Assembly: GCF_056746865.1 (NCBI RefSeq) | Contig: NZ_CM163382.1 | Reading direction: 5' to 3' (one strand) | Length of the DNA: 64,000 nt | Shown: in pieces, positions 1 to 64,000 of the stretch | How positions within the stretch are numbered: position 1 is the stretch's first letter | Layout of the letters: every line of letters starts with the position of its first letter | The notes under the pieces: generated by a model | Told to the model about the DNA's origin: nothing | The model's database searches: none | Seen by the model: the letters and a program-made list of their open reading frames with translations, nothing else | Made by a program: the position numbers and the translations under genes

Positions 1-114
1 GCGTATACCGGTCGTGAAGTGCAGGATATTCCCGGTGTGCTGGCCGTGTTTGCTGAACGCCGTAAGGACAGTTTTGGCCCGTATGTCCGGCTGATGAGCG
101 TCACCCTGAACTGA
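1..114 (+). CDS. yeeT: YeeT-like island protein, 3' partial (5' end lies outside the window)
   Basis: Frame open from window start to TGA at 112-114; the translated tail ...AYTGREVQDIPGVLAVFAERRKDSFGPYVRLMSVTLN matches the C-terminus of the complete copy at 29067..29288; lies directly upstream of cbeA as in CP4-44-type islands. Confidence 0.6.
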   Translation, partial: AYTGREVQDIPGVLAVFAERRKDSFGPYVRLMSVTLN

Positions 115-193
115 GTCTGGAAGGGCATTCAGAAGAGCAGAATTATCGCCACCACCGGACCATTCTTAACCAATTTTCTGTGAGGATTTTATC

Positions 194-568
194 GTGCCAG
201 ACACTCTCCCCGGGACAACGCATCCCGACGATAACAACGACCGCCCCTGGTGGGGGCTACCCTGCACCGTGACGCCCTGTTTTGGGGCACGTCTGGTGCA
301 GGAGGGTAACCGGTTGCATTACCTTGCAGACCGCGCCGGTATCAGAGGCCGGTTCAGCGACGCGGATGCGTACCATCTGGACCAGGCCTTTCCGCTGCTG
401 ATGAAACAACTGGAACTCATGCTCACCAGCGGTGAACTGAATCCCCGCCATCAGCATACCGTCACGCTGTATGCAAAAGGGCTGACCTGCAAAGCCGATA
501 CCCTCAGCAGTTGTGGTTACGTTTATATGGCTGTTTATCCGACACTGGCACCCGCAACCACCTCATAA
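194..568 (+). CDS. cbeA: CbeA/YeeU-family antitoxin (cytoskeleton bundling-enhancing factor), GTG start
   Basis: 124-aa ORF; translation (MPDTLPGTTHPDDNNDRPWWGLPCTVTPCFGARLVQEGNRLHYLADRAGIRG...) recognised from memory as YeeU/CbeA; followed by cbtA. Confidence 0.85.
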   Translation: MPDTLPGTTHPDDNNDRPWWGLPCTVTPCFGARLVQEGNRLHYLADRAGIRGRFSDADAYHLDQAFPLLMKQLELMLTSGELNPRHQHTVTLYAKGLTCKADTLSSCGYVYMAVYPTLAPATTS

Positions 569-614
569 CCCCGAATATCTCACCTTTAGCACTACCAGTT
601 ACAGAGAACTTAAG

Positions 615-992
615 ATGAAAACATTACCTGACACACACGTACGGGAGGCATCGCGCTGCCCGTCTCCCGTCACCATCTGGCAGACACTGCTCACCCGACT
701 GTTGGACCAGCATTACGGCCTCACACTGAATGACACACCGTTCGCTGATGAACGTGTGATTGAGCAGCATATTGAGGCAGGCATTTCACTGTGCGATGCG
801 GTGAACTTTCTCGTTGAAAAATACGCACTGGTACGTACCGACCAGCCAGGATTCAGCGCCTGTACCCGTTCTCAGTTAATAAACAGTATTGATATCCTCC
901 GGGCCCGCCGGGCAACCGGCCTGATGGCCCGCGACAATTACAGAACGGTAAATAACATTACCCTGGGTAAACATCCGGGGGCGAAACAATGA
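615..992 (+). CDS. cbtA: CbtA/YeeV-family toxin
   Basis: ATG at 615 inside ORF 513..992; MKTLPDTHVREASRCPSPVTIWQTLLTRLLDQHYGLTLNDTPFADERVIEQHIEAGISLCDAVNFLVEKYALVRTDQPGFS... recognised as CbtA; paired with cbeA; 4-bp overlap with the next ORF. Confidence 0.85.
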   Translation: MKTLPDTHVREASRCPSPVTIWQTLLTRLLDQHYGLTLNDTPFADERVIEQHIEAGISLCDAVNFLVEKYALVRTDQPGFSACTRSQLINSIDILRARRATGLMARDNYRTVNNITLGKHPGAKQ

Positions 993-1480
993 AACTGGCC
1001 CTGACGCTGGAAGCCGACAGCATTAACGTGCAGGCACTGAACATGGGGCGCATTGTCGTTGACGTCGATGGTGTTACTCTCGCTGAACTGATTAACGTGG
1101 TCTGCGATAACGGTTACTCCCTTCGTGTTGTTGATGAATCTGACCGGACATCAGCAGAGCGCACGCCATCATCTGCGGCGGCCCTTACCGGCATACGCTG
1201 CAGTACCGCGCATATCACGGCAAAGGACAACGCCTGGCTGTACTCGCTGTCACATCAGACGAATGGCACCGGCGAATCAGAATGGATTCATTTCACAGGT
1301 AGCGGATATCTGTTACGTACCGATGCGTGGTCATACCCGGTTCTGCGGCTTAAGCGCCTGGGCCTGTCAAAAACGTTCCGTCGTCTGGTTGTCACACTTA
1401 CCCGACGTTATGGCGTCAGTCTCATTCATCTGGATGCCAGCGCTGAATGTCTGCCGGACCTGCCCACTTTCGACTGGTAA
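989..1480 (+). CDS. yeeW: YeeW-like island protein
   Basis: 163-aa ORF translationally coupled to cbtA (ATGA overlap); position and sequence consistent with yeeW of CP4-44. Confidence 0.6.
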   Translation: MKLALTLEADSINVQALNMGRIVVDVDGVTLAELINVVCDNGYSLRVVDESDRTSAERTPSSAAALTGIRCSTAHITAKDNAWLYSLSHQTNGTGESEWIHFTGSGYLLRTDAWSYPVLRLKRLGLSKTFRRLVVTLTRRYGVSLIHLDASAECLPDLPTFDW

Positions 1481-1491
1481 CCAGGAACAAC

Positions 1492-1689
1492 ATGAAATCA
1501 TTAACCACGGAAACCGCACTGGATATTCTGATTGCGTGGCTACAGGACAATATCGACTGCGAATCGGGAATTATCTTTGACAACGATGAGGATAGAACGG
1601 ATTCGGCAGCACTGTTGCCCTGTATCGAACAGGCCAGGGAGGATATCCGTATCCTGCGCCAGTTGCAGCTTCTGCAACAGAACCGGTGA
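1492..1689 (+). CDS. small conserved hypothetical protein downstream of yeeW
   Basis: ATG at 1492 inside ORF 1447..1689 (MKSLTTETALDILIAWLQDNIDCESGIIFDNDED...); the same sequence recurs in the second copy fused in frame to yeeW (30193..30816). Confidence 0.5.
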   Translation: MKSLTTETALDILIAWLQDNIDCESGIIFDNDEDRTDSAALLPCIEQAREDIRILRQLQLLQQNR

Positions 1690-1773
1690 GTCTTACTCAC
1701 CAGACTTCATTCCACTGACGCCAGCCTGAACAGGGCTGGCGTTTTCATTTATCTGCAAAAAGGAATATCGATT

Positions 1774-2640
1774 ATGTCTGAAATCACAGCCCCCCGTCCG
1801 GAAGTGGTCAACGGGCATACGGACGTTATCGGCTCAACCAGCATCCGCCACATTCTGGCTGTACGAAAGAGTGCGCTGCTGCAAATCGACACACTTATCC
1901 GGCAACTGGCAGAAATCTCGGTGCTGACGGAAAGCATCGGAGGTAAAACTGCACTGGACTGGGCCATGAAACAGGATTTTCGCTGCGGTTGCTGGCTGAT
2001 GGAAAAACCGGAAACCGCAATGAAAGCCATCACCCGCAACCTTGACCGCGAAATCTGGCGTGATCTGATGCAACGTTCAGGGATGCTGTCATTAATGGAT
2101 GCACAAGCCCGTGATACATGGTACCGGTCACTGGAGTACGATAATTTTCCGGAAATCAGCGAAGCAAATATCCTGAGCACGTTTGAACAACTGCACCAGA
2201 ACAAAGATGAAGTGTTTGAGCGAGGGGTGCTCAACGTTTTCAGAGGACTGAGCTGGAATTACAAAACCAATTCACCCTGCAAATTTGGCAGTAAAATTAT
2301 CGTCAACAATCTGGTGAGGTGGGACCGGTGGGGGTTTCATCTTATCACCGGACAACAGGCCGATCGACTTGCCGATCTGGAAAGAATGCTGCACCTGTTC
2401 AGCGGCAAACCGATCCCCGACAACCGGGAAAACATCACCATTCATCTGGATGATCACATCCAGTCTGTTCAGGGTAAAGAGGACTATGAAGATGAGATGT
2501 TCAGCATCAGATACTTTAAGAAGGGCTCCGCGCACATCACGTTCAGGAAACCAGAGCTGGTTGACAGGCTTAATGATATTATTGCCAGACACTACCCGGA
2601 AGCCCTGGCAAGCACAGTGAACAAAAGCCGCAAGGCATAA
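1774..2640 (+). CDS. conserved island protein, possibly DUF4942 family
   Basis: 288-aa ORF; a truncated paralog (N-terminal 79 aa) is present at 30916..31155. Confidence 0.55.
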   Translation: MSEITAPRPEVVNGHTDVIGSTSIRHILAVRKSALLQIDTLIRQLAEISVLTESIGGKTALDWAMKQDFRCGCWLMEKPETAMKAITRNLDREIWRDLMQRSGMLSLMDAQARDTWYRSLEYDNFPEISEANILSTFEQLHQNKDEVFERGVLNVFRGLSWNYKTNSPCKFGSKIIVNNLVRWDRWGFHLITGQQADRLADLERMLHLFSGKPIPDNRENITIHLDDHIQSVQGKEDYEDEMFSIRYFKKGSAHITFRKPELVDRLNDIIARHYPEALASTVNKSRKA

Positions 2641-2711
2641 AAGAGGTATTTTACAATTCGCGAATATTAACTATTATTAATTGATAGCAATCAATCGGCG
2701 AGAAAATAACC

Positions 2712-2975
2712 ATGCCTACCAGTGTATCCCTCAGTCCTTACTTTGAAACGTTTATCCGCGAACAAATAGAAAGTGGTCGGTACAACAATACAAGTGAAGT
2801 CATTCGTGCCGGACTTCGTGCTCTGGAAGAACGGGAACAGCAGATAAAGCTTGAATCACTCCAGAGCGCCGTGGCCGCAGGCATCAACAGCGGTGAAAGT
2901 AAAAGTGCTGAAGAGGTATTCGGGCGACTGACGCACAAATACAAAAAGATGGCAGAAGGTGAACAGCCAATATGA
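2712..2975 (+). CDS. parD: type II antitoxin, ParD/RHH family
   Basis: 87-aa ORF (…FETFIREQIESGRYNNTSEVIRAGLRALEERE…) typical of ParD antitoxins; 4-bp ATGA overlap with the following toxin ORF. Confidence 0.75.
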   Translation: MPTSVSLSPYFETFIREQIESGRYNNTSEVIRAGLRALEEREQQIKLESLQSAVAAGINSGESKSAEEVFGRLTHKYKKMAEGEQPI

Positions 2976-3298
2976 AACTGACTGTTTCACCATTAGCAGA
3001 ACACGATCTTGAAGCTATAGGTGACTGGATCGCTCAGGATAATCCTGTCCGTGCAATCAGTTTTACCGAAGAGCTTTACCAACAATGTCTGTTGATAGCC
3101 GAATCGCCAGTACTCTACAGAGAAAGACCCGAGTTAGGGGCTGGGATCAGAGGTTGTTCGTATGGTCGTTACCTTCTGCTGTTCAGGGTACTGGATACTG
3201 AAGTTCGTATCGAACGTATCGTTCATGGTTCCCGGGATATCAACAGGGTACTTGCAGAGCCAGACGACAAACCATCAGATCATTTCTGGCAGCCATAA
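2972..3298 (+). CDS. parE: type II toxin, ParE/RelE family
   Basis: 108-aa ORF coupled to the preceding RHH antitoxin; size and C-terminal region fit ParE/RelE. Confidence 0.7.
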   Translation: MKLTVSPLAEHDLEAIGDWIAQDNPVRAISFTEELYQQCLLIAESPVLYRERPELGAGIRGCSYGRYLLLFRVLDTEVRIERIVHGSRDINRVLAEPDDKPSDHFWQP

Positions 3299-3545
3299 AC
3301 AAAATCTGTGCGTTAACGCTCCCTAACACAGGTAGCCAGGTATTTTATAAATCTCTGTATTTTGTTGTCACTTCGATTCCGCGATTCAGCATATCGAACC
3401 AGACAAAATGATTACAACAAACCACAAGAAAGAGGGATTATAGCGTCAAAAGAATTCGAATTGCACATGGGGGCCTCATTGGTGGCCTCAAAAAGAACAA
3501 GGATAAAACAGTCGATACAAAACAATTGGTTATATAACCAGTTTC

Positions 3546-3564
3546 ATTCCGAGTCCGGGCACCA
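3546..3564 (+). repeat. 19-bp copy of the tRNA-Phe 3' end (ATTCCGAGTCCGGGCACCA): island att direct repeat, not a complete tRNA
   Basis: Exact match to the 3' terminal 19 nt of E. coli tRNA-Phe including CCA; upstream sequence does not match the rest of the tRNA; integrase gene begins about 200 bp downstream. Confidence 0.7.
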
Positions 3565-3576
3565 AATTCATATAAA

Positions 3577-3603
3577 CGGACCTCCACGGAGGTCCGTTTT
3601 TCG
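3577..3603 (+). terminator. rho-independent terminator-like hairpin after the tRNA-Phe repeat
   Basis: CGGACCTCC-ACGG-AGGTCCG stem-loop followed by a T-run. Confidence 0.5.
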
Positions 3604-3761
3604 TTTCAGGACGCCACGATTTAAGTGTCCTGCCGCCAAATCAATTCTACCGAACTCAACCAGACTCCCCCCACATCAACCCCATTGTGTGGGTATAATT
3701 GCGGGTATACCCCAGTTCGACAGAATTTGTACCCTCTTTAACGCATTCAGAAGGCTGAACT

Positions 3762-5027
3762 ATGGCACTGACTGACGCAAAAATCCGGGCTGCAAAGCAC
3801 ACTGACAAGGCTTATAAACTCACTGACGGGGCTGGCATGTTCCTGCTGGTACATCCTAATGGTTCCCGTTACTGGCGTCTCCGTTATCGCATTCTGGGTA
3901 AGGAGAAAACTCTGGCACTTGGTGTATACCCGGAGGTTTCTCTCTCCGAAGCTCGTACAAAACGGGATGAGGCCCGAAAACTGATTTCGGAGGGGATTGA
4001 CCCTTGCGAACAGAAAAGAGCTAAAAAAGTAGTCCCTGATTTACAACTCTCTTTTGAACATATCGCACGACGCTGGCATGCCAGTAATAAACAATGGGCA
4101 CAATCACACAGCGATAAGGTACTCAAAAGCCTCGAAACACACGTTTTCCCCTTTATCGGCAACCGGAACATCACAACACTCAATACCCCGGACCTGCTTA
4201 TCCCTGTTCGTGCTGCAGAAGCTAAACAAATTTATGAAATCGCCAGTCGTCTGCAGCAAAGAATATCTGCTGTAATGCGTTATGCCGTACAGTCTGGCAT
4301 CATCAGATATAATCCTGCTCTGGATATGGCTGGCGCATTGACCTCTGTAAAACGACAGCATCGCCCCGCTCTTGATCTTTCACGTCTGCCTGAACTTCTG
4401 TCGCGTATTAACAGTTATAAAGGTCAGCCTGTCACCCGGCTTGCTGTTATGCTGAATTTACTGGTTTTTATTCGCTCCAGTGAACTCAGATATGCCCGCT
4501 GGGCTGAAATTGATATTGACAATTCAATGTGGACTATTCCAGCCGAACGCAAACCTCTGCCAGGGGTAAAATTCTCACACCGGGGCTCCAAGATGCGAAC
4601 ACCACATCTTGTGCCACTCAGCAAACAGGCTGTAGCCATACTGACAGAACTTCAGACATGGGCTGGTGAAAATGGTCTGATCTTTACGGGAGCACATGAC
4701 CCGCGTAAACCAATCAGTGAAAATACCGTAAATAAGGCCCTCAGAGTGATGGGGTATGACACAACCAAGGAAGTCTGTGGCCATGGATTCCGGGCGATGG
4801 CGTGCAGTGCATTGATTGAATCCGGCTTATGGTCAAGAGATGCGGTTGAACGTCAGATGAGTCATCAGGAGCGCAACGGAGTACGTGCCGCGTATATTCA
4901 TAAAGCAGAACATCTGGAAGAACGTCGGCTTATGCTGCAATGGTGGGCAGATTTTCTGGATGCAAACAGGGAGGAGTGTATCAGTCCGTTTGAATATGCA
5001 AAAGTTAACAATCCACTGAAAAGGTGA
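3762..5027 (+). CDS. int: tyrosine recombinase / P4-type phage integrase
   Basis: 421-aa ORF; N-terminus MALTDAKIRAAKHTDKAYKLTDGAGMFLLVHPNGSRYWRLRYR... is the characteristic P4-integrase N-terminal domain; C-terminal catalytic region present (…HGFRAMA…); lies next to the tRNA-Phe att repeat. Confidence 0.9.
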   Translation: MALTDAKIRAAKHTDKAYKLTDGAGMFLLVHPNGSRYWRLRYRILGKEKTLALGVYPEVSLSEARTKRDEARKLISEGIDPCEQKRAKKVVPDLQLSFEHIARRWHASNKQWAQSHSDKVLKSLETHVFPFIGNRNITTLNTPDLLIPVRAAEAKQIYEIASRLQQRISAVMRYAVQSGIIRYNPALDMAGALTSVKRQHRPALDLSRLPELLSRINSYKGQPVTRLAVMLNLLVFIRSSELRYARWAEIDIDNSMWTIPAERKPLPGVKFSHRGSKMRTPHLVPLSKQAVAILTELQTWAGENGLIFTGAHDPRKPISENTVNKALRVMGYDTTKEVCGHGFRAMACSALIESGLWSRDAVERQMSHQERNGVRAAYIHKAEHLEERRLMLQWWADFLDANREECISPFEYAKVNNPLKR

Positions 5028-5282
5028 CTGAACGCCATTTACACACATGCTCTTCCTCTTAAGGGGAAGAGCACCCGCCTCAATCAATTTCTTTTTTATG
5101 CCGGCGGAACCATCAGCCAGGCTGAGGTTCTCATTCAATAACTCAACGTCTTACCACAGAACAGAATTCACTGTATTATCATGGGCAACGTTAATCCCGG
5201 ACAATAAAAGGACACCGATGCCAGGCATCACAATTTTTATAGCCTGCAGATTATGGTCCATCCTTTTTTACAGGTTCAGAAT

Positions 5283-6326
5283 ATGACTGGCAAATTACGC
5301 TTTGAAGTGAACGATAACCAGGGCTGTTTCATATTTCCGGAAACCTGGTTTGGCTCGTTGCTGGATGAGTTTGAAGAACTGATTGATGCATACGATGCGG
5401 ATGAAATCAGCGAAACAAGTTACATCAACAAACTCAGGCGCCTTGCCCGACAGGAGAATGACTTTATTGATGTACACGCTCACTTGGCATACGTATTTCT
5501 GGAGCAGAATGCCCCGCGTAAGGCGCTGAATGCTGCCCTTAAAGGGCTGGCAGTTGGCAATCGTCTTATCCCTGAAGGTTTCAGTGGCAGAATCATCTGG
5601 ATACATCCTGACAACCGACCTTTTCTTCGTGCCCTCTATGCGGCAATCCTGGCAAATGCACATTTACAGCGTCATCAGGATGCCATCATGCTCATTGAAA
5701 AAATACTGGATTACAATCCCGAAGATAATCATGGTGCACGCTGGCTACTGGGACCGGAACTGTTACGCACTGGCGCTCATGAACAGGCACGCCATATACT
5801 GCAGGAACATGCAGATGAATTTTCACCTTACTGGTATGAACTCGGCCTTCTGCATTTTCTTAATGGGGAACTGGTAAAAGCTGCAACTGCATTTCGTCGC
5901 GGCTTTGCGGCAAATACTTACATCGCAGAAATACTGTGCGGAAATCTGCATCCATTTCCACTTGCTGTATGGCATAACTTTTCAGGCGGTCCGGATACTG
6001 CCGAAGATTATTATGCCACATACCACCCGTTATGGGGGCAATATCCGGAAGCATTGCTGTTTGTAAACTGGCTCTATAATCATTCCTCTGTGCTGCATGA
6101 ACGGGCAGAAATCATTAAATGCGCCGAAATGCTGATGCAGGAAGATGATTTCGAAATATGCGAAAGTATTTTAAGACAGCAGGAGAAGTTGCGTGAAAGA
6201 ATTGATGAGACGCTTTCTGAGAAAATTGTACAGAAATGCAGAAATATGAATGGTGAATATGTCTGGCCCTGGATATTGCCGTTTTCAGCGGCAGGCATGA
6301 AACATACTGGCATACAGTATCAGTAG
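5283..6326 (+). CDS. hypothetical protein, helical/TPR-like, unknown function
   Basis: ORF 5253..6326 (357 aa), internal ATG at 5283; no recognisable catalytic motif; composition suggests alpha-helical repeats. Confidence 0.4.
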   Translation: MTGKLRFEVNDNQGCFIFPETWFGSLLDEFEELIDAYDADEISETSYINKLRRLARQENDFIDVHAHLAYVFLEQNAPRKALNAALKGLAVGNRLIPEGFSGRIIWIHPDNRPFLRALYAAILANAHLQRHQDAIMLIEKILDYNPEDNHGARWLLGPELLRTGAHEQARHILQEHADEFSPYWYELGLLHFLNGELVKAATAFRRGFAANTYIAEILCGNLHPFPLAVWHNFSGGPDTAEDYYATYHPLWGQYPEALLFVNWLYNHSSVLHERAEIIKCAEMLMQEDDFEICESILRQQEKLRERIDETLSEKIVQKCRNMNGEYVWPWILPFSAAGMKHTGIQYQ

Positions 6327-6695
6327 ATATTGCATTAGTGTATCCTGCACACAAGTAATAATTTATCCACCAATAATAACACTGTTAATGTCCCCTTCCC
6401 CTGGTTGTCAGCCAGGGGTTATCTTCTGAATATTTCTTTTGAAAAGGATAACACAGTAAATTATTTTTATGAATTATCCCATGGGCTCATTAACACCCTT
6501 TCATAATGCTTTATTGTCAAATACGTTATGGCTGACATCAAAAAAACCGGATTTCCTCTGCCAGCGGGTAATCACCTCCCCGGTGTTTTCGGTTGGTCTG
6601 GTTACTCCTGTCTGGTTATTAGCAAGATAATTGCTATAAACAGTGGAAAACTCATCGTACATAATCTGGTGATGAACATTACGCTTATTTTCCCT

Positions 6696-6779
6696 TAGAC
6701 TGGCCCCCTGAATCTCCAGACAACCAGTATCACTTAAATAAGTGATACTGGTTGTCTGGAGATTCAGGGGGCCAGTCTA
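6696..6779. repeat. 84-bp perfect palindrome (two 41-bp arms)
   Basis: TAGACTGGCCCCCTGAATCTCCAGACAACCAGTATCACTTAA|ATAAGTGATACTGGTTGTCTGGAGATTCAGGGGGCCAGTCTA reads identically on both strands; abuts the stop of the truncated transposase fragment. Confidence 0.6.
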
Positions 6780-7013
6780 CTGAGCTCTTTCAGTGATATT
6801 TTCTTTGTGAGGAGCCATGATTTTATTAGCAGAGACTTTATCGTTTGAAAAACAACTATAAGCTGCCTTTGTTTCACTCCAGGTACGGCAGGAAACAGGA
6901 ATACTTTCTTCTGGTGAACGACTGAGGCTATTGAGGATATGTTTTACTCTTTTATCAAGTCTTGAGTCCCCTATATCCAGTGATTTTAGCTCCTGAATAA
7001 CCCAGTTTTCCAT
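6777..7013 (-). pseudogene. IS4-family (Tn5/IS50-like) transposase, N-terminal fragment only
   Basis: 78-aa ORF; …DIGDSRLDKRVKHILNSLSRSPEESIPVSCRTWSETKAAYSCFSNDKVSANKIMAP… aligns in pattern with the N-terminal DNA-binding region of Tn5 transposase; a full transposase would be about 450 aa. Confidence 0.55.
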
Positions 7014-7349
7014 AACACCTCTGAAATAATCTCTGTCTTTTCAATATAATACTATTATTTCAACTTGTGGGTAAGGGTATGAGATGCGAAGTGATGATCG
7101 ATAGTGATGCGAATAAGTGTTCGATTCAGATGCGATTATGCAATATGATTTTATGTGTGTTGCTTAATTATCATATTTCTTGCCCGTTCCCCGCCGCGCA
7201 GATCCGGTTTCCGGCTGAAGTGGATACAGACCTGATTTGTTGCTGAGTATCGGTAAAAGTGCGGCTTATAAGCTATTCTGAAACATGGCAAGTGAATCTG
7301 GGCGGTATAATTCCGGCAAATGTCATCTGTATTTAAAGGACGTGTGAGT

Positions 7350-7802
7350 ATGAAATTTCTGGAATGTGCTGTCCGGGATGTGATTTATGGGACCAATGTC
7401 CGTATTGTCAAACCGGTCAACATTTATGAATGTGAACTCAGGGACAACGTGTTTGTCGGCCCCTTCGTTGAGATACAGAAAGGCTGTGTCATTGGTAGTG
7501 GAAGTCGAATACAGTCGCATACGTTTATTTGTGAGAACGTAACACTGGGAGAGAACTGCTTCATTGGTCATAACGTGACGTTCGCCAACGATCTGTTTCG
7601 TTCAGGAGCACCAGATCCGTCACCGGATAACTGGATCAGCATTATCCTGGGGGATTCGGTTACTGTTGGCAGTGGAGCCATTATTCTGTCTCCGTATATA
7701 TGCAGCGGAGCTGTTATCGGTGCGGGGGCTGTTGTAGTAAAACCGATTGAGAACAAAGGCATTTATGCAGGAAACCCGGCAAGACTGATCAGAATATTAT
7801 GA
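7350..7802 (+). CDS. hexapeptide-repeat (left-handed beta-helix) acyl/acetyltransferase
   Basis: ATG at 7350 in ORF 7320..7802; repeated [LIV]-G-x-x-x-x-I hexapeptide pattern (…VIGSGSRI…VTLGENCFIGHNVTF…ILGDSVTVGSGAIIL…VIGAGAVVV…). Confidence 0.7.
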   Translation: MKFLECAVRDVIYGTNVRIVKPVNIYECELRDNVFVGPFVEIQKGCVIGSGSRIQSHTFICENVTLGENCFIGHNVTFANDLFRSGAPDPSPDNWISIILGDSVTVGSGAIILSPYICSGAVIGAGAVVVKPIENKGIYAGNPARLIRIL

Positions 7803-7928
7803 AATCGGGATAGGAGCTGATCTCACGATCAGCTTCCTCCCACACCGTCAAAATTGCTGGTCGGACTCGACTTATTTAATTGTGTAAACAGGGCCTCTCA
7901 GCGAAAGACCCTTATGCATCACCTGACG

Positions 7929-8495
7929 TTAAAAGTCACTACACCCAAGATGACGTTCAATAGCACCATGCGATTCAATGTAAGCCCGGGCCGTCTGTTC
8001 CAGTACACCAGACTCAGCGTTGTATGTGTTAGCTGCATCAAATACCAACGACAACACTTCAGGATACACAACCAGATGTGTAATGGAGTTATCTTCACCC
8101 AATACTTTTCCCCACGCCTGCTCAATCAGATTTCTTAGAACCACCACCTCACGACTCTTACACCAGACATCGTTATTAAGTAGCAACACCATAAGATAAG
8201 GAGTGGTATCGTTAGCCACAGCTTCCCTACTCCAGAGATAATATAAAGGGGTGGGCTCAACAGATTTATCTTTACGTCTCTTGCACTGCAAATATTCAGA
8301 AATGAGTCTATGCAGTTCACCAGTAAAATCGGCCATCAGAGAGGGAATGGTCTTATTAATACCCTGCCCTGGTATTAATTTAAATTGTAATAATTTAATT
8401 TCAGGATGTGTAGCTGCAGCCCGATACAGAGTTGCAAGGACACACTTTTGCCAGAGGGCGTTACAGGAAAGCTTAACATTTGATTCTGTATACAT
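7929..8495 (-). CDS. YfjJ/YagK-like island protein (inovirus Gp2-type family)
   Basis: 188 aa; paralogous to 11200..11805 (shared …YLWSREAV…/…HYVWAREFG… regions); this family is typical of CP4-57/CP4-6-type islands. Confidence 0.55.
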   Translation of the reverse strand: MYTESNVKLSCNALWQKCVLATLYRAAATHPEIKLLQFKLIPGQGINKTIPSLMADFTGELHRLISEYLQCKRRKDKSVEPTPLYYLWSREAVANDTTPYLMVLLLNNDVWCKSREVVVLRNLIEQAWGKVLGEDNSITHLVVYPEVLSLVFDAANTYNAESGVLEQTARAYIESHGAIERHLGCSDF

Positions 8496-8522
8496 AATAA
8501 ATCACCTTACAGTTACAACAGG

Positions 8523-8765
8523 TCAAAAACCGCTGTAGCCAGAGTTACGCTGGCCTGATGCTTTAGTATCGGGCTTCGTCAGATAATCCAGACGTGCCAA
8601 TAAGCGCTGATACTGCTCAGGAAAATCAGGATCATGAATATCCAGGATGTAACGTCCATTAGCAGGGAAATGAACAATGCAGCCCCCTGGATTAACTATG
8701 CAGAAATCGTCCTGAGGCACTGATAAATACGGAGAGGACTCTCGCGTGTGGTTGGTTGACACCAC
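8523..8765 (-). pseudogene. C-terminal fragment of a further YfjJ/YagK-like gene
   Basis: 80-aa ORF ending …QRLLARLDYLTKPDTKASGQRNSGYSGF, matching the C-terminal region of the full copy at 11200..11805 (…QQVLERADYLAKESTKAYGTGERNFGCSRG). Confidence 0.4.
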
Positions 8766-8966
8766 AGTGCGGATTCGGCGAATCCTCGATCACGGTGCGA
8801 TTTCGTCCCACAGTACACAATCAATACCCCGGGTTTTATTCAGGTAAGCAGGACTGCGGATATCCGGTGTCGCGCCGTTGTGTCACGAACGGGGCAGGTG
8901 CGAAACACCGGATAAAATGCAGGTTGCGATACCTCTGAACGCCCTGCGCAGAGCGGCGATTTTGGA

Positions 8967-11033
<2,067 letters not shown>

Positions 11034-11199
11034 AGTATATGTTCCTCTGCGCCAGACGACACGCAGGCAACAGCCGTCCCGGTACGGGCAGCGTGGTCAA
11101 GTGTGAATGGCGGTTTTCAGTTCAGTCTCAGAAGGGAAAATCAGTGTGGTCGCTGTGAACACGTCATCACACTAAGGTCAGATAAGTCGTCTGTCGGGC

Positions 11200-11805
11200 T
11201 CAGCCACGACTGCAGCCAAAGTTGCGCTCACCGGTGCCGTAAGCTTTGGTACTCTCCTTCGCCAGATAGTCAGCACGCTCCAGCACCTGCTGAAAGCCGG
11301 TGTCATCATCGCGTTCCAGCCACACAGCCGGCCTGACCGGAAAATGCGCCAGCGTGGTATGATCTCCGGTATCCACTCCCAGGGCACTGCACCACGCCTG
11401 TTTAATCATCCCGGCCAGTGATCCCGGAGCGCGGTAATCACCGGCACGACACCAGGTATCCCGGTTGACCAGCAGCATCAGGTGATAGTGTTTTTTACCT
11501 TTGCACTCCCCAAACTCCCGGGCCCAGACGTAATGCAGGGTTGTGGGATGCACGCGTTTACCTTCCCGATGCTTACGTTTCTGGTAAGCGTCGATTCGGG
11601 CTTTCAGGGCATTAATGAAGCGGGATATCACAGCTGCGTCCGTTGCTGCCGGTACATCCGGGAAACGCAGGTCAACCCGCAATGCCGTCAGGCGGGGATG
11701 AACATTCAGTGCGTGCCGCACCGTCTCACGAATACGTTGCTGCCAGAAGGGGTTGTATTTGTAGGTCATGGTTAAATCTCCGTATGGTTCATACGGAATA
11801 GCCAC
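11200..11805 (-). CDS. YfjJ/YagK-like island protein (inovirus Gp2-type family)
   Basis: 201 aa; paralog of 7929..8495. Confidence 0.55.
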   Translation of the reverse strand: MAIPYEPYGDLTMTYKYNPFWQQRIRETVRHALNVHPRLTALRVDLRFPDVPAATDAAVISRFINALKARIDAYQKRKHREGKRVHPTTLHYVWAREFGECKGKKHYHLMLLVNRDTWCRAGDYRAPGSLAGMIKQAWCSALGVDTGDHTTLAHFPVRPAVWLERDDDTGFQQVLERADYLAKESTKAYGTGERNFGCSRG

Positions 11806-11964
11806 GTCGTAAAAAATACGCAGAGTCCCTGAAGTGACCTCCGGCAGGACACTGTCTCAGGCACTCTGTGATAACCCGAACGGTCGTCTCCGGACTGACG
11901 GTTGAATTTTCAGCGTCGTTTTTTAATGTAAAAAACCGGTTACGGGTAAGGCTGTGAGGAGGGA

Positions 11965-12165
11965 GTGATGGTGATACGCAAAAAGAAGTGCAGGGACTGT
12001 GGTAACGCGATTACTCATAATACAGTTTGTTGCCCGTATTGTGGCGCTGTCGACCCCTTCGGTTATTACCGGAAGACCGATCGTCTGCTCTGTTTACTGA
12101 CGTTACTGCTGGTGCTGATTCTGGTTACCGTTTCAGGCGTCAGTGTATTTGTACTGTTGCAGTAG
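11965..12165 (+). CDS. small hypothetical protein with zinc-ribbon motif and C-terminal hydrophobic helix
   Basis: 66 aa; C-x2-C…C-x2-C followed by LLCLLTLLLVLILVTVSGVSVFVLL; no homolog recognised. Confidence 0.3.
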   Translation: MMVIRKKKCRDCGNAITHNTVCCPYCGAVDPFGYYRKTDRLLCLLTLLLVLILVTVSGVSVFVLLQ

Positions 12166-12249
12166 GTTACAGGGGAGGGATTATCAGGAATCGGCGGGGC
12201 AGAGCGACCCGCTGCGTTTGTTGTGCCAGACAGTAACGCACCGGCTCCC

Positions 12250-12325
12250 TGCAAAATGGTACCTGAATCAATCACAGTCAGGTATTCCGCCAATCCGTGA
12301 TCGAATCGAGCGGAATACTCAGCCC
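12250..12325. repeat. miniature remnant matching both termini of the IS21-family element at 18514-21142
   Basis: GCAAAATGGTACCTGAATCAATC matches the IS left end (GCAAAATGGCATCTGAATCGATC) and CCAATCCGTGATCGAATCGAGCGGAATAC matches the IS right end (CCAATCCGTGATCGAATAGAGCGGAATAC). Confidence 0.45.
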
Positions 12326-12497
12326 CGACAAATACGAGTCCCCTTCAGAAGATACAGGCCGGTAATGCCTGAACGCCTGCCCCTCTGTACACCATTCCCT
12401 TTTGATTTCGAATTCTTTGTTGCCGTTATACTGCTTAATGTTCCCGATCTTCCGGTGCACAGATAACACCGGAGTCATCGTAGCGCGGATTCAAGAT

Positions 12498-12710
12498 TCA
12501 GGTGACATATTTCCAGACGGAAGCCGGCACGCGATCGTAAAGTTTGTTCATTGTCAGTTCTGCCAGCCGGTTGTCAACGGCAGAGTTAAAGGCTTCCAGC
12601 TCCGCAGGGGTAAGTTTATAACGTGTGTGGGAAATCACTTTTTCCAGCGTCTCCCGGGATGAACAACGACGGAACTGATACAGCCAGTCTTCTTTGGTTT
12701 TAACTTCCAT
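12498..12710 (-). CDS. small hypothetical protein
   Basis: 70-aa ORF with coding-like composition (MEVKTKEDWLYQFRRCSSRETLEKVISHTRYKLTPAELEAF…); function unknown. Confidence 0.4.
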   Translation of the reverse strand: MEVKTKEDWLYQFRRCSSRETLEKVISHTRYKLTPAELEAFNSAVDNRLAELTMNKLYDRVPASVWKYVT

Positions 12711-13434
12711 TAGCCTCTCATTACTTTATGCTGCGGTTAACAGGATGCTGTCAGCATACCGCACCAGCCTGGCATTCTGGTACCCTCCCCAAACTCATTA
12801 CTCCCGTGCCACCACTTAACCGGTCTCTCAGACTGTCACTCACCAGGTCGGATACGTTTACCGCTCAGACGGATGCTTAATGCACTCTGTTCACGTGTGT
12901 TGCAGGTACGTTTTATATACGCAGGTTATACGCCAGCTATCAGAGATAGCCCTGTGGGTACAACGCAATCTGCTGCTACTGCGTTCTCATGCCCACTGAT
13001 CGCACTCACAGTGTTTATTTCACATATATGAACTCATGTATTTGATCTCATGTGTTTGATCTCTCTTATATATTTATAATACCAATCAGACAGTCTTATC
13101 CCACCAGTGATAACTGTCGCCTGCCCACAGGTCACAGGCTGATATACCACAACCGCCTTCAAAAACAACTCTGCAATTATCAGAACGCTAGTTTTCCCCT
13201 TGTCTCACGAAAGTCCTCCCTCCTTTATCGCGTGCGCGTGCGGAAGCATCGTTTCGCAACAACCACCCGACATACCGGTACAGCTCAGCCACCGCAATCC
13301 CCCCGTTTATCTCCTGACGGTCACATTCCCGATTATTTTTTACGTTTCTCCCCGGTTGTTATGCCGGTGAAGGTGGTGCGTTGTTTTCATCACCAACGCC
13401 GGTTGAGATTAACAACATCCGGAGGAACATTCTC

Positions 13435-13641
13435 ATGACCCCCCCAGTTTCACTGATGGATGACCAGATGGTCGACATGGCGTTTATCACTCAACTGACT
13501 GGCCTGACCGATAAGTGGTTTTACAAACTCATCAGGGATGGGGCCTTTCCGGCCCCCATCAAGCTGGGCCGCAGTTCCCGCTGGCTGAAAAGTGAAGTGG
13601 AAGCCTGGCTGCAGGCGCGTATTGCACAGTCCCGTCCGTAA
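13435..13641 (+). CDS. alpA: AlpA-family prophage transcriptional regulator
   Basis: ATG at 13435 within ORF 13381..13641; …MAFITQLTGLTDKWFYKLIRDGAFPAPIKLGRSSRWLKSEVEAWL… is the characteristic AlpA/MerR-like HTH. Confidence 0.7.
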   Translation: MTPPVSLMDDQMVDMAFITQLTGLTDKWFYKLIRDGAFPAPIKLGRSSRWLKSEVEAWLQARIAQSRP

Positions 13642-13721
13642 TTTCTGACCGTTATCCGTTCACCCGCAGCAGACGTAATCCCCGGCCTGCCGGCGGCATT
13701 CTGCTGCCTGTTATATCCCCC

Positions 13722-14339
13722 GTGAGGAATATGAAAATGAAACAACAGTATCAGACCCGTTACGAACTGCTCCACGAAAGCTACCAGAAATGGCTGACCG
13801 GCTTCACCCGGCACGCCGTATCCTGGGGCGTGTGTCATCCGAATATCTACTACTTCCATAATCTGACGCCCGGGTGGGTGTCATTCAATGGTGAAAAACC
13901 GGAGATTGCCATCGTACCCCAGAGCCTGCACCGGCTGATTTATGGCCCTGACAAACGGGCCACGCCGCCCCTGGATGATGATCTGATAGTGAATTTATGC
14001 ACCAGTGAACATCTGCTGGTTCATCATCCGATGCTGGAAGGCATTCTCCTGTCTGAATGTGAACGTCTGAGGCAGCGTTCTCTGGCAAATAAACTGATTA
14101 GCCTCTTCCGTCAGTTTGGTGGCACGGAGTTGCGCCTCAAACTGGTCTGGCTTTGCTGGCTTGATTTAATGACCGGAAACAGCCTTGAAGACTGGAAAGA
14201 GAACCTGAAACGGAAATCAGAAAAAGAGCTGGAGGAATGGATCATCAACCGTCAGAGGCAGAGCGCAGCACTGACGGATCTGATGGATCAGTACGTGCTC
14301 CTGGCATACCGCACAACGGTTGACGATAGCCGCAACTGA
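13722..14339 (+). CDS. hypothetical protein
   Basis: 205-aa ORF immediately downstream of alpA; no family recognised. Confidence 0.45.
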   Translation: MRNMKMKQQYQTRYELLHESYQKWLTGFTRHAVSWGVCHPNIYYFHNLTPGWVSFNGEKPEIAIVPQSLHRLIYGPDKRATPPLDDDLIVNLCTSEHLLVHHPMLEGILLSECERLRQRSLANKLISLFRQFGGTELRLKLVWLCWLDLMTGNSLEDWKENLKRKSEKELEEWIINRQRQSAALTDLMDQYVLLAYRTTVDDSRN

Positions 14340-15541
14340 TGCCGGTTGCTTCCGGAAGGTGTGACAAAATACGGAAATGATGATGCTCCCGGCCCTGCAT
14401 GCTCACCTGCAGAGCGTGTTCGTCGTCATCATACTGAGCCATGACGGGCGTCTTAAGGGCATCCTGTCATTGCTGAGCAGGCAACACCACCAGAGGAGCC
14501 ACGGACAGGGATGTTCTTTACAGCCCGATACACGCCAGGTTCTCAGCAGACTGAATGTGCAGGTGCGGTTATTCACCAGAAATGGCATGCTGCGGTACAT
14601 ACCCATCCTGGTGACAATATGTACGTGGCGACAGCGATCCCGGCACTGTGGAAGAGACTCACTCAGCCTGCAGGATATTCTTTCCGGCATCCGGGAATGT
14701 CCGCCTGAATGCAAACAGGATGATATTTGAATCCGTAATACTGTTCTTTCATCATAAATAATTTATGCAGATACAGTTAACCGTTACAGTAGCAGGTTTG
14801 TTTTACCGGGAAATAATATCCGTCAGACTGATGCCGGAACATATCTGAAACACGTTATGATGTTTTGTTATCAGAAATGTTGTATATTCTTATCCGTGGC
14901 GACAGTTTAATGCCCTCTGGTATCACCTTGGATAATGCATATCCTGCGATGATTCGTTATATTTACGGGACACGCCTCTTTTCATTGTGCTCCTTTTCAG
15001 ACTTCATTTTCCGTAAGTGTTCCCCGGCATAAAGGAGGTACCTTTCTGGCGTTTATAACTCTCTTTATCGGTGACGCCGGTAATACAGGGAATACCACAC
15101 CGACAAACGAGGTATTAACAGACGATATTTCAGTGTCCATAATTTTTCTGTCCGGTTAAATAACGTCAGTCTGCTGCCCTCTGACTGTAATCATCAAAGC
15201 CGGAATGCATACCGGGTTACAACGTAAAAAAAGTGATGCTGGCCCCCGGTGCAGCTGGCGGGCGAAACATGTTTACCTTTCAATACCCCCTGTCTGCAGT
15301 CTCCACTCTTCCATCCTCTTAAGCTACGTCGGCCACATGAATGCACTTCCATGATAACAGGTATTCCTGTCAGCATAACGAAGCCGGTTACCTTCCCTTC
15401 CTCCTGCACTTCCTGTCATAATGACTATACAGCGCGCAGATTGCCTTTTTATTGACCACCTTAATATACCATTATAAACTTCTTTTTATCATGTTATTAT
15501 CACCTTGTTATGTTTAATTTTTAAGCAACCGGAGAAAGGGG

Positions 15542-16459
15542 ATGGTTCAGAAAATTTTGTCGGATAAGGTTATGAATGAAAGAACAAATGCGTATTACTC
15601 TTATTATCTTGGAGAGCGTAATATCTCCGTACTGCCCCTTAATGTTTATGATCCCCCGGAACGTTTTATCGCTTACATAAAAAAAAACAGAGAAAATCTG
15701 AACATCACACTTTCAGATTTTGAACTTGAACAAATAATTTCTGGTATGCGTCTGAAGGCACTGGCCTTCCTGGTCCCCCTGGAAAAAATATCCTGGATCG
15801 CGGGCAGTGAACGCGCATGCTTATTTTCCTGGTATCTGTTGATGCAGTTTATCCAGAATAACAGGGCAAAAATAAGTGCAGACTTGCTTCAAAAGAATAA
15901 ACTGTATCTTAAAGAAGAGTATTTAGAAGGGAATGCCTTCCCGTCGGACTCATCGACACAGTTCAGACAAATACTCAGAGTTCTCGATATTCTTTCTGAT
16001 AAGAATTTGCGGGATGAGTGGATAATCCAGACCAAAGACAGATGGATGCGGGCATTTAAATCAAAGAGCCCTTTCAGTTACCTCCTCCCGGAGAACGAAC
16101 ATGAATGCATATGGACATGGAATTATTTAAAGGAAAAAAATATTGCACTGGACAACCTGGCCAGTTTTCCTGGTTCTGCTGATATTTACCACGCAATTCA
16201 CCTTTCATTTGACATATGGGTTACCCATCCATCTGCCTCACCTGACGATATAAAAAATTTCAGGAACAGTTTCAATAAGGCCAAGGCACAGCGCAAGTAC
16301 AAAAAAATGCAGGAAGATAAAGTCAATGTACAGTTTTTTCTTGACGCAGAAACCAGGGCGCAGCTCAAAGAATTATCGAGGGCCAGAAGACTCAGTACTG
16401 GCGAAATGCTGCATGACCTGATTGTTGAAGAGTATAAAAGGTACCGACATTCCAGATAA
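15542..16459 (+). CDS. hypothetical protein, AT-rich gene with ribbon-helix-helix-like C-terminus
   Basis: 305-aa ORF with markedly lower GC than its neighbours; C-terminal …VQFFLDAETRAQLKELSRARRLSTGEMLHDLIVEEYKRY fits the beta-strand/helix/helix pattern of CopG/Arc-type RHH domains. Confidence 0.45.
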   Translation: MVQKILSDKVMNERTNAYYSYYLGERNISVLPLNVYDPPERFIAYIKKNRENLNITLSDFELEQIISGMRLKALAFLVPLEKISWIAGSERACLFSWYLLMQFIQNNRAKISADLLQKNKLYLKEEYLEGNAFPSDSSTQFRQILRVLDILSDKNLRDEWIIQTKDRWMRAFKSKSPFSYLLPENEHECIWTWNYLKEKNIALDNLASFPGSADIYHAIHLSFDIWVTHPSASPDDIKNFRNSFNKAKAQRKYKKMQEDKVNVQFFLDAETRAQLKELSRARRLSTGEMLHDLIVEEYKRYRHSR

Positions 16460-16542
16460 TTTCAGACATATATTATCTCCGTGAATCCCCCGCCACCTTT
16501 CCGGTGTGTGGGGTTTTGTCTTTTTTCACCGGGAATACATGT

Positions 16543-17415
16543 ATGAATCCGTCTGATGCCATTGAGGCAATTGAAAAACCGCTCTCCTCCCTGCCTTACT
16601 CACTTTCCCGTCACATCCTGGAACATCTGCGTAAACTCACCAGTCACGAACCCGTGATTGGCATTATGGGTAAAAGCGGGGCCGGTAAATCCTCACTCTG
16701 TAATACACTGTTTCAGGGGGAGGTCACCCCGGTCAGTGATGTTCACGCCGGCACCCGGGAAGTGCAGCGCTTCCGTCTGAGTGGCCATGGTCACAGCATG
16801 GTTATCACTGACCTGCCCGGGGTGGGCGAGAGTCGTGACAGGGATGCAGAGTATGAAGCCCTGTACCGTGACATTCTGCCTGAACTGGACCTGGTACTGT
16901 GGCTGATTAAAGCCGATGACCGGGCCCTGTCTGTGGATGAGTATTTCTGGCGACACATCCTGCACCGGGGACATCAGCAGGTGCTGTTTGTGGTGACGCA
17001 GGCCGACAAAACGGAGCCCTGCCATGAATGGGATATGGCCGGCATTCAGCCTTCTCCCGCACAGGCACAGAACATTCGCGAAAAAACGGAGGCGGTATTC
17101 CGTCTGTTCCGGCCCGTACATCCGGTTGTTGCCGTATCGGCCCGCACCGGCTGGGAACTGGATACGCTGGTCAGTGCGCTCATGACAGCGCTTCCCGACC
17201 ATGCCGCCAGTCCCCTGATGACCCGCCTGCAGGACGAGCTGCGCACGGAATCTGTCCGGGGTCAGGCCCGTGAACAGTTTACCGGTGCGGTGGACCGGAT
17301 ATTTGACACGGCGGAGAGCGTCTGTGTTGCCTCTGTTGCCCGTACGGTTCTGCGTGCCGTCCGTGACACGGTGGTCTCTGTTGCCCGCGCTGTATGGAAC
17401 TGGATTTTCTTCTGA
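16543..17415 (+). CDS. yeeP: YeeP/YfjP/YkfA-family GTPase
   Basis: ATG at 16543 in ORF 16504..17415; P-loop GIMGKSGAGKSS and downstream DLPGVGES motif; located just upstream of flu as yeeP is in CP4-44. Confidence 0.75.
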   Translation: MNPSDAIEAIEKPLSSLPYSLSRHILEHLRKLTSHEPVIGIMGKSGAGKSSLCNTLFQGEVTPVSDVHAGTREVQRFRLSGHGHSMVITDLPGVGESRDRDAEYEALYRDILPELDLVLWLIKADDRALSVDEYFWRHILHRGHQQVLFVVTQADKTEPCHEWDMAGIQPSPAQAQNIREKTEAVFRLFRPVHPVVAVSARTGWELDTLVSALMTALPDHAASPLMTRLQDELRTESVRGQAREQFTGAVDRIFDTAESVCVASVARTVLRAVRDTVVSVARAVWNWIFF

Positions 17416-17524
17416 ACAGTCTGCCAGGGAAATGCCTGATAACATTACGTTAACCAACTGAAAACATGACACAACCCCCTCATACTCCTCCTGTTTCTCT
17501 TGCGTGACTGCCTTGCTGTTAATA

Positions 17525-17575
17525 GAATATAACGATCGATAAAACAGATATCGATCGTTACTATCGATCGTTTAT
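17525..17575 (+). promoter_or_regulatory. flu (agn43) phase-variation switch: three GATC Dam sites within the OxyR-binding region
   Basis: CGATCGATAAAACAGATATCGATCGTTACTATCGATCG with GATC at 17534, 17553 and 17566, about 220 bp upstream of the flu start. Confidence 0.7.
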
Positions 17576-17721
17576 AGTGGTTAATGGTCTGCGAAAAGGC
17601 AGCTGAATCTCTTCATCATGCAGAACGGAATTGCACACAACGGACTGATACTTCTCTGGCGGATGAGAGAGGGGAAGCATTTATGTCCGGGAAAAACCAC
17701 TTTATCTGACCATGCTGTTTT

Positions 17722-17761
17722 GTACCTGCCGGTATCCACTTTTGTGGGTACCGGCTTTTTT
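17722..17761 (+). other. stem-loop plus T-run in the flu 5' leader (terminator-like; may close an IsrC-like small RNA or act as a leader structure)
   Basis: GTACCTGCCGGTATCCAC-TTTT-GTGGGTACCGGC followed by TTTTTT, ending about 25 nt before the flu ATG. Confidence 0.35.
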
Positions 17762-17786
17762 ATTCACCCTCTGTAAGGAAAAGCTG

Positions 17787-18515
17787 ATGAAACGACATCT
17801 GAACACCAGCTACAGGCTGGTATGGAATCACATTACGGGTACCCTGGTGGTGGCCTCCGAACTGGCCCGCTCACGGGGAAAACGCGCCGGTGTGGCGATT
17901 GCGCTGTCTCTTGCTGCTGTCACATCAGTCCCGGCACTGGCTGCTGACACGGTTGTACAGGCGGGAGAAACCGTGAGCGGCGGAACACTGACAAATCATG
18001 ACAACCAGATTGTATCCGGAACAGCTGATGGCGTGACTGTCAGTACCGGGCTTGAGCTGGGGCCGGACAGTGACGAAAACACCGGCGGGCAATGGATAAA
18101 AGCGGGTGGCACAGGCAGAAACACCACTGTCACCGCAAATGGTCGTCAGATTGTGCAGGCAGGAGGAACTGCCAGTGATACGGTTATTCGTGATGGCGGA
18201 GGGCAGAGCCTTAACGGACTGGCGGTGAACACCACGCTGGATAACAGAGGTGAGCAGTGGGTACACGGGGGAGGGAAAGCTGCCGGTACAATTATTAACC
18301 AGGATGGTTACCAGACCATAAAACATGGCGGACTGGCAACCGGAACCATCGTCAACACCGGTGCAGAAGGTGGTCCGGAGTCTGAAAATGTGTCCAGCGG
18401 TCAGATGGTCGGAGGGACGGCTGAATCCACCACCATCAACAAAAATGGCCGGCAGGTTATCTGGTCTTCGGGGATGGCACGGGACACCCTCATTTACGCC
18501 GGTGGTGACCAGACT
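17787..18515 (+). pseudogene. flu: antigen 43 (Ag43) autotransporter, 5' portion interrupted by an IS
   Basis: MKRHLNTSYRLVWNHITGTLVVASELARSRGKRAGVAIALSLAAVTSVPALAADTVVQ… matches the Ag43 signal peptide and passenger domain; identity ends at …YAGGDQT where IS sequence begins. Confidence 0.85.
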
Positions 18516-18716
18516 GCAAAATGGCATCTGAATCGATCGCAGTTTGGCATTCGAATCGATCATGATTTGGCATCCATCTCCGATCACAGTTTGGCATCAC
18601 AATCGATCACGATTTGGCATGCTTCCGATCATTGATTGGCATCCTGCCAGTCACTCCGGGAATTAACTCTTTTCACCACAGTCTCCATTGCCGTGTTTAA
18701 ACCAGTGGAGACGTCA

Positions 18717-20282
18717 ATGTCCAGAAAGAGAAAATCCAGGAGCACTATGGAAACCTGTTTTAAGATTCTTCAGCTCAAGTTCGACAAGAAGCTGACTAAC
18801 CGTTGTATCGGACTGACGTTACACATCAGCGCCTCAACCGTTTTTGAGGTTCTTGCCCGCTTCAAAGCCTCTTCTCTGTCATGGCCATTACCTGCTGATA
18901 TATCCCATGACACGCTGGAGAAACTCATTTTTCCGCCCAAAGACACCTTTGCATCAGAGCTTGTAATGCCTGACATGTTGTACCTCGATACGGAAATGAG
19001 AAAACCAGGTGTGACGCGGCAACTGTTGTGGATGGAATACAAGGCACAGGCGGGTAACAAAGCGATGGGATACTCGCACTTCTGCCGTTGCTACCGGGAG
19101 TGGAAAAAAACGCGACGTCTCTCCATGCGCCAGGAGCATCGTGCCGGCGAAAAGCTTTTTATCGACTTCTGTGGTCCTACGGTTCCTGTTATTAATCCGG
19201 ACACCGGTGAGATACGCCGCGTGGCAATCTTCGTGGCCGTAATGGGGGCGTCCAACTATACCTACGTTGAAGCGTGCGAAGGTCAGGACATGATGTCATG
19301 GTTAAATGCCCACAGCCGTTGCCTGACCTTCCTGGGCGGCGTACCGAAGCTGCTCATCCCCGATAACCTCAGAAGCGCAGTGAAAAAGGCCGATCGATAT
19401 GAGCCTGTCATCAACGACAGTTATCAGGCACTGGCTGAGCACTATGGCACGGTTATCATCCCGGCCCGACCACGCAAACCTAAAGATAAACCAAAAGCAG
19501 AAAACGGCGTCCTCATCGTCGAACGATGGCTTCTTGCCCGCATCCGTAATGAAACCTTCCACACGCTCAGGGCGCTGAATGCGCGCCTTAGGGAGTTACT
19601 GACAGACATGAATAACCGGCCAATGAAGGGGTACGGCAATCAAACCCGTGCAGAACGCTTCCGCATACTGGATGCGCCAGCACTCTCTCCGCTGCCTCTG
19701 GCACCTTATGAATACACGGAATACAAAGCTGTGAAGGTTGGCCCTGACTACCACGTTGAATATGCCCGTCACTGGTACTCCGTTCCACACGAACTGGTCG
19801 GTCAGCGTCTGTCACTGAAGGCGGGGCAGTCGGTGGTACAGCTCTGGCACAAGGGGCAGTGTGTGGCGCAACATCCGCGCAGCACACATGAATATAAACA
19901 CACAACCAATCCGCTTCACATGCCAGAGCGCCACCGGCAGCACGGGACATGGACACCGGAACGCCTGATCGAGCAGGGAAAACGTACGGGCCCGTCCACA
20001 GGCCGGGTGGTTGAATCCATGCTGAAGGCAAAACCCCATCCGGAACTGGCTTATCGTGCAGTTCTGGGGCTGCTGGCACTTCAGAAAAAATACGGCCCGG
20101 AACGGCTGGAAAAGGCCTGTTACGTTGCCCTGCACTATAACGCCCCTGACAGACGCTTTATCGACAATCTGCTGCGTCACCATCGGGAGAACCTGGAGCT
20201 TCCATTATCCCGCCAGGGCGAACAACATCCGGCATATGCTTCAGAGCATGAAAACCTGCGTGGTCCGGGCTACTACCACTGA
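18717..20282 (+). CDS. istA: IS21-family transposase IstA
   Basis: Large ORF 18636..20282 with integrase-core features (…LFIDFCGPTVPV…); the start codon is uncertain (18636, 18717 or 18747). Confidence 0.75.
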   Translation: MSRKRKSRSTMETCFKILQLKFDKKLTNRCIGLTLHISASTVFEVLARFKASSLSWPLPADISHDTLEKLIFPPKDTFASELVMPDMLYLDTEMRKPGVTRQLLWMEYKAQAGNKAMGYSHFCRCYREWKKTRRLSMRQEHRAGEKLFIDFCGPTVPVINPDTGEIRRVAIFVAVMGASNYTYVEACEGQDMMSWLNAHSRCLTFLGGVPKLLIPDNLRSAVKKADRYEPVINDSYQALAEHYGTVIIPARPRKPKDKPKAENGVLIVERWLLARIRNETFHTLRALNARLRELLTDMNNRPMKGYGNQTRAERFRILDAPALSPLPLAPYEYTEYKAVKVGPDYHVEYARHWYSVPHELVGQRLSLKAGQSVVQLWHKGQCVAQHPRSTHEYKHTTNPLHMPERHRQHGTWTPERLIEQGKRTGPSTGRVVESMLKAKPHPELAYRAVLGLLALQKKYGPERLEKACYVALHYNAPDRRFIDNLLRHHRENLELPLSRQGEQHPAYASEHENLRGPGYYH

Positions 20283-20298
20283 CAGAAGGAACAACAGT

Positions 20299-21054
20299 AT
20301 GAGTGATAACCTGTTAAACAAACTGACCCAACTGAAACTCCCGGCGATGGCCGGGAGCCTGATACGGCAGCGGGAAACGCCTCAGACCTACGACGAACTG
20401 TCGTTCGAGGAAAGGCTGACGCTGCTGGTTGATGACGAGCTTCTGAGCAGGGAAAACAGCCGTGTGGCACGGTTGAGAAAAAATGCCGGCCTGAAATACC
20501 AGGCAACACCGGAAGGGCTGCGCTATCCGGCCTCAAGAGGTCTGCGGGCTGAACAGATGAGAGAACTGCTGAACGGCCACTACATAACCCACAGGAAAAA
20601 CCTGCTGATAACCGGTCCGACAGGATGTGGCAAGAGCTGGATAGCCAATGCGCTGGGCGAACAGGCATGTCGACAGAAACACAGCGTCCGGTACTGTAGA
20701 ACCGGGCGATTACTGGAACAACTGGCTCAGGGACGTGTTGATGGCAGCTGGCTGAAATATCTGAAACAGTTGCAAAAAATACAGGTTCTAATCCTGGACG
20801 ATCTGGGGCTGGAACAGTTAAGTAACGCCCAGTGTAATGACCTTCTGGAGCTCATAGAGGATCGTTACGGACAAAGCAGCACGATAGTGGTAAGCCAGTT
20901 CCCGGTAGATAAATGGCATGGTCTGATGGAGAACCCAACAACAGCAGATGCCATCCTGGACAGACTGGTACATAACTCACACCGGGTGGTCCTTCAGGGA
21001 GAGTCACTGAGGAAAAATCCCCCGGTAGTGGAAAGCAGCGAAAAAACGCGTTAA
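20299..21054 (+). CDS. istB: IS21-family helper ATPase IstB
   Basis: 251 aa from the ATG at 20299; Walker A GPTGCGKSW and Walker B VLILDDLG. Confidence 0.85.
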   Translation: MSDNLLNKLTQLKLPAMAGSLIRQRETPQTYDELSFEERLTLLVDDELLSRENSRVARLRKNAGLKYQATPEGLRYPASRGLRAEQMRELLNGHYITHRKNLLITGPTGCGKSWIANALGEQACRQKHSVRYCRTGRLLEQLAQGRVDGSWLKYLKQLQKIQVLILDDLGLEQLSNAQCNDLLELIEDRYGQSSTIVVSQFPVDKWHGLMENPTTADAILDRLVHNSHRVVLQGESLRKNPPVVESSEKTR

Positions 21055-21144
21055 AAAGCGGTAGAAAAAGTTAAGTTCCCGGTTGATCGAATGGATGCGA
21101 ATCGCTGATCGGACTTCGATGCCAATCCGTGATCGAATAGAGCG

Positions 21145-23554
21145 GAATACGCACCAGACGGTACACGGAGAGGCACATAACACCCGACTGGAGGGGGGTA
21201 ACCAGTATGTACACAACGGTGGCACGGCAACAGAGACGCTGATAAACCGTGATGGCTGGCAGATGATTAAGGAAGGAGGAACTGCCGCGCATACCACCAT
21301 CAACCAGAAAGGAAAGCTGCAGGTGAATGCCGGCGGTAAAGCGTCTGATGTCACCCAGAACACGGGCGGTGCACTGGTTACCAGTACAGCTGCAACCGTC
21401 ACCGGCACAAACCGCCTGGGAGCATTCTCCGTTGTGGCGGGTAAGGCTGATAATGTCGTACTGGAAAATGGCGGACGTCTGGATGTGCTGAGCGGACACA
21501 CAGCCACTAATACCCGTGTGGATGATGGCGGAACGCTGGATGTCCGCAACGGTGGTGCCGCCACCACCGTATCCATGGGGAATGGCGGTGTACTGCTGGC
21601 CGATTCCGGTGCCGCTGTCAGTGGTACCCGGAGCGACGGAACGGCATTCCATATCGGAGGCGGTCAGGCGGATGCCCTGATGCTGGAAAAAGGCAGTTCA
21701 TTCACGCTGAACGCCGGTGATACGGCCACGGATACCACGGTAAATGGCGGATTGTTCACTGCCAGAGGGGGCTCGCTGGCGGGCACCACCACGCTGAATA
21801 ACGGTGCCACGCTTATCCTTTCCGGGAAAACGGTAAATAACGATACCCTGACCATCCGTGAAGGTGATGCACTCCTGCAGGGAGGCGCTCTTACCGGTAA
21901 CGGCAGGGTGGAAAAATCAGGAAGTGGCACACTCACTGTCAGCAACACCACACTCACCCAGAAAACCGTCAACCTGAATGAAGGCACGCTGACGCTGAAC
22001 AACAGTACCGTCACCACGGATGTCATCGCTCAGCGCGGCACGGCCCTGAAGCTGACCGGCAGCACAGTGCTGAACGGTGCCATTGACCCCACGAATGTCA
22101 TCCTGACATCCGGTGCCACCTGGAATATCCCCGATAACGCCACGGTTCAGTCGGTGGTGGATGACCTCAGCCATGCCGGACAGATTCATTTCACCTCCGC
22201 CCGCACAGGGAAGTTCGTTCCGACAACTCTGCAGGTGAAAAACCTGAACGGGCAGAATGGCACCATCAGCCTGCGTGTACGCCCGGATATGGCGCAGAAC
22301 AATGCTGACAGACTGGTCATTGACGGTGGCAGGGCAACCGGAAAAACCATCCTGAATCTGGTGAACGCCGGCAACAGTGGTACGGGGCTGGCGACCACCG
22401 GTAAGGGTATTCAGGTGGTTGAGGCCATTAACGGTGCCACCACGGAGGAAGGGGCTTTTGTCCAGGGGAATATGTTGCAGGCCGGGGCCTTTAACTACAC
22501 CCTCAACCGGGACAGTGATGAGAGCTGGTATCTGCGCAGTGAAGAACGTTATCGTGCTGAAGTCCCCCTGTACGCCTCCATGCTGACACAGGCAATGGAC
22601 TATGACCGGATTCTGGCAGGCTCCCGCAGCCATCAGACCGGTGTAAACGGTGAAAATAACAGCGTCCGTCTCAGCATTCAGGGCGGCCATCTCGGTCACG
22701 ATAACAACGGCGGTATTGCCCGTGGGGCCACGCCGGAAAGCAGCGGCAGCTATGGCTTCGTCCGTCTGGAGAGTGACCTGCTCAGAACAGAGGTCGCCGG
22801 TATGTCACTGACGACAGGAGTGTATGGTGCTGCAGGCCATTCTTCCGTTGATGTTAAGGATGATGACGGCTCCCGCGCCGGCACGGTCCGGGATGATGCC
22901 GGCAGCCTGGGCGGATATATGAACCTGACACACACCTCCTCCGGCCTGTGGGCTGACATTGTGGCACAGGGAACCCGCCACAGTATGAAAGCGTCATCGG
23001 GCAATAACGACTTCCGCGCACGGGGCTGGGGCTGGCTGGGCTCACTGGAAACCGGTCTGCCCTTCAGTATCACTGACAACCTGATGCTGGAGCCACGGCT
23101 GCAGTACACCTGGCAGGGGCTTTCGCTGGATGACGGTAAGGACAACGCCGGTTATGTGAAGTTCGGGCATGGCAGTGCACAACATGTGCGTGCCGGTTTC
23201 CGTCTGGGCAGCCACAACGATATGACCTTTGGTGAAGGCACCTCATCCCGTGCCCCCCTGCGTGACAGTGCAAAACACAGTGTGCGTGAACTGCCGGTGA
23301 ACTGGTGGGTACAGCCTTCCGTTATCCGCACCTTCAGCTCCCGGGGTGATATGCGTGTGGGGACCTCCACCGCAGGCAGCGGGATGACGTTCTCACCCTC
23401 ACAGAATGGCACTTCACTGGATCTGCAGGCAGGACTGGAAGCCCGTGTCCGGGAAAATATCACCCTGGGCGTTCAGGCCGGTTATGCCCACAGCGTCAGC
23501 GGCAGCAGCGCTGAAGGCTATAACGGTCAGGCCACGCTGAATGTGACCTTCTGA
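21145..23554 (+). pseudogene. flu: antigen 43 (Ag43) autotransporter, 3' portion (rest of passenger domain plus beta-barrel)
   Basis: Reading frame resumes with …HQTVHGEAHNTRLEGGNQYVHNGGTATE… and continues to the canonical autotransporter C-terminus …GYNGQATLNVTF. Confidence 0.85.
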
Positions 23555-23668
23555 CAGAACCATCGCCTCTTTGTGGTCCCGGTCATCATGATCGGGACCC
23601 GGACCGGCGCAACGGATATTCAACGCCACATTCGCTGGCATTAACAATAACATGATATTCATCACGGA

Positions 23669-25168
23669 GTGACTATGTTACAGATAGTCGGCGCGCTGAT
23701 CCTGCTGATAGCAGGATTTGCCATTCTTCGCCTTTTGTTCAGAGCATTAATCAGCACAGCTTCTGCGCTGGCAGGGCTTATATTGCTGTGTCTGTTCGGC
23801 CCGGCTTTACTGGCTGGCTATATCACTGAACGCATAACCCGGTTATTCCATATTCGCTGGCTGGCAGGCGTATTTCTGACAATTGCCGGAATGATCATCA
23901 GCTTCATGTGGGGACTTGATGGTAAACATATCACACTGGAGGCTCATACCTTTGACTCTGTAAAATTTATTCTGACCACCGCTCTCGCCGCTGGTCTGCT
24001 GGCTCTTCCCGTGCAGATAAGAACAATTCAGCAGAACGGGCTCACACCAGAAGATATCAGCAAGGAAATTAACGGGTATTACTGCTGTTTTTATACTGCT
24101 TTTTTCCTTATGGCGTGTTCTGCATACGCACCATTGATCGCATTGCCGTTCGATATTTCACCCTCACTGATGTGGTGGGGCGGGTTGTTGTACTGGCTGG
24201 CTGCATTAGTGACGCTGCTATGGGCGGCCAGCCAGATCCAGGCGCTGAAAAAACTGACCAGTGCCATCCGCCAGACACTGGAAGAACAACCGGTGCTCAA
24301 CAGTAAATCGTGGCTGAGCAGTTTGCAAAACGATTACAGCCTTCCTGAAACGTTGACGGAGCGCATCTGGCTCACGCTCATTTCACAACGGATTTCCCGG
24401 GGAGAACTGAGGGAATTTGAACTGGCAGACGGAAACTGGCTACTGGACAATGCCTGGTATGAAAGAAACATGGCGGGTTTCAACGAAAAGCTGAGAGAGA
24501 GCCTGTCATTTACCCCTGATGAACTGAAAACCCTCTTCCGGAACCGCCTGAATTTATCACCGGAAGCGAATGACGATTTTCTCGATCGTTGCCTGGACGG
24601 CGGTGACTGGTACCCCTTTTCAGAAGGCCGCCGTTTTGTATCATTCCACCACGTGGATGAGCTTCGTATCTGTGCCTCCTGCGGGCTGACAGAAGTACAT
24701 CATGCCCCGGAAAATCATAAGCCGGATCCGGAATGGTACTGCTCCTCTCTTTGTCGCGAAACAGAAACACTGTGTCAGGACATTTATGAACGTTCTTACA
24801 CCGGTTTTATTTCCGATGCAACGGCGAATGGTCTGATTCTCATGAAACTGCCGGAAACCTGGAGTACAAATGAGAAAATGTTTGCTTCCGGAGGGCAGGG
24901 ACATGGGTTTGCCGCTGAACGGGGAAACCATATTGTCGACAGAGTCCGTCTGAAAAACGCACGGATCCTCGGTGATAATAATGCCAAAAATGGAGCAGAC
25001 AGACTGGTCAGCGGAACAGAAATCCAGACGAAATATTGTTCAACTGCAGCCCGTAGCGTCGGTGCGGCATTCGACGGACAGAACGGACAGTATCGTTACA
25101 TGGGAAATCATGGTCCCATGCAACTGGAAGTCCCCGTGATCAGTATGCCGGCGCTGTGGAAACCATGA
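23669..25168 (+). CDS. yeeR: YeeR-like inner membrane protein
   Basis: 499 aa with several N-terminal hydrophobic helices; position downstream of flu as in CP4-44. Confidence 0.55.
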   Translation: MTMLQIVGALILLIAGFAILRLLFRALISTASALAGLILLCLFGPALLAGYITERITRLFHIRWLAGVFLTIAGMIISFMWGLDGKHITLEAHTFDSVKFILTTALAAGLLALPVQIRTIQQNGLTPEDISKEINGYYCCFYTAFFLMACSAYAPLIALPFDISPSLMWWGGLLYWLAALVTLLWAASQIQALKKLTSAIRQTLEEQPVLNSKSWLSSLQNDYSLPETLTERIWLTLISQRISRGELREFELADGNWLLDNAWYERNMAGFNEKLRESLSFTPDELKTLFRNRLNLSPEANDDFLDRCLDGGDWYPFSEGRRFVSFHHVDELRICASCGLTEVHHAPENHKPDPEWYCSSLCRETETLCQDIYERSYTGFISDATANGLILMKLPETWSTNEKMFASGGQGHGFAAERGNHIVDRVRLKNARILGDNNAKNGADRLVSGTEIQTKYCSTAARSVGAAFDGQNGQYRYMGNHGPMQLEVPVISMPALWKP

Positions 25169-26190
25169 AGAATAAGATCCGCGAAGGTAAAGTACCCGGT
25201 GTAACCGATCCCGAAGAAGCGTCCCGGCTGATTCGTCGGGGACATCTGACTTATACCCAGGCCCGTAATATCACCCGGTTCGGGACCATCGAATCGGTCA
25301 CTTATGATATTGCCGAGGGGTCGGTTGTCAGTCTGGCGGCCGGAGGGATCAGTTTTGCCCTGACGGCATCGGTCTTCTGGCTCAGCACCGGCGATCGCGA
25401 TGCTGCCCTGCAGACAGCTGCTGTCCAGGCAGGAAAAACCTTCACCCGCACACTGGCTGTCTACGTCACAACCCAGCAACTTCACCGGCTCAGTGTTGTT
25501 CAGGGTATGCTGAAGCATATTGATTTTTCGACGGCCAGCCCGACTGTCCGGCAGGCGCTTCAGAAGGGGACCGGTGCAGGAAATATCAGTGCCCTGAACA
25601 AAGTGATGAAGGGGTCGCTGGTGACATCTCTGGCACTGGTAGCTGTCACAACCGGCCCTGACATGATCAAAATGTTGCGGGGACGGATCTCCGGTGCGCA
25701 GTTCATCAGGAATCTTGCCGTGGCATCTTCCTGTGTGGCAGGTGGTGCTGTCGGGTCAGTGGCGGGCGGGATATTGTTCAGTCCACTGGGACCATTTGGT
25801 GCACTGACAGGGCGTGTGGTTGGCGGTGTTCTGGGGGGAATGATTGCCTCCGCTGTATCAGGAAAAATTGCCGGAGCGCTGGTTGAAGAAGATCGCGTCA
25901 AAATTCTGGCAATGATTCAGGAGCAGGTGACATGGCTTGCCGGCAGTTTCCTGCTGACCGGACATGAGATTGAAAATCTGAACGCGAATCTGGCCCGTGT
26001 TATCGATCAGAATGCTCTGGAGATCATTTTCGCCGCCGGTATACAACAACGGGCCGCGACCAACATGTTAATCAAACCACTGGTGGTCAGTATCATCAGG
26101 CAACGCCCCGTCATGGAATATGATGCATCCCATCTCGGCAATATGGTTAACCGACTGGAAGAAACATTACCCCCGGAGTTACCGGCATAA
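25156..26190 (+). CDS. hypothetical membrane protein (Gly/Ala-rich hydrophobic segments); may be a frameshifted continuation of the upstream gene
   Basis: 344-aa ORF beginning 13 nt before the upstream stop, in a different frame. Confidence 0.45.
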   Translation: METMKNKIREGKVPGVTDPEEASRLIRRGHLTYTQARNITRFGTIESVTYDIAEGSVVSLAAGGISFALTASVFWLSTGDRDAALQTAAVQAGKTFTRTLAVYVTTQQLHRLSVVQGMLKHIDFSTASPTVRQALQKGTGAGNISALNKVMKGSLVTSLALVAVTTGPDMIKMLRGRISGAQFIRNLAVASSCVAGGAVGSVAGGILFSPLGPFGALTGRVVGGVLGGMIASAVSGKIAGALVEEDRVKILAMIQEQVTWLAGSFLLTGHEIENLNANLARVIDQNALEIIFAAGIQQRAATNMLIKPLVVSIIRQRPVMEYDASHLGNMVNRLEETLPPELPA

Positions 26191-26265
26191 CGGCTATTCT
26201 GCGCCTTTTACGTTTTATCACCTGATTTGTCAGTGTCATCGTCATGACTCAGAGAGGTAAATACC

Positions 26266-26721
26266 ATGATTCACCTGTTCAAAACCTGCATGATTACCGC
26301 CTTCATTCTGGGGTTAACGTGGTCTGCCCCACTCCGGGCACAGGATCAACGTTACATCAGTATACGCAATACAGATACGATATGGCTCCCGGGAAATATT
26401 TGTGCTTACCAGTTCCGGCTGGATAATGGCGGAAACGATGAAGGATTTGGCCCCCTCACCATCACTCTGCAACTCAAAGACAAATATGGTCAGACGCTGG
26501 TGACCAGAAAAATGGAAACGGAAGCCTTTGGTGACAGTAATGCCACGCGAACCACAGACGCATTTCTGGAAACGGAGTGCGTGGAAAATGTCGCCACAAC
26601 CGAAATCATTAAAGCAACTGAAGAAAGTAACGGCCATCGTGTCAGTCTGCCGTTATCGGTTTTCGATCCCCAGGACTACCATCCACTGCTGATTACCGTT
26701 TCCGGAAAAAATGTTAACTGA
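26266..26721 (+). CDS. hypothetical secreted protein
   Basis: 151 aa with N-terminal signal-peptide-like segment (MIHLFKTCMITAFILGLTWSAPLRAQ). Confidence 0.5.
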   Translation: MIHLFKTCMITAFILGLTWSAPLRAQDQRYISIRNTDTIWLPGNICAYQFRLDNGGNDEGFGPLTITLQLKDKYGQTLVTRKMETEAFGDSNATRTTDAFLETECVENVATTEIIKATEESNGHRVSLPLSVFDPQDYHPLLITVSGKNVN

Positions 26722-27110
26722 TCCCTGAAGTCAGTTTCATGCTTCAGCCTCTGCCACAACGTATGGCAGAGGCTATTTATCAGGAGAAACCAGATATGCC
26801 GGGTTACACACAGAGTATGTCCTGGCTGAAGGATCTTTCTCATACGGGCAGGCGGTTGCTGTCATAACAGCTTACCGCAATGTGTTTACTGAAGATGACC
26901 AGGGAACATATTCCCGGCTGGTTATCCGTAATGCTGAAGGTCAGTTGCGCTGGTGATGCCGGAACACAGCTTAATACTCAGCTCGCCAGTTAAGGGCTTC
27001 TCAGACAATAAACGTCATTCATTTCATCTGTCAGGCCGCGTCTTCTCCGGGAGACGTGGCTTTTTCATTTATTACACCAGTAAATCTTAACCACCGATAA
27101 GGAGCAAATT

Positions 27111-27929
27111 ATGCGACTAGCCAGTCGTTTTGGTTATGCGAACCAGATACGCCGTGACCGTCCGCTGACACACGAAGAACTGATGCACCATGTACCGGGT
27201 ATTTTCGGTGAAGACCGGCATACCTCCCGCAGTGAACGCTATACGTACATCCCCACCATCACCGTACTGGAAAGCCTGCAGCGGGAAGGCTTTCAGCCAT
27301 TCTTCGCCTGCCAGACCCGCGTACGTGACCCGGACCGCCGGGAATACACCAAACACATGCTGCGTCTGCGGCGGGCCGGAGAGATAAACGGAGAACATGT
27401 CCCTGAAATTATTCTGCTCAACTCTCATGACGGTACCTCCAGCTACCAGATGCTGCCGGGTTACTTCAGGTTCGTCTGCCAGAACGGATGCGTCTGTGGT
27501 CAGTCTCTGGGGGAAGTGCGTGTTCCGCACCGGGGAAATGTGGTGGAGAAAGTTATTGAAGGGGCTTACGAGGTGGTGGGGGTTTTTGACCGGATTGAGG
27601 AAAAGCGTGATGCCATGCAGTCGCTGATTCTGCCGCCACCGGCACGCCAGGCGCTGGCACAGGCGGCACTGACTTACCGTTATGGTGACGAACATCAGCC
27701 CGTCACCACCGCCGACATTCTGACACCACGACGCCGGGAGGATTACGGTAAGGACCTGTGGAGTGCTTATCAGACCATTCAGGAGAATATGCTGAAAGGC
27801 GGAATTTCCGGTCGCAGTGCCAGAGGAAAACGTATCCATACCCGTGCCATTCACAGCATCGACACCGACATTAAGCTCAACCGCGCATTGTGGGTGATGG
27901 CTGAAACGCTGCTGGAGAGTATGCGCTGA
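27111..27929 (+). CDS. conserved island protein (YfjQ-like, possibly DUF932 family)
   Basis: 272-aa ORF; occupies the position of the yfjQ/ykfC-type gene in CP4-type islands. Confidence 0.55.
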   Translation: MRLASRFGYANQIRRDRPLTHEELMHHVPGIFGEDRHTSRSERYTYIPTITVLESLQREGFQPFFACQTRVRDPDRREYTKHMLRLRRAGEINGEHVPEIILLNSHDGTSSYQMLPGYFRFVCQNGCVCGQSLGEVRVPHRGNVVEKVIEGAYEVVGVFDRIEEKRDAMQSLILPPPARQALAQAALTYRYGDEHQPVTTADILTPRRREDYGKDLWSAYQTIQENMLKGGISGRSARGKRIHTRAIHSIDTDIKLNRALWVMAETLLESMR

Positions 27930-28020
27930 TGCCGTTTCCCTGAAAGCGCAGTTCTGACTCACGTCTGTCCCTTCCCCCGGGGTTTCTTCCATTCATTTAC
28001 TTTTTATAAGGAATAATCTC

Positions 28021-28506
28021 ATGACAACCGTCTTGCATAATTCCACCACTCCTTCTGTTTCCGTAACCGCTGCATCAGGGAATGACCAGCCTCAGCTGGT
28101 TGCCACCATAGTCCCTGATGAACAGCGCATCAGCTTCTGGCCGCAGCACTTTGGCCTCATTCCACAGTGGGTGACCCTGGAGCCCCGTGTCTTCGGCTGG
28201 ATGGACCGTCTGTGCGAAGACTACTGCGGTGGTATCTGGAATCTGTACACCCTGAACAACGGCGGGGCATTTATGGCACCCGAACCGGATGACGATGATG
28301 ACGAAAACTGGGTACTGTTCAATGCCATGAACGGTAACCGCGCTGAAATGAGCCCGGAAGCCGCCGGCATTGCCGCCTGTCTGATGACGTACAGTCATCA
28401 TGCCTGTCGTACGGAGTGTTATGCCATGACGATCCATTATTACCGGTTGCGGGATTACGCCCTGCAGCATCCGGAATGCAGCGCCATTATGCGCATCATC
28501 GACTGA
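28021..28506 (+). CDS. antirestriction protein (KlcA/ArdB-like; YfjX/YafX family)
   Basis: 161 aa; acidic patch PEPDDDDDENW and family-typical context directly upstream of radC. Confidence 0.65.
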   Translation: MTTVLHNSTTPSVSVTAASGNDQPQLVATIVPDEQRISFWPQHFGLIPQWVTLEPRVFGWMDRLCEDYCGGIWNLYTLNNGGAFMAPEPDDDDDENWVLFNAMNGNRAEMSPEAAGIAACLMTYSHHACRTECYAMTIHYYRLRDYALQHPECSAIMRIID

Positions 28507-28998
28507 ATGGAGAGAAGCACAATGCAACAACTTTCCTTTCTGCCCGGAGAGATGACGCCCGGCGAGCGCAGTCTCATTCTGCGGGCCCTGAAAACCCTGG
28601 ACCGCCATCTTCATGAACCCGGCGTGGCCTTCACCTCCACCCGTGCGGCACGGGAATGGCTGATTCTGAACATGGCGGGACTGGAGCGTGAAGAGTTCCG
28701 GGTACTGTATCTGAACAACCAGAATCAGCTGATTGCCGGTGAAACCCTCTTCACCGGCACCATCAACCGCACGGAAGTCCATCCCCGGGAAGTGATTAAA
28801 CGCGCCCTGTACCACAATGCCGCCGCCGTGGTACTGGCACACAATCACCCGTCCGGTGAAGTCACCCCCAGTAAGGCAGACCGCCTTATCACGGAACGTC
28901 TGGTACAGGCACTGGCCCTGGTGGATATCCGGGTACCGGACCATCTGATAGTTGGTGGCAGTCAGGTTTTCTCCTTTGCGGAACACGGTCTGCTTTAA
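28507..28998 (+). CDS. yeeS: RadC-like JAB-domain protein (YeeS/YfjY/YkfG family)
   Basis: 163 aa; JAMM-like motif HNHPSGEVTPSKAD. Confidence 0.8.
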   Translation: MERSTMQQLSFLPGEMTPGERSLILRALKTLDRHLHEPGVAFTSTRAAREWLILNMAGLEREEFRVLYLNNQNQLIAGETLFTGTINRTEVHPREVIKRALYHNAAAVVLAHNHPSGEVTPSKADRLITERLVQALALVDIRVPDHLIVGGSQVFSFAEHGLL

Positions 28999-29066
28999 CC
29001 CGTCACCGTCACAACCACATCACACCTGTTTTCACTTTTATCTTCTGTCTTCAGAGGTATCCCATT

Positions 29067-29288
29067 ATGAAAATCATCACCCGTGGTGAAGCCATGCGTA
29101 TTCACCAACAGCATCCTGCATCCCGTCTATTTCCGTTCTGCACCGGTAAGTACCGCTGGCACGGCAGTGCTGAGGCGTATACCGGTCGTGAAGTACAGGA
29201 TATTCCCGGTGTGCTGGCCGTGTTTGCTGAACGCCGTAAGGACAGTTTTGGCCCGTATGTCCGGCTGATGAGCGTCACCCTGAACTGA
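29067..29288 (+). CDS. yeeT: YeeT-like island protein
   Basis: 73 aa; complete copy of the partial gene at 1..114. Confidence 0.7.
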   Translation: MKIITRGEAMRIHQQHPASRLFPFCTGKYRWHGSAEAYTGREVQDIPGVLAVFAERRKDSFGPYVRLMSVTLN

Positions 29289-29361
29289 GTGGGAATTCTG
29301 ATGAGCAGAATTATCGCCAATACCGGAGCATTCTTAGCCGATTTTCTGTAGGGATTTTATC

Positions 29362-29730
29362 GTGTCAGACACACTCCCCGGGACAACACTTCCCGACGAC
29401 AATCACGACCGCCCCTGGTGGGGGCTGCCCTGCACCGTGACGCCCTGTTTCGGGGCACGTCTGGTGCAGGAGGGTAACCGGTTGCATTACCTTGCCGACC
29501 GCGCCGGTATCAGAGGCCTGTACAGCAATGCAGATGCGTACCACCTGGACCAGGCCTTTCCGCTGCTGATGAAACAACTGGAACTCATGCTCACCAGCGG
29601 TGAACTGAATCCCCGCCATCAGCATACCGTCACGCTGTATGCAAAAGGGCTGACCTGCAAAGCCGATACCCTCAGCAGTTGTGGTTACGTTTATCTGGCT
29701 GTTTATCCGACGCCCGAAATGAAAAATTAA
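29362..29730 (+). CDS. cbeA: CbeA/YeeU-family antitoxin, second copy (GTG start)
   Basis: 122 aa; MSDTLPGTTLPDDNHDRPWWGLPCTVTPCFGARLVQEGNRLHYLADRAGIRG…; near-identical to 194..568. Confidence 0.85.
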   Translation: MSDTLPGTTLPDDNHDRPWWGLPCTVTPCFGARLVQEGNRLHYLADRAGIRGLYSNADAYHLDQAFPLLMKQLELMLTSGELNPRHQHTVTLYAKGLTCKADTLSSCGYVYLAVYPTPEMKN

Positions 29731-29818
29731 CTCTCCAGAATAGCCTTCTGCTACGGCCTGGTGTTTTCACCACGCCACTTTCCCATTTTTATATCTGCAT
29801 ATCAGGAAAATCTTCAGT

Positions 29819-30196
29819 ATGAAAACATTACCTGTATTACCCGGGCAGGCGGCCAGTTCTCGCCCGTCTCCTGTTGAAATCTGGCAGATACTTCTGTCCC
29901 GACTGCTGGACCAGCACTACGGCCTCACACTGAATGACACACCGTTTGCCGATGAACGTGTGATCGAGCAGCATATTGAGGCAGGCATTTCACTGTGTGA
30001 TGCGGTGAACTTTCTCGTGGAAAAATACGCGCTGGTGCGTACCGACCAGCCGGGATTCAGCGCCTGTACCCGCTCTCAGTTAATAAACAGCATCGATATC
30101 CTCCGGGCTCGCAGGGCGACCGGCCTGATGACCCGCGACAATTACAGAACGGTAAATAATATTATCCTGGGTAAGCACCCGGAGGTGAAACAATGA
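29819..30196 (+). CDS. cbtA: CbtA/YeeV-family toxin, second copy
   Basis: 125 aa; near-identical to 615..992. Confidence 0.85.
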   Translation: MKTLPVLPGQAASSRPSPVEIWQILLSRLLDQHYGLTLNDTPFADERVIEQHIEAGISLCDAVNFLVEKYALVRTDQPGFSACTRSQLINSIDILRARRATGLMTRDNYRTVNNIILGKHPEVKQ

Positions 30197-30816
30197 AACT
30201 TTCCCTGACGCCGGAAGCCGACAGCGTTAACGTACAGGCACTGAATATGGGGCGCATTGTCGTTGACGTCGATGGTATTAATCTCGCTGAACTGATTAAC
30301 AAGGTCGCTGAAAACGGTTATTCACTCCGCGTGGTGGATGAATCTGACCAACAGTCAACCTGCACTCCACAACCGTTTACGACTCTTTCCGGCATACGCT
30401 GCAGTACCGCACATATCACGGAAAAGGACAACGCCTGGCTGTACTCGCTGTTACACCAGACCAGTGACTTTGGTGAATCAGAATGGATTCATTTTACCGG
30501 TACCGGTTATCTGTTACGTTCCGTCGTCTGGTCGTCACACTCATCCGGCGTTATGGTGTCAGTCTCATTCATCTGGATGCCAGTGCCAGATGTCTGCCAG
30601 GTTTACCCACTTTCGACTGGTAATCCGGAAATTCACAACATGAAATCATTAACCACGGAAACAGCGCTGGATATTCTGATTACGTGGCTGCAGGACAATA
30701 TCGACTGCGAATCGGGAATTATCTTCGACAACGATGAGGATAAAACAGATTCGGCAGCACTGTTGCCCTGTATCGAACAGGCCAGGGAGGGTATCCGTAC
30801 CCTGCGCCAACAGTAA
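30193..30816 (+). CDS. yeeW: YeeW-like protein fused in frame to the small downstream protein (deletion variant)
   Basis: 207-aa ORF; relative to copy 1 a stretch of about 58 bp is missing in the yeeW 3' region, placing yeeW and the MKSLTTETALDIL… ORF in one frame. Confidence 0.5.
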   Translation: MKLSLTPEADSVNVQALNMGRIVVDVDGINLAELINKVAENGYSLRVVDESDQQSTCTPQPFTTLSGIRCSTAHITEKDNAWLYSLLHQTSDFGESEWIHFTGTGYLLRSVVWSSHSSGVMVSVSFIWMPVPDVCQVYPLSTGNPEIHNMKSLTTETALDILITWLQDNIDCESGIIFDNDEDKTDSAALLPCIEQAREGIRTLRQQ

Positions 30817-30915
30817 CTTTTGCACCAGAACCAGTGAAGATCACTCACCCGATTTCACTTCCCTGACGTCAGCCTGAACACGGCTGGCGTTTTCATTTAT
30901 AAACAGAAAGGAAAA

Positions 30916-31155
30916 ATGATGATGTCAGATACCACACACTCCCGCCCGGAGGTGGTGAGCGGGCATACGGACGTTATCTATTCCACCTCAGTCTGCCACA
31001 TTCTGGCTGTACGAAAAAGTATACTGCTGCAAATCGACACACTTATCCGGCAACTGGCTGAAATCTCAGTTCTGACGGAAAGCATTGGAGGTAAAACCGG
31101 CCTGAACTGGTCGAGAAAGCAGGGTTTTCGCTGCGGTTGTTGGCTGATTGAGTAA
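30916..31155 (+). pseudogene. truncated copy of the DUF4942-like island gene (N-terminal 79 codons)
   Basis: Homology to 1774..2640 ends at about 31180, where the kpsS 3' end begins. Confidence 0.55.
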
Positions 31156-31177
31156 CCTGAAACGCCCATGAAAACCA

Positions 31178-32407
31178 TCATCTGCTACCGTTTAGGAATG
31201 CGGACCTTCTATTGCTTTTTGATTTTACACCATAATAAACAGCATTAATTTGCGTCTTCATCAATAAATATTCACGAAACTTCTTAAACAGTTTCATATC
31301 TGGTTTAAAATCGGCCTGCCAGAATTGGTGCAAATGCCCTTGATACGTCAACCCCTTGATGTCGTACAGAGCATTACCCATCACTTTGAGTGGTTTGTTA
31401 TGAATCAGTGCAGAGATCCCCACTGTACTGTTAATTGTCACAACCGCTTTTGCATGGCGTAATAATTCCGGCATTGGGAGATCGTGTACGTATATGACTC
31501 GCTCGCCTAAGCCATATTCCTTACTCAACCGCTTAATTAATGGTCGATAGAGTCTGTGACCGCGATCCATCGGATGGTGTTTGATCACCAAATAACTCTC
31601 TTTCGGTGCCTTATGCGAAAATGAATATACAACTTCGTTAATATAATCACGCACATCATTATAATTACTGTGATTACGAATTTGGCTATCATTATAAACT
31701 TGTAAAATAACAAGATAGTAACGTTGGTCCAGATCATTCACTAACCGAGCCAATACATTACGTTGCATTATTTTGTAAAATAGCTTACGCCAGTACGCAC
31801 GCCCCCAGCAACGAGCCTCATACCAAGGAGAAAATGATTTGTGATGACGGTAGCGAGTGAATTCATGTCGGTAATGCCATCCCATCAGGTAATACCACAT
31901 TGCATGACCAATACGTTTCATCGTCGAGGGTTTTAAGTTCTCAACATGTGGTGCAGGCATATCTGGTAATTTACGATAAAAGTCAGGATCGCGCGGCAGC
32001 GATGAATACGCGTTTACACCGTCCTCTTCAACAGTAATAAATTGCGGACGTAAATATCCTTCTTCAAATGCCAGAAAGCGGATCCCTTTAGACTTCGCCC
32101 AACGTTTTGCTTCTTTGTGCAATGGACGGCAGTCACCAAAACAGAGAATGGTATCAAAGTCAAATTGCCGGTGGATATCTCGTAACCAACCAGGAAATTC
32201 TTTCGGCGTTTGGTAATAAGCCAGATAGTGTCGATGACGGCAGTAAAAACGATCTCCTCCATTGAATACAACATTCACAGCGTTACGACCTAATGACTCT
32301 AACCACTCGGCAACATCATTGAAGAAAGGTCCCATCGGTCCCTGCAATAGCAGATATTTTTTACCAGATAATAAAATGCTCAGAGCATTATTTTTCATAA
32401 TAATCAA
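31178..32407 (-). CDS. kpsS: capsule polysaccharide biosynthesis protein KpsS
   Basis: 409 aa; …LLSGKKYLLLQGPMGPFF…LAFEEGYLRP… recognised as KpsS. Confidence 0.85.
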   Translation of the reverse strand: MIIMKNNALSILLSGKKYLLLQGPMGPFFNDVAEWLESLGRNAVNVVFNGGDRFYCRHRHYLAYYQTPKEFPGWLRDIHRQFDFDTILCFGDCRPLHKEAKRWAKSKGIRFLAFEEGYLRPQFITVEEDGVNAYSSLPRDPDFYRKLPDMPAPHVENLKPSTMKRIGHAMWYYLMGWHYRHEFTRYRHHKSFSPWYEARCWGRAYWRKLFYKIMQRNVLARLVNDLDQRYYLVILQVYNDSQIRNHSNYNDVRDYINEVVYSFSHKAPKESYLVIKHHPMDRGHRLYRPLIKRLSKEYGLGERVIYVHDLPMPELLRHAKAVVTINSTVGISALIHNKPLKVMGNALYDIKGLTYQGHLHQFWQADFKPDMKLFKKFREYLLMKTQINAVYYGVKSKSNRRSAFLNGSR

Positions 32408-33560
32408 GTAATAGTTGACAATAAAATTTATCAGTTCAGTAAAATTATAAGAATATAATTAATTTCCGTTAACAGCGTATAACTCGTTTCTTTTTTCTGA
32501 TAAAAAATCGAATTTGATTGATGTTTGAAGTAAATATTTCAAAGATTATCCAACCGCAATAGGCTCCAGCCGTATTGGGAGCATAAAATATTGGATAAGC
32601 ACAGATCGCATCTGCGAATCTTAATCTACGCCCGTGACGTGGGGAAAATGGTATACACCAACATTATATCTGTATTAAATTCTAGATTTTCAAGTGTCTG
32701 TCATTTCCTTTAAAAAAGAAAGCGTCGCCATAAACACTCTCTAAACAAAAAACCTATAAGAATAGAATTTATTATAGAACCAAGACGGTTTAGAAACACA
32801 TCTATTACCAAACACTGAACATAACTCTAAACAACATTGAATAAAAATTAATGACTTTTAATATATTTCATATAGTGTATCCTCTGGAGAGCAATATATT
32901 AATCGCTACAGAACGGTTATTAAAAAATATAGAACCAGTGATTGAATCAAAATGACCGATAAACAGTTCAGCAAAGTATAGCAACAGTGACATTTGTTAT
33001 AACAATGATTTTTACTACACGCAAAATATTAACATCACTAAAGTAATGAAAAAACATATTTATCTAAGCACAAAAATACAATATATAGCACATTATAAAA
33101 TAGAATTAAAACAAACCGTAACAACCATGATGCTATATTAATAGTTAAAATATTTTTAGTAAAAGATAAATTACCCCCATTAAAAATTCAAAACTGATGT
33201 TAGTTAACTCATAAGATCCTGCTAATTGATATAACTACGCCCCATGGGATAATGTTTTAATAACAGAACATTATCAGAAAACTGATCCCTCCAAATTTAA
33301 TTATTTTCTTGCTTATTTTATCAATAAAATAGAGTTCTGAAAAGTTATCTTATCTGAAAATATATTAGTGCCATATAGTAACAAAAAATATCAACCTTGC
33401 ATAATGATTTTAACTGTTCAAATAGTGCTCTACCCACATATCACGGGTGACATTTAATATATTTCCTTTGATACTCTACCAATAATAATTTATTGCTGAT
33501 TGTTTAATCACATAATCCCAAACTGCCCTGCAATAATATATTAACTCACAAAAAAAATCA

Positions 33561-35708
33561 TCAGGGTAAAAGTGAACGAAAAAGTCTCAAAGTTTGAGCA
33601 AAAGAAACTAACTTAATTCGCCAACGCTGCCACCACTTAACACCTGCCGTCGTAGCTTTTTTTTGAGTAGATAATAGATGAATTAATTGTTCAGGGCTGC
33701 ACCAAAGCCCTGACTTCCAATCTATATAACGCGGATATTTTACTAATGTAATATATGCTAATGCACTCAACGTTAATGTACGATGGCGTCTTTCTGATGG
33801 ATGCTTATCTTGTGTTAATCCCCAACCACTATAAAACGGCTGTCCCCATGTCGTAACCTTCACTCCTTGAACTAGTGCCTCAAATCCACTAAGCGAAGTC
33901 ATGGTATGTAACTCATTTATGTGTGGATATAGCGATTCCAGTCTAATATCAGATACTTGGCTATCAACACAGTGTGCTAAACAACGCGCCGAAATAGTAC
34001 CTTTTCGATTGCCAGATACCACATCCGGATGAGGTTTGAACAGAATATGTGCATTCGGTTTAGCTTCACGCACAGCCCACAACAACTGTTCATTGCTGCG
34101 GATAATCGGGCTACCACACAAAATGGATGCATCACCATCAACCTGACCAACCACTAGAATCAACTCACGTCCGTCGTTAGGGGGCTCATATTCTTGTGTA
34201 CTCCCCACATTGTATTTACTGACTCGTGATGATTGTAATTGCGCTAATAATGACTCTGCGCGTGCTTCTTCTTTCGCATCTAAAACGTACGTAGTGAGTA
34301 ACTGCTCAAGCTTACTCGGACGGCGGCTATCAAAATAGATTCCAACGGGGTCAATCGAGAGTGATGAAGGTCGACATAAATTAGACCCCAATCCGTTGGA
34401 GCGGATAAAACCATCTTCAATCCGGATCACTGATTGCAGTTCAGGATAACGGTTTCCCCACACCAACACCTGTTCATCATCTTTTAACTGTGAGGGCACA
34501 GTACGAACAAAACAAAGTTCATCTGCCAAATACGCACAAAATGTGCGTATAAAAGCACGCTTCCACAGAGAAAAACCAACGAGATAAAGACGACGCCAAG
34601 GTTTGGGCTCTACCTGCTGCTGAGCCAAAATCGCTACAACATCTTCTACCTCACAACGTTTTCCCAATATAGGATCTAAATAACGCGGATAACGGATCAA
34701 CGCCGCCGCAACTAAGCGGGGCAATGAAATAGATGAAACGCCTTCGGCTGACATTGCTTCTTCACGGCGTATACAACGTTTACTGTCATGCGTTAACCCC
34801 CACCCAGCATAAAATGGCATACCGAAGCAATATACAGGTTTGCCCAACAGCAACGCTTCAAAGCCAACCTGCGATGAAACTGTGTACACCGCATCCACCA
34901 TACGAATTATTCTATGCGGATGGCAAGGTTCACTCACCACCTCAACATCAGCCAGTCGAGGATCACGCCCCACTAAACGTGCTAACACGCCGCTTTTTTT
35001 GCTAAAGCGTGTATCTGGGTGTGTTCGCAACAATAGACGCGCATTAGGGTGATTACGGCGAGCCTCGACCACCATAGAAACAAAATCAGCTTCGCAAGCA
35101 AGAGCCCCAGAAATTGACAAGTCTCCCGCTACTTGATCCACAAGCAAAATACGCGGTCTTGGATCATCCAGTAAACGTGCTAAGTTTGAATGAGCCGTGA
35201 GGGTGAATAACTCAGGTTGTATATGTGTCGGTAAATCTAAAGAAGGCCCGTCAGTAGCACGGACAGAGCCATTAAATGTATGCTCAGTGCTATTGGTATA
35301 GCAGTTATACTTGGTGATTCCTAAACGCAAAATATCAGAGATCAGATGCTCAGCGCGCGCAAGTAAAGCCGTATCAACAGGTTCAATAATAAGCTGTTCT
35401 AATTGACTCGTCTGATGTGCATCATAATATATCCCCAGAGGGTCAGCAATAAGAGAAACCGCCTTTCCTCCTTTTGCTGGGTGCCCGATATAGCCAATAA
35501 AACCATCTTCAAGTTGCCAATAAGATATTCCTAACTCTTGAGCTTTCTGTTTAATCTGCTTAGTATTAGATTTTTTTCCCCAGCCAACTAAAACGTCATT
35601 TTTAGAAAAAGCCTCGTCTCCTTTCATATAAAGCAATGGGTGACCAAGCATAGGCTCAATATTATTTTTTCTGGCAAGAATCCCTTTCGATCCCGTATAT
35701 AAATACAT
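33561..35708 (-). CDS. kpsC: capsule polysaccharide biosynthesis protein KpsC (two-domain)
   Basis: 715 aa; duplicated-domain architecture with motifs …LEDGFIGY… and …IEDGFIRSNGLGS…, …PHPDV…GNRKG…, …HTMTSLSGFEAL…; exact start codon uncertain. Confidence 0.85.
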   Translation of the reverse strand: MYLYTGSKGILARKNNIEPMLGHPLLYMKGDEAFSKNDVLVGWGKKSNTKQIKQKAQELGISYWQLEDGFIGYIGHPAKGGKAVSLIADPLGIYYDAHQTSQLEQLIIEPVDTALLARAEHLISDILRLGITKYNCYTNSTEHTFNGSVRATDGPSLDLPTHIQPELFTLTAHSNLARLLDDPRPRILLVDQVAGDLSISGALACEADFVSMVVEARRNHPNARLLLRTHPDTRFSKKSGVLARLVGRDPRLADVEVVSEPCHPHRIIRMVDAVYTVSSQVGFEALLLGKPVYCFGMPFYAGWGLTHDSKRCIRREEAMSAEGVSSISLPRLVAAALIRYPRYLDPILGKRCEVEDVVAILAQQQVEPKPWRRLYLVGFSLWKRAFIRTFCAYLADELCFVRTVPSQLKDDEQVLVWGNRYPELQSVIRIEDGFIRSNGLGSNLCRPSSLSIDPVGIYFDSRRPSKLEQLLTTYVLDAKEEARAESLLAQLQSSRVSKYNVGSTQEYEPPNDGRELILVVGQVDGDASILCGSPIIRSNEQLLWAVREAKPNAHILFKPHPDVVSGNRKGTISARCLAHCVDSQVSDIRLESLYPHINELHTMTSLSGFEALVQGVKVTTWGQPFYSGWGLTQDKHPSERRHRTLTLSALAYITLVKYPRYIDWKSGLWCSPEQLIHLLSTQKKATTAGVKWWQRWRIKLVSFAQTLRLFRSLLP

Positions 35709-35757
35709 GTTGTCTCTGTGAACTGAAGATTCTCTACAATGGTGTATAAAGTGTGAT

Positions 35758-36309
35758 TTAGATGAACAGCTCTGCGCTCTCTAATGACTTTGCAATACTA
35801 TCTTTTGCTGAAGTGAGAATGTCCGCCTTTAACTCGGGCCACCTAATACCAATTGTAGGATCATTCCATGCAATGCCTCTATCACTGGCAGGGGCATAAT
35901 AATTAGTTGTTTTATACAAAAATTCGGCCGATTCAGTCAGTGTTACAAAACCATGGGCAAATCCTTCCGGAATCCATAACTGTCGTTTGTTTTCCCCTGA
36001 AAGATGAACGCCAACCCATTGTCCGAAGCTCGGTGAGCTTTTGCGAATATCTACCGCAACATCAAACACTTCACCGGCTACACAACGCACTAACTTGCCC
36101 TGGGCATGGGGAGGTAACTGATAGTGCAAGCCACGCAGTACCCCTTTAGAAGATTTTGAGTGATTATCCTGCACAAAGGTAACTGGATATCCTACAGCCT
36201 CTTCAAACAACTTGTGATTAAAACTCTCAAAGAAAAAACCACGCTCATCTCCAAATACTTTTGGCTCAAAAATAAGCACACCAGGAATTGCTGTCTTGAT
36301 TACATTCAT
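35758..36309 (-). CDS. rmlC: dTDP-4-dehydrorhamnose 3,5-epimerase
   Basis: 183 aa; …FGDERGFFFESFN…RGLHYQ… cupin motifs of RmlC. Confidence 0.9.
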   Translation of the reverse strand: MNVIKTAIPGVLIFEPKVFGDERGFFFESFNHKLFEEAVGYPVTFVQDNHSKSSKGVLRGLHYQLPPHAQGKLVRCVAGEVFDVAVDIRKSSPSFGQWVGVHLSGENKRQLWIPEGFAHGFVTLTESAEFLYKTTNYYAPASDRGIAWNDPTIGIRWPELKADILTSAKDSIAKSLESAELFI

Positions 36310-36374
36310 CTATATGCCCACATTTAATTAAATATTTTTAGGGGAAGCATATTCCCTCCCCCTTCTCAATTACA

Positions 36375-37253
36375 TCACGCCTTATCAATCATTTTTAATA
36401 AATATTGCCCATAGGCGTTTTTTGCCAACGGAGCAGCAAGCTCACGAACCTGGTCGGCACTAATAAACTTCTGGCGATAAGCAATCTCTTCCGGACAAGC
36501 CACTTTCAATCCCTGACGCGTCTCGATGGTCTGAATAAAGTTACTCGCTTCAATTAGGCTTTCGTGGGTACCGGTATCAAGCCAGGCATAACCACGCCCC
36601 ATCATTGCCACCGATAGATTGCCTTGCTCCAGGTAAATACGGTTCACATCGGTGATTTCCAACTCACCACGCGGCGATGGCTTGAGACCCTTGGCAACGT
36701 CCACAACGCTGTTGTCGTAGAAATAGAGGCCGGTGACTGCGTAGCTACTCTTAGGCTCCAGTGGTTTTTCTTCCAGTGAAATAGCGGTACCTTGATTATC
36801 AAATTCGACCACTCCATAACGTTCCGGGTCGTGCACATGATAGGCAAATACAGTAGCACCGGTCTCTTTGGCCGCGGCTGCCTCCAACTGTTTCTGTAGG
36901 TCATGACCGTAGAAGATGTTATCCCCCAGCACCAGTGCACACGGGGCTGAACCAATGAATTCTTCACCCAGAATAAAAGCTTGTGCCAACCCGTCTGGGC
37001 TTGGCTGAACCTCATATTGTAAATTCAGTCCCCAGTGGCTGCCATCACCCAGCAATCGCTGAAAGCGAGGAGTATCTTGTGGAGTGCTAATGATCAAAAT
37101 ATCGCGAATTCCAGCCAGCATCAGGGTGCTCAGCGGGTAGTAGATCATCGGCTTGTCATAGATGGGCAACAACTGCTTGCTCACCGCCATAGTAACCGGA
37201 TAGAGACGTGTACCAGATCCACCGGCCAGAATAATACCTTTACGTTTAGTCAT
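36375..37253 (-). CDS. rmlA: glucose-1-phosphate thymidylyltransferase
   Basis: 292 aa; [21 protein letters not shown]… signature. Confidence 0.9.
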
Positions 37254-37333
37254 GATGCTTGTTTCTTATTTTTAAATTACATAAGAATAAAGTGGCTTGA
37301 GCCGCGCCTTTCTGTTTTATCCTCACCTGTGGT

Positions 37334-38221
37334 TTACTTCCCCATGATCTCAGTCAACATCCGCTCAACACCGACTGACCAGTCCGGCAAAACCAGATCA
37401 AATGTACGCTGGAATTTTTTAGTATCAAGTCGGGAATTATGAGGGCGTTTCGCCGGGGTCGGAAAGGCGCCTGTCGGCACTGCATTAAGCTGTGTGACTG
37501 CCAGTTCAACTCCTGCGTCTCTGGCTTTGTCAAACACCAACCGGGCGTAGTCAAACCAAGTGGTAGTACCGGAGGCAGCCAAATGGTACAGCCCGGCAAC
37601 GTCGGGTTTGCTCTGTGCAACTCGGATTGCATGGGCGGTACAATCGGCCAGCAACTCAGCTCCAGTTGGAGCGCCAAACTGATCATTAATGACCGATATC
37701 TCGCGACGCTCTTTGCCAAGACGCAGCATAGTTTTGGCGAAGTTGGCACCGCGCGCAGCATAAACCCAACTGGTACGAAAGATAAGGTGACGTGAGCAGA
37801 GTGCCGCACCGTGTTCCCCTGCCAGCTTGGTTTCGCCATAGACGTTGAGCGGGGAAATCACATCGGTTTCCACCCAAGGACGTTCACCACTTCCATCGAA
37901 AACATAGTCGGTGGAATAATGTACTAGCCACGCACCTAATGCTTCAGCTTCTTTGGCAATAACCGCCACACTAGTTGCATTGAGTAACTCGGCAAATTCC
38001 CGCTCACTCTCCGCTTTGTCGACTGCAGTATGGGCCGCTGCGTTAACAATCACATCCGGCTTGACGAGACGTACCGTTTCAGCCACCCCTGCAGAATTGC
38101 TAAAATCACCGCAATAGTCGGTGGAGTCAAAATCAACGGCAGTGATGTGCCCCAGAGGCGCCAATGCACGCTGCAGCTCCCATCCTACCTGACCATTTTT
38201 GCCAAACAACAGAATATGCAT
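37334..38221 (-). CDS. rmlD: dTDP-4-dehydrorhamnose reductase
   Basis: 295 aa; [20 protein letters not shown]…; start overlaps the rmlB stop (ATGA). Confidence 0.9.
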   Translation of the reverse strand: MHILLFGKNGQVGWELQRALAPLGHITAVDFDSTDYCGDFSNSAGVAETVRLVKPDVIVNAAAHTAVDKAESEREFAELLNATSVAVIAKEAEALGAWLVHYSTDYVFDGSGERPWVETDVISPLNVYGETKLAGEHGAALCSRHLIFRTSWVYAARGANFAKTMLRLGKERREISVINDQFGAPTGAELLADCTAHAIRVAQSKPDVAGLYHLAASGTTTWFDYARLVFDKARDAGVELAVTQLNAVPTGAFPTPAKRPHNSRLDTKKFQRTFDLVLPDWSVGVERMLTEIMGK

Positions 38222-39306
38222 CAGGTACGCTCCCTATAGTTTTGTTCAATCCAGGATTGGTAGGCACCACTCTTGACGTTGTTAATCCATTGTTGATTAT
38301 CCAGATACCACTGCACGGTCTTGCGAATACCAGACTCAAAAGTCTCCTCTGGCTGCCAATCCAACGCAGCGCTCATCTTGCAAGCATCAATCGCATATCG
38401 GCGATCGTGTCCGGGGCGATCCGCCACATAAGTAATTTGATCGCGATAAGAGCCAGCTTTCGGTACCATCTCGTCAAGCAGATCACAAATAGTATGTACT
38501 ACATCCAGGTTCTGCTTCTCGTTGTGACCGCCTATGTTATAAGTCTCCCCGACCAAGCCAGTGGTCACTACCTTGTAGAGTGCTCGTGCATGATCTTCCA
38601 CATACAACCAGTCACGAATTTGGTCACCTTTACCATAAACCGGCAGCGGCTTGCCATCCAGCGCATTGAGGATCACTAGCGGGATCAGCTTCTCGGGAAA
38701 GTGGTAAGGGCCATAGTTGTTGGAGCAGTTAGTGACAATGGTTGGCAGGCCGTACGTACGGTACCAAGCACGCACCAGATGATCGCTGGAAGCCTTGGAG
38801 GCAGAATAGGGACTGCTAGGAGCGTAGGAGGTAGTTTCGGTAAAGAGCGGCAATGCCTCACCGGAGGCTACTTCATCCGGATGGGGCAGATCGCCATATA
38901 CTTCATCGGTAGAAATATGGTGGAAGCGAAAGGCCGCCTTGCTCAACTCGCCCAGACTGCTCCAATAGGCGCGAGCCGCTTCCAGCAATGTATAGGTGCC
39001 TACGATATTGGTTTCGATAAAGTCGGCTGGCCCTGTGATAGAACGATCAACATGGCTTTCAGCAGCCAGATGCATCACGGCATCTGGCTGGTGCAGAGCA
39101 AACACCCGATCCAACTCAGCACGATTACAGATATCAACTTGTTCAAACGAATAACGCTCACTTGACGATACACTGGCCAAAGATTCCAAATTGCCAGCAT
39201 AGGTGAGTTTATCCAGATTGATAACGGAGTCTCCAGTATCACTAATGATATGACGCACCACGGCAGAGCCGATAAAACCAGCACCGCCAGTAACGAGAAT
39301 CTTCAT
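38221..39306 (-). CDS. rmlB: dTDP-glucose 4,6-dehydratase
   Basis: 361 aa; [21 protein letters not shown]… Rossmann motif and SDR catalytic region. Confidence 0.9.
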
Positions 39307-40030
39307 ATATTTCGCTCTCTTATTTTACAATTAATAGCTATTAAAAATAAACTTGTTGACTCCGATATATTAGAAATATCGGGATACCGAACTAAATATT
39401 TTTATATGCTTTTGCCAAGCAGACTCTATATCCACCCTGTATCACTATGCTTTCTGGCATACAATATCCCATCATTGACACAATGATAAACATATAAATA
39501 AAGAAAATTTTAAATCATATAACCAAATTACTTTCACTTTATTATCAATAAGTATTTTGATAAGAATACCTATACCACAGGGAGCCCCCTGAAACATAAT
39601 ATTAGCGAAGAATGATAACTGATAGTTACCATCTTAGAGATAAAAACTTATTTGTGTGGCGGGCATGACATGCCAGAGAATAAAATAGACTCAAAAAAAA
39701 TCACTAAGGGAGTTATTTGCAGCAAGAGAATTTCTTAGTCACTTGATTCAAAACAATCAAATTAAAAAGCGTTTTGATTATTAGCCTTATTTTATATATT
39801 GTGTCGTTACAGATAAAGTAAAAAACACATAATGGCATTTTCGGTTGACATATGTATTAACATATATTGCTTTATCATATAACCATATTTCAATTCAACT
39901 TACACTCTCAAGTTAATTGAAGCAGGCAATGCCTAATATATTTTTGCATCATAACCTATGATTAATATTAAAACACCAATCAGTTCGATTTTTAAACATT
40001 CAATAGCACCAATTAAATAAAAATATCTTT

Positions 40031-41062
40031 TTACTCGACACCTACAATTTTACAAGCATATTTTTTAGCATTGAACGCCAACTCGCTACGTTTATGATCT
40101 GCACTAACAAGTAATGAAAGAGCTTTTATCCATATATGTGGGTCATTCTCCAGCAAGATTCCATTTACATTTTGTTCAATGAAGTCACTATATGGTACAC
40201 AATTACTATATAAACCTACAGCCCCCATTCTGACAAAATCATAAAATTTTACGGGGCCGCGAGCCGAATTAAAGTCAGAGTCAAGTAATGGTGCTAACCC
40301 GATATCCAGATGATGAGTCTTGGTATACGCAAGATAATTTTGCCAACTCATCGGATGCAGTACTGAAACTCTTGGTAGGTCACGATAATATTTATAAATA
40401 TCATGCTCGCCAAAAATTTCAAAGCTGGCACGGGGACATTCTCCCAATACCCCCTCTACGATTTGTCTCAACCAATATTTTTCTTCCCGATGAGAACTTG
40501 AGCCATGATAAGCGATTTTTACTGATCGATGTGTTTCAATGAGTGCCAGTGACGGTTTAGCAGAAACAATCTCCGGGTTAAGATGTGCATATTTATTAGC
40601 CAAATAGGCAGTTGAAACCCAAATGTTATCACAATATTGCGTAATCCATCGATGCTGAGCCGCCGACCTCCTTATTATCTTGGTACGATACTCTTTTGGT
40701 AACGTAGATAGTGCAGTCGGGTCAAACAGGTCGTCATCCATAAAATAAACAATTCGAGAAAACCTGTCGTTATATCTTTCTATGTGCTGTTGCCATTTTG
40801 GGGAGATGAATCTAATGACGACAAGGGCAGATCCTCTAGGAATAAATATATCAGTGGATGCTAATGTGTCGATAAAATGACATTCTGCATCAGGAAACCG
40901 ACTTATAATAGCCGATTCAAAATAGGCTAATGTAGGTGATTTTCCCTCATGTAATATAAACAATCGTTCAAAGTTAATCTCAGAGCTTTGCTGACTTCTA
41001 TAACTCTGTTTATTTAATTTACGATAAGGCTTAAATAGTTTCCTGCGAATTAATTCATCCAT
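40031..41062 (-). CDS. hypothetical protein, putative glycosyltransferase of the capsule serotype region
   Basis: 343-aa ORF, AT-rich, first gene after a 0.7-kb AT-rich spacer; no firm motif recognised. Confidence 0.4.
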   Translation of the reverse strand: MDELIRRKLFKPYRKLNKQSYRSQQSSEINFERLFILHEGKSPTLAYFESAIISRFPDAECHFIDTLASTDIFIPRGSALVVIRFISPKWQQHIERYNDRFSRIVYFMDDDLFDPTALSTLPKEYRTKIIRRSAAQHRWITQYCDNIWVSTAYLANKYAHLNPEIVSAKPSLALIETHRSVKIAYHGSSSHREEKYWLRQIVEGVLGECPRASFEIFGEHDIYKYYRDLPRVSVLHPMSWQNYLAYTKTHHLDIGLAPLLDSDFNSARGPVKFYDFVRMGAVGLYSNCVPYSDFIEQNVNGILLENDPHIWIKALSLLVSADHKRSELAFNAKKYACKIVGVE

Positions 41063-43071
41063 GGCAATACTATATTAGGAGCTCTACTTAAAGAGAAATC
41101 AGGACGTTCATAACTCAAATTTTGGTTGTAGGCTGGATCGTGTTTAAGTGCACATGCCCATCGTTTTTTCATATAGCGCAACTCAGATTTCGCTCGTATC
41201 TGCTGTTGTTTTGATACATCTTTACCACGGGAAATAGACTCATGATGATACAATTCAGCGAAGGGAGTCCAGATTACTCTCCAGCCAGCATCTCGAACTC
41301 TGAGACAATAATCTACGTCATTAAAAGCTATCGGCAAATTCGTTTCATCAAGTCCTCCGAGCGCCAGATATAACTCTTTATGAGTCAATAAACAAGCTGC
41401 AGTCACAGCTGACAGCTCTTGGGCACTAACAGCCCTACGCTGATATCCAGGATCGTTAGCTGACAAACCATTATGAAAATGATCTGCACAACCGCCAGGG
41501 CCGACAGCATCGCCTGCATGCTGAATCAAGCCATTTCCGTAATACAGCTTTGCTCCTACCACACCCACGCCGGGGCGTAATAAATGAGAAACCATTTCAT
41601 CCAGCCAGTCAATACTGATTACCTGAGTATCATTATTCAGCAAACATATCATATCTCCATGTGCGTTTCTCACTGCCAGATTGTTGATGGCTGAATAGTT
41701 AAACGGTTGATCATAAGAAATCACCCTAACGCCATAAACCTGTTCGATATGAGCAAGATAAGCAAGCGTCTCCTCCTCATCGCTCTGATTATCCATCACT
41801 ATGACTTCCATATTGGCATATTGCGTCTTTTGTATCAGGCTTTCGATACAAGGGCGTAAATGAGCAATACCATTTCTAGTAGGGATAATCACTGAAACCA
41901 ATGGCAATTGCGCTGGCAACGGCCAGCGCCAACGACATACACCATGAGGTGCTGCCTCAATGCTCACTCCTGATGGCAGTAAATCTTCTTTATCTTTCAG
42001 CGACTCAAAATCATCCGAAATCAACGCTCTTGCAGGCAAATGCATCATCAATGATGGAATATGGACTATCTGTTTCGGTTCACACATCTTTGCCAACTGT
42101 AGCCACCACTGATGACATGCCGCCGAATCAAAGGGAACACGGCCAGCACCATGTTCACGCCACAAACCACACCAACTAATATAGTTTTGGCTCTGTAGCA
42201 GCGTTTCATTCCAATCAGGTTTAAAGTTGGGAGAGTGACGTTCGCCTCTCTCGTCAAGCAGATCGTGATCACCGTATATCCATAAACAATCAGGATTCTG
42301 GCGTAACTGGTGGGCAACCCAAAATAAGGCGCCGGGCGAAACCACTGCCCCTACAGGCAACACCCACTGCCATTCGCCGCCTGACTGACTGGAGATTTCT
42401 GGATATGCACTATGCTCCTGCAGACTTATATTGCTTGCCGGATAACAGAGTGCCTGAATACTCTCCAGGGTCTTGTTGCGGCTCTGTTCATCCCCAACGC
42501 CAACAAGATGCAAACAGAAACGTGGTAATGTGCCCCAGCGAGCCAGCTGGCGCTTAATCAGCTTGTATTCGGCGGGTTCAAGGGTGTCGAAGTCTGCTAG
42601 CCACTCATCATAGCTATTGAGTGGCTTATCATCGCGAACTCTGCTGACAAGTTGGTAAGCCTGCTGCAAGTCCGTGAGCCACAAATGCCATGAAAGGCCT
42701 AACCTTTTGCGTCTGGACTTCGTTAAGCGTCGGTAAAAAGGCAAAACCCGGCGCAATCGACGCCAGAGACTCTCGGCGCGTGATACACAACAAAGCTGAG
42801 CAATCTCAACATTACACTCAGCGCCCTTAGTACTTGCCAGCAAAGACAAATGACTAGCTCCCGTGGGTAGATAAACCAGCTCCAGCAACGTGCCTCGACG
42901 AGTGACCGGCAACATCTGTTCATGCCATATTCCTTGTCCGCATTGCCAGCGCAGAAGAGTTTCACCTCGAGTTTGAGTCGTCGACACGCGCCCCCGAATC
43001 AGAAGCCAACCAGCATGAAGAGAAAACGAGTCTGGCAATGTCAGAGGCTGCCAATCGCGATAGCTACACAT
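41050..43071 (-). CDS. family 2 glycosyltransferase with N-terminal extension
   Basis: 673 aa; GT-A signature …VSVIIPTRNGIAHLRPCIESL…VIVMDNQSDEE…. Confidence 0.7.
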   Translation of the reverse strand: MCSYRDWQPLTLPDSFSLHAGWLLIRGRVSTTQTRGETLLRWQCGQGIWHEQMLPVTRRGTLLELVYLPTGASHLSLLASTKGAECNVEIAQLCCVSRAESLWRRLRRVLPFYRRLTKSRRKRLGLSWHLWLTDLQQAYQLVSRVRDDKPLNSYDEWLADFDTLEPAEYKLIKRQLARWGTLPRFCLHLVGVGDEQSRNKTLESIQALCYPASNISLQEHSAYPEISSQSGGEWQWVLPVGAVVSPGALFWVAHQLRQNPDCLWIYGDHDLLDERGERHSPNFKPDWNETLLQSQNYISWCGLWREHGAGRVPFDSAACHQWWLQLAKMCEPKQIVHIPSLMMHLPARALISDDFESLKDKEDLLPSGVSIEAAPHGVCRWRWPLPAQLPLVSVIIPTRNGIAHLRPCIESLIQKTQYANMEVIVMDNQSDEEETLAYLAHIEQVYGVRVISYDQPFNYSAINNLAVRNAHGDMICLLNNDTQVISIDWLDEMVSHLLRPGVGVVGAKLYYGNGLIQHAGDAVGPGGCADHFHNGLSANDPGYQRRAVSAQELSAVTAACLLTHKELYLALGGLDETNLPIAFNDVDYCLRVRDAGWRVIWTPFAELYHHESISRGKDVSKQQQIRAKSELRYMKKRWACALKHDPAYNQNLSYERPDFSLSRAPNIVLPWMN

Positions 43072-43174
43072 AATATAACTTACAGTCCAAAGTAACAGAT
43101 GGGGGATACAGATCCTTATTAGCAGGCCTGTAGATAAGAGCAGAAATAAACACCAAAGCGCTTGCTCAATATAT

Positions 43175-44143
43175 TCAAACCATCCATTTCTTCATTTTTT
43201 TTTTGAACCAAGAACCAGTAGGAATAGGTTCAACTGCTGATAACTCAGTCAACTTCACACTTAATCGTTCCATTTCAGCTTTTACTTGTCCTGAGAATGC
43301 GGCAGCGAGAAGGCACTCTTCATCATTACGATCATGTGCCTTGAAATAATCTTTATGCTTCACTCGATTAGCAGTAGCAGCACTACCACGCAGATGCTTG
43401 CCCAACAAGAATTCCTCAAGTGATTTAACTGCATAGTGATTTACCCTGACACCGCTCCAAATCACTTCAGCACTAACTCCTTTACCATGCCTCGGGTGCA
43501 GAATCAAATCACGACCTAACACATCAATATATCGACCATAACGCAAATCAGCATAATGCGGATTATGAAAGCGGTTAACTCGTTCTGGTTTGACCACACT
43601 TTTGAAGTTATGATGAACGTTAAAGGGTTGCGGGGCACGATAGGTAAAACGTTCAATAACCAACCCCTCTTCAGCAAACAGTTCACCACTAGAACCAAAA
43701 TTTGCCCAATTCAATGCAATAGCGCTGACACTCTCATCCTGAAACTTTTCAGAAAAAAAATCTGACAATTTGGTATCCGATTCAAGTGGCAATAAAAATT
43801 CATCAGCATCTATAAATGCAAGCAGGTCTATGTCTCTGGGACAGCTACGTAAAATATGTTCATATGCAGGTAATTGTGGCTTTTGATTCACCAAAATCGG
43901 TTGATCGAACATCTTCACAATACCTAAGCGAGCGAGGGACAATAGCAACTCTCGACTACCATCACGACTACCATTATCTGCAATAATAAACCCATCAACA
44001 CCTAATACTCGATGGTAAGCAATCCATTCAAGTAAACTTGAATACTCATCCTTGATAATAGCGGCTATATAGAGTTTCAAATTATCATCCAGCAAAAATG
44101 TATCAATGCCGATACTATCGGCATTGATACTCAATTTTATCAT
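43175..44143 (-). CDS. putative glycosyltransferase (GT-A-like), paralog of the N-terminal domain of 47216..48445
   Basis: 322 aa; …AAIIKDEYSSLLEWIAYHRVLGVDGFIIADNGSRDGS…AFIDADEFLLP… parallels …AILKNEYPFIVEWIAYHMALGINDIYIADNISSDGS…AFIDADEFISP…. Confidence 0.5.
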   Translation of the reverse strand: MIKLSINADSIGIDTFLLDDNLKLYIAAIIKDEYSSLLEWIAYHRVLGVDGFIIADNGSRDGSRELLLSLARLGIVKMFDQPILVNQKPQLPAYEHILRSCPRDIDLLAFIDADEFLLPLESDTKLSDFFSEKFQDESVSAIALNWANFGSSGELFAEEGLVIERFTYRAPQPFNVHHNFKSVVKPERVNRFHNPHYADLRYGRYIDVLGRDLILHPRHGKGVSAEVIWSGVRVNHYAVKSLEEFLLGKHLRGSAATANRVKHKDYFKAHDRNDEECLLAAAFSGQVKAEMERLSVKLTELSAVEPIPTGSWFKKKMKKWMV

Positions 44144-44586
44144 CAGGCAGGAGAAAAAAATAACCCGTCCAACCAGGTGATCACCCCATCTGATTCCAGC
44201 CCAATAATTATTTTGGTAGAAAATGGAATACTGATATCAAATCCGCACCGAAGTTTTTGATGTTTTTCAGGTGGTTGTTTTAGTATAGCTGAAATAACAT
44301 CAGGCCGCTTTGTATTGAAAGGAAAACTGTATGTCATATGATCAATTTTAACAGCAACATGGGAATCTGCTTCCCCTTCAGCCACTAACCACCCCCGAAG
44401 TACAATCCGGCCATTGACGATCTTTAGTGGTTGTTGTTCTGATGGCGAATCAATATTCCAATATAATTGACCGCCAGACTTGACGAGTGGCGATTTTGTG
44501 AGGGTATAAATAACAGCCATACGATTCCTTCTATTTGAAATATTGCTCAAATAACTCAGACTATCTCCAGATTGCCTTTCAAGCAA
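44143..44586 (-). CDS. small protein carrying the recurring ~100-aa region-2 module
   Basis: 147-aa ORF (start may be the internal MAVIYTL…); shares the G-W…RPDV…CGF pattern with the C-terminus of 47216..48445 and the N-terminus of 45929..47209. Confidence 0.4.
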   Translation of the reverse strand: MLERQSGDSLSYLSNISNRRNRMAVIYTLTKSPLVKSGGQLYWNIDSPSEQQPLKIVNGRIVLRGWLVAEGEADSHVAVKIDHMTYSFPFNTKRPDVISAILKQPPEKHQKLRCGFDISIPFSTKIIIGLESDGVITWLDGLFFSPA

Positions 44587-44713
44587 GATAATCCCAAGTT
44601 TTTATGGGATATACATAACTATGGATACAACCAAGAAAAATGATTTTGCCTCAATGGAAGAAATTACGGTAATAGAATTCCATTATCCCATTTACAATCC
44701 ACTGCTACGTTAT

Positions 44714-45910
44714 TTAATCAGCCCCAAAAAGATCTCTGGTATAAACCTTTTCGGCTACATCGACTAATTCAGCAGCCATGCGATTACAGAGAATAACATC
44801 GCTCAGCGCTTTAAACTCAGCCAGTTCCCGAATCACTCGGGAATTGAAGAATGTATCTTCATGAATAGTCGGTTCAAAGACCACTACCTCAATACCCTTG
44901 GCCTTAATACGCTTCATGACTCCCTGTATCGCAGAAGAGCGGAAATTATCTGAGCCAGCCTTCATCACCAAACGATGGATGCCCACCACCTTAGGTTTAC
45001 GACGCAATACGCTATCAGCAATAAAGTCTTTGCGAGTGCAATTAGCATCGACAATGGCGCGGATCAGATTGTTGGGTACCTTGTTGTAGTTGGCCAGCAA
45101 CTGCTTGGTGTCTTTGGGCAGGCAATAGCCACCATAACCAAATGAGGGGTTGTTATAATGGCTACCGATACGCGGATCCAAGCCAACCCCTTCGATAATC
45201 TGACGACTGTCCAAGTCATGCGACTGAGCATAGGTGTCCAACTCATTGAAATAGGCCACCCGCATTGCCAGATACGTATTAGCAAACAACTTGATGGCCT
45301 CCGCCTCGGTGCTGCCCGTTAGCAGTACCGGAATGTTCTGCTTGATCGCCCCTTCTTGCAACAATTCAGCAAATCGTTTGGCCCGCTCACTACGCTCACC
45401 CACCACAATACGGGAAGGGTATAGGTTGTCATACAGCGCCTTGCCCTCACGCAAGAACTCGGGAGAGAAGATCAGATTATCGGTGCCTAACTCACTACGC
45501 AGCCGCTCGGTAAAGCCTACCGGAATGGTAGACTTGATCACCATCACTGCATTAGGGTTGATACTGATCACATCGCGAATCACCCACTCGACTGAGTCGG
45601 TGTTAAAGTAGTTGGTCTCGGGATCATAATCGGTGGGGGTAGCAATAATCACAAATTCGGCCGCCTCATACGCCTCGAATTTATTCAGCGTCGCCTTAAG
45701 GTTCAGATGATTGTTGGCCAGATAGGCCTCCAGCTCTTTATCTGCAATGGGGGATTGACGGCGATTAATCAGTTCGACTTTCTCTGGTAATATATCCAGT
45801 GCAATTACCTGATGATGTTGAGCTAATAGCACTGCAATAGAAAGACCTACATAACCAGTTCCAGCTATAGCTATTTTCATGTTATAAAATACCTGCTCAA
45901 TTAAGTTCAC
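44714..45910 (-). CDS. ugd: UDP-glucose 6-dehydrogenase
   Basis: 398 aa; [21 protein letters not shown]… NAD-binding motif and catalytic …GGYCLPKD…. Confidence 0.85.
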
Positions 45911-45928
45911 ATATATTTTTTACAAGTA

Positions 45929-47209
45929 TTATGAGGGTGCAGATTCAGTATTATATAATTTACTCATTTTTTCATGATAAAATAAAAGCGAAGGGCAAGA
46001 ATTATACTCAAAATTATTAATCTTTTTCTTGTATATTTTTCTAACAATTTCAGAAGTAAAACAGAAATTGTTTTTAGGTGGCTTCACAATAAATCTAGAA
46101 GCGACCTGAATAATTATTTTTGATGGCTTTTCATGAGCCACCACATCAAGATCCACACTCGCACCAGAAAATACATGGATTACTCTTTTATATTTATTTA
46201 CAAAATATGGAAGCATATTTATAGAATAAGAATCACCAAAAAAAACCACGACACTATCATCTATTTTGCGATTATTTTCAAATACTCTCACCCATCCTCT
46301 ATTATTAACCCCGTTATCATAAACAATATAATTATCAATACCAGAGAAATCAGCCTTCAATATATCCTGCGAAATCGGAGGGGTTGTCTTAATTCCTAAA
46401 TCGCCATAACTCCTTTTAATGTAAAAAGGGAAAATAGAATTATCGAGGACCGTGTTGTTTTTATTTAAGATATTATCTATATATTTAGCCACCTGCAATG
46501 CAGCAAAATCAGACCAGTGCGTATCAACTTTAGAATATGAGCTATCACCGATATCTCTTAATATATCTAAAGGATAAACTATATCAGTACAAATGGAGAG
46601 TAACTGTTCAACTGGTGTCTCTGGCGATTTTTTAAACGGATAGTATGATGACAATACATTCTCTTTGGCTGGAGCCAAACAAAAAACATATTCAATCCGT
46701 TGATCATTCATATATTTCCGAATAAAATCTAGATAGTTCTTCCAAACAGAAATATCATCATTTGTAATTTTTTTAATTCCAATAAACTGCTCTTTACTCT
46801 GATTGGTATCATGATCCAAGAATAAATACCCATTGTGTCCAAAAAGCACTTTTTGAGGAGGAGTTATATCTACTCTCGCTATTACATAATCAACATTATT
46901 AATAGTTGTTCCAATACTAAACGACTCCAAACTAGTAATAGCATAACTAAAACCACACATAGTATCACTAACATTTCCATTGAAATGTCTTACTACGTCT
47001 AATCTGGGTGTATTATAGTCAAGAATTAATTTCTCTCCATTCTTAACTATATATATATTATTCTGACAACCTTTATAGAGTAGCCATCCCGATAAATGAA
47101 TCGCAGAGCAATTTGACTTAAAATAACTACATGTCCGAGGACTATCAATTGAAAACTTGAGCCCGGTAATATCTGGTCTTATAACAGATAGTTTGATATC
47201 ATATTTCAT
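45929..47209 (-). CDS. hypothetical protein with recurring N-terminal module and possible SGNH/GDSL-type esterase or O-acyltransferase region
   Basis: 426 aa, very AT-rich; …VVVFFGDSYSINM… resembles a GDS(L) block. Confidence 0.4.
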   Translation of the reverse strand: MKYDIKLSVIRPDITGLKFSIDSPRTCSYFKSNCSAIHLSGWLLYKGCQNNIYIVKNGEKLILDYNTPRLDVVRHFNGNVSDTMCGFSYAITSLESFSIGTTINNVDYVIARVDITPPQKVLFGHNGYLFLDHDTNQSKEQFIGIKKITNDDISVWKNYLDFIRKYMNDQRIEYVFCLAPAKENVLSSYYPFKKSPETPVEQLLSICTDIVYPLDILRDIGDSSYSKVDTHWSDFAALQVAKYIDNILNKNNTVLDNSIFPFYIKRSYGDLGIKTTPPISQDILKADFSGIDNYIVYDNGVNNRGWVRVFENNRKIDDSVVVFFGDSYSINMLPYFVNKYKRVIHVFSGASVDLDVVAHEKPSKIIIQVASRFIVKPPKNNFCFTSEIVRKIYKKKINNFEYNSCPSLLFYHEKMSKLYNTESAPS

Positions 47210-47215
47210 TAAATT

Positions 47216-48445
47216 TTAAACCAATTTTGAAACTAATTCTTCATTGAGTGGAAATTCTAAACTAACTAATCCAGCCTGATTTAAAGTATATATCTGAACG
47301 CTTGAGATAAGTTGTGTAGGAAGCGACAACGAACATATAAACCCGCACCCAATTCCATTACCAATCCCAGCTTTTTCTACATCAGGCCGATCATAAAATG
47401 ATAGTGAGTCTGGGCGTATTAAAAAAGAGTTATTTATAACCATTACAATACTACTACATGGTTTTTTATCATTATCTACTGCCCAACCTTTTAGAACTAT
47501 AGCACGTCCATCTTTTTTAATTGTATCAATAAATCCAACCCCCATACTTTTAGTAGTCTTATAAAGTGGTTCACTTCTGCTTTCTATGAGCGGCTGATAT
47601 CCACAATCAAGCAATTTCTCATTAATGGTTGCGATTTGACATTTTACTTTTCTCAGAAACCATAATGGAATATGTTGCTCAATATTATTCAAATCATGAT
47701 TTTTAAAAAATTGCAGATTTCTACCGAGACTATTTTTTAGTGTTGTAGCTCTACCTCGAGCGACCTTTTTATTCAAGAATTCAGCCTTTGACTTAATTAC
47801 ATAATGATTAAGTCTGATAACTGACCAGTCAATCACCTCACTTATTCCATCATAACTATGATGTTCTTCTCCACTTGGCATAACAAATTTCTTATCTGAA
47901 TTAATAATAAAAGCATGGGGTGTTGGTCCTGCTTTGATAACATCAGAAACACGAACTATTGACTTATAATGCCTATTAACAGGATGCAGATCAGCAGCTC
48001 TCTTAACGAATCGTTCTATAACAAGACCGTCATCAGGTAAAATTGAATGAGATGAGCCATATACAGCCCAGTTGAGTGATATTGCACCAATCGCCTGATC
48101 ATTTAATAGCGGCATCAGTTTGTTTAAACCATCTTCATAGTCATTTGGTGAAATAAATTCATCTGCATCAATAAATGCAACCCATCTATCTTTATCAAGC
48201 ATTGACAATATTTTATTGTACGCCCCCAATTGTGGGGGAATACCATCTTGTGTCGGATAGTCAATCCTTTTGATAATATTCGCTTTATCTAGAAAATATA
48301 AAAGCTCACTACTTCCATCACTACTAATATTGTCGGCAATATATATATCATTAATGCCAAGAGCCATATGGTAAGCAATCCACTCAACAATGAATGGGTA
48401 TTCATTTTTTAAAATTGCACCTATTGAAAGCATCGCTGTTATCAC
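47216..48445 (-). CDS. putative glycosyltransferase (GT-A-like) with C-terminal recurring module
   Basis: 409 aa; N-terminal domain paralogous to 43175..44143; C-terminal …IVLKGWAV…RPDV…CGF…. Confidence 0.5.
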   Translation of the reverse strand: MITAMLSIGAILKNEYPFIVEWIAYHMALGINDIYIADNISSDGSSELLYFLDKANIIKRIDYPTQDGIPPQLGAYNKILSMLDKDRWVAFIDADEFISPNDYEDGLNKLMPLLNDQAIGAISLNWAVYGSSHSILPDDGLVIERFVKRAADLHPVNRHYKSIVRVSDVIKAGPTPHAFIINSDKKFVMPSGEEHHSYDGISEVIDWSVIRLNHYVIKSKAEFLNKKVARGRATTLKNSLGRNLQFFKNHDLNNIEQHIPLWFLRKVKCQIATINEKLLDCGYQPLIESRSEPLYKTTKSMGVGFIDTIKKDGRAIVLKGWAVDNDKKPCSSIVMVINNSFLIRPDSLSFYDRPDVEKAGIGNGIGCGFICSLSLPTQLISSVQIYTLNQAGLVSLEFPLNEELVSKLV

Positions 48446-48456
48446 TCTACTTAAAA

Positions 48457-50874
48457 TTAAATGGAGAAGTCTTCTCTATCTTTAGATAGGTTTGGACTGT
48501 AGAAGGGATCGAGTTCGAGATGTTTACCCCATTTGCTTTTCATAAAGTTCACTTCCCTGGCAAATCTGGCTATTTTCTCCGGGGAATCTTCGGCACCTCG
48601 ACTAATTGATTCATAGTGGTAAAGCTCGGCATAAGGCGTCCAGAGATTACGGTACCCCGCTTCGCGTACTTTCAGACAGAAGTCCACATCATTAAAAGCA
48701 ACATGCAAATTCTCTTCATCCAACCCGGCAACTTCCTCATAAATATTTTTGCGAATAAGCAGGCAAGCAGCCGTGACGGCCGAGAGAGTTTGTGTCAACA
48801 ACAAACGGCTGAAATAACCCGGATGATGGCGAGGGTACTGTTTATGAGAGTGTCCCGCTACACCACCAATACCGAGAATAACTCCGCCATGTTGTAAAGT
48901 ATCATTACTGTAATAGAGCTTGGCCCCGACACAACCAATCTCTGGTCGCATGCAGTGACTCACCATCTCGGTCAGCCAATCCGGGTTGATTACCTCGACA
49001 TCATTATTGACCAAGCCGATAATGGCCCCCTTGGCGTGACGAACGCCAAAGTTGTTGATGGCCGAGTAGTTAAAGGGGTGGTCATAGCGCAATACTCTGA
49101 CCCGGCTGTCTTCCTGCTGGATCTGGGCAAAGAAATCGAGAGTCTCCTGCTCCACGCTGCCATTATCGAGAATCAGGATCTCGAAATGGGTATAGGTACT
49201 GCGATCGATGATGCTACGCACCGCAGTTTCGGTTAGAGCACGACGATCCCGAGTAGGAATAAGCAAACTAACCAGTGGGGCTGGTTCTGAAATAGGGTAA
49301 CGTACCCGATAGGTGTTGGGAACCAACCCCGCCTCAACCGTAACCTCAGGTTGCTGCTTAGAAAAATAGTCGCGTAGCGCTTTGATGCCAGCCTCCGTGG
49401 TGTAGCTCTTCTCGCCAGAAGCCAAAGCTGTAGAGCCCTCAATGGTACGCCAGTGGTAAAGCACACGGGGAATGTGAACTATCTGCTCTGCAGCTACATG
49501 AGGCAGACAACGCAGCAGCAGATCCTGATCCTGACTTCCTTCTACTCCCAAACGGAATCCCCCAATCTGTTGCAGCAGAGAGCGACGATAGACCCCGAGA
49601 TGCGAGACATAGTTTTGCGAAAAGAATAAATCTGGATTCCAATCGCTCTTGAAATGAGGATCAAAACGCTCACCGCGGGCATTAATTTTATCTTCGTCAC
49701 TGTAAAGGATCTGGGTATGAGGCTGCTCACAAATAGCCTGAGCCATAAATAGCATAGCATGCTCTGGCAACACATCATCATGATCCAACAGAGCTACGAA
49801 ATCCCCTTTTGCAATTTCGAGAGCACTGTTGGAAGCAGCCGAAATATGACCATTGTGCTTTCGGTAGACAACTTTGATTCGGCTATCCTTGGCCTCGTAT
49901 TCGCGCAGTACGCGTTGCACATGTTCTTTTGGCGAACGATCATCGGCAATACAGAGTTCCCAATGGGGATAGCTTTGAGCCAGGACAGAATCCAGACAGG
50001 CACGCAAGTAGATCTCCGCTGGATTATAAACAGGAATCACAATAGATATAACTGGAGGGTGAGTCATACTGGCAAGCATCAGACTCACCTCTTTGTTGCC
50101 AGGCAACGAAGGTAATTCCACCGTTTCTATCCATTCCTCATAACCGACAGAAAACGGGGTAACGCTGAACGTTTCGTTATAGAATGCCTGCAGGCGCTCT
50201 ATTGACATATCGCCATTGTCCATCAATATGGATTTTTTGATTTTTTCTAGCGGCATGTCACGATAGCTTTGGTGTTCTTTTTGAATGCGAGCCAATAGTG
50301 CAGACTCAACTACTTTCACATCAACAGCTGCTATTTCAAACTGATTAATTGCAAATGTTGCTGCCTGTTCTAATGGATCAAATCGTAATGCAACAAGAGG
50401 CGATTCCAGATAGAACAAACGACTGACGCTGACCGCTCGTTTATATGGCAACGTTACTGTTTCAAACTCATTGAACCCTTTACCTGTATCCAAATATAAC
50501 TTAGCTAATCCTTGCTTTGGTTGGCAATTAATAGAGATATTAAATTGATACCATCCCTTGCTAATATTTGAGAGCTGCTCCAAATCAATAATGAAAAATG
50601 GATCATTTCCCTCTGCAACCCAACTTTGTGAATTATCTATATCTATCGAGAGCTGATTTGTTGCCAGATAGGGCAGCACAACTGTATTTTGCATTTTACT
50701 CACTGCAGGAGAAACGTCCCATGCTTCGCATGGTTTCCTACCGAGTAACATCCCATAACGCTTAAAATGTTCTCTTGCTGACAACCCGGTCTGTTTCACA
50801 TCCAAATAGTTATGCAGATACCAATGTTCATCAAAGTGAGCTAGCAACTCGTCTTGGTGATTTTTAACCATCAC
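48457..50874 (-). CDS. two-domain family 2 glycosyltransferase
   Basis: 805 aa; two GT-A signatures (…ISIVIPVYNPAEIYLRACLDSV… and …VSLLIPTRDRRALTETAVRSI…); N-terminal FDEHWYLHNYLDV… motif shared with the C-terminus of the 909-aa protein. Confidence 0.7.
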   Translation of the reverse strand: MMVKNHQDELLAHFDEHWYLHNYLDVKQTGLSAREHFKRYGMLLGRKPCEAWDVSPAVSKMQNTVVLPYLATNQLSIDIDNSQSWVAEGNDPFFIIDLEQLSNISKGWYQFNISINCQPKQGLAKLYLDTGKGFNEFETVTLPYKRAVSVSRLFYLESPLVALRFDPLEQAATFAINQFEIAAVDVKVVESALLARIQKEHQSYRDMPLEKIKKSILMDNGDMSIERLQAFYNETFSVTPFSVGYEEWIETVELPSLPGNKEVSLMLASMTHPPVISIVIPVYNPAEIYLRACLDSVLAQSYPHWELCIADDRSPKEHVQRVLREYEAKDSRIKVVYRKHNGHISAASNSALEIAKGDFVALLDHDDVLPEHAMLFMAQAICEQPHTQILYSDEDKINARGERFDPHFKSDWNPDLFFSQNYVSHLGVYRRSLLQQIGGFRLGVEGSQDQDLLLRCLPHVAAEQIVHIPRVLYHWRTIEGSTALASGEKSYTTEAGIKALRDYFSKQQPEVTVEAGLVPNTYRVRYPISEPAPLVSLLIPTRDRRALTETAVRSIIDRSTYTHFEILILDNGSVEQETLDFFAQIQQEDSRVRVLRYDHPFNYSAINNFGVRHAKGAIIGLVNNDVEVINPDWLTEMVSHCMRPEIGCVGAKLYYSNDTLQHGGVILGIGGVAGHSHKQYPRHHPGYFSRLLLTQTLSAVTAACLLIRKNIYEEVAGLDEENLHVAFNDVDFCLKVREAGYRNLWTPYAELYHYESISRGAEDSPEKIARFAREVNFMKSKWGKHLELDPFYSPNLSKDREDFSI

Positions 50875-50876
50875 TT

Positions 50877-53606
50877 TTATTCTCCCTTATTGACAGGCAG
50901 GCAACTGCGCTGCTCAAACTTCCCATACATAATGTAATGAAGCAGCGGATTAATGCCTCCTTGGGCCACATCCGGATAGGCTTGCAAATACCAGCGAGTA
51001 TCAAACTGCTCACTAGGGCTATAACCTTTATCCGCCCCCACGCTAATAAAATGCTCAAGAGCTGAGAGCCCAGTGTCTGCAACCTCTGGGTAGCGATGTT
51101 GATACCAGAGTTCATCAAACAATCCTGAAGCGGCAATACGCTCCGCGGCACTCTCTGTAGCTGTTGTTCTGGATGGAGTCTCCTTAAATGTTCTGCCAAG
51201 AGCACGAACTGGGGCTGTAATCTTCCAAGAGACGGTTCTCTTCAAATTCTGAGCGCGTTCTTTTGCTCTATTCAATTGCCGCTCTTTTTGTTTTAACTCA
51301 CAGCTAAGCTGCTCCATATGCCGCGTCATGACTGCCAACTCCTGGAAACGCTCTGCAATATTAGCTTCCAACCTTCCGTTGAGTGTGGTTAGTTCTCTTA
51401 CCTGGTCTTGCAGTACAGACTGCTGGCTCTGCAGCAAGGTTTGTTCCCGGATTAAGGCCTCCTTCTCTTCTTTCCAGGCTTGCTGCTGAGCTCTATATGT
51501 TTCATTGGTCTGTTGTTGTTCACTTGCTGCGCTAAGGAGTGCCTGATCACGTTCTTCCAGCCAACGGGTTAAGGTTGCAATCTCGCTGTACCGCTCATTG
51601 AGCACCGATTCCAACTCATCAAGTTGATGTTGCTTTTCTTTTGCTGCTGAGAGCAATGCAGACTGGGCCTGCTGAAGCGACTCTTGCTCAGCCCTTAACT
51701 GCTGCTCTACGCCAGACAACTTGGTGGTAATCAATTGTTTTTCAATCTCTAGTTCAGTGATAATCTGCTTGTGCTCTTCTAATAGACGTGTTAGAGCTAC
51801 CGTTTCACTAAAACGCTCGGCTAATGCCAAGTCCCGTTCGCTAATCTGTTGCTGATGTGTGGTCTGTTCAACTGCCAGTTGTTGTTGTAATGCTGATAGC
51901 GCCTCTGTGAGTTGCTTATACTCTGCTTGTTGAGCAGCCATTACGTCGCTTTGTGACGCAATATTAGACTCGCGCACTGCTATTAGTTGAGTCAGTTCAT
52001 CACATTGTTTAGAAGCCGCAGCCAAAGCAAGAGTTTGCTCATCTATGCTTTGCTGCAATGTTTGTTGCACAAGTTGCCCTTCTTCCAACTGTTGCTGTAG
52101 ATTTGCACTTACCTTTTTCAGTGCATCATATTCCAAGCCTAACGTATCGTGCTGTGCTTCCAGTAATCCATAAGCATGCTGCAACTGGTTTTTAGTTTGC
52201 TGCTCACCGTCAAGCTGCTGCTGCAATGCATTAGCCTGCTGTTGCAACAAGTTCACCATATTGTCTCGCTCGGCCAGTGTACGAACCTGTGTATCCTGGA
52301 CATGTAGCGCTTGTTCCAACTGAAGCTGTAATTCGGTAATTTGCCGCGAATGTTCGCTCAATGCTCTGTTACTCTTGCTGAGCGCGAGAGTAAGGTGAGA
52401 TGCACGCTGTGTTTCTTCACTCAATTGTAACGTCAGGGTATTGACCTGTTGCTCCAGTTGATGGCGAGCTTGCTCCTGGCTCGTGATGCGACTCTGTTGC
52501 TGCTCTAGTTGATGCAGAGCTGTATGCAACTCATCGTTGGCTTGTATTCGCTCCTGCGACCATACACTCAAGTTTGTTTGGGCCTCATTGAGCTGTTCTT
52601 GCAATAATGCCACCTCAGATGTCAGCGAATTGATATGTTGCTGGGCAAAAGATAGCTCATCAGATTGCACTTGAGCATGTGCAAGCTGCTTTTCCATTTC
52701 TAATATGCTGTTATGTTGTGCAGTAATGCGCTCGGCAAGACGCCCTCTTTCCAATGCCTGCTGTTCTACCAATAGCTGCCGTTCAGCCTGAATGTCATCT
52801 TGTTGTGTAGACAACTGACGTTTTAACAGGGAATTCTCCCAACTCTCGCTACAAGATTTCCCCAAACGACAAAAGATGTCTTGGACTTGTTTGGTTACAC
52901 GAGCATTTTCTGAGATTTTATACAAATTATTAAGTTCTGGAGATTGTTCACACCCCACACCAACTATCCCTAGTCCATGCCCATGAGCGAACTCAAAGTG
53001 TGGATATTGTCGTTTTAATTCATCCAAAAGCTGAAATACGCCAAAACCACGTTCCCTAACATTGGTATCATGCATAATGACCACAGCCCTTTCAGAAAGC
53101 TTTGGCAACCAGCTTTCAAAATCATGGCGTACCGCTTCGAACGTATGCAAACCATCAATATGAAGCAGATCAATGCTACCTTGTGAAAAATGCTCTAACG
53201 CTTGGTCAAATGTACTGCGAATGAGAGTAGAAAAACCTGAATAGTGCTGTTGATTATATTCTGATACTTGCCTGTAAACTTCTTCGCCATACAGCCCCGC
53301 ATGTTCATCTCCCCCCCAGGTATCAACGGCAAAGCAGCATGTTTCTAAATCTAGTTTAGAGACTGCCTGGCAGAATGAGAAATAAGAACTTCCATAATGA
53401 GTTCCCAGCTCAACAATATTTCTTGGCCGCAGTGTGTCAACTAACCAGAAAGCAAAAGGAATATGTTCTAGCCAAGCAGATTGTGCAAGATATGTAGGAC
53501 GCCAAAAAAGAGATGATTTGAAAATGAAATTCAATTCCCCGCCAATATCAGTGATGGGATATAACTCACGATTTTCTACTAACTGACTAATTTTTTGACT
53601 ATCCAT
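50877..53606 (-). CDS. methyltransferase-domain protein with ~550-aa coiled coil and C-terminal repeat motif
   Basis: 909 aa; N-terminal …IVELGTHYGSSYFSF…IDLLHIDGLHTFEAVRHDFESWLPKLSERAVVIMHDT… resembles class I SAM-dependent (Methyltransf_24-like) methyltransferases; residues ~250-800 are Q/E/L-rich heptad-like sequence; C-terminus has two FD..WY…YPDV… repeats. Confidence 0.6.
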   Translation of the reverse strand: MDSQKISQLVENRELYPITDIGGELNFIFKSSLFWRPTYLAQSAWLEHIPFAFWLVDTLRPRNIVELGTHYGSSYFSFCQAVSKLDLETCCFAVDTWGGDEHAGLYGEEVYRQVSEYNQQHYSGFSTLIRSTFDQALEHFSQGSIDLLHIDGLHTFEAVRHDFESWLPKLSERAVVIMHDTNVRERGFGVFQLLDELKRQYPHFEFAHGHGLGIVGVGCEQSPELNNLYKISENARVTKQVQDIFCRLGKSCSESWENSLLKRQLSTQQDDIQAERQLLVEQQALERGRLAERITAQHNSILEMEKQLAHAQVQSDELSFAQQHINSLTSEVALLQEQLNEAQTNLSVWSQERIQANDELHTALHQLEQQQSRITSQEQARHQLEQQVNTLTLQLSEETQRASHLTLALSKSNRALSEHSRQITELQLQLEQALHVQDTQVRTLAERDNMVNLLQQQANALQQQLDGEQQTKNQLQHAYGLLEAQHDTLGLEYDALKKVSANLQQQLEEGQLVQQTLQQSIDEQTLALAAASKQCDELTQLIAVRESNIASQSDVMAAQQAEYKQLTEALSALQQQLAVEQTTHQQQISERDLALAERFSETVALTRLLEEHKQIITELEIEKQLITTKLSGVEQQLRAEQESLQQAQSALLSAAKEKQHQLDELESVLNERYSEIATLTRWLEERDQALLSAASEQQQTNETYRAQQQAWKEEKEALIREQTLLQSQQSVLQDQVRELTTLNGRLEANIAERFQELAVMTRHMEQLSCELKQKERQLNRAKERAQNLKRTVSWKITAPVRALGRTFKETPSRTTATESAAERIAASGLFDELWYQHRYPEVADTGLSALEHFISVGADKGYSPSEQFDTRWYLQAYPDVAQGGINPLLHYIMYGKFEQRSCLPVNKGE

Positions 53607-53746
53607 TGAGGAAAACTCACATGTATTTATAGAATTAAATCAAGAAACCTGAAAATACCTATAGTGCGGTAACTTATTAACTAACATTAAAATATTAACA
53701 ATACACTTGGAAATATTAGTTAAAAATAAATCATTATGATTTCTCA

Positions 53747-54949
53747 TCAATCCTGGTGCTCACGCAAAGTTGCCAGCCCCATAATAATAAGACCATAGAA
53801 CAAGCAAAGTAATACACCCACAGTCGCAAGATTATAGAATCGCCGTGGATATTCGGCATCTTCCGCTAAAGTTGGTTGGGTAATAACCAATAGGTGCTTA
53901 AGTTTACGATATGCCTCAACCCGCGTCTGCTCTAAGCTGATAAGGCCAGTTTTGTAGAGATCCGCTGCCAAGGTTGCCTGCGTTTGCACATCCATGTAAC
54001 CGGCGGTGATTTCATTCATGGCATCGTTATCTTGACCAGTCAGCTTAGCACGCTCCTGTTCAAGCTGCTTGGTTAGGGCGTCAACTCGGCTCTGTAATGA
54101 GACTACGGCCGGTGCGGTTTCCTTCATATAGCTGCGCAGTTGTTTTAGCTCCGCCTGTTGACGCACCAGCTCTCCTTCAATCTGGCTGACCACTCCTAAG
54201 CGTGCGCTGCTGGTAGATTCAGGGCTGAGAAGTTGGTGGCTATTCTGAAATGCTAATACTTTAGCTTTTTCATCCTGTAAGCGTTGATATGCTCTATTTA
54301 CTTCTTTTTCAACAAAGGCCAATTGTTCGAGCGCAACCTGATGACCTAATTTGTTAATAAAACGCTCCGATTCTTTGAGCATTAACTCAACAACTCGCTG
54401 ACCGTATTGGGGATCAAATGTCTGCAACTCAACGGTAAGTACTCCTGATAATTCATCAAGATGTAACGTCAAATGTTTGCGGTAATAATCAAGAAAATCC
54501 TCCCTACTGACTCCCTTATGCAACCGCGAGAAATAATCTGCACTATCACTCTGGAAATGTGCTTTAAGTGCAAGTTCTTTGTCCAACTTGGCCAGCATAT
54601 CCCATGACTTCATATAATCCTGAACGAGTAATATATCCTGATGATTACTACCACCGATCCCTAACATTGATAACGCATCAGGCAACATTTTAACTTGATC
54701 GGCTTGTTTAATCATTAATTCAGCCCGGCTCACATAACGATCGGAAGCAATGAAGCCAAAATAGAGCACTGCGATAGAAAAGCAGATAACTACCCAAAGA
54801 AAACTGCCTAGCTGTAAACTTTTCTTCCACGAGCGGTGTACAATTTGATATCCTCTCGAATCAATCAAAAATAGTTTTGGATTATTGCTCAGTTTTCTTA
54901 ACTTTCGCGCAAGGCGAGATATTGAGGATGAAGAATTCGGAGATGTCAT
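53747..54949 (-). CDS. kpsE: capsule export inner-membrane protein KpsE
   Basis: ORF 53747..55006; start at MTSPN (54949) avoids overlap with kpsT; N-terminal TM segment then long periplasmic helical region and C-terminal hydrophobic segment. Confidence 0.7.
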   Translation of the reverse strand: MTSPNSSSSISRLARKLRKLSNNPKLFLIDSRGYQIVHRSWKKSLQLGSFLWVVICFSIAVLYFGFIASDRYVSRAELMIKQADQVKMLPDALSMLGIGGSNHQDILLVQDYMKSWDMLAKLDKELALKAHFQSDSADYFSRLHKGVSREDFLDYYRKHLTLHLDELSGVLTVELQTFDPQYGQRVVELMLKESERFINKLGHQVALEQLAFVEKEVNRAYQRLQDEKAKVLAFQNSHQLLSPESTSSARLGVVSQIEGELVRQQAELKQLRSYMKETAPAVVSLQSRVDALTKQLEQERAKLTGQDNDAMNEITAGYMDVQTQATLAADLYKTGLISLEQTRVEAYRKLKHLLVITQPTLAEDAEYPRRFYNLATVGVLLCLFYGLIIMGLATLREHQD

Positions 54950-54962
54950 AATCAGTTGCTGC

Positions 54963-55613
54963 TCAAAGTGACTGGTAAATTTTGATGGCATCATCAATAT
55001 TATCAAAAACTTCTAATTTACCATCACGTAACAAGATGCCCATATCGCATTGTTGTCGTAGATTTTTCATATCATGTGAAACCATAATCAAACTAGCTGT
55101 TTCTCGCTTTTTGTTAAATACATCAATACATTTTTGTTTAAAACGTGCATCACCTACTGAGGTAATTTCATCGGTAAGATATATATCAAAATCAAAAGCC
55201 ATACTAACAGCAAAAGAAAATTTTGATTTCATGCCGCTAGAGTATGTTTTAATAGGCAACTCATAATGTTGTCCAATTTCAGAAAACTCTTTAACCCACT
55301 CTTCTACGGTGCTTGTATCGCGTACACCATGAATGCGGCAAACAAATCGCGTGTTTTCACGACCAGTCATACTACCTTGAAATCCCCCACCTAGTGCTAG
55401 AGGCCAAGATACTCGGCAGAGACGAGTTACTTTCCCCCTGTTAGGCGTATCCATCCCTCCTAACAAACGTAACAAAGTAGATTTTCCTGCTCCATTGATA
55501 CCTAGAATACCTATATTACGGTCCCTTGGTAGCTCAATATTTACATTCCTCAGGACATAATTTCGTCCAAATTTAGTCGGATAATATTTTGATACATTAT
55601 CAAGAATAATCAT
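54963..55613 (-). CDS. kpsT: capsule ABC transporter ATP-binding protein KpsT
   Basis: 216 aa; Walker A GINGAGKST, ABC signature YSSGMKSKF, Walker B IYLTDE. Confidence 0.9.
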   Translation of the reverse strand: MIILDNVSKYYPTKFGRNYVLRNVNIELPRDRNIGILGINGAGKSTLLRLLGGMDTPNRGKVTRLCRVSWPLALGGGFQGSMTGRENTRFVCRIHGVRDTSTVEEWVKEFSEIGQHYELPIKTYSSGMKSKFSFAVSMAFDFDIYLTDEITSVGDARFKQKCIDVFNKKRETASLIMVSHDMKNLRQQCDMGILLRDGKLEVFDNIDDAIKIYQSL

Positions 55614-55624
55614 TTTTCTTAACG

Positions 55625-56425
55625 CTAACTAGCAATCAATTGGCGATGCCGTAATCGGTAACAACTCATAGCAAAAGTGAGCAATAATAAGGTGACAACC
55701 GACAGATACGCCCAACTTACATCAGGACTACGATAACCAGATATCCATGCCCTTCGGATTAGTTCTACAGCATGCACAAGTGGATTCCATAAAAACCAAT
55801 GCTGATATTGAGGGGGAATAGTAGCAAGAGGAAACATAACACAAGAGATAAACATCAAAGGCATCATTAACAAGCTAAGAAATTTATCTGCCTCTTTCGC
55901 TAAGTTACAAATAACACAAAATACAATACCAAGAGAAAAAGAAAACAGCATCAGAAGAGAATAACCAAGGATCACTTGCAATGGATCCGCAGGTATTGCA
56001 TCAAAGCCAAACCACAATAATCCTAGTACTAGGATGATACCGACAATCATGCCCACCATTGTTTCTAGCATAAAACGTGCTATAAAAGTTGCAAAAGGAG
56101 TCACTTGTCTATAACAAAAAAGTCCCATATTAGCATTGACAGCAGATTTCAACTGAGTCACAACTTTATTGAAAAACATGAAAGGTAAATAACCAGCAGT
56201 AATAAAAACCTGGGCTGGGACACCACCAAAGCCACTTTGGCTTCTCATCCCAAATACTACACTGAACAGGCTAATCATTAATAATGGGTCAAGTAATGCC
56301 CAAGCATAACCTAGTCGGTAATTACCAAATCTTGTTTTTAGCTCACGAATTAATAAGCCAAATACTACATCACGTAATACTTGCAAAGAAGTGCGTGGAG
56401 TTTGACTAATAATGGGTTTGTCCAT
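55625..56425 (-). CDS. kpsM: capsule ABC transporter permease KpsM
   Basis: 266 aa; ABC-2 type permease with six predicted TM segments; immediately upstream of kpsT. Confidence 0.9.
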   Translation of the reverse strand: MDKPIISQTPRTSLQVLRDVVFGLLIRELKTRFGNYRLGYAWALLDPLLMISLFSVVFGMRSQSGFGGVPAQVFITAGYLPFMFFNKVVTQLKSAVNANMGLFCYRQVTPFATFIARFMLETMVGMIVGIILVLGLLWFGFDAIPADPLQVILGYSLLMLFSFSLGIVFCVICNLAKEADKFLSLLMMPLMFISCVMFPLATIPPQYQHWFLWNPLVHAVELIRRAWISGYRSPDVSWAYLSVVTLLLLTFAMSCYRLRHRQLIAS

Positions 56426-56491
56426 TAATACTTACCCAAATAATCGGCTCATTATAGCAACGAGCCTCCGATTAAAATTTAAAACACTCAA

Positions 56492-58237
56492 TCATTTAAT
56501 AGCAACGTTAGCAGCTACAGCGATTTGATAAATAATTTGTGTGATATCTTTAAATGATTGCATGGTTTTGCTATCAACCTGAGGTAGAACCAATATCTGA
56601 TCCCCCGGTTGTACTTTACCTTGCCCTTTAAATTCTACAAGACCATTTGCATGTACAATAGCAATTCGCTTGTCGTTAGCTCGCTCAGTAAAACCTCCGG
56701 CCCATGCAACATAATCATCCAAATTAGCATCGGCATTATATACTACTGCTTGTGGCATCAACACTTCACCACCCACTTGAATAAGATCAGTCTTATTTGG
56801 AATAACTATTTGATCGCCTTGTTCTAATTGGATATTGGCAATAACACCTTTATCTGCAACTACTACTTTACCAAGCGGTTGAACTTTACGAGCCTTTTCA
56901 ACAAACTGCATCACTAACTCTGCTTCTTTAGCACGTATATTCGCCTCACCATCAGATCGCGCGGGTGTGGTAAATACACTACGTTCCAAGCGGTTTAGAG
57001 ATTCATCCAGCATCTCTTTTTGTCTTGCAGCCACACTCTTTCGTATCAGATAAATTGATTGATAATCCGCAAGCTCTGGGTCAATAGGGATATAGTTCAA
57101 TAAATCATGCAATTTAGTTTGCTTACGAACCGTGAAATATGACGGTCCCATATAACTGCCTGATACTTGTATATCATATACTTGTGCATGCATGTCATCA
57201 TTAAAAAGTACTTTGTCACCGTCTTTAAGTTGAAGACGTGTAAAATCTTTATACGGCAAGTAGACGGAAAACGGGCCGCTTTCCCTGTCGCCAATCACAC
57301 CGACATGACTGACTTTTGCGAGAGGAAGTGCATAATTCACCAATTCAGAGCCTAATGCATTGCGCTGGGTAAGCTCAAATCGGAATGGGTTTCGAACCTT
57401 TCCCGCAACATTGATCATTGGACCTTGTTGCTCAACTAAAATCACATCTTGATCTTTTAATGCCAGCTTCGGGAGTTTCCCATACCGTATGAAATCATAA
57501 AGATCAATTTGCTGTATTACTCTATTTTGTCGTAACACCTTAATTTTTCGATAACTTCCACGGTCAGAATCTATTCCACCGGCACGTTTTAAAAAATACA
57601 ATATACTATCAGAAGATTGTCCTGCATACTGCCCAGGACGAATTACAGGCCCCGTAACGAATACACTTACAGGGGTTGCAGTCAAAAGATTTACGTAAGT
57701 ATTTACATTATTGGTAAATACATCACCGATCTTACTTGCCACCAACTGATTAACTTGGCTTGCAGGAACATTTTTTACATTTATTGGACCTACATCAGGT
57801 ATGAAAATATTTCCTTGATTATCTACCGTAACCACATTAGAGAAATTGACCGCTCCCCAAATCCAGATATTTAACTTATCCCCAGGAGCAATCAAATAAT
57901 TATCGCTTAAGCCGTCACTCCTTTCTGTTTCATAGCCTCCGGCAAATAAATTAGCACCATACGGAGGAGGTAAGCCTGCTTCAGATTGCGGCAGTAATTT
58001 TCGTACATCTGACTCTCCTGGAAGCAACATCCCATTACGATTCTGTTGTGTGAAGCTTCCTGTTGTGGAGGTTGTATTAGGCTGTCCAGTGATGTCTGCT
58101 AGCATTTTCCGAGACTCTCCTGTCGAGGCAGCAAGATCATAATCTAAATGTGAACCATTAGATTGATTTTGCTCTATTGCGGCGAATGCTGATGCAGAAA
58201 TAAGAAAGAGAAGAGTGCTAAGTTGCGAAATTTTCAT
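56492..58237 (-). CDS. kpsD: capsule polysaccharide export protein KpsD (Wza-like)
   Basis: 581 aa with signal peptide (MKISQLSTLLFLISASAFA); polysaccharide-export family regions; first recognisable kps gene of a kpsD-M-T-E block. Confidence 0.8.
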   Translation of the reverse strand: MKISQLSTLLFLISASAFAAIEQNQSNGSHLDYDLAASTGESRKMLADITGQPNTTSTTGSFTQQNRNGMLLPGESDVRKLLPQSEAGLPPPYGANLFAGGYETERSDGLSDNYLIAPGDKLNIWIWGAVNFSNVVTVDNQGNIFIPDVGPINVKNVPASQVNQLVASKIGDVFTNNVNTYVNLLTATPVSVFVTGPVIRPGQYAGQSSDSILYFLKRAGGIDSDRGSYRKIKVLRQNRVIQQIDLYDFIRYGKLPKLALKDQDVILVEQQGPMINVAGKVRNPFRFELTQRNALGSELVNYALPLAKVSHVGVIGDRESGPFSVYLPYKDFTRLQLKDGDKVLFNDDMHAQVYDIQVSGSYMGPSYFTVRKQTKLHDLLNYIPIDPELADYQSIYLIRKSVAARQKEMLDESLNRLERSVFTTPARSDGEANIRAKEAELVMQFVEKARKVQPLGKVVVADKGVIANIQLEQGDQIVIPNKTDLIQVGGEVLMPQAVVYNADANLDDYVAWAGGFTERANDKRIAIVHANGLVEFKGQGKVQPGDQILVLPQVDSKTMQSFKDITQIIYQIAVAANVAIK

Positions 58238-58263
58238 TATTTTCTAACCGTCTACCTTCAACT

Positions 58264-58635
58264 TTATTCTTCAATAAGCAAAGTGCTAACTGATGTTTGT
58301 TCCAACTGAGGTACTTGATACCACTTGTTATTCTCTTTACATACAACACTTCGCTTTGAATAATTTTTATTCATCGCATAACTTAACTTTATGCATTGAG
58401 AACCTAAAGCCGATATATACCTTTCCTCAATAGTATAAATTACGCCATTTTTGTTGAATGTCGTGCCTTGATCTTGGTTATTTAATGGTGCCTGCAAATC
58501 TTCAGGAATAAGAGAATAAGAAGAATTAATCGCTGTTACCAATGGACGAGAGGCTTCAACTTGTTTTGGATCATGTGCGCAGGCCGTTATAAAAAAGATT
58601 AGTGAAAATAATAAAATACGATGTGCAAGGTGCAT
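58264..58635 (-). CDS. putative small lipoprotein
   Basis: 123 aa; signal peptide with lipobox-like FITAC; directly upstream of and co-directional with kpsD. Confidence 0.45.
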   Translation of the reverse strand: MHLAHRILLFSLIFFITACAHDPKQVEASRPLVTAINSSYSLIPEDLQAPLNNQDQGTTFNKNGVIYTIEERYISALGSQCIKLSYAMNKNYSKRSVVCKENNKWYQVPQLEQTSVSTLLIEE

Positions 58636-59565
58636 TTTAAAACGTTATCCAAAAGTTGATAGTATGTAAAACAATTACCTTCTATTATTGATACTCTGAC
58701 AGATATCAATAATAGCCCATAAATATAAGATATTTAAAATTATAACCACACAAATTAATCATAGATGTTGCTAGTATAAGATTGACTTTAGTCAACTGGT
58801 GTTTACATCATCTGTTTATAACTAATTACGAATATATCCTTTATCTTTTGGATATGTACTACATATGCAACACACATCCCTAAAAATATTATTTTTATGG
58901 CCCCGTATATTGCTATCTTTTTTTTATAAAATTTAATAATAACAACCATATGGAAGAGAAAATCCCTCTTATACATAAAGAGGGATCAATTAAATAAATT
59001 TGTTTTGTAATGACTCAGTAAGGCATAGACGTTTTCATAAATTCTTAAATTACTATCCCCAAAAATCTAAGTCCTGAAAAACTTTAACACTCTAATATTT
59101 TCATGAGCCGTTCAGCACACCCTCAACTTCGATAAAAAATGCTAACTAGTAAATAATTGTCGCAATAATAATAGTCGTACTTTATCAATAACAGATAAAC
59201 AAAAATAATAAAAAAGAGGGGAGATACACTTGCGATAGAATGGCGGCTTCTTGCCCCCCTTTGCCCGGTCCTGACTAGCATGGCTGGAGTCAGTGTCAGG
59301 CCACGACCATGCTCATCATGGAAGCAGCTTTTGTAGTACACTTCGCAGCTTATTTTCCTGGAACGAAATGTCTGGCATCGTGGTGCATAACATAACCCCC
59401 AATGCCCAGCAGATGCACAGAAGGTTCTAGAATCGCCCACTGATATCCCATACAAAATTTACCAAAACGTGTTCGTATTTCTCGTATAAATAATGTCTCT
59501 ATGGTGACGTTCTAGACTTCAAACCCACTTTTTGAATTTGATGATGTGCTCCTAATCTCTTCAGG

Positions 59566-59577
59566 AATGCTACCGCC
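59566..59577 (-). promoter_or_regulatory. ops-like element (GGCGGTAGCATT on the minus strand) in the kps leader; candidate RfaH recruitment site
   Basis: Reverse complement of 59566-59577 reads GGCGGTAGCATT, matching the ops core GGCGGTAG; lies about 930 bp upstream of the first ORF of the kpsD-M-T-E block. Confidence 0.4.
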
Positions 59578-60062
59578 CCTGGCTTTACAGCTACCAATAC
59601 ACTGGAGGTATACTTATCTGCAACTGGATGAACTAGATATACTTGAGCAAACATTTCATAAGCTCGACGAACAGTTTTCGTAGAAATTATTTTCCTTATT
59701 TAAAATTCACTTATTGATTATCTCTAGGAATTTTACTAATTTCCAAGTCACATAAAATACAGATCACACAAGAATTATCCTATATGCTTTAACCTATCAA
59801 TTATTACTCAATGATTCATTACAACTATTAATAATCATAATGCGTCAAAACACTTAAGCAACTTTACAGTCTGAGAAAGGTGTCGATTCACAAGGACTGC
59901 ATAGTGAAAAACGAATTCCTACAGTATTATCGAACATTCCGTGGTGGTCTGGAGGGAGATAACCCTTGCTACATCGGAACTCAGCCCGGTGAGCGGGTTT
60001 GACAGTTCCGCACTCACCTTTGGGCTAAGGTTATCAGGTGGGGTTTAAGGGGATGGCAATAC

Positions 60063-60599
60063 TTACCCCCGTCCAAACTCCAGCCGCTGCACGTTCACCA
60101 TTCCAGCCTTTTCATCTGCACTGACATCAATTTGTGTCACCCGCAGCGCATACTTTTCATCCAGCGCGTTTAACCAGTTCAGCAGATCATTAAATACCAC
60201 AGGATCTATCCAGACCTGGATATTCTCCCCGCGCTCGGCTATCCGCTTAATGACCACTGAATGCGCCGAAGCACTGTCACTGATGACCCGCGATACCTGC
60301 GCAGGCGTTGTTGTGGCAGATTTTCGCGCTGCAATAATATCCGGCGCGGCGTTCTTCAGTCGGGTGTTCATCGCCACCAGCTGCTGCAATATTGTCTCCT
60401 GTTGCTCAATCCGTTCGCTCAACGGCTGCCAGATGAGGACGTAATATCCGACGCTAAACAGGAACACCACCGCTGCCAGTAACATGCCCTTTTCACGCGG
60501 AGAACGCCCCGCCAGGTGTTGTGCCAGCCAGTGTTCGCCACGGCTTAACTGGCGTTCACGCCATTGCTGAAAATAGTGAATAAATTTATCGCGTAACAT
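60063..60599 (-). CDS. gspM: type II secretion system protein GspM (YghD-like)
   Basis: 178 aa; single N-terminal TM helix; last gene of the gspH-to-M run. Confidence 0.8.
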   Translation of the reverse strand: MLRDKFIHYFQQWRERQLSRGEHWLAQHLAGRSPREKGMLLAAVVFLFSVGYYVLIWQPLSERIEQQETILQQLVAMNTRLKNAAPDIIAARKSATTTPAQVSRVISDSASAHSVVIKRIAERGENIQVWIDPVVFNDLLNWLNALDEKYALRVTQIDVSADEKAGMVNVQRLEFGRG

Positions 60600-60600
60600 G

Positions 60601-61779
60601 TTATTTCCTCCGCAACGTTACGCCGCCGGAAACCGCATCACCCTCTTTCTGTAACGCGTCCTGTTGCACAACATAATCTGCCGCCAGTGCGCTACGCAGT
60701 TTGTCGAAGCTGGCAAAGTTCGCAGCCCGTAGCTGAAGGTGAAGCGTCTGGCGTTTTTGATCAAAGTTGAAACCACGCATTTCGATGTCGGAAAGTGACG
60801 CTGATTTCAGGGCACTGGCGATCGCTGACAATTCTGCGAGCAGCCGGGTATCGTCGGCCTGTGGGCGATATTTTTTCAGCGCCATCGTCACCTGAGAGCG
60901 TAAATTCACAATCCGCTTCTGCTCCGGGAATAGCGTTAAGAACTGTTTCTCCGCCTGGGTGCGGCTTTGCGCCACCTGTTCGCTGACGCTCCATAACGTC
61001 ACGCCCCGTTCCACTACCAGCGCAACCAGAATCAGCAATACCGGCAGAATCATCACCCGCCAGCGCGCCCACTGTTTTCGGTAGCTGACACGAGGCTGCC
61101 ACGGCCCTGTTAGCAGGTTCCCTTTCGGTTCGCCATAAGTGGTAATGGCGGGCAGAGCCGTAACGGTCAGGCGTTCGGCGTCCGCACCAGCCCATGCAGA
61201 CAGTTCTTCCGGTGCAATGCCGACCACAGTTAGTGAAATCGGTAAATCCTGCTCATTGAGCTGTGCGCGGAACATGGCCGGAGCCAGCGCCCGCCCGGCG
61301 CTCCATCCCCGGCATTCATCGATGCGGCAGATAACCCGTTGCGCATCGCCAGCCATAAACCCACAAGGAATAGACATCCAGTCCGGCGCGACGGTAGCGC
61401 GGGTGATGCCGTTTGCCTGCAACCATTGCGCAATGTTGCGCATATGCTGCTGGTGAATCACAGCTACGGTTGCCAGTTGCTGGTCGATTTTCAACGGGGC
61501 GAAATGCAGTTCATCGATATCCTGGTTCAGCTCTTCTTCCAGCAAGGCGGGCAGAATCGTCGGTATCTGCTTGCGGGGCACATCAGGCAGTTCAACCTGC
61601 CAGACGCTGATCCATTCGCCGGGAATGTAGAGTCGAATCGCATCAGTTTGCAGCCATTGCTGGAGACGTTCGTCAGCAACGTCAGGCCAGATACCGTGCT
61701 CCACGTCGGGTGTATGGCGCTGCCAACGGATGGGATCAGCGGCGCAAAGCGGGAAAAAAATCTCAAGCATGGAACTCAC
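60601..61779 (-). CDS. gspL: type II secretion system protein GspL (YghE-like)
   Basis: 392 aa; position between gspK and gspM; central TM segment (…WRVMILPVLLILVALVV…). Confidence 0.8.
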   Translation of the reverse strand: MSSMLEIFFPLCAADPIRWQRHTPDVEHGIWPDVADERLQQWLQTDAIRLYIPGEWISVWQVELPDVPRKQIPTILPALLEEELNQDIDELHFAPLKIDQQLATVAVIHQQHMRNIAQWLQANGITRATVAPDWMSIPCGFMAGDAQRVICRIDECRGWSAGRALAPAMFRAQLNEQDLPISLTVVGIAPEELSAWAGADAERLTVTALPAITTYGEPKGNLLTGPWQPRVSYRKQWARWRVMILPVLLILVALVVERGVTLWSVSEQVAQSRTQAEKQFLTLFPEQKRIVNLRSQVTMALKKYRPQADDTRLLAELSAIASALKSASLSDIEMRGFNFDQKRQTLHLQLRAANFASFDKLRSALAADYVVQQDALQKEGDAVSGGVTLRRK

Positions 61780-61784
61780 TCACT

Positions 61785-62753
61785 TTATCCTGTCTGATGC
61801 CAGAGAACAGAAAAGTGTTGTGGGCCCATGCGGACAATTAACGAATTCATCGTCAGTTCAATCTCATTCACGGTGATATCTGAACGCAGCCAGAAGTAAT
61901 TGCTGTCCACGCTCAGGACGGTTTTTAGCTGTTTTTTAGTACGCTCATCGACGTCTGCAAGTAGCGGCTGAGCAAGAAATTGATCGACATCTTCCCAGCC
62001 CTTCGCCGGACGTTGTTGTAATAACGCCCGCGCCTGAACAGGGCTTAACCACGGGTCAAACAGCGCCTCAAGAATCACACTTTGCGTGACATCTAATGTA
62101 TTGATGTTGATTTGCTGGCGGGCCATCGGCAGCGCACAGACCAACGGTTTCAGTTTTTGATAAAGCCCGGCGTCCATTCCCTGTACCACGCGCATTTCGC
62201 TGATATCCGCCAGCGGTTGATTAGTGGCGTAGAACGGCACCGAGCGGGCGAGATACTCGCTGTCTTCACGACCCAGTCGCGTCTGCACGCTGCGGTCTTC
62301 GTCAATAAACTCCCACAGGCTTTCGGCTATCAGTTCGGCCCGATAAGCAGGCACATCAAGGCGCGAGATCAGGGCAATCAGTTGTTGTACCGCGAGCGGA
62401 CGCGACGCCGTCGTCGGCTGAGCGAGGGCATTCAGGTTAAAGCAGGCCTGTGCGTCACGCAGAGTGACGGCAATTTGCCCCTGCGGCAGTGGGAAAAAAC
62501 GCGGGCCAGAAGCCCACGGTTGTGCCAGATGCACACGCTTTTCATTTTTCAGGCTCAGACTGAGCGCGCTCAGCGCCAGGCTTTCTGCACTGGCGCTGTA
62601 CCACAGCGCCTGCTGGTACTCCTGCTGGCTGCGCGTTCGCCCAAGTTGCTGCTGCATCCGACTGGAAAGCGTGATGGTCACCAGCATCATAACCGCCAGC
62701 AATACCAGCACCACGACCAGTGCCATTCCGCGTTTTGGTGGTGAGGTGATCAT
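61785..62753 (-). CDS. gspK: type II secretion minor pseudopilin GspK
   Basis: 322 aa; N-terminal hydrophobic segment MALVVVLVLLAVMMLVTI; gene order. Confidence 0.8.
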   Translation of the reverse strand: MITSPPKRGMALVVVLVLLAVMMLVTITLSSRMQQQLGRTRSQQEYQQALWYSASAESLALSALSLSLKNEKRVHLAQPWASGPRFFPLPQGQIAVTLRDAQACFNLNALAQPTTASRPLAVQQLIALISRLDVPAYRAELIAESLWEFIDEDRSVQTRLGREDSEYLARSVPFYATNQPLADISEMRVVQGMDAGLYQKLKPLVCALPMARQQININTLDVTQSVILEALFDPWLSPVQARALLQQRPAKGWEDVDQFLAQPLLADVDERTKKQLKTVLSVDSNYFWLRSDITVNEIELTMNSLIVRMGPQHFSVLWHQTG

Positions 62754-63355
62754 GATAATTGCGGCCCACGTAACAACCAGATGCGTTCAATCTCGCCCCA
62801 TTGCGGCGAATGCAGAGTCATGCGCACCGCCACAGGGATCGCCTGCCCTGACGACCAACTCGCCTGCCAGCGCGTGCCGTCGTAGAACTGCAAACGGAGC
62901 GAATCCGCCGGAATTAATTTTTGCGTTGTTGGCTTCACGCTGCCCGCTGCATCGGTCAGCGGCCAGGCTAACCGTTCAAGGTAACCGTCATGAATGCGGT
63001 AACCGACAGTGAGCAGATTACTGCGCGGCAGGCGCATCAACGGATTAACCACGCCGCCACGCACAAAGCGCATCCCTTCACTCTCAGACGCCAGCACGCC
63101 AGCGCCCGCCAGTAACGCTGGTTCACGCTGGCCCTGATCGCCTCTTACCGGACGCGGCATCATTTGTGTCAGATCGTGGTTCAAAAAACTCATCGTTTGC
63201 TGCATGAGGTTTAGTTTTTGATCGTGTCCGGCGACGGCGCTATTCACGCGTGTAACGCCGTTTGTCACCTGCTGCGCCATCAGTGCCAGTGAGGCAAAAA
63301 TGGCTATCGCCACCAGCATTTCCAGTAACGTGAAACCAGTGCGAGCCCTTCTCAC
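62750..63355 (-). CDS. gspJ: type II secretion minor pseudopilin GspJ
   Basis: 201 aa; prepilin motif RTGFTLLEMLVAIAIF. Confidence 0.8.
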   Translation of the reverse strand: MRRARTGFTLLEMLVAIAIFASLALMAQQVTNGVTRVNSAVAGHDQKLNLMQQTMSFLNHDLTQMMPRPVRGDQGQREPALLAGAGVLASESEGMRFVRGGVVNPLMRLPRSNLLTVGYRIHDGYLERLAWPLTDAAGSVKPTTQKLIPADSLRLQFYDGTRWQASWSSGQAIPVAVRMTLHSPQWGEIERIWLLRGPQLS

Positions 63356-63723
63356 TGTTGGCCTCCCACGGCGCTAAACCAGGCGCGTCGTGACTGAATC
63401 ACTGGCGAAAAGTCGTCATGAAGACTGACTTCAATATCCACCGCCTGGAGCAGCACGTTACCGGTATTCAGAGGGATCGTTCGCCAGTACCAGCGGCTTC
63501 CTGCCATATCACTCTCGCCCTGGTGCCTGACCGCTCGTTGTTCACGGGTCATCAGGTAAAGCAGCGCAGTCTGGTTTTCAGCTACCCAGCCCGCTACCGT
63601 TTTCTCCTCAAGAACCTGCTGATTGTTTAGCGCGCCGCTGGCGATCTGTAATACCGCCGTGGCAGCCAGCGCAAAAATCGCCAGTGCGATCATCACTTCC
63701 AGCAAGGTAAATCCGCGCTTCAT
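63352..63723 (-). CDS. gspI: type II secretion minor pseudopilin GspI
   Basis: 123 aa; prepilin motif KRGFTLLEVMIALAIF. Confidence 0.8.
   Translation of the reverse strand: MKRGFTLLEVMIALAIFALAATAVLQIASGALNNQQVLEEKTVAGWVAENQTALLYLMTREQRAVRHQGESDMAGSRWYWRTIPLNTGNVLLQAVDIEVSLHDDFSPVIQSRRAWFSAVGGQQ

Positions 63724-64000: not shown

Follow-up and report, generated by a model that had tools for sequence, protein, structure and literature searches.

The whole 64,000-nt stretch analysed here (the window) contains two copies of one gene module in the same orientation, the first at the left edge and the second beside a capsule locus. The segments to which the copies belong are referred to as island A and island B, and their features are given below in order along the window. 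The encoded proteins all belong to well-known families.

1..2032 (+): copy 1, terminal 'yee module' of island A (blastn repeat, Pfam); all genes intact, left end cut off by the window edge
1-114 (+): 3' end of yeeT/DUF987, copy 1
194-568 (+): cbeA-like gene, copy 1 (Pfam CbeA_antitoxin)
615-992 (+): cbtA-like gene, copy 1 (Pfam CbtA_toxin)
989-1480 (+): DUF5983/yeeW, copy 1 (Pfam DUF5983_N and C)
1492-1689 (+): DUF957-type ORF, copy 1, named from the RefSeq annotation of relatives, with no Pfam match
1774-2640 (+): DUF4942 gene, copy 1 (Pfam); homology to copy 2 stops at about 2032
2712-2975 (+): parD (TIGR02606 ParD), forming a type II toxin-antitoxin pair with parE
2972-3298 (+): parE (PF05016 ParE_toxin), partner of parD
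3546..3564 (+): att remnant, the exact 19-nt pheV tRNA-Phe 3' end ATTCCGAGTCCGGGCACCA
3762..5027 (+): P4-type tyrosine integrase gene intP4, intact, 421 aa (Arm-DNA-bind_3, Phage_int_M, Phage_integrase)
9404..10661 (+): IS3-family insertion sequence (NF033516), missing from M21170, with a 3-nt overlap at the junction
13435..13641 (+): AlpA-family HTH gene, a candidate excision or regulatory factor (PF05930 Phage_AlpA, 35.7 bits)
17787..23554 (+): flu/Ag43 autotransporter gene, IS-interrupted (NF033177 auto_Ag43)
18515-21152: IS21-family element within flu, a 2.64-kb insertion relative to M21170 (NF033546, NF038214)
18636-20282: istA of the IS21-family element
20056-21054: istB of the IS21-family element
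26828..29174 (+): island B side of the leftward continuation of the repeat, from the DUF905 region through the 5' part of yeeT; its counterpart in island A is outside the window, to the left
27111-27929 (+): DUF932 gene (Pfam)
28021-28506 (+): antirestriction gene (Pfam)
28522-28998 (+): RadC gene (Pfam)
29067-29288 (+): yeeT, copy 2
29175..31180 (+): copy 2, terminal 'yee module' of island B (blastn repeat, Pfam)
29362-29730 (+): cbeA, copy 2
29819-30196 (+): cbtA, copy 2
30193-30623 (+): DUF5983 gene, copy 2, frameshifted by a 58-bp deletion
30640-30816 (+): DUF957-type ORF, copy 2
30916-31155 (+): DUF4942 fragment of 79 codons, copy 2
31178..32407 (-): kpsS, first capsule-locus gene (NF050054 KpsS family; score of 396.8 bits, under the equivalog cutoff of 600 bits)

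Within the 64-kb window, the two copies are recovered by blastn as a same-orientation direct repeat (1-2032 versus 29175-31180) that is divided into three block pairs: 1-543 = 29175-29711, 658-1322 = 29862-30523 and 1373-2032 = 30516-31180. The identity of these blocks is 93.7%, 87.1% and 85.1%, respectively, with E = 0 in all three cases, which is far beyond chance. A global alignment of the copies yields 86.5% identity with 108 gap columns, the indels include 6, 28, 7, 58 and 5 bp, and the cbeA-cbtA spacer region is only about 55% identical. The longest perfect tract spans 150 bp (377-526 = 29545-29694) and the second-longest 95 bp (22-116 = 29196-29290), while every other tract between 1-2032 and 29175-31180 is at most 44 bp long. 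The cbeA and cbtA genes are adjacent in both copies, antitoxin first (PF06154, 179.5 and 176.6 bits; PF06755, 212 and 195 bits), and their products are 94% (CbeA) and 88% (CbtA) identical between the copies; both copies carry CbtA/CbeA type IV toxin-antitoxin genes with predicted activity. An initial sequence-only reading had described a near-identical repeat at 1-2035 and 29175-31180. Its orientation and coordinates agree with blastn, but the block and global values are too low for a near-identical repeat, which would agree at about 99% or more across hundreds to thousands of bp. Its module genes (yeeT, cbeA, cbtA, yeeW, a small ORF and the start of the DUF4942 gene) are confirmed by Pfam and annotation, and its content of the interval of about 29.2 kb, namely the integrase, IS3- and IS21-family elements, an AlpA-family gene and flu, is likewise correct.

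The left end of the repeat is the window edge and not a biological boundary. According to the proxy genomes H106 and M21170, homology to island B runs about 2.35-2.5 kb further left (window 26828-29174) at about 92%, with 91.9% identity to the H106 island A over 2.9 kb and 92.1% to the M21170 island A over 2.5 kb. The complete module follows the order DUF905, DUF932, antirestriction, RadC, DUF987/yeeT, CbeA-CbtA type IV toxin-antitoxin, DUF5983/yeeW, DUF957-type ORF and DUF4942. With its extent taken from the proxy genomes and not from the source genome, the full repeat would measure about 4.4 kb at 89-90% identity; as measured on a proxy island A, it contains 41 perfect tracts of at least 25 bp, 12 of which reach at least 50 bp. 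The island A of H106 is 99.94% identical to window 1-3600, and the region has been rearranged by IS26 in that genome.

The feature that divides the interval is the att remnant at 3546-3564, which is located between parDE, the rightmost genes of island A, and the integrase gene of island B and was recognised through comparison with TUM20902. It fits the 19-bp attR class TTTCATTCCGA(G/T)TCCGGGCACCA in Table 1 of PMC11537424 and has a double function, as attR for island A and as attL for island B. TUM20902 and many other genomes have pheV connected without interruption to the sequence that starts at window 3543, with 100% identity, so that island A is missing precisely at att. The integrase gene of island B is found 198 bp after pheV in TUM20902 and is 100% identical to the window, which places a P4-like tyrosine integrase immediately downstream of the tRNA-Phe 3' end. 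No tRNA gene was found in the 64-kb window, and neither was any further att or attR, even when the search took in the variant with a 1-nt deletion from PMC11537424; no tRNA body is attached to the 19-nt att, and no attR is present between island B and kpsS or further right in the window. Island B, which extends over about 27.6 kb from its integrase to the truncated DUF4942 gene that abuts kpsS, is thus flanked by a single att copy in 64 kb instead of a pair of attL and attR direct repeats. The junction of truncated DUF4942 and kpsS is kept in 101 genomes.

For island A, the right end together with att shows 99.9% identity in the 40 genomes listed and at least 99% in at least 133 genomes. Because strain R2 carries the island A end and att at pheU, adjoining cadC, island A is a discrete tRNA-Phe-targeting element; its right end is bounded by a tRNA-Phe 3'-end repeat and it occurs as a unit at tRNA-Phe loci. 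The tandem A-att-B-kps layout is carried independently by M21170, the only member of the complete-genome set that covers at least 80% of window 1-12000 (98.6% identity). This genome has an IS66-family insertion in the integrase gene and contains a different island A variant, which extends more than 48 kb upstream of the module without reaching pheV and resembles the 536-type island in its pgt and pix-like fimbrial genes.

The window covers neither the left part of island A nor the integrase of that island nor pheV, and the tandem structure is therefore inferred from H106, R2 and M21170. Read in this way, the two copies very probably represent a conserved 'yee module' that forms the end of each of two different P4-integrase-type islands, which follow one another at the tRNA-Phe gene pheV. 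In the order of integration that we infer, island B would be the older resident, whose integrase normally lies directly after pheV. An old deletion would have removed its right end including attR and fused the truncated DUF4942 gene to kpsS, and because of this loss island B would be unable to excise on its own. Island A would have integrated later, site-specifically, into the 3' end of pheV, regenerating pheV on its left, outside the window, and leaving the 19-nt att at 3546-3564.

Such an arrangement can be compared with the GI-pheV islands, which are modular and have flu and yee modules in common with other islands and CP4-44 (PMC11537424; Nhu et al., 2024, PLoS Genet). The flu and yee modules display a high SNP density that was attributed to recombination, the direct repeats of GI-pheV are 19 or 23 bp long, and 14 of 41 islands lack attR, are shorter and are thought to be stabilised by deletion (PMC11537424). 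The window resembles this family in the P4-type integrase directly after pheV, the 19-bp att of the TTTCATTCCGA.TCCGGGCACCA type, the combination of flu with yee modules, and an island B that has no attR and is short compared with the mean of 23.5 kb in that paper. It differs in that two islands are stacked, with the yee module present twice in direct orientation, and in that the att is a perfect 19-mer in contrast to the T-substituted attR of most intP4.1 islands. A term search of PMC11537424 for the word 'tandem' returned no occurrence.

Two other explanations for the repeat have to be weighed against the tandem-island reading. A segmental duplication in situ, in which one ancestral module was copied locally and the copies diverged in place, would account for the same orientation and gene order of two modules 29 kb apart on one chromosome. 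However, copy 2 has yeeT-cbeA-cbtA alleles that are 96-100% identical to K-12 CP4-44, while copy 1 represents a different allele set and is closest to the pheU islands of other strains (99.9%), so that each copy is nearer to an outside relative than to its counterpart. Because of these separate affinities, duplication in place is excluded; an att site and an integrase gene also separate the copies, and many genomes have island B without island A. On these sequence comparisons, the proposal appears effectively refuted, and its probability is very slight. In K-12, the cryptic prophage CP4-44 (yeeS-yeeT-cbeA-cbtA-yeeW, flu, IsrC; paralogous modules in CP4-6 and CP4-57) shows the same gene order and has the IS102/IsrC sRNA upstream of flu in common with the window, but it is not located at pheV and is truncated after yeeW, whereas the modules of the window go on into DUF957 and DUF4942 and, for island A, also parDE. 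The second explanation, that two islands were mis-joined through their shared module during assembly, draws on the fact that repeats of 2-4 kb at about 90% identity can confuse short-read assemblers and that the source genome is not among the complete genomes compared. It is contradicted by the position of the junction, which lies outside the repeat at an att flanked by unique ParE and integrase sequence, by the presence of the same ParDE-att-integrase junction in 204 complete genomes and by the comparable tandem in M21170; an artefact is accordingly most improbable.

If the modules are the ends of two islands, the question remains of what a crossover between them would do. The geometry proposed by the sequence-only reading is sound: a crossover between the copies would delete about 29.2 kb (29,168 bp if it fell within the 150-bp tract) and join island A to kpsS. 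Along with parDE and the att remnant, the predicted deletion would take out the integrase of island B, alpA, the two IS elements and the flu gene that one of them disrupts. What that reading missed is that the copies would be terminal modules of two tRNA-Phe islands divided by an att site. It had also named an identity too low for homologous recombination as grounds for its own rejection; with 41 tracts of at least 25 bp in the extended repeat, one of them of 150 bp, the alignment does not strictly show this, although the premise of near-identity was wrong.

It is conceivable, but improbable, that the repeat is chiefly an active substrate for homologous recombination, excising the segment of about 29 kb at a biologically meaningful frequency and leaving island A joined to the capsule locus. 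Both copies point in one direction, perfect tracts of 150 and 95 bp and the further tracts of the extended repeat are available, and at least one perfect tract exceeds the MEPS (about 25-30 bp; at most 30 bp in bacteria, PMC8918686). In addition, a crossover in the 150-bp tract is predicted to leave an intact chimeric cbeA beside the cbtA of copy 2, and a mosaic in strain 203740 shows past recombination of these modules. On the other side, identity is only 85-94%, no Chi site is present in either copy, and effective initiation sites are computed at about 12-16% of the number in a 2-kb repeat free of mismatches, a figure that does not yet include mismatch-repair editing. Recombination declines exponentially with divergence through MutS/L (PMC8918686). 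Among 5,426 complete E. coli genomes, two chimera searches detected no deletion product at any crossover position and no A/B chimera beside kpsS: the best match to the 150-bp-tract chimera (99.1%) equals unrecombined copy 2, and the general chimera reached best scores of 4635-4677 bits versus the 4665 expected for copy 2. This absence has low power and is weak evidence on the rate of deletion, because only one genome (M21170) has the full A-B-kps tandem. Searches of the literature on yeeU/yeeV with homologous recombination and of an E. coli PAI review returned nothing specific on module-mediated deletions.

The variants that are seen in the population are distinguished by the state of the att site or by patches within the module, and not by this deletion. 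In the presence/absence polymorphism, island A has been lost or gained with the att site as the exact boundary. Within the module of strain 203740, a patch of about 1.2 kb has 75-92% identity, and the sequence to the right of the patch, up to and including kpsS, is 97.5-100% identical; this is recombination without deletion. Historical recombination in the yee module shows up as replacement of allele patches and not as deletion. The 150-bp tract was considered as a recent A/B gene conversion in this genome, which was rejected since the same island A (99.9%) occurs in single-module genomes such as R2 and the tract is common to CP4-44; it was also considered as a universally conserved segment, which was rejected since strain 203740 is only about 87% identical there. 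Because it is common to K-12 CP4-44, the tract predates the tandem arrangement, and its perfect conservation in islands A and B and CP4-44 shows that sequence exchange among these modules happens.

Homeologous direct repeats are reportedly stabilised by mismatch repair, a result credited to Shen and Huang in 1986 and to Vulic et al. in 1997. The present copies resemble such systems as diverged repeats with islands of perfect identity (Radman, 2022, PMC8918686), and by analogy rare crossovers would fall in the longest identity block, with MutS/L aborting most attempts. Because the copies are 85-94% identical with a 150-bp tract and dozens of tracts of at least 25 bp, RecA exchange between them could start but would be strongly disfavoured by mismatch-repair editing, and the usual outcome would be short conversion or allele-replacement patches and not a 29-kb deletion. 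That toxin-antitoxin genes can stabilise integrated mobile elements is an established concept. Here, parDE at the end of island A falls inside the interval that a crossover would delete, cbeA/cbtA in each module lies inside that interval or borders it, and these loci may have a role in island retention; loss of parDE should penalise deletants through post-segregational toxicity and be counter-selected. An easier route to structural change would be the removal of island A by an integrase, with pheV and the att remnant as end points.

The layout is an already described E. coli island arrangement (Nhu et al., 2024) and not a ready-made deletion switch. The main value of the analysis is this correction: the apparent switch is an end-module common to two separate mobile islands that are stacked at pheV. 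For annotation pipelines, island boundaries belong at the 19-nt att remnant and not at the repeat. The loss of attR has fixed island B to the capsule locus, whereas island A remains the potentially mobile unit. Regional instability should be looked for first at att sites and second in rare, mismatch-repair-limited exchange between modules. A more speculative and rather doubtful proposal is that yee modules act as portable homology cassettes, through which stacked tRNA-Phe islands exchange or consolidate cargo: now and then a crossover in a perfect tract common to the modules, for instance the 150-bp tract in cbeA, would fuse the body of one island to the anchored end of another, and toxin-antitoxin genes (cbeA/cbtA, parDE) would decide which recombinants survive. 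If this were true, the tandem array would be a stage on the way to new composite islands beside the capsule locus.

The sequence-only reading described the yee modules at the two ends of this segment as a near-identical direct repeat, and a self-blastn search of the window recovers the repeat as three collinear blocks at the same positions, with a similarity far beyond chance but well short of near-identity.

Repeat blocks between copy A (copy 1, 1-2032) and copy B (copy 2, 29175-31180), self-blastn
1-543 = 29175-29711, block 1, 93.7% identity
658-1322 = 29862-30523, block 2, 87.1% identity
1373-2032 = 30516-31180, block 3, 85.1% identity

The nucleotide alignment that the same reading had proposed was run globally over the whole copies and yields 86.5% identity with 108 gap columns, the indels including 6, 28, 7, 58 and 5 bp. 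The longest perfect tract spans 150 bp within cbeA (377-526 = 29545-29694), the second covers 95 bp at the yeeT 3' end (22-116 = 29196-29290), and all remaining tracts of the 2-kb repeat are at most 44 bp long. The 150-bp tract directly adjoins a hypervariable stretch of ~55% identity with 28-bp and 7-bp indels, comprising the CbeA C-terminus, the cbeA-cbtA spacer and the CbtA N-terminus (543-660 vs 29711-29862), so that identity changes very abruptly within one toxin-antitoxin operon. The gene content had been named correctly: Pfam assigns the CbeA antitoxin, the CbtA toxin, DUF5983 (yeeW) and DUF4942 to both copies, with DUF987 (yeeT) on the left, while the small ORF after DUF5983 has no Pfam match in either copy and is named DUF957 in the RefSeq annotation of relatives. 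Protein identities between the copies are 94% for CbeA, 88% for CbtA, 76% for DUF5983, 93% for the DUF957-type ORF and 81% for the DUF4942 N-terminus. All genes of copy A are intact; in copy B, the 58-bp deletion shifts the reading frame of DUF5983, and DUF4942 ends after ~79 codons, right against kpsS. The shifted DUF5983 frame gives a 207-codon ORF (30193-30816) that reads on in the frame of the DUF957-type gene behind it.

The modules belong to two different islands. Numerous complete E. coli genomes match the window at 100% identity, but only from 3543 on; in one of these, TUM20902, the tRNA-Phe gene pheV lies immediately upstream and the match to the window begins inside the pheV 3' end. 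At 3546-3564 (ATTCCGAGTCCGGGCACCA) the pheV 3' end recurs exactly over 19 nt, while the remainder of the tRNA is missing; this copy fits the 19-bp attR class in the published table of GI-pheV islands (PMC11537424), and a search including attR variants found no second att copy in the 64-kb window. The pheV-end match and the single att copy thus identify the window as the right end of island A, an att junction and island B, in this order.

Features of the two islands
1 to ~3545, right end of island A, yee module then parDE
2712-3298, parDE type II toxin-antitoxin, last genes of island A, ~250 bp short of the att remnant
3762-5027, intact P4-type integrase, first gene of island B
9404-10661, IS3-family element, island B
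13435-13641, AlpA-family gene, island B
17787-23554, flu/Ag43 autotransporter gene, split by an IS21-family element (18515-21152)

Other genomes show island A to be a discrete element. Across all 40 genomes listed, its right end together with att is conserved at 99.9% identity, and at least 133 genomes carry it at ≥99%; a ParDE-att-integrase junction like that of the window is found in 204. Strain R2 carries island A at the other tRNA-Phe gene, pheU, beside cadC, and M21170 represents an independent instance of the tandem A-att-B-kps layout. From its location, parDE would suit a role in stabilising island A against excision or deletion. In H106 (L003) and R2 (L008), island A carries a multidrug-resistance region with sul2, aph(3'')-Ib, aph(6)-Id, tet(A), floR and IS26, and the H106 locus has been rearranged by IS26 copies, which also truncated the integrase downstream. 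The stretch at 3543-3678, which consists of the tRNA-Phe 3' end and the 113 nt downstream of it, has a match beside a tRNA-Phe gene in nearly every E. coli genome (K-12 ~95.6%), so that the arm of island B next to the integrase resembles K-12 sequence downstream of tRNA-Phe; the island may carry a native terminator, or all strains may retain a remnant of an old island.

The left end of the repeat is a window artefact. H106 carries an island A with 99.94% identity to window 1-3600, and the H106 sequence upstream of its module still matches island B (window 26828-29711, 91.9% over 2.9 kb); M21170 shows the same leftward continuation (92.1% over 2.5 kb). Taken from these proxy genomes rather than the source genome, the full repeat would therefore measure about 4.4 kb at ~89-90% identity. 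The extended repeat comprises the DUF905 region, DUF932, antirestriction, RadC, DUF987, cbeA, cbtA, DUF5983, the DUF957-type ORF and a DUF4942 fragment, with 41 perfect tracts ≥25 bp, 12 ≥50 bp and one ≥100 bp in the proxy genomes.

At its right edge, island B has DUF4942 truncated at ~31180 against kpsS (junction 31155-31181), followed by a group-3-type capsule locus and the core yghD/gsp genes. This junction, found in 101 complete genomes with at least two module allele classes, is the scar of an old deletion through which attR was lost and island B became fixed to the capsule locus. The far end of this locus has a JUMPstart element (59566-59604, minus strand) in the interval from the capsule export genes to yghD. 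Within island B, the IS3-family element, which contains an Rfam isrC match (RF01387, 9472-9594), is absent from M21170 and shows a 3-nt junction overlap of the kind that an IS3-type target duplication would leave. An Rfam IS102/IsrC sRNA (17532-17768) precedes flu, as in the CP4-44 prophage of K-12. The 2.64-kb IS21-family element in flu (istA 18636-20282, istB 20056-21054) is missing in M21170 and, judging by length, also in CB6886; overlap at the aligned junctions points to a target duplication of ~7 bp. Between flu and the IrmA/DUF905 region, a large gene (23669-26190) is split into two ORFs of 499 and 344 aa, and its M21170 equivalent is annotated as a frameshifted hypothetical protein.

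An in-situ duplication is ruled out as the origin of the copies, as copy B is 96-100% identical to the CP4-44 alleles of K-12 across yeeT-cbeA-cbtA and copy A represents another allele set, with relatives at pheU in other strains (99.9% identical). In the simplest history, island B would have resided first at pheV with attR already lost, and island A would afterwards have integrated in the 3' end of pheV, so that the 19-nt att came to separate the islands; the attR loss is placed before the arrival of island A because the DUF4942/kpsS junction is so widely shared. This history fits the description of GI-pheV islands as modular, with flu and yee modules common to islands and CP4-44, att repeats of 19 or 23 bp, and short islands that lack attR, presumably stabilised by ancestral deletions (Nhu et al., 2024; PMC11537424). 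The structure is of a known kind: stacked GI-pheV-type islands with a common yee module.

Excision of ~29 kb by recombination between the copies, fusing the left island to the capsule locus, had been predicted. The geometry is right and such recombination is possible in principle, but the nature of the repeat had been missed and the event is probably rare. Bacterial MEPS are at most 30 bp, crossovers favour the longest identity block, and recombination frequency falls linearly with shrinking identity length and exponentially with divergence via MutS/L editing (PMC8918686). A crossover in the 150-bp tract would remove 29,168 bp and create an intact cbeA chimera beside the copy B cbtA. By a simple MEPS count, with mismatch repair still left out of account, the copies offer only 12-16% of the initiation sites that a 2-kb repeat of full identity would have, both copies lack a Chi site, and loss of parDE would be expected to penalise deletants; together with the divergence subject to MutS/L editing, this makes frequent deletion unlikely. 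Among 5,426 complete genomes, a search of limited power since only M21170 has the full tandem layout, the best match to the 150-bp-tract product (99.1%) is exactly the value of unrecombined copy B, and a general chimera of whole copy A plus the kpsS flank scores at best 4635-4677 bits vs 4665 expected for copy B. These copy B-level scores indicate that no A/B recombinant lies next to kpsS in this set.

Traces of smaller exchanges are present. Strain 203740 (L004) carries island B with the same kpsS junction (22071-22097) and a ~1.2-kb patch (20158-21358 vs window ~29290-30440; cbeA, cbtA, yeeW 5' part) of 75-92% identity, flanked on the right by 97.5-100% identity through kpsS and on the left by already patchy sequence (86-99.5% across DUF932-RadC-yeeT). 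The patch is an allele replacement or gene conversion without deletion. It is a fine-scale mosaic, nearer copy B in the cbeA-cbtA spacer and nearer copy A at A-positions 630-680. The 150-bp tract itself, common to A, B and CP4-44, is ruled out as a recent conversion in this genome; its presence in CP4-44 and in the island A copies of single-module genomes, and the only ~87% identity of 203740 there, point to an older shared allele patch. Such a patch history is in line with Nhu et al. (PMC11537424), who attribute the high SNP density found in yee modules to recombination. Change at this locus is more likely to come from site-specific gain or loss of island A at the att sites and from small conversion patches within the module.

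Follow-up and report, generated by a model that had tools for sequence, protein, structure and literature searches.

At the left end of the 64-kb stretch of DNA analysed here (the window) lie the last 3.5 kb of an island that we call island A, the remainder of which falls outside. Its right-hand "yee" backbone spans positions 1-2640 on the + strand. Mapping of the annotated genes of relatives by blastn identified within it a DUF987 fragment (1-114), the cbeA/yeeU antitoxin gene (194-568), the cbtA toxin gene (615-992) and genes for DUF5983 (989-1480), DUF957 (1492-1689) and DUF4942 (1774-2640) proteins, all on the + strand; NCBIfam profiles gave no match for DUF4942 or DUF5983. The final genes of the island are parD (2712-2975, +; TIGR02606, 96.8 bits against a cutoff of 46.2) and parE (2972-3298, +; Pfam ParE_toxin PF05016, E = 9e-18). 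These two genes, drawn from the ParD and ParE families, overlap by 4 bp (2972-2975) and form a type II toxin-antitoxin pair. With NCBIfam, ParE matched RelE only, below threshold. A first-pass annotation of this DNA had placed parDE at the end of the left island; the pair lies 247 bp to the left of the tRNA-Phe repeat described below and also closes the GI-pheV island of strain SMS-3-5.

The interval from parE to the repeat (3299-3545, +) is the putative attR-side arm of island A, with a conserved portion of about 170 bp (3374-3545). It contains two repeats with a 12-bp spacing, TGGGGGCCTCA and TGGTGGCCTCA, at 3468-3490, and a palindrome, AATTGGTTAT/ATAACCAGTT, at 3524-3543, abutting the core. 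A tRNA T-loop-like 10-mer, TTCGATTCCG, at 3372-3381 forms the outer edge of the arm; it occurs once in the window against an expectation of 0.14.

The core itself, ATTCCGAGTCCGGGCACCA at 3546-3564 (+), matches the final 19 nt of E. coli tRNA-Phe at all 19 positions when aligned with pheV of K-12 and of CB6886, and covers residues A58 to A76, from the T-loop to the CCA. This is the sole copy in the 64-kb window even with three mismatches allowed, and the chance expectation, obtained from 100 shuffles, is 0 copies. On the 5' side of the 19-mer, just G-T-T is kept from the tRNA (TTTC replaces TTCG), the remainder being unlike the tRNA body. ARAGORN detected no tRNA gene in the window, nor did Rfam at the gathering threshold. 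Hence the 19-bp exact tRNA-Phe 3' end devoid of a tRNA body, as recognized at first pass, stands as described, and neither program found the complete tRNA-Phe gene overlapping 3546-3564 that would have spoken against it. A sublocation in the T-loop is reportedly described as typical for P4-type integrases in Williams' survey (NAR 2002). The 19-mer falls in the 19-bp attR class of GI-pheV as given in Table 1 of PMC11537424.

To the right of the core, positions 3565-3761 (+) make up the putative attL-side arm of a second island, island B. This segment is 100% identical to the sequence found in CB6886 between an intact pheV and int. A terminator scan located an intrinsic terminator hairpin at 3574-3599 (fold -21.7 kcal/mol, z = -3.4), which is predicted to end pheV transcription where island B sits directly on the tRNA gene. 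Two repeats spaced by 12 bp, TGTGGGTATA and TGCGGGTATA, occupy positions 3688-3709, just upstream of int. The sequence TATAAT occurs within these repeats. A simple scan of the + strand gave no sigma-70 promoter for int.

The open reading frame that follows (3762-5027, +) encodes an intact 421-aa tyrosine integrase of the P4 type, an intP4 allele, assigned by Pfam and by homology to P4 Int. It starts 197 bp to the right of the repeat, where a complete integrase had been noted about 200 bp away in the first reading. Three Pfam domains are present, Arm-DNA-bind_3 (PF13356), Phage_int_M (PF22022) and Phage_integrase (PF00589), all with E < 1e-16, and matches to PDB sequences include CP4-like integrase domains. 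Motif context in the translation, together with alignment to a 394-aa integrase that adjoins pheV in tandem relatives of the window (see below), points to R238, K277, H341, R344, H368 and Y378 as the putative catalytic R-K-H-R-H-Y residues. Identity to this 394-aa protein is only 42%, against 54.4% to phage P4 Int (97% coverage, E = 1e-149) and 97%, at the amino acid level, to IntP4.1 of Nissle.

The body of island B (5283-31180, +) was delineated by blastn mapping of genes from relatives. It includes a gene for a TPR protein (5283-6326, +), ISEc31 (9403-10661), hha (12498-12710, -), a GTPase gene (16543-17415) and an Ag43 gene (17787-23554) split by an IS21-family element (18515-21152, istA/istB). 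An AlpA-family HTH protein encoded at 13435-13641 (Pfam) is a candidate excision factor. Near the right end lie a second yee module (cbeA, 29362-29730; cbtA, 29819-30196) and a truncated DUF4942 gene (30922-31180) homologous to positions 1774-2041 of island A (84%). From there, a capsule locus with accompanying remnants (31178-60063, -; mapped from relatives' genes) replaces the right end of the island. Its content comprises two genes annotated as capsule or capsular polysaccharide biosynthesis genes, rfbCADB, glycosyltransferase genes and an ABC exporter with sugar-transporter and polysaccharide-export genes, as well as a kpsM fragment (59361-59502) and a JUMPstart element (59566-59604). Core chromosome from the right of the pheV hotspot resumes at 60064-63723 (-) with yghD (gspM), gspL, gspK, gspJ and gspI. 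In K-12, yghD directly adjoins pheV.

No distal repeat for island B was found between 3565 and yghD, whether searched as the 19-mer or a 25-mer with three mismatches or as the 23-bp class with indels. The same interval contains no 536-type arm and no native pheV flank of K-12 or SMS-3-5. Island B has no attR of its own in the window, and its DUF4942 gene is truncated against the capsule locus. This indicates that the distal repeat was lost in the truncation, leaving an anchored remnant that would not be excisable as an intact island. Judged from its sequence, island B is predicted to be fixed in place today.

Each of the two islands is found alone in other E. coli strains. In SMS-3-5, island A stands by itself at pheV, in the order pheV, 394-aa integrase (WP_001218742.1), cargo, cbtA, DUF5983, DUF957, DUF4942, ParD, ParE, arm, TTTTATTCCGAGTCCGGGCACCA and native K-12-type pheV flank. 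In CB6886, island B sits alone on an intact pheV, its arm and integrase being identical to those in the window and the identity reaching 99.98% over ~24 kb. Both are present in tandem in HCM-24C-3 and M21170, where pheV and the 394-aa integrase lie 38 kb and 86.6 kb, respectively, upstream of the junction. A search for an upstream tRNA-Phe gene, suggested by the first-pass annotation and run on these relatives, ended at pheV (38 kb upstream in HCM-24C-3, 87 kb in M21170). Relatives of this kind are 99.6-99.9% identical to the window at the junction, and tRNA-Phe and the integrase of island A probably lie upstream of the window as they do there. Positions 1-3545 share 99.94% identity with the HCM-24C-3 island at pheV and with the 20AR1039 island at pheU. 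In the latter strain, the island A end (99.94% identity) is inserted at pheU in front of the ancient yjdQ integrase fossil, which K-12 has in common with it; pheV and pheU are identical in sequence, and an intP4-type arm lies downstream of both. Among 5426 complete E. coli genomes, 204 contain the junction as such. That collection does not include the window in its entirety, the best full-length matches covering 83-84% of positions 1-25000.

Altogether, these comparisons make it very likely that the segment 3299-3761 is the internal seam between two different integrative islands arrayed in tandem at the pheV hotspot of E. coli, that the 19-mer at 3546-3564 provides the core both for the attR of island A and for the attL of island B, and that island A is a GI-pheV of the SMS-3-5 type. 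Two islands in tandem at tRNA-Phe is what had been proposed at first pass, and the single-A, single-B and tandem relatives agree with it. The 19-mer had likewise been taken as the distal att repeat of the left island, and in SMS-3-5 that end is indeed followed by native flank. The arm of island A is common to SMS-3-5, where the native pheV flank comes next, and to Nissle (90%). Nissle has the same arm class, then the repeat with one mismatch, then K-12-type native flank, which identifies the island A-type end as a genuine attR. Could the 19-mer instead be a chance match, or a pseudogene fragment left by a deleted tRNA-Phe copy, with no att role? The missing tRNA body and the lack of a second repeat for island B would be compatible with such an origin. 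However, no match is expected by chance, the boundary falls in the T-loop, where published attR sites also have theirs, the left flank is a conserved arm with which other islands close ahead of native flank, and the right flank equals the sequence that follows an intact pheV. The pheV alignment, the Nissle end and the arm comparison effectively refute this explanation, to which we assign almost no weight.

In the relatives, island A is a mosaic that contains fragments of integrase genes along with IS elements and resistance modules. A third repeat was looked for at the internal integrase remnants and none was found, so the mosaic does not divide into further clean islands. Given this mosaic structure, two islands may be a minimum. 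Island A, which in the relatives keeps two perfect repeats, should be excisable.

The order in which the two islands arrived was also considered. The junction sequence was discarded as a guide, since both orders yield an identical final sequence; the order of insertion rests on parsimony. According to the first-pass annotation, the right island had used the att site that the left island regenerated. The structure is compatible with this order as well as with the reverse, and comparison among strains favours the latter. Island B, through its capsule junction, shows 99.98-100% identity among CB6886 (where A is absent), M21170 (whose A variant is ~95-96% identical, that is, 4-5% apart from that of the window) and the window, and its truncated end is the same in all three. 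With B constant and A varying, absent or located at pheU, island A is probably the later arrival. Under this scenario, island B (3565 to ~31180, an intP4-type GI-pheV) would have been resident on pheV first. Island A would then have entered the intact tRNA gene by attP x attB recombination, displacing B and its integrase from the tRNA and leaving the 19-mer between the two. A similar pattern could also arise if A were precisely excised or were exchanged through homologous recombination.

The opposite order, in which A came first to pheV, B inserted into the A-regenerated attR (core plus native flank) and B later lost its distal repeat, predicts the very structure observed. Moreover, some islands, such as that of Nissle, have a left end of the intP4 type and a right end of the 394 type, so that either relative order is attainable. 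We nonetheless regard it as unlikely. The near-identity of island B and its capsule junction behind different A variants and where A is absent is difficult to accommodate: a truncated element is unable to integrate repeatedly, and the A-first order requires one tandem ancestor whose descendants lost A or had it replaced. The same A end is found at pheU on the tRNA-proximal side of a fossil that is fixed in the species. Finally, the attR left by island A lacks the 5' half of the T-stem (TTTC for TTCG), and the 23-bp identity of intP4-class sites suggests that this part matters to intP4.

The tandem might have been built in this lineage by homologous recombination rather than site-specific integration, for example through import of a pheV or pheU segment carrying A, with crossovers on the tRNA/yqgA side and in the intP4-type arm or the integrase. 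The identity of pheV and pheU, the intP4-type arm downstream of both, the 99.94% identity of the A end at the two loci and the description of the GI-pheV region as modular and recombining (a point made in PMC11537424) would all permit such an event. Yet the seam falls exactly at the att core and the sequence to its right is identical to the B island of CB6886, while the arm of the pheU fossil is just 89% identical over 133 bp. We consider this route improbable, slightly more so than the A-first order. In any case it would change how the array reached the strain and not the identity of the junction, and one integration would still be required.

The arms on the two sides of the seam differ in their repeats. 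The motif GG(G/T)GGC is found at -73/-61 in the arm of island A and at +126/+138 in the 394-aa integrase's own attL arm. The motif GGGTAYA is found at +127/+139 in the arm of island B and at -70/-58 in the attR arms of 536, APEC O1, H10407 and REL606. Pairing of arm motif with integrase type held for eight att sites plus three further 23-bp-class attR arms (11 in total). From this comparison, the seam appears to be a hybrid site, in which the two sides bear the putative arm-type sites of two different integrases, GG(G/T)GGC on the left for the 394-aa enzyme and GGGTAYA on the right for intP4. The arm-type repeats seem to be laid out as in the attP of phage P4, whose annotated arm repeats show the same 12-bp tandem layout at similar distances from the core, and presumably they are bound by protein. 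A further sequence, TT(C/T)GATTCC, is T-loop-like and lies at the outer edge of both arm classes; it is possibly an att element, functional or historical.

These observations suggest a wider proposal, which we put forward tentatively, as something conceivable rather than probable. Jointly with the readings on non-cognate ends and on the T-loop motif, the 19-bp and 23-bp attR classes of GI-pheV may reflect two integrase lineages with their own arm repeats, GG(G/T)GGC for the 394-aa type and GGGTAYA for the 421-aa intP4 type. If true, the two ends are non-cognate in the widespread UPEC islands of the CFT073, Nissle and ST131 type, where an intP4.1 attL arm is paired with a 19-bp attR arm of the 394 type. 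Such islands would then be what is left of collapsed tandem arrays of the kind that the window still has intact, perhaps formed by recombination between duplicated yee modules, and the non-cognate ends would explain why these UPEC islands behave as fixed chromosomal regions. In a separate comparison, derivation of the right end of Nissle from an A-type island was approached through the yee modules; modules of all types share 83-92% mutual identity with no clear clustering, and the comparison was uninformative.

Both islands have close counterparts among described systems. The account of GI-pheV by Nhu et al. (2024; PMC11537424) includes 19-bp and 23-bp attR classes and a divergent SMS-3-5 integrase. 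SMS-3-5_GI-pheV is like island A in having the same right end through the 19-bp repeat, and its 394-aa integrase is that of the tandem relatives. It differs in standing alone, with native flank and a group 2 kps locus beyond its attR, whereas in the window a second island follows; the repeat is flanked by TTTT in SMS-3-5 and by TTTC in the window, the A ends being ~96% identical. PAI V of 536 and the GI-pheV islands of Nissle 1917, CFT073 and EC958 share with island B the attL arm, the terminator, the intP4 integrase, the TPR gene, Ag43, the yee modules and the position next to a capsule locus. Unlike them, island B lacks an attR and is separated from pheV by island A; 536 keeps a 23-bp-class attR with GGGTACA arm repeats, Nissle a 19-bp-class attR with the other arm type. 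Biggel et al. (2020; PMC7686366) reported a PAI located beside another island at pheV, as well as the sharing of an integrase by pheV and pheU PAIs, and a partial tRNA-Phe repeat occurs inside the LEE island of Salmonella salamae (PMC3408504). These cases resemble ours in the extra island beside a resident pheV island or in the internal partial tRNA-Phe repeat between modules. They differ in contents (papGII PAIs, LEE), and hybrid att arms are analysed in neither. The pheU-yjdQ fossil of K-12 has an intP4-type attL arm with the same terminator hairpin directly after tRNA-Phe; there, however, the integrase is cut to a ~160-bp pseudogene and the island body is gone, whereas the window keeps the integrase and an island of ~27 kb.

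A more distant parallel is phage P4. Its target is tRNA-Leu (leuX), a tRNA 3' end different from that at the window site. Like the island B element, P4 (X51522) has a three-domain Int, 54% identical, and a core that is the 3' end of a tRNA gene. Its attP likewise bears 12-bp tandem arm repeat pairs, ~55-77 bp to the left of the core and just upstream of int. In P4, one repeat consensus, GGGGGCA, serves on both arms, whereas the site in the window joins the arms of two elements. No P4 replication or helper-exploitation genes were seen in the window.

In conclusion, the seam arrangement is real, ordinary and of a kind already documented. The literature already covers the two island types, the two att classes and the occurrence of islands side by side at pheV, and no new principle is involved. 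What is modestly new here is the idea that arm repeats pair with integrase type, which would imply mismatched ends in the common GI-pheV islands of UPEC. In practice, the seam is of use in annotating island boundaries in E. coli genomes. It also permits a forecast of mobility, island A having perfect repeats and cognate arms, and island B being anchored, with Ag43 as its cargo and the capsule locus alongside. For E. coli, the seam illustrates growth of the pheV hotspot by accretion, with a newcomer in the tRNA gene pushing the resident island, intact integrase included, away from it.

The sequence across the seam between the left-hand island (A) and the right-hand island (B) reads TTATATAACCAGTTTC, ATTCCGAGTCCGGGCACCA and AATTCATATAAACGG in succession, the middle block lying at 3546-3564. 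Aligned with pheV of K-12 and CB6886, this 19-mer equals the 3'-terminal 19 nt of E. coli tRNA-Phe (A58, in the T-loop, through CCA); only G-T-T remains of the tRNA to its left. The 19-mer is present once in the 64-kb window, with up to 3 mismatches permitted (chance expectation, none), and ARAGORN and Rfam detect no tRNA gene in the window, hence no complete tRNA-Phe overlapping 3546-3564. The exact, body-less copy of the tRNA-Phe 3' end described in the first-pass annotation is thus borne out, and that observation is correct in every particular that can be checked within the window. The tRNA-Phe gene of the array lies outside the window, its presence being expected from relatives.

As mapped from annotated relatives, the segment at 1-3545 is the CP4-44-like right end of island A, comprising cbeA, cbtA, DUF5983, DUF957 and DUF4942 genes, parD (2712-2975; TIGR02606), parE (2972-3298; Pfam ParE_toxin) and a non-coding arm. 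The parDE pair closes 247 bp before the repeat, at the left island's end as had been proposed. The cargo between DUF4942 and the attR arm (window 2641-3373; 3596-5000 in the Nissle locus L010; 2258-2290 in the 536 locus L014) differs among islands. The window and SMS-3-5 have parDE there, Nissle has an AbiEi/AbiEii-like pair, and 536, H10407 and REL606 are empty at this point. The island tip seems to hold a small, variable cassette for toxin-antitoxin or defence functions.

On the other side of the repeat, a 421-aa ORF (3762-5027) starts after 197 bp, in agreement with the complete integrase reported about 200 bp away. It carries the domains Arm-DNA-bind_3, Phage_int_M and Phage_integrase and, across 97% of its length, shares 54% identity with phage P4 Int; as read from motif context, the expected catalytic residues are kept. 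In M21170, the same gene is split by ISEc23 (IS66 family; locus L004, 13152-16957), both halves being 100% identical to the intact gene of the window. Island B (3565 to ~31180) continues with genes for a TPR protein, Gp2-family proteins, hha, an AlpA-family HTH protein and a GTPase, followed by Ag43, yeeR-like, IrmA, DUF932, antirestriction, radC, cbeA and cbtA genes, and ends in a DUF4942 gene truncated at 31180. An IS21-family element (istA, istB; 18515-21152) splits the Ag43 autotransporter gene (17787-23554); the islands of CB6886 and M21170, identical in other respects, lack this insertion. An Rfam IS102 RNA match (17532-17768) falls between the GTPase gene and the start of Ag43, where K-12 CP4-44 has the homologous sRNA, upstream of flu. 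ISEc31 (IS3 family; 9403-10661) lies inside a zinc-ribbon gene, and the same IS is found at another position in CB6886; a strong Rfam isrC match (150 bits, 9472-9594) falls within this copy and so marks the IS here, not a free-standing sRNA gene.

The capsule locus extends from 31180 to 58635. Beyond it come a kpsM fragment (59361-59502), a JUMPstart element (59566-59604), and then yghD and gspLKJI, the core genes flanking pheV in K-12. Within the capsule region (31178-59604), rfbBDAC and transport genes stand at one end; the cluster abuts the truncated DUF4942 gene of island B. The kpsM fragment and JUMPstart look like the leftover of an earlier kps region, replaced by the present capsule cluster.

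Single and tandem states of the two islands are found in relatives. SMS-3-5 carries A alone: behind pheV stand, in this order, the 394-aa integrase (WP_001218742.1), raffinose genes and other cargo; cbtA, DUF5983, DUF957, DUF4942, ParD, ParE, the arm and TTTTATTCCGAGTCCGGGCACCA then lead into native flank and kps. The island corresponds to SMS-3-5_GI-pheV in Nhu et al. 2024, who called its integrase the most divergent (PMC11537424). In Nissle, the same arm class and the repeat, with one mismatch, precede the K-12-type native pheV flank, showing that ends of this kind are true attR sites. CB6886 carries B alone, with intact pheV followed by the exact arm at 3565-3761 and the integrase, the island being 99.98% identical. 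HCM-24C-3 and M21170 have the tandem state of the window; the upstream distance from the seam to pheV and the 394-aa integrase is 38 kb in the former and 86.6 kb in the latter. Among 5426 complete E. coli genomes, 204 contain the seam (parDE, repeat, int), 471 the parDE-arm-repeat end, and 3063 the intP4-type arm and integrase directly on pheV. The reading of the 19-mer as distal att repeat of the left island therefore stands, since the same A end meets native flank in SMS-3-5, and two islands in tandem at tRNA-Phe is right in substance.

The first-pass annotation also had the right island using the att site regenerated by the left. Both orders of insertion give the same sequence, so that the junction alone does not decide between them. 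Island B and the truncated capsule junction are 99.98-100% identical in CB6886 (which lacks A), M21170 and the window; the right ends of A in M21170 and the window are 95-96% identical. The A end of the window is 99.94% identical to a pheU copy in 20AR1039, where it has the tRNA on one side and an intP4-type arm with an integrase fossil on the other. The fossil is also present in K-12, as yjdQ, so at pheU the tRNA-proximal A is unambiguously the later arrival. These comparisons make it probable that B was resident and A arrived later at pheV, the reverse of the order proposed.

The repeat arrangement on both sides of the core is that of phage P4: in its annotated attP, one pair of tandem 12-bp arm repeats (GGGGGCA) lies ~55-77 bp to the left of the core and a second pair immediately upstream of int. 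At the seam, left-arm repeats TGGGGGCCTCA and TGGTGGCCTCA lie at 3468-3490 (56-78 bp left of the 19-mer) and right-arm repeats TGTGGGTATA and TGCGGGTATA at 3688-3709, upstream of int. In 11 att sites, motif type sorts with integrase type, the 394-aa and 421-aa enzymes being only 42% identical. GG(G/T)GGC is found at +126/+138 beside the 394-aa integrase (SMS-3-5, HCM-24C-3) and at -73/-61 in 19-bp-class attR arms (window and Nissle; SMS-3-5 matches in one copy, -61). GGGTAYA is found at +127/+139 beside intP4 (window and Nissle; 536 has the +127 copy only) and at -70/-58 in the 23-bp-class attR arms of 536, APEC O1, H10407 and REL606. The seam is thus a hybrid, made of a 394-type attR arm, the shared core and an intP4-type attL arm. 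This pairing of arm-repeat and integrase type was not found in PMC11537424, PMC7686366 or PMC3408504.

A hairpin at 3574-3599, a good intrinsic terminator, directly follows pheV in single-island strains; in the window, behind a body-less tRNA end, it may insulate int from parDE read-through. Downstream of K-12 pheU (locus L021, 880-1300), an intP4-type attL arm, which includes the terminator hairpin, leads into the yjdQ integrase remnant, so that the terminator of a housekeeping tRNA gene is island-derived. In both arm classes, the conserved attR arm is bounded on its outer side by a tRNA T-loop-like motif: TTCGATTCCG at 3372-3381, unique in the window (0.14 copies expected per 64 kb), and TTTGATTCC at -102 from the core in 536, APEC O1, H10407 and REL606. 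The motif may be a functional site, or the decayed remains of an older att site.

The tandem seam is an instance of known biology. Nhu et al. described 19-bp and 23-bp attR classes of GI-pheV, with islands without attR being shorter and the kps locus treated as external to the island (PMC11537424). Biggel et al. reported a PAI that had integrated beside another island at pheV, as well as integrases common to pheV and pheU PAIs (PMC7686366), and a partial internal tRNA-Phe repeat is on record in a Salmonella salamae LEE island (PMC3408504).

In relatives, the arms of island A match and its 19-bp repeat is present in two perfect copies, so that its own integrase should be able to excise it. For island B, a search of the window up to yghD found no distal repeat of either class, arm or native flank; B would thus be anchored, despite its intact integrase and AlpA-like factor. 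The paralogous yee modules of the two islands (cbeA, cbtA, DUF5983, DUF957, DUF4942) form direct repeats at 1-2041 and 29175-31189, 84-85% identical and ~29 kb apart, a possible substrate for a homologous deletion fusing both islands. Such an event would remove parDE and the seam together with the integrase and the greater part of island B. The ends of Nissle GI-pheV (L010, 4930-5270, and L013, 2520-2790) are of different types, an intP4-type attL arm with GGGTATA repeats versus a 394-type attR arm with GGGGGCC repeats and the 19-bp core class; the mismatch suggests that a former tandem array has fused. From published attR sequences, the CFT073 and ST131 islands are probably mismatched likewise. 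As a corollary of the pairing of arm repeats with integrases, and judged by motif analysis, islands of the CFT073, Nissle and ST131 types, in which the attL arm is that of intP4.1 and the attR arm is 394-type, may have non-cognate ends and be collapsed tandem arrays.

Follow-up and report, generated by a model that had tools for sequence, protein, structure and literature searches.

How a perfect palindrome of 84 bp came to lie in a genomic island, at the very base where a transposase-like gene breaks off, is the question raised by the 64,000 nucleotides of DNA analysed here (NCBI RefSeq assembly GCF_056746865.1, contig NZ_CM163382.1; hereafter the window). An examination of the letters alone, hereafter the sequence-only reading, had reported the palindrome and offered three origins for it: a tail-to-tail junction of two terminal repeats from another element, a hairpin-forming insertion, or a deletion scar. 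A repeat search bore out the structure, which occupies positions 6696-6779: the two arms, 6696-6736 and 6739-6779, are 41 nt each, 100% complementary and 2 nt apart, with AA at the centre. Apart from these two arms, no copy of an arm was found in the 64-kb window with up to 3 mismatches allowed (0/100 shuffles). Folding of the palindrome as single-stranded DNA gives a single 40-bp hairpin with an energy of -50.3 kcal/mol, where shuffled sequences average -9.1 (z = -17.9). A consensus scan detected no promoter-like or terminator-like site within it.

The abutment of the gene fragment on the palindrome, also pointed out in the sequence-only reading, is exact: the stop codon of the fragment, TAG at 6777-6779, is what the last three bases of the palindrome spell on the minus strand. 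The fragment matches the Pfam family Tnp_DNA_bind (PF14706), the Tn5-type N-terminal DNA-binding domain, over residues 3-60 (E = 1.3e-19); the DDE catalytic domain is absent, the ORF being cut at codon 78. The sequence-only reading had suggested looking for the rest of the transposase elsewhere; a longer homologue of 308 aa was found in E. coli O104:H4. The fragment is identical to the first 78 residues of this protein at 77 of 78 positions, and in the 308-aa homologue, too, Pfam recognizes the DNA-binding domain only.

The arms were identified by comparison with IS2. The left arm is 100% identical to the left end of IS2 in UMNK88, and the identity extends beyond the arm: palindrome bases 1-52 match IS2 nt 1-52 at 100% in UMNK88 and at 98% in a K-12-type copy. 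Bases 1-52 also match tens of thousands of places, at 98-100% identity, in 4,499 of the 5,426 complete E. coli genomes, and in the two copies examined a CDS with the annotation "IS3-like element IS2 family transposase" follows 40 bp downstream of the match. Read from genomic copies, the IS2 left end (IRL) is TAGACTGGCCCCCTGAATCTCCAGACAACCA[G/A]TATCACTTAAATAAGTGATAGTC..., and the identity of the palindrome to it starts at the very tip, TAGACTGG. The right arm is a second IRL in inverted orientation; the IS2 right end (IRR) was considered for this arm and rejected, its sequence being different. In every IS2, nt 33-52 form a perfect 20-bp palindrome, and this 20-mer is the centre of the 84-bp palindrome. 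There is no complete IS2 here, since neither an IRL/IRR pair nor a transposase ORF between the arms is present, and the 64-kb window contains no other IS2 end. What native IS2 has beyond nt 52, including the rest of its left-end promoter region, is replaced in the palindrome. IS2 residues 39-48 are reported to include the sequence bound by OrfA, a repressor (PMC3299598); the 20-mer overlaps these residues, and the palindrome centre has kept them. The features at and around the palindrome are as follows.

6685-6695, minus strand: remnant of the ept gene, of which only the stop codon and the 8 coding nt before it are left, all else being deleted.
6696-6779, no strand: the 84-bp palindrome, made of IS2 IRL (nt 1-41), AA and inverted IS2 IRL (nt 41-1).
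6696-6736, plus strand: left arm, IS2 IRL nt 1-41, with its tip TAGACTGG at 6696 and the G variant at IS2 position 32.
6739-6779, minus strand: right arm, the second IS2 IRL, inverted, with its tip at 6779.
6728-6747, no strand: native IS2 20-mer TATCACTTA-AA-TAAGTGATA (IS2 nt 33-52), the proposed crossover site.
6777-7013, minus strand: 78-codon N-terminal fragment of an IS4/Tn5-family transposase-like gene, its stop supplied by the IS2 tip.

The flanks of the palindrome are not neighbours in related genomes. In strain 2016C-3878 the island follows a tRNA-Phe gene (pheV, adjoining yqgA) and a P4-type integrase, and in M160133 the left flank runs straight into an intact ept gene of 500 aa (3346-4848 of record L006, minus strand), the product of which has the Pfam domains Sulfatase and EptA_B_N (phosphoethanolamine transferase). 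Homology of the window to this intact ept island ends between 6695 and 6696: the sequence ...TTTTCCCT goes on into ept in M160133, and the left palindrome junction of the window reads ...TTATTTTCCCT/TAGACTGG..., the slash marking the junction. On the right, homology ends between 6779 and 6780, and CTGAGCTC, which begins at this point, is preceded in O104:H4 by more of the IS4-like gene, which there is 308 codons long and extends in the direction of shiF and the aerobactin operon. Among the complete E. coli genomes searched, the left flank is present in 1,646 and the right flank in 98. The 5 bp flanking the palindrome differ, TCCCT on one side and CTGAG on the other, and thus do not form the 5-bp target duplication that borders genuine IS2 copies (CCTTG, GCTGC, ATGGC). 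Since its edges are exact IS2 tips, its flanks are non-neighbours and the flanking 5 bp differ, the window palindrome is a deletion junction and not a simple insertion; the lack of a 5-bp duplication is what is expected from two separate insertions. Two of the origins offered on the letters alone are therefore correct at once: the terminal repeats joined tail to tail are two IS2 IRLs, and the non-contiguous flanks are those of a deletion scar.

The same 84 bp occurs at two further, unrelated loci with differing flanks, one on Shigella plasmids and the other on an IMG/VR contig (L011). On the contig, the palindrome lies between a Dam-like methylase ORF and the tail of an IS21 istB gene, by a P4-type integrase remnant, and has no target duplication; no placement of this locus was found in complete E. 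coli genomes. The variant at IS2 position 32 is alike in both arms at each locus, G/G in the window and in Shigella and A/A on the contig. That the arms might be the ordinary terminal repeats of a known IS, in a common form of junction, had been named as what would refute the sequence-only reading; the arms are indeed such repeats, but the IRL-IRL junction is rare and is found at three loci.

The Shigella locus reveals how the palindrome arose there. In virulence plasmids of Shigella dysenteriae it lies between ospB and icsP, and the palindrome form is present in 5 plasmids. In NZ_CP026809, the palindrome is followed on its right by IS2 nt 533-1331, and the GCTGC found to the left of the palindrome recurs directly after the IRR of that IS2 copy. 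Because GCTGC stands on both sides, a single original insertion supplied both the left arm, as its one end, and the IS2 remainder, as its other. An intact IS2 with the duplication GCTGC sits at exactly this site in 19 plasmids of S. boydii, S. dysenteriae and S. flexneri. The intermediate predicted between the two forms carries a second IS2, inverted, at 537/533, and was sought with a query in which IS2[388-537] was joined to the inverted IRR tip. This nested junction was matched in 3 S. dysenteriae plasmids, 100% identical and contiguous over 300 nt. The order in ATCC 49347 is GCTGC, B[1-537], a complete inverted IS2, B[533-1331], GCTGC, and the nested inverted copy has a duplication of its own, ATGGC. 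In the nested form, one TAAGTGATA lies 44 nt from the left tip and the second copy stops 32 nt short of the inverted tip. When the 1,784 bp between these copies are removed in silico, 84 bp identical to window 6696-6779 are left, and the simulated product equals a real palindrome plasmid over 2,500 bp save 4 SNPs. The Shigella locus thus records every stage: intact IS2, nested inverted pair, palindrome. The hairpin-forming insertion, the remaining origin offered on the letters alone, fails on these data, since there is no target duplication and the Shigella left arm is the resident IS2's own end. Some Shigella copies of the palindrome have lost one C from a C5 run. In the plasmid of S. dysenteriae ATCC 49346 (L013, 4001-4083), it is the left-arm C5 run that is short of one C, which leaves an imperfect palindrome of 83 bp and represents early decay. 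The ospB-icsP locus also holds, about 230 bp downstream of the resident IS2, a diverged IS2-like fragment that is 91% identical to IS2 nt 936-1331 (L012, 5110-5497).

The explanation that I favour for the window, at a probability of roughly 0.8, is that the palindrome is the scar of two inverted IS2 copies, IRLs outward, that collapsed by deletion between their TAAGTGATA 9-mers. One IS2 would have inserted at the 3' end of ept with its IRL toward the TPR gene, and a second, inverted, inside the IS4/Tn5-like transposase gene. As the 20-mer is self-complementary, TAAGTGATA is found in the same direction toward the outer end of both inverted copies, as a direct repeat, and the inverted pair would have brought the two repeats together at the base of a hairpin. 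Copy choice or annealing between them would then have deleted both IS2 bodies together with the DNA between, leaving IRL(1-41)-AA-IRL'(41-1) as the product. One trait to be expected of a remnant of this kind is present: short direct repeats located inside inverted repeats, near their outer ends, with one copy kept. The deletion step was probably replication slippage (copy choice) across the hairpin; annealing after breakage, as by SbcCD cleavage, or a strand switch linked to IEE or transposase, is possible instead. The identity of the arms, the exact junctions at the tips, the separate flanks, the recurrence at other loci and the complete series in Shigella are direct observations; the inverted-pair stage at the window locus I infer by analogy with Shigella, and the enzymology of the deletion I infer as well.

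Chimeric queries joining each flank to IS2 detected a full IS2 at either window junction in 0 of 5,426 E. coli genomes; their near matches (for instance L009) were discarded, being IS2 copies at other nearby positions or chance similarities to the flank. The spacing between the two presumed window copies may have been many kb, which counts against the collapse of an inverted pair; slippage over long distances is inefficient. The absence of the IS4-like module from M160133, the closest intact pheV island, also counts against it. In favour of the collapse, a full IS2 in the same orientation as the left arm is present near the ept 3' end in sister islands at selC, pheU and leuX. These copies are independent insertions (L007, FORC_031, selC; L008, MS 69-1, pheU; L003, HT-947, leuX); the distance of each to the ept 3' end is no more than a few hundred bp, the IRL points to the TPR gene in all of them, and their clustering may reflect a regional insertion preference.

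Several other routes to the same 84 bp have to be weighed. That one IS2 at the ept site suffered a nested self-insertion, and that a separate deletion then ran up to the IS4-like gene, is a route documented in Shigella and helped by the frequency of IS2 insertions at the ept 3' end in sister islands. It is nevertheless improbable for the window, as the endpoint of the second deletion must hit the inverted IRL tip exactly, which no mechanism favours, and as more steps are needed than with two independent insertions and one collapse. The centring of the palindrome exactly on the native 20-mer, and the common position-32 variant of the two arms at all three loci, would also follow if snap-back or template switching at the native 20-bp palindrome had given a single IS2 end an inverted duplicate, without a second IS2. 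Copying of this sort would, however, extend into inverted flank, whereas the right arm ends exactly at the IS2 tip, where there is no microhomology (...GTCTA/CTGAG in the window, ...GTCTA/ATGGC in Shigella); given also that the flanks are not mirror images and that a two-copy intermediate exists at the Shigella site, this route is quite improbable.

A further alternative is that the 84 bp are a MITE-like, non-autonomous unit of two IS2 ends, mobilised in trans by the IS2 transposase. Like MITEs, the palindrome is short, non-coding and hairpin-forming, with perfect terminal inverted repeats derived from an IS, and it occurs at three unrelated loci. Unlike them, it has a target duplication at 0 of the 3 loci and gives no sign of movement, and its ends are predicted to be donor-incompetent. 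Moreover, the window flanks are non-contiguous in relatives, the Shigella left arm is the resident IS2's own IRL and has the GCTGC duplication in common with the distant IRR, and all 46 of the 46 E. coli copies are at one locus. Finally, two IS2 left ends, both of them recipient-only, are reported to be unable to form circles (minicircles), for which reason the scar is predicted to be immobile. A mobile unit is therefore very unlikely. As for an error of assembly or sequencing, chimeric reads can yield palindromes, but the identity of the palindrome in 46 complete genomes, assembled independently by many laboratories and from many hosts, and in a short-read metagenome contig makes this scarcely credible.

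The collapse of an inverted IS2 pair, which remains the preferred explanation, has a counterpart within single copies, because IS2 carries TAAGTGATA at nt 44 and again at nt 1292. Deletion between these copies was predicted to leave an IRL-IRR remnant of 83 bp. Exactly this sequence, IS2[1-52]+[1301-1331], is present as 83 bp in E. coli MB20 (L017, 1501-1583) and NH-21 (L016, 1501-1583); the MB20 remnant is flanked by a 5-bp duplication, GTGGT, and the NH-21 remnant is not (CTTAT/ATAAT). These remnants could be collapsed insertions or true MITE-like units, and their likeness to MITEs is greater than that of the 84-bp palindrome. Full inverted IS2 pairs that are still intact were seen in a plasmid of S. 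dysenteriae ATCC 12039 (L014, 2722-5812) and in E. coli EC261 (L018). In both, the IRL tips face each other, at most 430 bp apart, and the pairs were rejected as precursors on account of this opposite orientation. Their survival would be understandable if a small viable palindrome could arise only from pairs whose IRLs point outward.

In complete E. coli genomes, all 46 of the full-length palindromes found in one piece (46/46) belong to one locus and are 100% identical, and their hosts were humans, poultry, cattle, swine, pets and one monkey. A scan of metagenomes returned the window locus only, in a short-read contig (L015) with 100% identity; in this contig the region, whose collapse in short-read assemblies the sequence-only reading had proposed to check, is intact. 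The diagnostic centre gave 0 matches in other species, one genome per species being scanned. In E. coli LST200A (NZ_CP110858.1, record 934807-936684), the match to the 1.1-kb palindrome locus falls into 2 pieces that together extend over 1,878 bp, owing to an extra IS1A within the locus. The palindrome can also be lost, between two copies of a short repeat that lie on either side of it:

6616-6624, plus strand: left copy of the 9-bp direct repeat TTATTAGCA, bounding a secondary deletion of 207 bp.
6823-6831, plus strand: right copy of the same 9-bp direct repeat TTATTAGCA, bounding the same deletion.

In CU532-9, MS1494 and GN02350, the palindrome is gone through an identical 207-bp deletion between these repeats, which took away the palindrome together with 71 bp of the flank on its left and 52 bp of that on its right; the junction obtained by simulating this deletion was matched exactly in L005. 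As the three genomes have an additional 1-nt indel in common, the deletion was probably one event. The sequence-only reading had taken the palindrome for a likely recombination hotspot. The 207-bp deletion and the 1-nt loss in Shigella lend this modest support, but the 46 intact genomes speak against it; the site is modestly deletion-prone and not highly unstable.

The proposed collapse resembles nearly precise excision of the Tn10/Tn5 type, in which an inverted IS pair collapses between short direct repeats located inside the inverted repeats, leaving a short palindromic remnant at the site; the Tn10 remnant of Foster et al. in 1981 was reportedly about 50 bp, between 24-bp repeats. It differs from Tn10 excision in that IS2 is an IS3-family, copy-out-paste-in element, that the remnant is a perfect palindrome of 84 bp and that the 'direct repeat' of IS2 exists only by virtue of the self-complementary, operator-like 20-mer. 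Unlike with Tn10, too, the window copies would have been separate insertions, so that host DNA was lost and no target duplication was left. PMC12524634, citing d'Alencon et al., presents nearly precise excision of a Tn10-related transposon as copy choice between short direct repeats, aided by a hairpin formed from the flanking inverted repeats. In IEE, the loss of an IS3-family element comes about by switching from one short homology to another near or within the IS (10.1101/2023.06.07.543989); such events need transposase and typically involve flanking microhomologies of 2-6 bp, in contrast to the fixed 9-mer inside the IS2 ends. Engineered chromosomal palindromes that serve as SbcCD substrates in E. 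coli (PMC3315005) are likewise perfect or near-perfect, able to form hairpins at replication and prone to provoke rearrangement; the window palindrome, unlike them, is natural, much shorter and tolerated, being unchanged in 46 genomes. Compared with a native IS2 IRL, the arms are 100% identical over nt 1-41, but they have no transposase gene and no IRR partner.

No earlier description of IS2-derived palindromic remnants or of IS2 MITEs was found in the searchable literature. The palindrome is ordinary in kind, an IS scar, and its route of formation is unusually well documented: a striking sequence feature is explained as the by-product of a very common insertion sequence, and one site holds a rare natural record of an intact IS, a nested inverted pair, a palindromic scar and its decay. 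In the window, the palindrome marks a place of DNA loss from a genomic island, and the form IRL-AA-IRL' offers a simple signature for past collapses of IS2 pairs. It also illustrates that a widespread E. coli lineage can keep a perfect palindrome of 84 bp without change. No new system or function is revealed, and there is no evidence that the scar does anything beyond truncating an already decayed gene. A bolder proposal would make of the left-end 20-mer a built-in self-destruct of IS2, which routinely erases IRL-outward inverted pairs along with the DNA trapped between them, here possibly a SHI-2-type aerobactin module; the perfect palindromes left over would remain targets of OrfA or transposase binding and could serve as orphan recipient ends or as fragile sites that keep island remodelling going. 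I regard this as unlikely.

The DNA deleted at the window palindrome may have included a SHI-2-type aerobactin module. In SHI-2-type islands the IS4-like gene directly adjoins shiF and iucABCD-iutA, and no iuc genes were found in the present island within the 48 kb examined (L025). Window 6780-7473, an IS4-like/acetyltransferase module, is common to SHI-2-type aerobactin islands (O104:H4, NC_018658.1; L024, record 4756645-4766799).

The wider surroundings of the locus hold two further peculiarities. Within window 1-3564, the left edge of the island consists of only the 19-nt 3' end of tRNA-Phe (3546-3564), ARAGORN detecting no tRNA anywhere in the 64-kb window; 2016C-3878 differs from the window in having a complete tRNA-Phe directly before the integrase. 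Upstream of the tRNA-Phe remnant lies the tail of another integrated element, with a ParD/ParE toxin-antitoxin and DUF4942, and the remnant and this tail together indicate that two islands stand in tandem in the window. Downstream of the palindrome, window 9404-10661 is an IS3-family element of 1,258 bp, bounded by TGTAGTG...CACTACA and with a duplication of 3 bp (CCC); its ORFs at 9440-9787 and 9607-10653 are OrfA/OrfB-like. As it is absent from the otherwise identical loci L015, L005, L022 and L023, this element is a recent insertion.

Follow-up and report, generated by a model that had tools for sequence, protein, structure and literature searches.

Phased GATGCGA repeats upstream of a hexapeptide acyltransferase gene as a probable relic of an IS21-family left end

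The repeats and their neighbourhood

Between a truncated transposase gene and a hexapeptide acyltransferase gene, the window (the whole stretch of 64,000 nucleotides that was analysed) contains three copies of the heptamer GATGCGA on the plus strand, at positions 7083-7089, 7106-7112 and 7129-7135, with start-to-start spacings of 23 and 23 bp. A direct motif search confirmed this exact 23-bp phase, which had been reported in the first-pass annotation of this DNA, and Pfam profiles bore out the two neighbouring genes that it had named. The acyltransferase gene lies on the plus strand (7350-7802; Pfam Hexapep, 56 bits) and is preceded by a 208-bp leader (7143-7349). On the other side of the repeats, the transposase gene (6777-7013, minus strand) retains 78 aa, the N-terminal DNA-binding domain of an IS4/Tn5-family transposase (Pfam Tnp_DNA_bind, 70 bits), and RefSeq gives the same product name in the identical locus L001. 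The corresponding Tn5-like IS (IS4 family) ends in a 19-bp terminal inverted repeat, CATACCCTTACCCACAAGT (7063-7081, minus strand), and it is this end that cuts the array of repeats at 7081/7082. The same 19-bp repeat was found at equal distance from the transposase ATG in three other loci (L003, L007 and L009), and a related sequence is present at both ends of the Tn5-like copy in locus L004. It matches the outside end of Tn5, CTGACTCTTATACACAAGT, at 13 of 19 positions.

The transposase gene is truncated after codon 78 by an 84-bp perfect palindrome (6696-6779), which consists of two IS2 left-end (IRL) copies arranged head to head, with 41-nt arms that are 100% complementary and a 2-nt centre. 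One arm matches the sequence directly upstream of an annotated IS2 transposase gene, and no IS2 body is present at 6696-6779. The palindrome may have originated by snap-back at a small natural palindrome inside the IS2 IRL. Left of 6777, beyond the palindrome, no continuation of the Tn5-like ORF was found, the tblastn extension giving only noise. We also observed a promoter-like site inside the Tn5-like end (7021-7050, plus strand; CTGAAA-18 nt-TATAAT, 10/12 matches), which reads outward over the repeats in the direction of the acyltransferase gene; such sites were no more numerous in this region than expected from shuffled sequences.

The repeats lie on an island whose P4-type integrase gene (3762-5027) is preceded by TTCATTCCGAGTCCGGGCACCA (3543-3564), an att-like repeat resembling the 3' end of tRNA-Phe. 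This 3'-end-like fragment is all that is present, as ARAGORN found no intact tRNA in the window. In strain 2016C-3878, which matches the window perfectly across the compared positions 6000-8000, an annotated tRNA-Phe is located ~200 bp upstream of an integrase gene of equal length, and the left boundary of the island therefore differs here.

The heptamer itself is not over-represented in the window (10 occurrences against 9.3 expected); it is the sole 7-mer there with three equally spaced (8-40 bp) occurrences. In 300 first-order Markov simulations, any equally phased 7-mer triple appeared in 0.7% of the simulated windows, which at the scale of a 5-Mb genome amounts to ~0.5 expected, so that the statistic alone is not decisive. 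Tandem Repeats Finder, run over 6600-7500, missed the 23-bp array, as the conserved blocks are separated by spacers that are too diverged, and a general repeat search likewise returned no 23-bp family. Since the statistic is weak at genome scale, the reality of the repeats is settled by homology with conserved phasing: the segment 7080-7142 matches ~167 other E. coli chromosomes at 93.7% identity, and the 23-bp phase is retained in them. The first-pass annotation had named a lack of such conservation in related genomes as the observation that would speak against the motif, and the opposite was found. The phased triple is thus real and non-random, and its sequence reads as a set of direct repeats to which the transposase of an IS would bind.

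Homologous copies and the architecture of the units

When 6960-7160 was compared with 5,426 complete E. coli genomes in a sensitive BLAST search, the region fell into modules. The whole stretch was recovered at at least 99% identity in 81 genomes, and the ~167 others carry only the 7080-7142 block, as a single unannotated chromosomal copy (93.7%; E = 3e-17). The 63-bp block alone was also found on 3 plasmids. In locus L006, the block forms the outer half of a six-unit array, which begins with TGCATAA and continues with TCGCAT cores at offsets of 7, 30, 53, 76, 99 and 120. About 110 bp inward of this array is the start of a pseudogene annotated as 'IS21 family transposase', whose 106 aa share 67% identity with the IstA encoded in the window (see below). 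Plasmid L008 carries the same end, followed by 419 aa of istA at 78% identity to the window IstA. At the point that corresponds to the inner junction of the window, L006 continues with TCGCATCTCAGTCGATC.

The flanks of the window, L006 and L008 mutually diverge directly past ...GATGCGATTATGCA (...TTATGCA), and a mobile element therefore has its tip at 7142. In accordance with this boundary, homology to the acyltransferase leader of the ColV-type plasmid pEco_23-2678-2 (L002) begins exactly at 7143, adjoining the terminus. Since the homology starts at this position, the IS21-type element inserted 208 bp upstream of the acyltransferase gene.

Read inward on the minus strand, the segment 7082-7142 is 93.7% identical to the outer 63 bp of the L006 array. 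Its 61 bp comprise the IS21-type terminus TGCATAA, two complete 23-bp units and the first block of a third. The terminus occupies 7136-7142, as delimited by the divergence of the flanks and the start of the leader homology, and on the plus strand it ends ...TTATGCA, with the 3'-terminal CA at 7141-7142. Each complete unit contains one TTCGCATC block and one TCGATC-type block. In unit 1, these are TCGCATC at 7129-7135 and TCGAAC, a variant of TCGATC, at 7119-7124; in unit 2, they are TCGCATC at 7106-7112 and TCGATC at 7096-7101. Only the first block of unit 3 remains (7083-7089), directly before the junction ...TTCGCATCT/CATACCC with the Tn5-like end (a slash marks the junction here and below). 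From unit 1 to unit 3, the first blocks are the third, second and first GATGCGA of the plus strand, and their offsets from the terminus (7, 30 and 53) follow the same register as in L006 and in an intact IS at 18515 of the window. The consensus of 25 units, in the minus-strand reading, is TT(C/G)GCATC-N4-TCGATCA-N4, and its information content is highest at positions 1-8 and 13-19. In the window, the complete two-block unit was found nine times, as compared with 0.31 expected, and always at IS21-type ends: five times at the left end of the intact element, twice at its right end and twice in the segment 7082-7142.

The intact element (18515-21153, plus strand) is an ISSso4-like member of the IS21 family, as judged from NCBIfam and Pfam profiles and the RefSeq name. 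Its istA gene (18747-20282) matches the NCBIfam profile transpos_IS21 with 286 bits, its istB gene (20299-21054) matches IS21_help_AAA with 258 bits and Pfam IstB_IS21 with 206 bits, and identical copies of 18515-21153 are named 'IS21-like element ISSso4 family' in RefSeq. The element has split a gene for an antigen-43-type autotransporter into two ORFs (17712-18635 and 21083-23554), and 6 bp of target sequence, CCAGAC, are duplicated on its two sides (18509-18514 and 21154-21159). If the autotransporter flanks were rejoined, a single reading frame would result (...AGGDQT/VHGEA...). At its left end, the element has the terminus TGCAAAA and six units, with TGGCAT cores at 7, 30, 53, 77, 100 and 122; the right end has 2-3 inverted unit copies, one of them of the TTCGCATC type.

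The terminal inverted repeats (TIRs) of IS21 consist of multiple direct repeats (L1-L2 and R1-R2) 'separated by 23 bp', and within each of these repeats about one DNA turn separates two conserved regions, CS1, which is contacted by HTH-2 of IstA, and CS2, which is contacted by HTH-1 (Spinola-Amilibia et al. 2023, PMC10122671). Specific binding of IstA to the repeats has been demonstrated for IS5376, and a terminal CA dinucleotide is a hallmark of IS21 (PMC10122671). The segment 7082-7142 has a TG...CA terminus (TGCATAA read inward; ...GCA on the plus strand, ending at 7142), multiple direct repeats at 23-bp spacing and, within each repeat, two blocks about one helical turn apart, which may correspond to CS1 and CS2 by analogy with IS5376. 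An array contiguous with istA and istB is absent from 7082-7142 and present in the homologous copies. Because no istA or istB follows, we classify the locus, which reads on the minus strand, as a relic of the left TIR (L-TIR) of an IS21-family IS rather than as a complete element.

Taken together, these results suggest, with a probability that we put at roughly 0.92, that each of the phased GATGCGA motifs is the first block of a 23-bp direct repeat, and that the three repeats follow one another at the left end of an IS21-family element related to ISSso4. Such a feature is already known in kind, being an ordinary IS21-family left-end relic. Among the three options raised in the first-pass annotation, that of subterminal transposase-binding sites thus holds in kind, for an IS end, and those of iterons and of operators of a multi-site regulator fall away, as discussed in the following section. 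Phased repeats of this sort are easily mistaken for operators or iterons, and the genome annotation leaves the 61-bp end unlabelled.

Neither the E. coli complete genomes nor the PLSDB plasmids nor the species-representative genomes yielded an intact copy of the exact TCGCATC/TGCATAA variant. The E. coli complete genomes and PLSDB contained solely truncated copies of the variant, or relatives, among which the closest complete elements are only ~69-72% identical over the left end and the start of istA. A search of 100,044 species-representative genomes for two phased TCGCATC units returned only two unrelated matches, in MAGs of Synergistaceae and Dehalococcoidia, which are probably due to chance.

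The relic also recurs as part of a larger composite. The Tn5-like fragment, the IS21 relic and the 5' part of the acyltransferase gene, corresponding to 6777-7473 of the window, are present at 99.3% identity in E. coli O104:H4 2011C-3493 (L009; NC_018658.1, 4766563-4767259), where iucA (aerobactin) and a gene for an MFS transporter adjoin them and pic is close by. With 308 aa, the Tn5-like ORF of that locus is longer than in the window, and the acyltransferase gene breaks off at the equivalent of window position 7473. The window thus has the composite in common with the aerobactin-region island of E. coli O104:H4, and its occurrence next to iucA there shows that it moves between islands as one module. 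In the 81 genomes and in several metagenome contigs, the composite is conserved at 99-100%. In four metagenome contigs, the relic is eroded further (L016, ~50-141; L018, ~225-315; L021, ~80-170; L019, ~12780-12870): an IS2 right end lies inside unit 2, and just CGATCATCATTTCGCATCT is left beside the Tn5-like end. In L019, the IS2 end inside unit 2 is itself cut again.

Alternative explanations for the repeats

We infer that the relic, which has neither genes nor a partner end, is most likely inert today. The alternative that best withstands the data is that IstA and IstB from the intact element at 18515-21153, 11 kb away, use the relic in trans and thereby promote rearrangements of the island. 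Integration by IstA requires two complete repeats and the terminal CA (PMC10122671), and the relic retains both of these in vitro requirements; moreover, cores of both types, TTGGCATC and TTCGCATC, occur at the ends of the resident element itself. However, there is no sign of such events, the composite is 99-100% conserved in the 81 genomes and several metagenome contigs, and the resident IstA is only ~67-78% identical to that of the lineage of the relic, with the termini also differing (TGCAAAA and TGCATAA, respectively). We therefore regard present-day use in trans as unlikely. It would be compatible with the IS21-end origin of the repeats and would only add a present-day activity to it.

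It is still less likely, and indeed improbable, that the IS4/Tn5-family transposase next to the repeats binds them as subterminal sites inside the end of its own element, an association that the first-pass annotation had implied. The repeats do lie ~70 bp upstream of the transposase ATG, and other loci show the same arrangement, even with a transposase of only 73-77% identity. Nevertheless, the 19-bp inverted repeat that closes the Tn5-like IS extends only to 7081, which places the phased repeats outside the element, so that they do not belong to its end, and the same 63 bp occur in the ~167 genomes without any Tn5-like sequence. Locus L004, on an Escherichia marmotae plasmid, is informative on this point, as it contains the only near full-length Tn5-like copy found. 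There, the Tn5-like IS is situated inside an IS21-type left end, with an 8-bp duplication of the IS21-unit target, TTGGCATC, on both sides. The stop codon of its transposase gene is immediately followed by its second inverted repeat, and istA and istB lie directly downstream. Since the duplication flanks the Tn5-like IS, the repeats are its target DNA and not a part of it. By analogy with L004, the unit 3 core at 7083-7089 may be the retained copy of a Tn5-like target duplication. L004 has also undergone other changes: a copy of ISEc16 (IS3 family; 1746-2960) is inserted ~40 bp upstream of the Tn5-like ATG, and the outer Tn5-like left end is found, together with the IS21 array, in inverted orientation ~2.6 kb away (300-360), an arrangement that points to an ISEc16-associated inversion.

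The other neighbour offers a further explanation, namely that the repeats are operators of a multi-site regulator for the hexapeptide acyltransferase gene, in whose control region the first-pass annotation had seemed to place them. Their location 215-270 bp upstream of the gene, on the promoter-region side, would suit such a role. However, the gene and its 208-bp leader are conserved at 96.5% identity (7143-7805 of the window) on the ColV-type plasmid pEco_23-2678-2, where no repeats lie upstream, and the repeats are therefore not its operators. In addition, the repeats are found elsewhere beside unrelated neighbours, and a promoter scan gave no promoter-like site within or overlapping the repeats and no excess over shuffled sequences. 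The array is thus independent of the acyltransferase gene, and we consider the operator explanation highly improbable.

Plasmid- or phage-type iterons, whose period is near 23 bp, or a chance coincidence, for which the phased triple alone would be only moderately improbable (0.7% per window, ~0.5 per genome), have a negligible likelihood, since no replication-initiator gene is present among the neighbouring ORFs and annotations, so that the repeats do not class as iterons, and the homology to IS21-family ends (E = 3e-17) excludes chance.

Insertion of the Tn5-like IS and comparison with known systems

The IS21-end reading of the repeats leaves the position of the Tn5-like insertion to be explained. 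Six types of junction between a Tn5-like left end and an IS21-type array were found, and in all of them the Tn5-like left end lies within 1 bp after the first block (TTSGCATC); the searches were seeded from this left end, and the common orientation is accordingly not an independent observation. The junction of the window and its relatives is located in unit 3 of a left end (TTCGCATCT/CATACCC; 7063-7089). Three others are located in unit 2 of a left end: on E. fergusonii and Salmonella plasmids (TTGGCATTC/CATACCC; L003, 2920-2967, and L024), on an E. coli plasmid with a transposase that is ~74% identical (TTAGCATC/CGTGGCA; L005, ~2890-2950), and on the chromosome of E. coli GF60 (TTCGCATCG/CATCCCC; L007, 3095-3150). 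The fifth, in L004 (335-470 and 4405-4440), lies in unit 6 of a left end and has the target duplication (TTGGCATC/CATGTCC), and the sixth, on a metagenome contig between housekeeping genes (L013, 2491-2570), lies in unit 3 of a right-end-type TIR (TTCGCACTC/CATCCCC). The flanks outside the IS21 tip differ in all six junction types.

One possible explanation for this is that a single old insertion spread with its IS21 host and that units were subsequently lost by recombination between repeats. However, repeated targeting is the better account of the right-end case and of the unequal divergence of the two parts, and we lean, at somewhat better than even odds, toward the hypothesis that the Tn5-like IS specifically targets the putative IstA-binding repeats of ISSso4-type IS21 elements. 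The closest relatives of its transposase outside Escherichia show at most 35% identity, and PLSDB contained no relatives between ~35% and 73% identity. If the hypothesis is true, one IS would recognise the transposase-binding site of another, possibly disabling it or hitch-hiking on it. The IS4-family element IS231A reportedly inserts preferentially into the terminal repeats of Tn4430, and this case has in common with ours that an IS4-family element repeatedly lands in the end of another transposon; should the nesting be due to target specificity, it would provide a second case in which an IS4-family element homes to the ends of another transposon. The two cases differ in their hosts, in the subgroup (IS231 as against IS50-like) and in the target, and the specificity of the Tn5-like IS is putative. 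This repeated nesting at the same point of IS21-type repeats is the only possibly new biology at the locus.

The locus records a layered history of the island, in which an IS21-type element would have been the first to insert, upstream of the acyltransferase gene. The Tn5-like IS would then have inserted into the third repeat of its left end, and the IS2-derived palindrome would later have truncated the Tn5-like IS. Of the first element, neither istA and istB nor the second end is left, and the 61-bp relic is carried passively with the island. In the live element, as may be supposed from family membership and the published work on IstA (PMC10122671), an IstA tetramer would have read the 23-bp repeats by binding units 1 and 2 of the left end plus the right end. 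One HTH domain would lie on TT(C/G)GCATC and the other on TCGATC, about one helical turn off, as extrapolated from the IS5376/IS21 work, and the 23-bp spacing, which is described as suiting supercoiled crossings (PMC10122671), would let the end wrap into such a crossing. The ends would then be synapsed, and the terminal CA (7141-7142 here) would be cleaved and joined to the target with the help of IstB.

Among known systems, the relic may be compared with the ISSso4-like element at 18515-21153, with which it shares the architecture of the units and their register from the terminus. The IstA of the relic lineage (L006 and L008) is related to the ISSso4-like IstA in its N-terminus, with 67-78% identity. 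At the third position of the first block, the relic has C where this element has G, its terminus is TGCATAA and not TGCAAAA, and identity at the DNA level is only ~69-72% across the left end and the beginning of istA. On these sequence differences we take its parent to be a sister IS of ISSso4 and not a copy of it.

With the TIRs of IS21 and IS5376, the relic shares the TG...CA terminus, the 23-bp direct repeats and the two blocks per repeat, and its relatives additionally share the larger number of repeats at the left than at the right end and, in the homologous copies, the position of the array beside istA-istB. Unlike these systems, the relic is confined to 61 bp, without istA, istB or a partner end. 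CS1 and CS2 of IS5376 are GC-rich and ~10 bp apart, whereas the blocks here are TTCGCATC and TCGATC, separated by 4 bp edge to edge and 11 bp start to start. The ISSso4-type left end also has about six units, as compared with the two described as the IS21 minimum. A likeness also exists to the ends of phage Mu and Tn7, each of which carries several phased transposase-binding sites (for MuA and TnsB, respectively), and IstA is structurally akin to MuA and TnsB (PMC10122671). The sites and the proteins of Mu and Tn7 are nevertheless different from those considered here, and the locus contains no Mu or Tn7 genes.

Follow-up and report, generated by a model that had tools for sequence, protein, structure and literature searches.

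A small open reading frame of Escherichia coli genomic islands very probably encodes a zinc-ribbon protein with a C-terminal membrane helix

The small open reading frame (ORF) described here is very probably a real gene of E. coli islands, its sequence predicting a product of 64 to 65 residues in which a zinc-ribbon head is carried on a C-terminal membrane helix. By sequence comparison, it belongs to an unnamed and uncharacterised family of small zinc-ribbon membrane proteins in mobile elements. The reading we favour, to which we assign a probability of about 0.6, is that of a genuine tail-anchored zinc-ribbon protein acting through its head. The sequence data show the ORF itself, its conservation, synteny, and selection pattern, and its distant kinship with ORFs of plasmids; that it is translated, that its product binds zinc and has the topology proposed here and, most of all, that it tethers a partner are inferred. 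All coordinates refer to the window, i.e., the whole stretch of 64,000 nucleotides of contig NZ_CM163382.1 (assembly GCF_056746865.1) that was analysed.

Reading frame, start codons and translation signals

The frame is open from 11965 to 12165 on the plus strand and offers three adjacent in-frame start codons, GTG 11965, ATG 11968, and GTG 11971, giving 66, 65, and 64 aa, respectively. RefSeq/PGAP carries the ORF as WP_001547002.1, a 65-aa "hypothetical protein" beginning at ATG 11968. An earlier interpretation of this DNA made from the letters alone (here, the sequence-only reading) had proposed a 66-aa ORF; the open frame is indeed present, but 66 aa is probably an overestimate by one or two codons, ATG 11968 or GTG 11971 being more likely the true start than GTG 11965. 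In the commonest metagenomic allele, GCT ATC replaces the first two starts, leaving only the equivalent of GTG 11971 common to both sequences; this codon belonged to the DNA search pattern, and its conservation is therefore not an independent test. The features of the ORF and its immediate surroundings are as follows.

11968..12165, plus strand: small CDS, including the TAG stop at 12163-12165 (ORF list, RefSeq annotation, related copies intact)
11956..11963, plus strand: Shine-Dalgarno sequence GAGGAGGG, strong, 4 nt before ATG 11968 and 7 nt before GTG 11971 (read from the sequence)
11770..11967, no strand: divergent intergenic region of 198 nt, shared with the Gp2/YfjJ-like gene
12192..12225, plus strand: weak terminator-like hairpin, GGCGGGG, 9 nt, CCCGCTG, plus a T-rich run, about 27 nt past the stop (from the fold)

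The Shine-Dalgarno sequence appears both strong and exposed, and its purine-rich GAGGGAG core is retained in alleles without the ATG. RNA folds of the small-ORF locus were not better than those of shuffled sequences: the minimum-free-energy fold contains a 5' U-run able to pair with the Shine-Dalgarno sequence at a nonsignificant z of -1.3, and the hairpin at 12192..12225, with a z of -0.5 (again not better than shuffles) and missed by the terminator scan, is tentative. A consensus promoter scan of 11770..11967 found none on the small-ORF strand; a weak sigma-70-like pair, TTGAAT at 11902-11907 and TAATGT at 11924-11929, can be read from the sequence.

The divergent region also holds an AT-only inverted repeat, GTTTTTTA-ATG-TAAAAAAC, at 11918-11936, where the length of the T-run differs between loci in the alignment. 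From its sequence and position this repeat could be an operator, or the -10 part of a small-ORF promoter. The Gp2-family ORF on the other side of the region can be extended upstream to GTG 11805, giving 201 aa instead of the 189 aa annotated by RefSeq from 11769; if that start is used, the divergent region is shorter by 36 nt.

Island context

The ORF lies in an island backbone with a P4-type integrase and a tRNA-Phe site. In the equivalent region of CB6886, the island adjoins tRNA-Phe on the yqgA side and carries a tyrosine integrase, Ag43, and CbtA/CbeA, followed by capsule genes. Locally, two DUF7828+Zn_ribbon_11 genes and the Gp2-family gene (all on the minus strand) are followed by the 198-nt divergent region and the small ORF (plus strand), and then by the Hha gene (minus), the AlpA gene (plus), a gene for a 200-aa hypothetical protein, a YeeP-like GTPase gene, and Ag43. 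The three neighbours that define the module are these.

11200..11769, minus strand: YagK/YfjJ-C, "inovirus Gp2 family" gene, divergent from the small ORF (Pfam PF11726, E 1.5e-48)
12498..12710, minus strand: Hha/YmoA-family paralogue, convergent with the small ORF (Pfam PF05321, E 7e-26)
13435..13641, plus strand: AlpA-family HTH regulator gene, same backbone module (Pfam PF05930; RefSeq annotation)

This arrangement is shared by the related loci, the Gp2 gene being divergent and less than 400 nt upstream of the small ORF in 106 of 106, the Hha gene convergent and less than 900 nt downstream in 112 of 116, and the AlpA gene on the plus strand in 91 of the 95 loci with a match. The same strand downstream of the small ORF is gene-free for 1.2 kb. 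In the original annotation of the SRL island, a YfjJ-like orf39 is directly followed by a Hha-like orf40, the small ORF being omitted (PMC6980539).

Predicted protein architecture

Numbered from ATG 11968, the cysteines form two pairs, C8-x2-C11 and C22-x2-C25, separated by a 10-residue spacer, with C21 as an extra cysteine. Two CxxC knuckles with a spacer of beta-hairpin length are the pattern of the zinc-ribbon class, to which the head is predicted to belong. Three segments can be distinguished.

11989..12042, plus strand: zinc-ribbon core, C8-R-D-C11 ... C21-C22-P-Y-C25 (cysteine retention, omega of codons 2-39)
12052..12084, plus strand: juxtamembrane motif D-P-F-G-Y-Y-R-K/N-T-D-R, residues 29-39 (conserved in the alignment)
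12085..12162, plus strand: C-terminal tail-anchor helix, residues 40-65 (hydrophobicity in all alleles, AlphaFold)

The 19-residue Kyte-Doolittle (KD) mean reaches 2.97, in residues 40-65 only, and one residue or none lies beyond the hydrophobic stretch. As expected of a tail anchor, this hydrophobic helix is the only transmembrane segment, it falls within the last ~30 residues, no signal peptide is present, and the positive charges sit N-terminal of it. AlphaFold models a helix over residues 30-64 with confidence (pLDDT about 90), the N-terminus being low-confidence (pLDDT below 50). The combination of zinc ribbon and hydrophobic C-terminal helix claimed by the sequence-only reading is thus confirmed by the two CxxC pairs and the KD values. 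Among the 329 ORFs of 40 to 120 aa in the window, no other joins a CxxC...CxxC pattern to a segment of KD ≥2.5, and such an ORF arose in just 1 of 200 Markov-1 simulated 64-kb windows, making it unlikely that these features came together by chance.

Intactness and substitution pattern

A DNA-pattern scan of metagenome contigs yielded 120 loci which, together with the E. coli loci, gave 127 copies. The ORF is intact in 112 of them (64 to 66 aa; 37 distinct DNA alleles), and ~15 copies (about 12%) are frameshifted or truncated, 10 of those representing a single 49-aa allele. By a single-HSP criterion, the small ORF was intact in 86% (86 to 88% overall) versus 91 to 95% for the Gp2, AlpA, and 200-aa neighbours; per nucleotide, it is disrupted more often than the Gp2 gene. 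Selection was assessed by omega from substitution counts along a minimum spanning tree of the alleles, a crude S/N test that becomes noisy when changes are few.

Small ORF codons 2-39, true frame, intact alleles: omega 0.24 (S 59.5, N 51.5, p 8e-14)
Small ORF codons 2-39, all copies, regional alignment: omega 0.35
Two off-frames of small ORF codons 2-39: omega 0.64-1.41
Small ORF codons 40-65, true frame: omega about 1.0 by count
Gp2 CDS, true frame: omega 0.24
Hha CDS, true frame: omega 0.68
Downstream intergenic DNA, three frames: omega 0.81-0.84

The data support purifying selection on the zinc-ribbon half, similar to that on the neighbouring Gp2 gene, the excess of synonymous changes in this half having p values of 1e-10 to 1e-13. 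One plus-strand frame of the upstream intergenic DNA also has a low omega, on just 29 changes. At the DNA level, the small ORF is no better conserved than its flanks, mean pairwise identity being 0.93 in the upstream intergenic DNA and 0.75 in the downstream DNA, compared with 0.88 for its zinc-ribbon half and 0.74 for its tail.

The cysteines are kept almost throughout the intact copies (C8 in 112 of 112, C11 in 111, C21 in 109, C22 in 111, and C25 in 104, i.e., 93 to 100% for the four ligands), and the four ligands are invariant in a combined alignment with distant relatives. A sublineage of 8 copies reads CCPGYV (C25Y), with K6K7 changed to TV. The tail is constrained only in being hydrophobic, its sequence varying freely. 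Its 19-residue KD is 2.6 to 3.05 in all 37 intact alleles, the maximum in the other five frames being 2.3, and amino acid replacements in it alter hydrophobicity less than random single-nucleotide changes would (mean |dKD| 2.18 versus 2.93, p 0.008). Three divergent tail types, LLCLLTLLLVLILVTVSGVSVFVLLQ, IVTILLALIIVVLLTTVSVSVYILCSW, and IFTALLALLVVVLLVTSAVSMYVLW, align codon by codon with L/I/V exchanges, hydrophobicity persisting through about 25% nucleotide divergence. Absence of conservation in related islands had been named in advance as what would count against the ORF, whose support was then said to be "only the ORF itself"; it proves to be conserved, syntenic, and mostly intact in those islands, with substitutions of the coding type in its zinc-ribbon half, so that this description is no longer true.

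Distribution

Matches to the 201-bp ORF were found in 3,496 of 5,426 complete E. coli genomes, about two thirds, often in multiple copies (median 2, maximum 6) and nearly all on the chromosome; PGAP labels the product "hypothetical protein" in most of these genomes. The ORF is already in RefSeq as hypothetical, and these data overturn nothing known. If expressed, the protein would rank, among small membrane proteins that await characterisation, with the most widespread in both pathogenic and commensal E. coli; its gene sits alongside the regulatory YfjJ-like, Hha, and AlpA genes in the backbone of islands with Ag43, CbtA/CbeA, and capsule genes.

By tblastn, no homologue was detected in CP4-57 or CP4-6, the K-12 prophages that harbour yfjJ and yagK, and peptide-pattern and DNA-pattern scans of 100,044 species-representative genomes (GTDB) found nothing except one contig, NZ_WACP01000054.1 (683 bp, coverage 0.59), which carries the small ORF in a Paenibacillus tengchongensis assembly and is almost certainly a contaminant. 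Phage and plasmid collections hold essentially only copies of the E. coli chromosomal type, several of the "plasmid" matches being to records of 0.8 to 4.9 Mb.

Orthologues of the Gp2 neighbour, at 63 to 70% identity, occur in Rouxiella, Klebsiella, Enterobacter, Serratia, Salmonella, and Pectobacterium, and no small zinc-ribbon/transmembrane ORF was found upstream of them in any of these six genera. The module there mostly consists of the Gp2/YfjJ-like gene, AlpA, and then one or two DUF7828 zinc-ribbon genes, all on one strand, with a variable upstream cargo (OLD-like ATPases, ParE/Phd). To judge from the gene orders, E. coli has a rearranged form of this module, to which the small ORF and hha also belong, and the small ORF, with no counterpart upstream in the six genera, is thus specific to this rearranged E. 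coli/Shigella module. Its absence from the K-12 prophages, the GTDB representatives, and the six-genus modules indicates a gene that is dispensable and young. It offers a clean test case of how a small gene evolves when it is young and confined to one lineage, its head being constrained and its anchor free to vary.

Family resemblances and distant relatives

The Pfam and NCBIfam zinc-ribbon families that were matched (Zn_ribbon_15, zf-ChsH2, Prok-RING_1, UPF0547, Zn_ribbon_3, and DZR; NF033497) all scored below their gathering cut-offs, the best score for the small ORF being 16.2 bits against a cut-off of 28.9 and all E-values 0.018 or worse. A sequence search of the PDB gave nothing significant and no solved relative. 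No study of the small-ORF protein turned up when the literature was searched by accession, sequence, architecture, or the families of the neighbouring genes.

A profile search of 1.84 billion representatives returned strong E-values for the E. coli family only, together with weak matches to other small zinc-ribbon/transmembrane proteins. A subset of the latter reads C-x-DCG-x8-10-C-x2-C-x-S-x-DPFG-x2-R, then a helix. Aligned with this subset by hhalign, the small ORF gave a probability of 98.8% (E 5e-17) over 52 columns that take in the two knuckles, DPFG, and the helical segment, a comparison that is partly circular because the subset was drawn from the matches of the first search. Searching with the DPFG-family profile gave matches at E 1e-13 to 1e-29.

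The DPFG proteins (69 to 83 aa, e.g., WP_001364024.1 of the IncFIA/FIB plasmid pCFSAN004180G) are of the size class of the island protein and, like it, have a basic N-terminus, two CxxC knuckles, DPFG-x2-R, and a single hydrophobic helix in the same order, the motif common to both being DPFG..R..DR. Both are found on mobile elements of the Enterobacteriaceae, and all the relatives are annotated "hypothetical." Identity is about 30 to 37%, and the helix, which is terminal in the island protein, is followed by 10 to 20 more residues in the relatives. In ~120 IncF-type plasmids, a 72-aa relative, mostly unannotated, is encoded on the strand opposite to tra (anti-tra), with traN on one side and a 127-aa gene adjoining trbC on the other.

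NZ_CP012500.1, 63033-63251 (2691-2909 of its extract), plus strand of the extract: example of the 72-aa relative

Identity of this plasmid ORF with artA of F was considered and rejected, artA being located between trbA and traQ. Another relative, in a Dot-like conjugative element, has a PLD-family nuclease gene as its neighbour and overlaps a called gene on the opposite strand, and further ones are in Serratia, Raoultella, Cellvibrio, and Collimonas records. The link to the IncF anti-tra-strand ORFs suggests a common, as yet unnamed, mobile-element function.

More remote resemblances were also found. DUF2116 (PF09889, "probable treble clef") resembles the island protein in that a hydrophobic stretch comes after a short zinc-binding module; against this profile, the distant relatives score 14 to 24 bits (gathering cut-off, 26.8) over nearly all of its 59 positions, and NCBI names one of them DUF2116. 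The window protein itself had no match to DUF2116 at E≤1, and as this family is itself without known function, membership would explain nothing. The phage families PHROG 38187 and 14275, whose function is not known, have a zinc ribbon and a transmembrane segment that align to residues 6-56 (E 7.7e-6 and 9.6e-5), and their profiles are longer (144 and 178 positions) by a C-terminal domain past the membrane segment that is missing in the island protein. That the small ORF is the remnant of a longer gene was rejected: the downstream frames and overlapping ORFs (12143-12466 and 12027-12236 on the plus strand, 12066-12293 and 12278-12478 on the minus strand) had no Pfam or PHROG match. A tblastn match at 61160-61231 was dismissed as due to chance, lying as it does inside a GspL-like type II secretion gene (60601-61779, minus strand).

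Proposed role and alternative explanations

As a tail-anchored zinc-ribbon protein, the product would be an inner-membrane component of the P4-integrase island backbone, with its basic N-terminus and four-Cys zinc ribbon (residues 1-39) toward the cytoplasm and its single C-terminal helix (residues 40-65) as the anchor, leaving essentially nothing in the periplasm. This predicted topology is like that of C-tail-anchored proteins, with a cytoplasmic N-terminal domain, a helix at the extreme C terminus, and a scant periplasmic tail. TssL of the enteroaggregative E. coli type VI secretion system is one such C-tail-anchored inner-membrane protein, inserted by YidC (PMC3426401); it has no sequence relationship to the island protein. 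The functional part would be the zinc ribbon together with the DPFGYYR-x-TDR juxtamembrane motif, the helix acting as a passive anchor. The head may bind a cytoplasmic partner, protein or nucleic acid, of the element or of the host, and keep it at the membrane, the protein then serving mobile elements as an accessory adaptor or regulator. Within the tail-anchored reading, the tethering role specifically is a guess.

A wider interpretation, which we regard as rather improbable, is that the island ORF and its plasmid relatives make up an unrecognised tail-anchored zinc-ribbon family used at the inner membrane by islands and by F-type and Dot-type elements, in partnership with Gp2/YfjJ. Members might, for example, sequester a partner with a DNA-processing or regulatory role, or hold it in place, in excision, transfer, or exclusion, and the invariable linkage to a Rep-like (Gp2/YfjJ) gene in the E. 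coli islands would mirror a functional partnership.

The ORF could instead be non-functional or decaying, kept open mainly by recent spread and recombination of the island backbone and not by selection on a product. We consider this unlikely. In its favour, DNA identity is not above that of the flanks, 12% of the copies are disrupted (per nucleotide, more than the Gp2 gene), Cys25 is missing and K6K7 altered in one sublineage, the ORF was not found outside the E. coli lineage of the module, and the original SRL island annotation (PMC6980539) skipped it. Against decay, the synonymous excess is confined to the annotated frame of the zinc-ribbon half, where it equals that of the neighbouring real gene, and the tail is still hydrophobic at about 25% nucleotide divergence. 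Remote homologues with the same motif and architecture, in plasmid tra regions and in other proteobacteria, argue further for a functional product, as hitch-hiking is no explanation for their presence in unrelated contexts. The same remote protein homologues, together with the amino-acid constraint on the cysteines and DPFG, point to selection on the product and so weigh against a leader or cis-regulatory ORF, in which translation would count and the peptide would not, tuning the divergent promoter region or the convergent hha. The position of the ORF, convergent with hha and adjoining both the best-conserved intergenic region of the locus and the AT-rich inverted repeat, would suit such a leader, but the 1.2 kb that follow on the same strand are gene-free, and we judge this explanation very unlikely.

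The product might alternatively be a toxin (type I toxin-antitoxin-like, abortive-infection, or holin-like) whose helix harms the membrane once expression escapes repression; the sequence-only reading had pointed to some small membrane toxins, as well as regulators, as having such an architecture. A toxin is in keeping with the small size, the very hydrophobic helix, and the presence of several copies in mobile elements; convergence with hha could permit the transcripts to overlap at their 3' ends, and the 5' U-run that pairs with the Shine-Dalgarno sequence in the minimum-free-energy fold (not significant, z -1.3) points the same way. The E. coli type I toxins Hok, Ldr, Ibs, TisB, ShoB, DinQ, and ZorO are likewise small, single-helix, hydrophobic, and located in accessory DNA; to our knowledge, however, zinc ribbons are foreign to them, and unlike them the island protein is constrained in its soluble head and not in its helix, which swaps freely among three types at an omega of about 1. 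Constraint on the head with a free anchor is the opposite of the pattern expected of a pore-forming toxin, and we rank the toxin model lower because of it. The Shine-Dalgarno sequence, moreover, is strong and exposed, and no partner or defence association came to light: an Rfam search of 10500-14500 (E≤1), limited to the RNAs that Rfam holds, found no RNA family and hence no antisense or antitoxin RNA, a scan for antisense promoters found none of significance on the opposite strand inside the ORF, and PADLOC-DB 2.0 (E≤0.1) gave no defence-protein match for the small ORF and four neighbours. We accordingly consider a toxin decidedly improbable, and the head/tail pattern, taken with the lack of antisense RNA and defence matches in these searches, inclines us away from a pore-forming toxin and toward a membrane-tethered adaptor or regulator.

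Other variation in the island backbone

An IS3-family element (ISEc31-like) is inserted exactly between the two DUF7828+Zn_ribbon_11 genes, at 8967-9455 and 10623-11033 (both on the minus strand).

9440-10700, plus strand: IS3-family element (orfA, 9440-9787; orfB, 9607-10653)

In NZ_CP029747, which lacks the insertion, the two DUF7828 genes overlap by 4 nt. The ends of both are changed in the window, where they encode 136 and 162 aa versus 127 and 141. In CB6886 the same type of element occupies another site, separating the small ORF from hha. The window has a full-length island Hha paralogue (70 aa); of the 120 related loci, only 17% gave a full-length single HSP for this gene, and in several strains the version annotated by RefSeq is shorter or frameshifted. 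With its omega of 0.68, this paralogue seems to decay faster than its neighbours.
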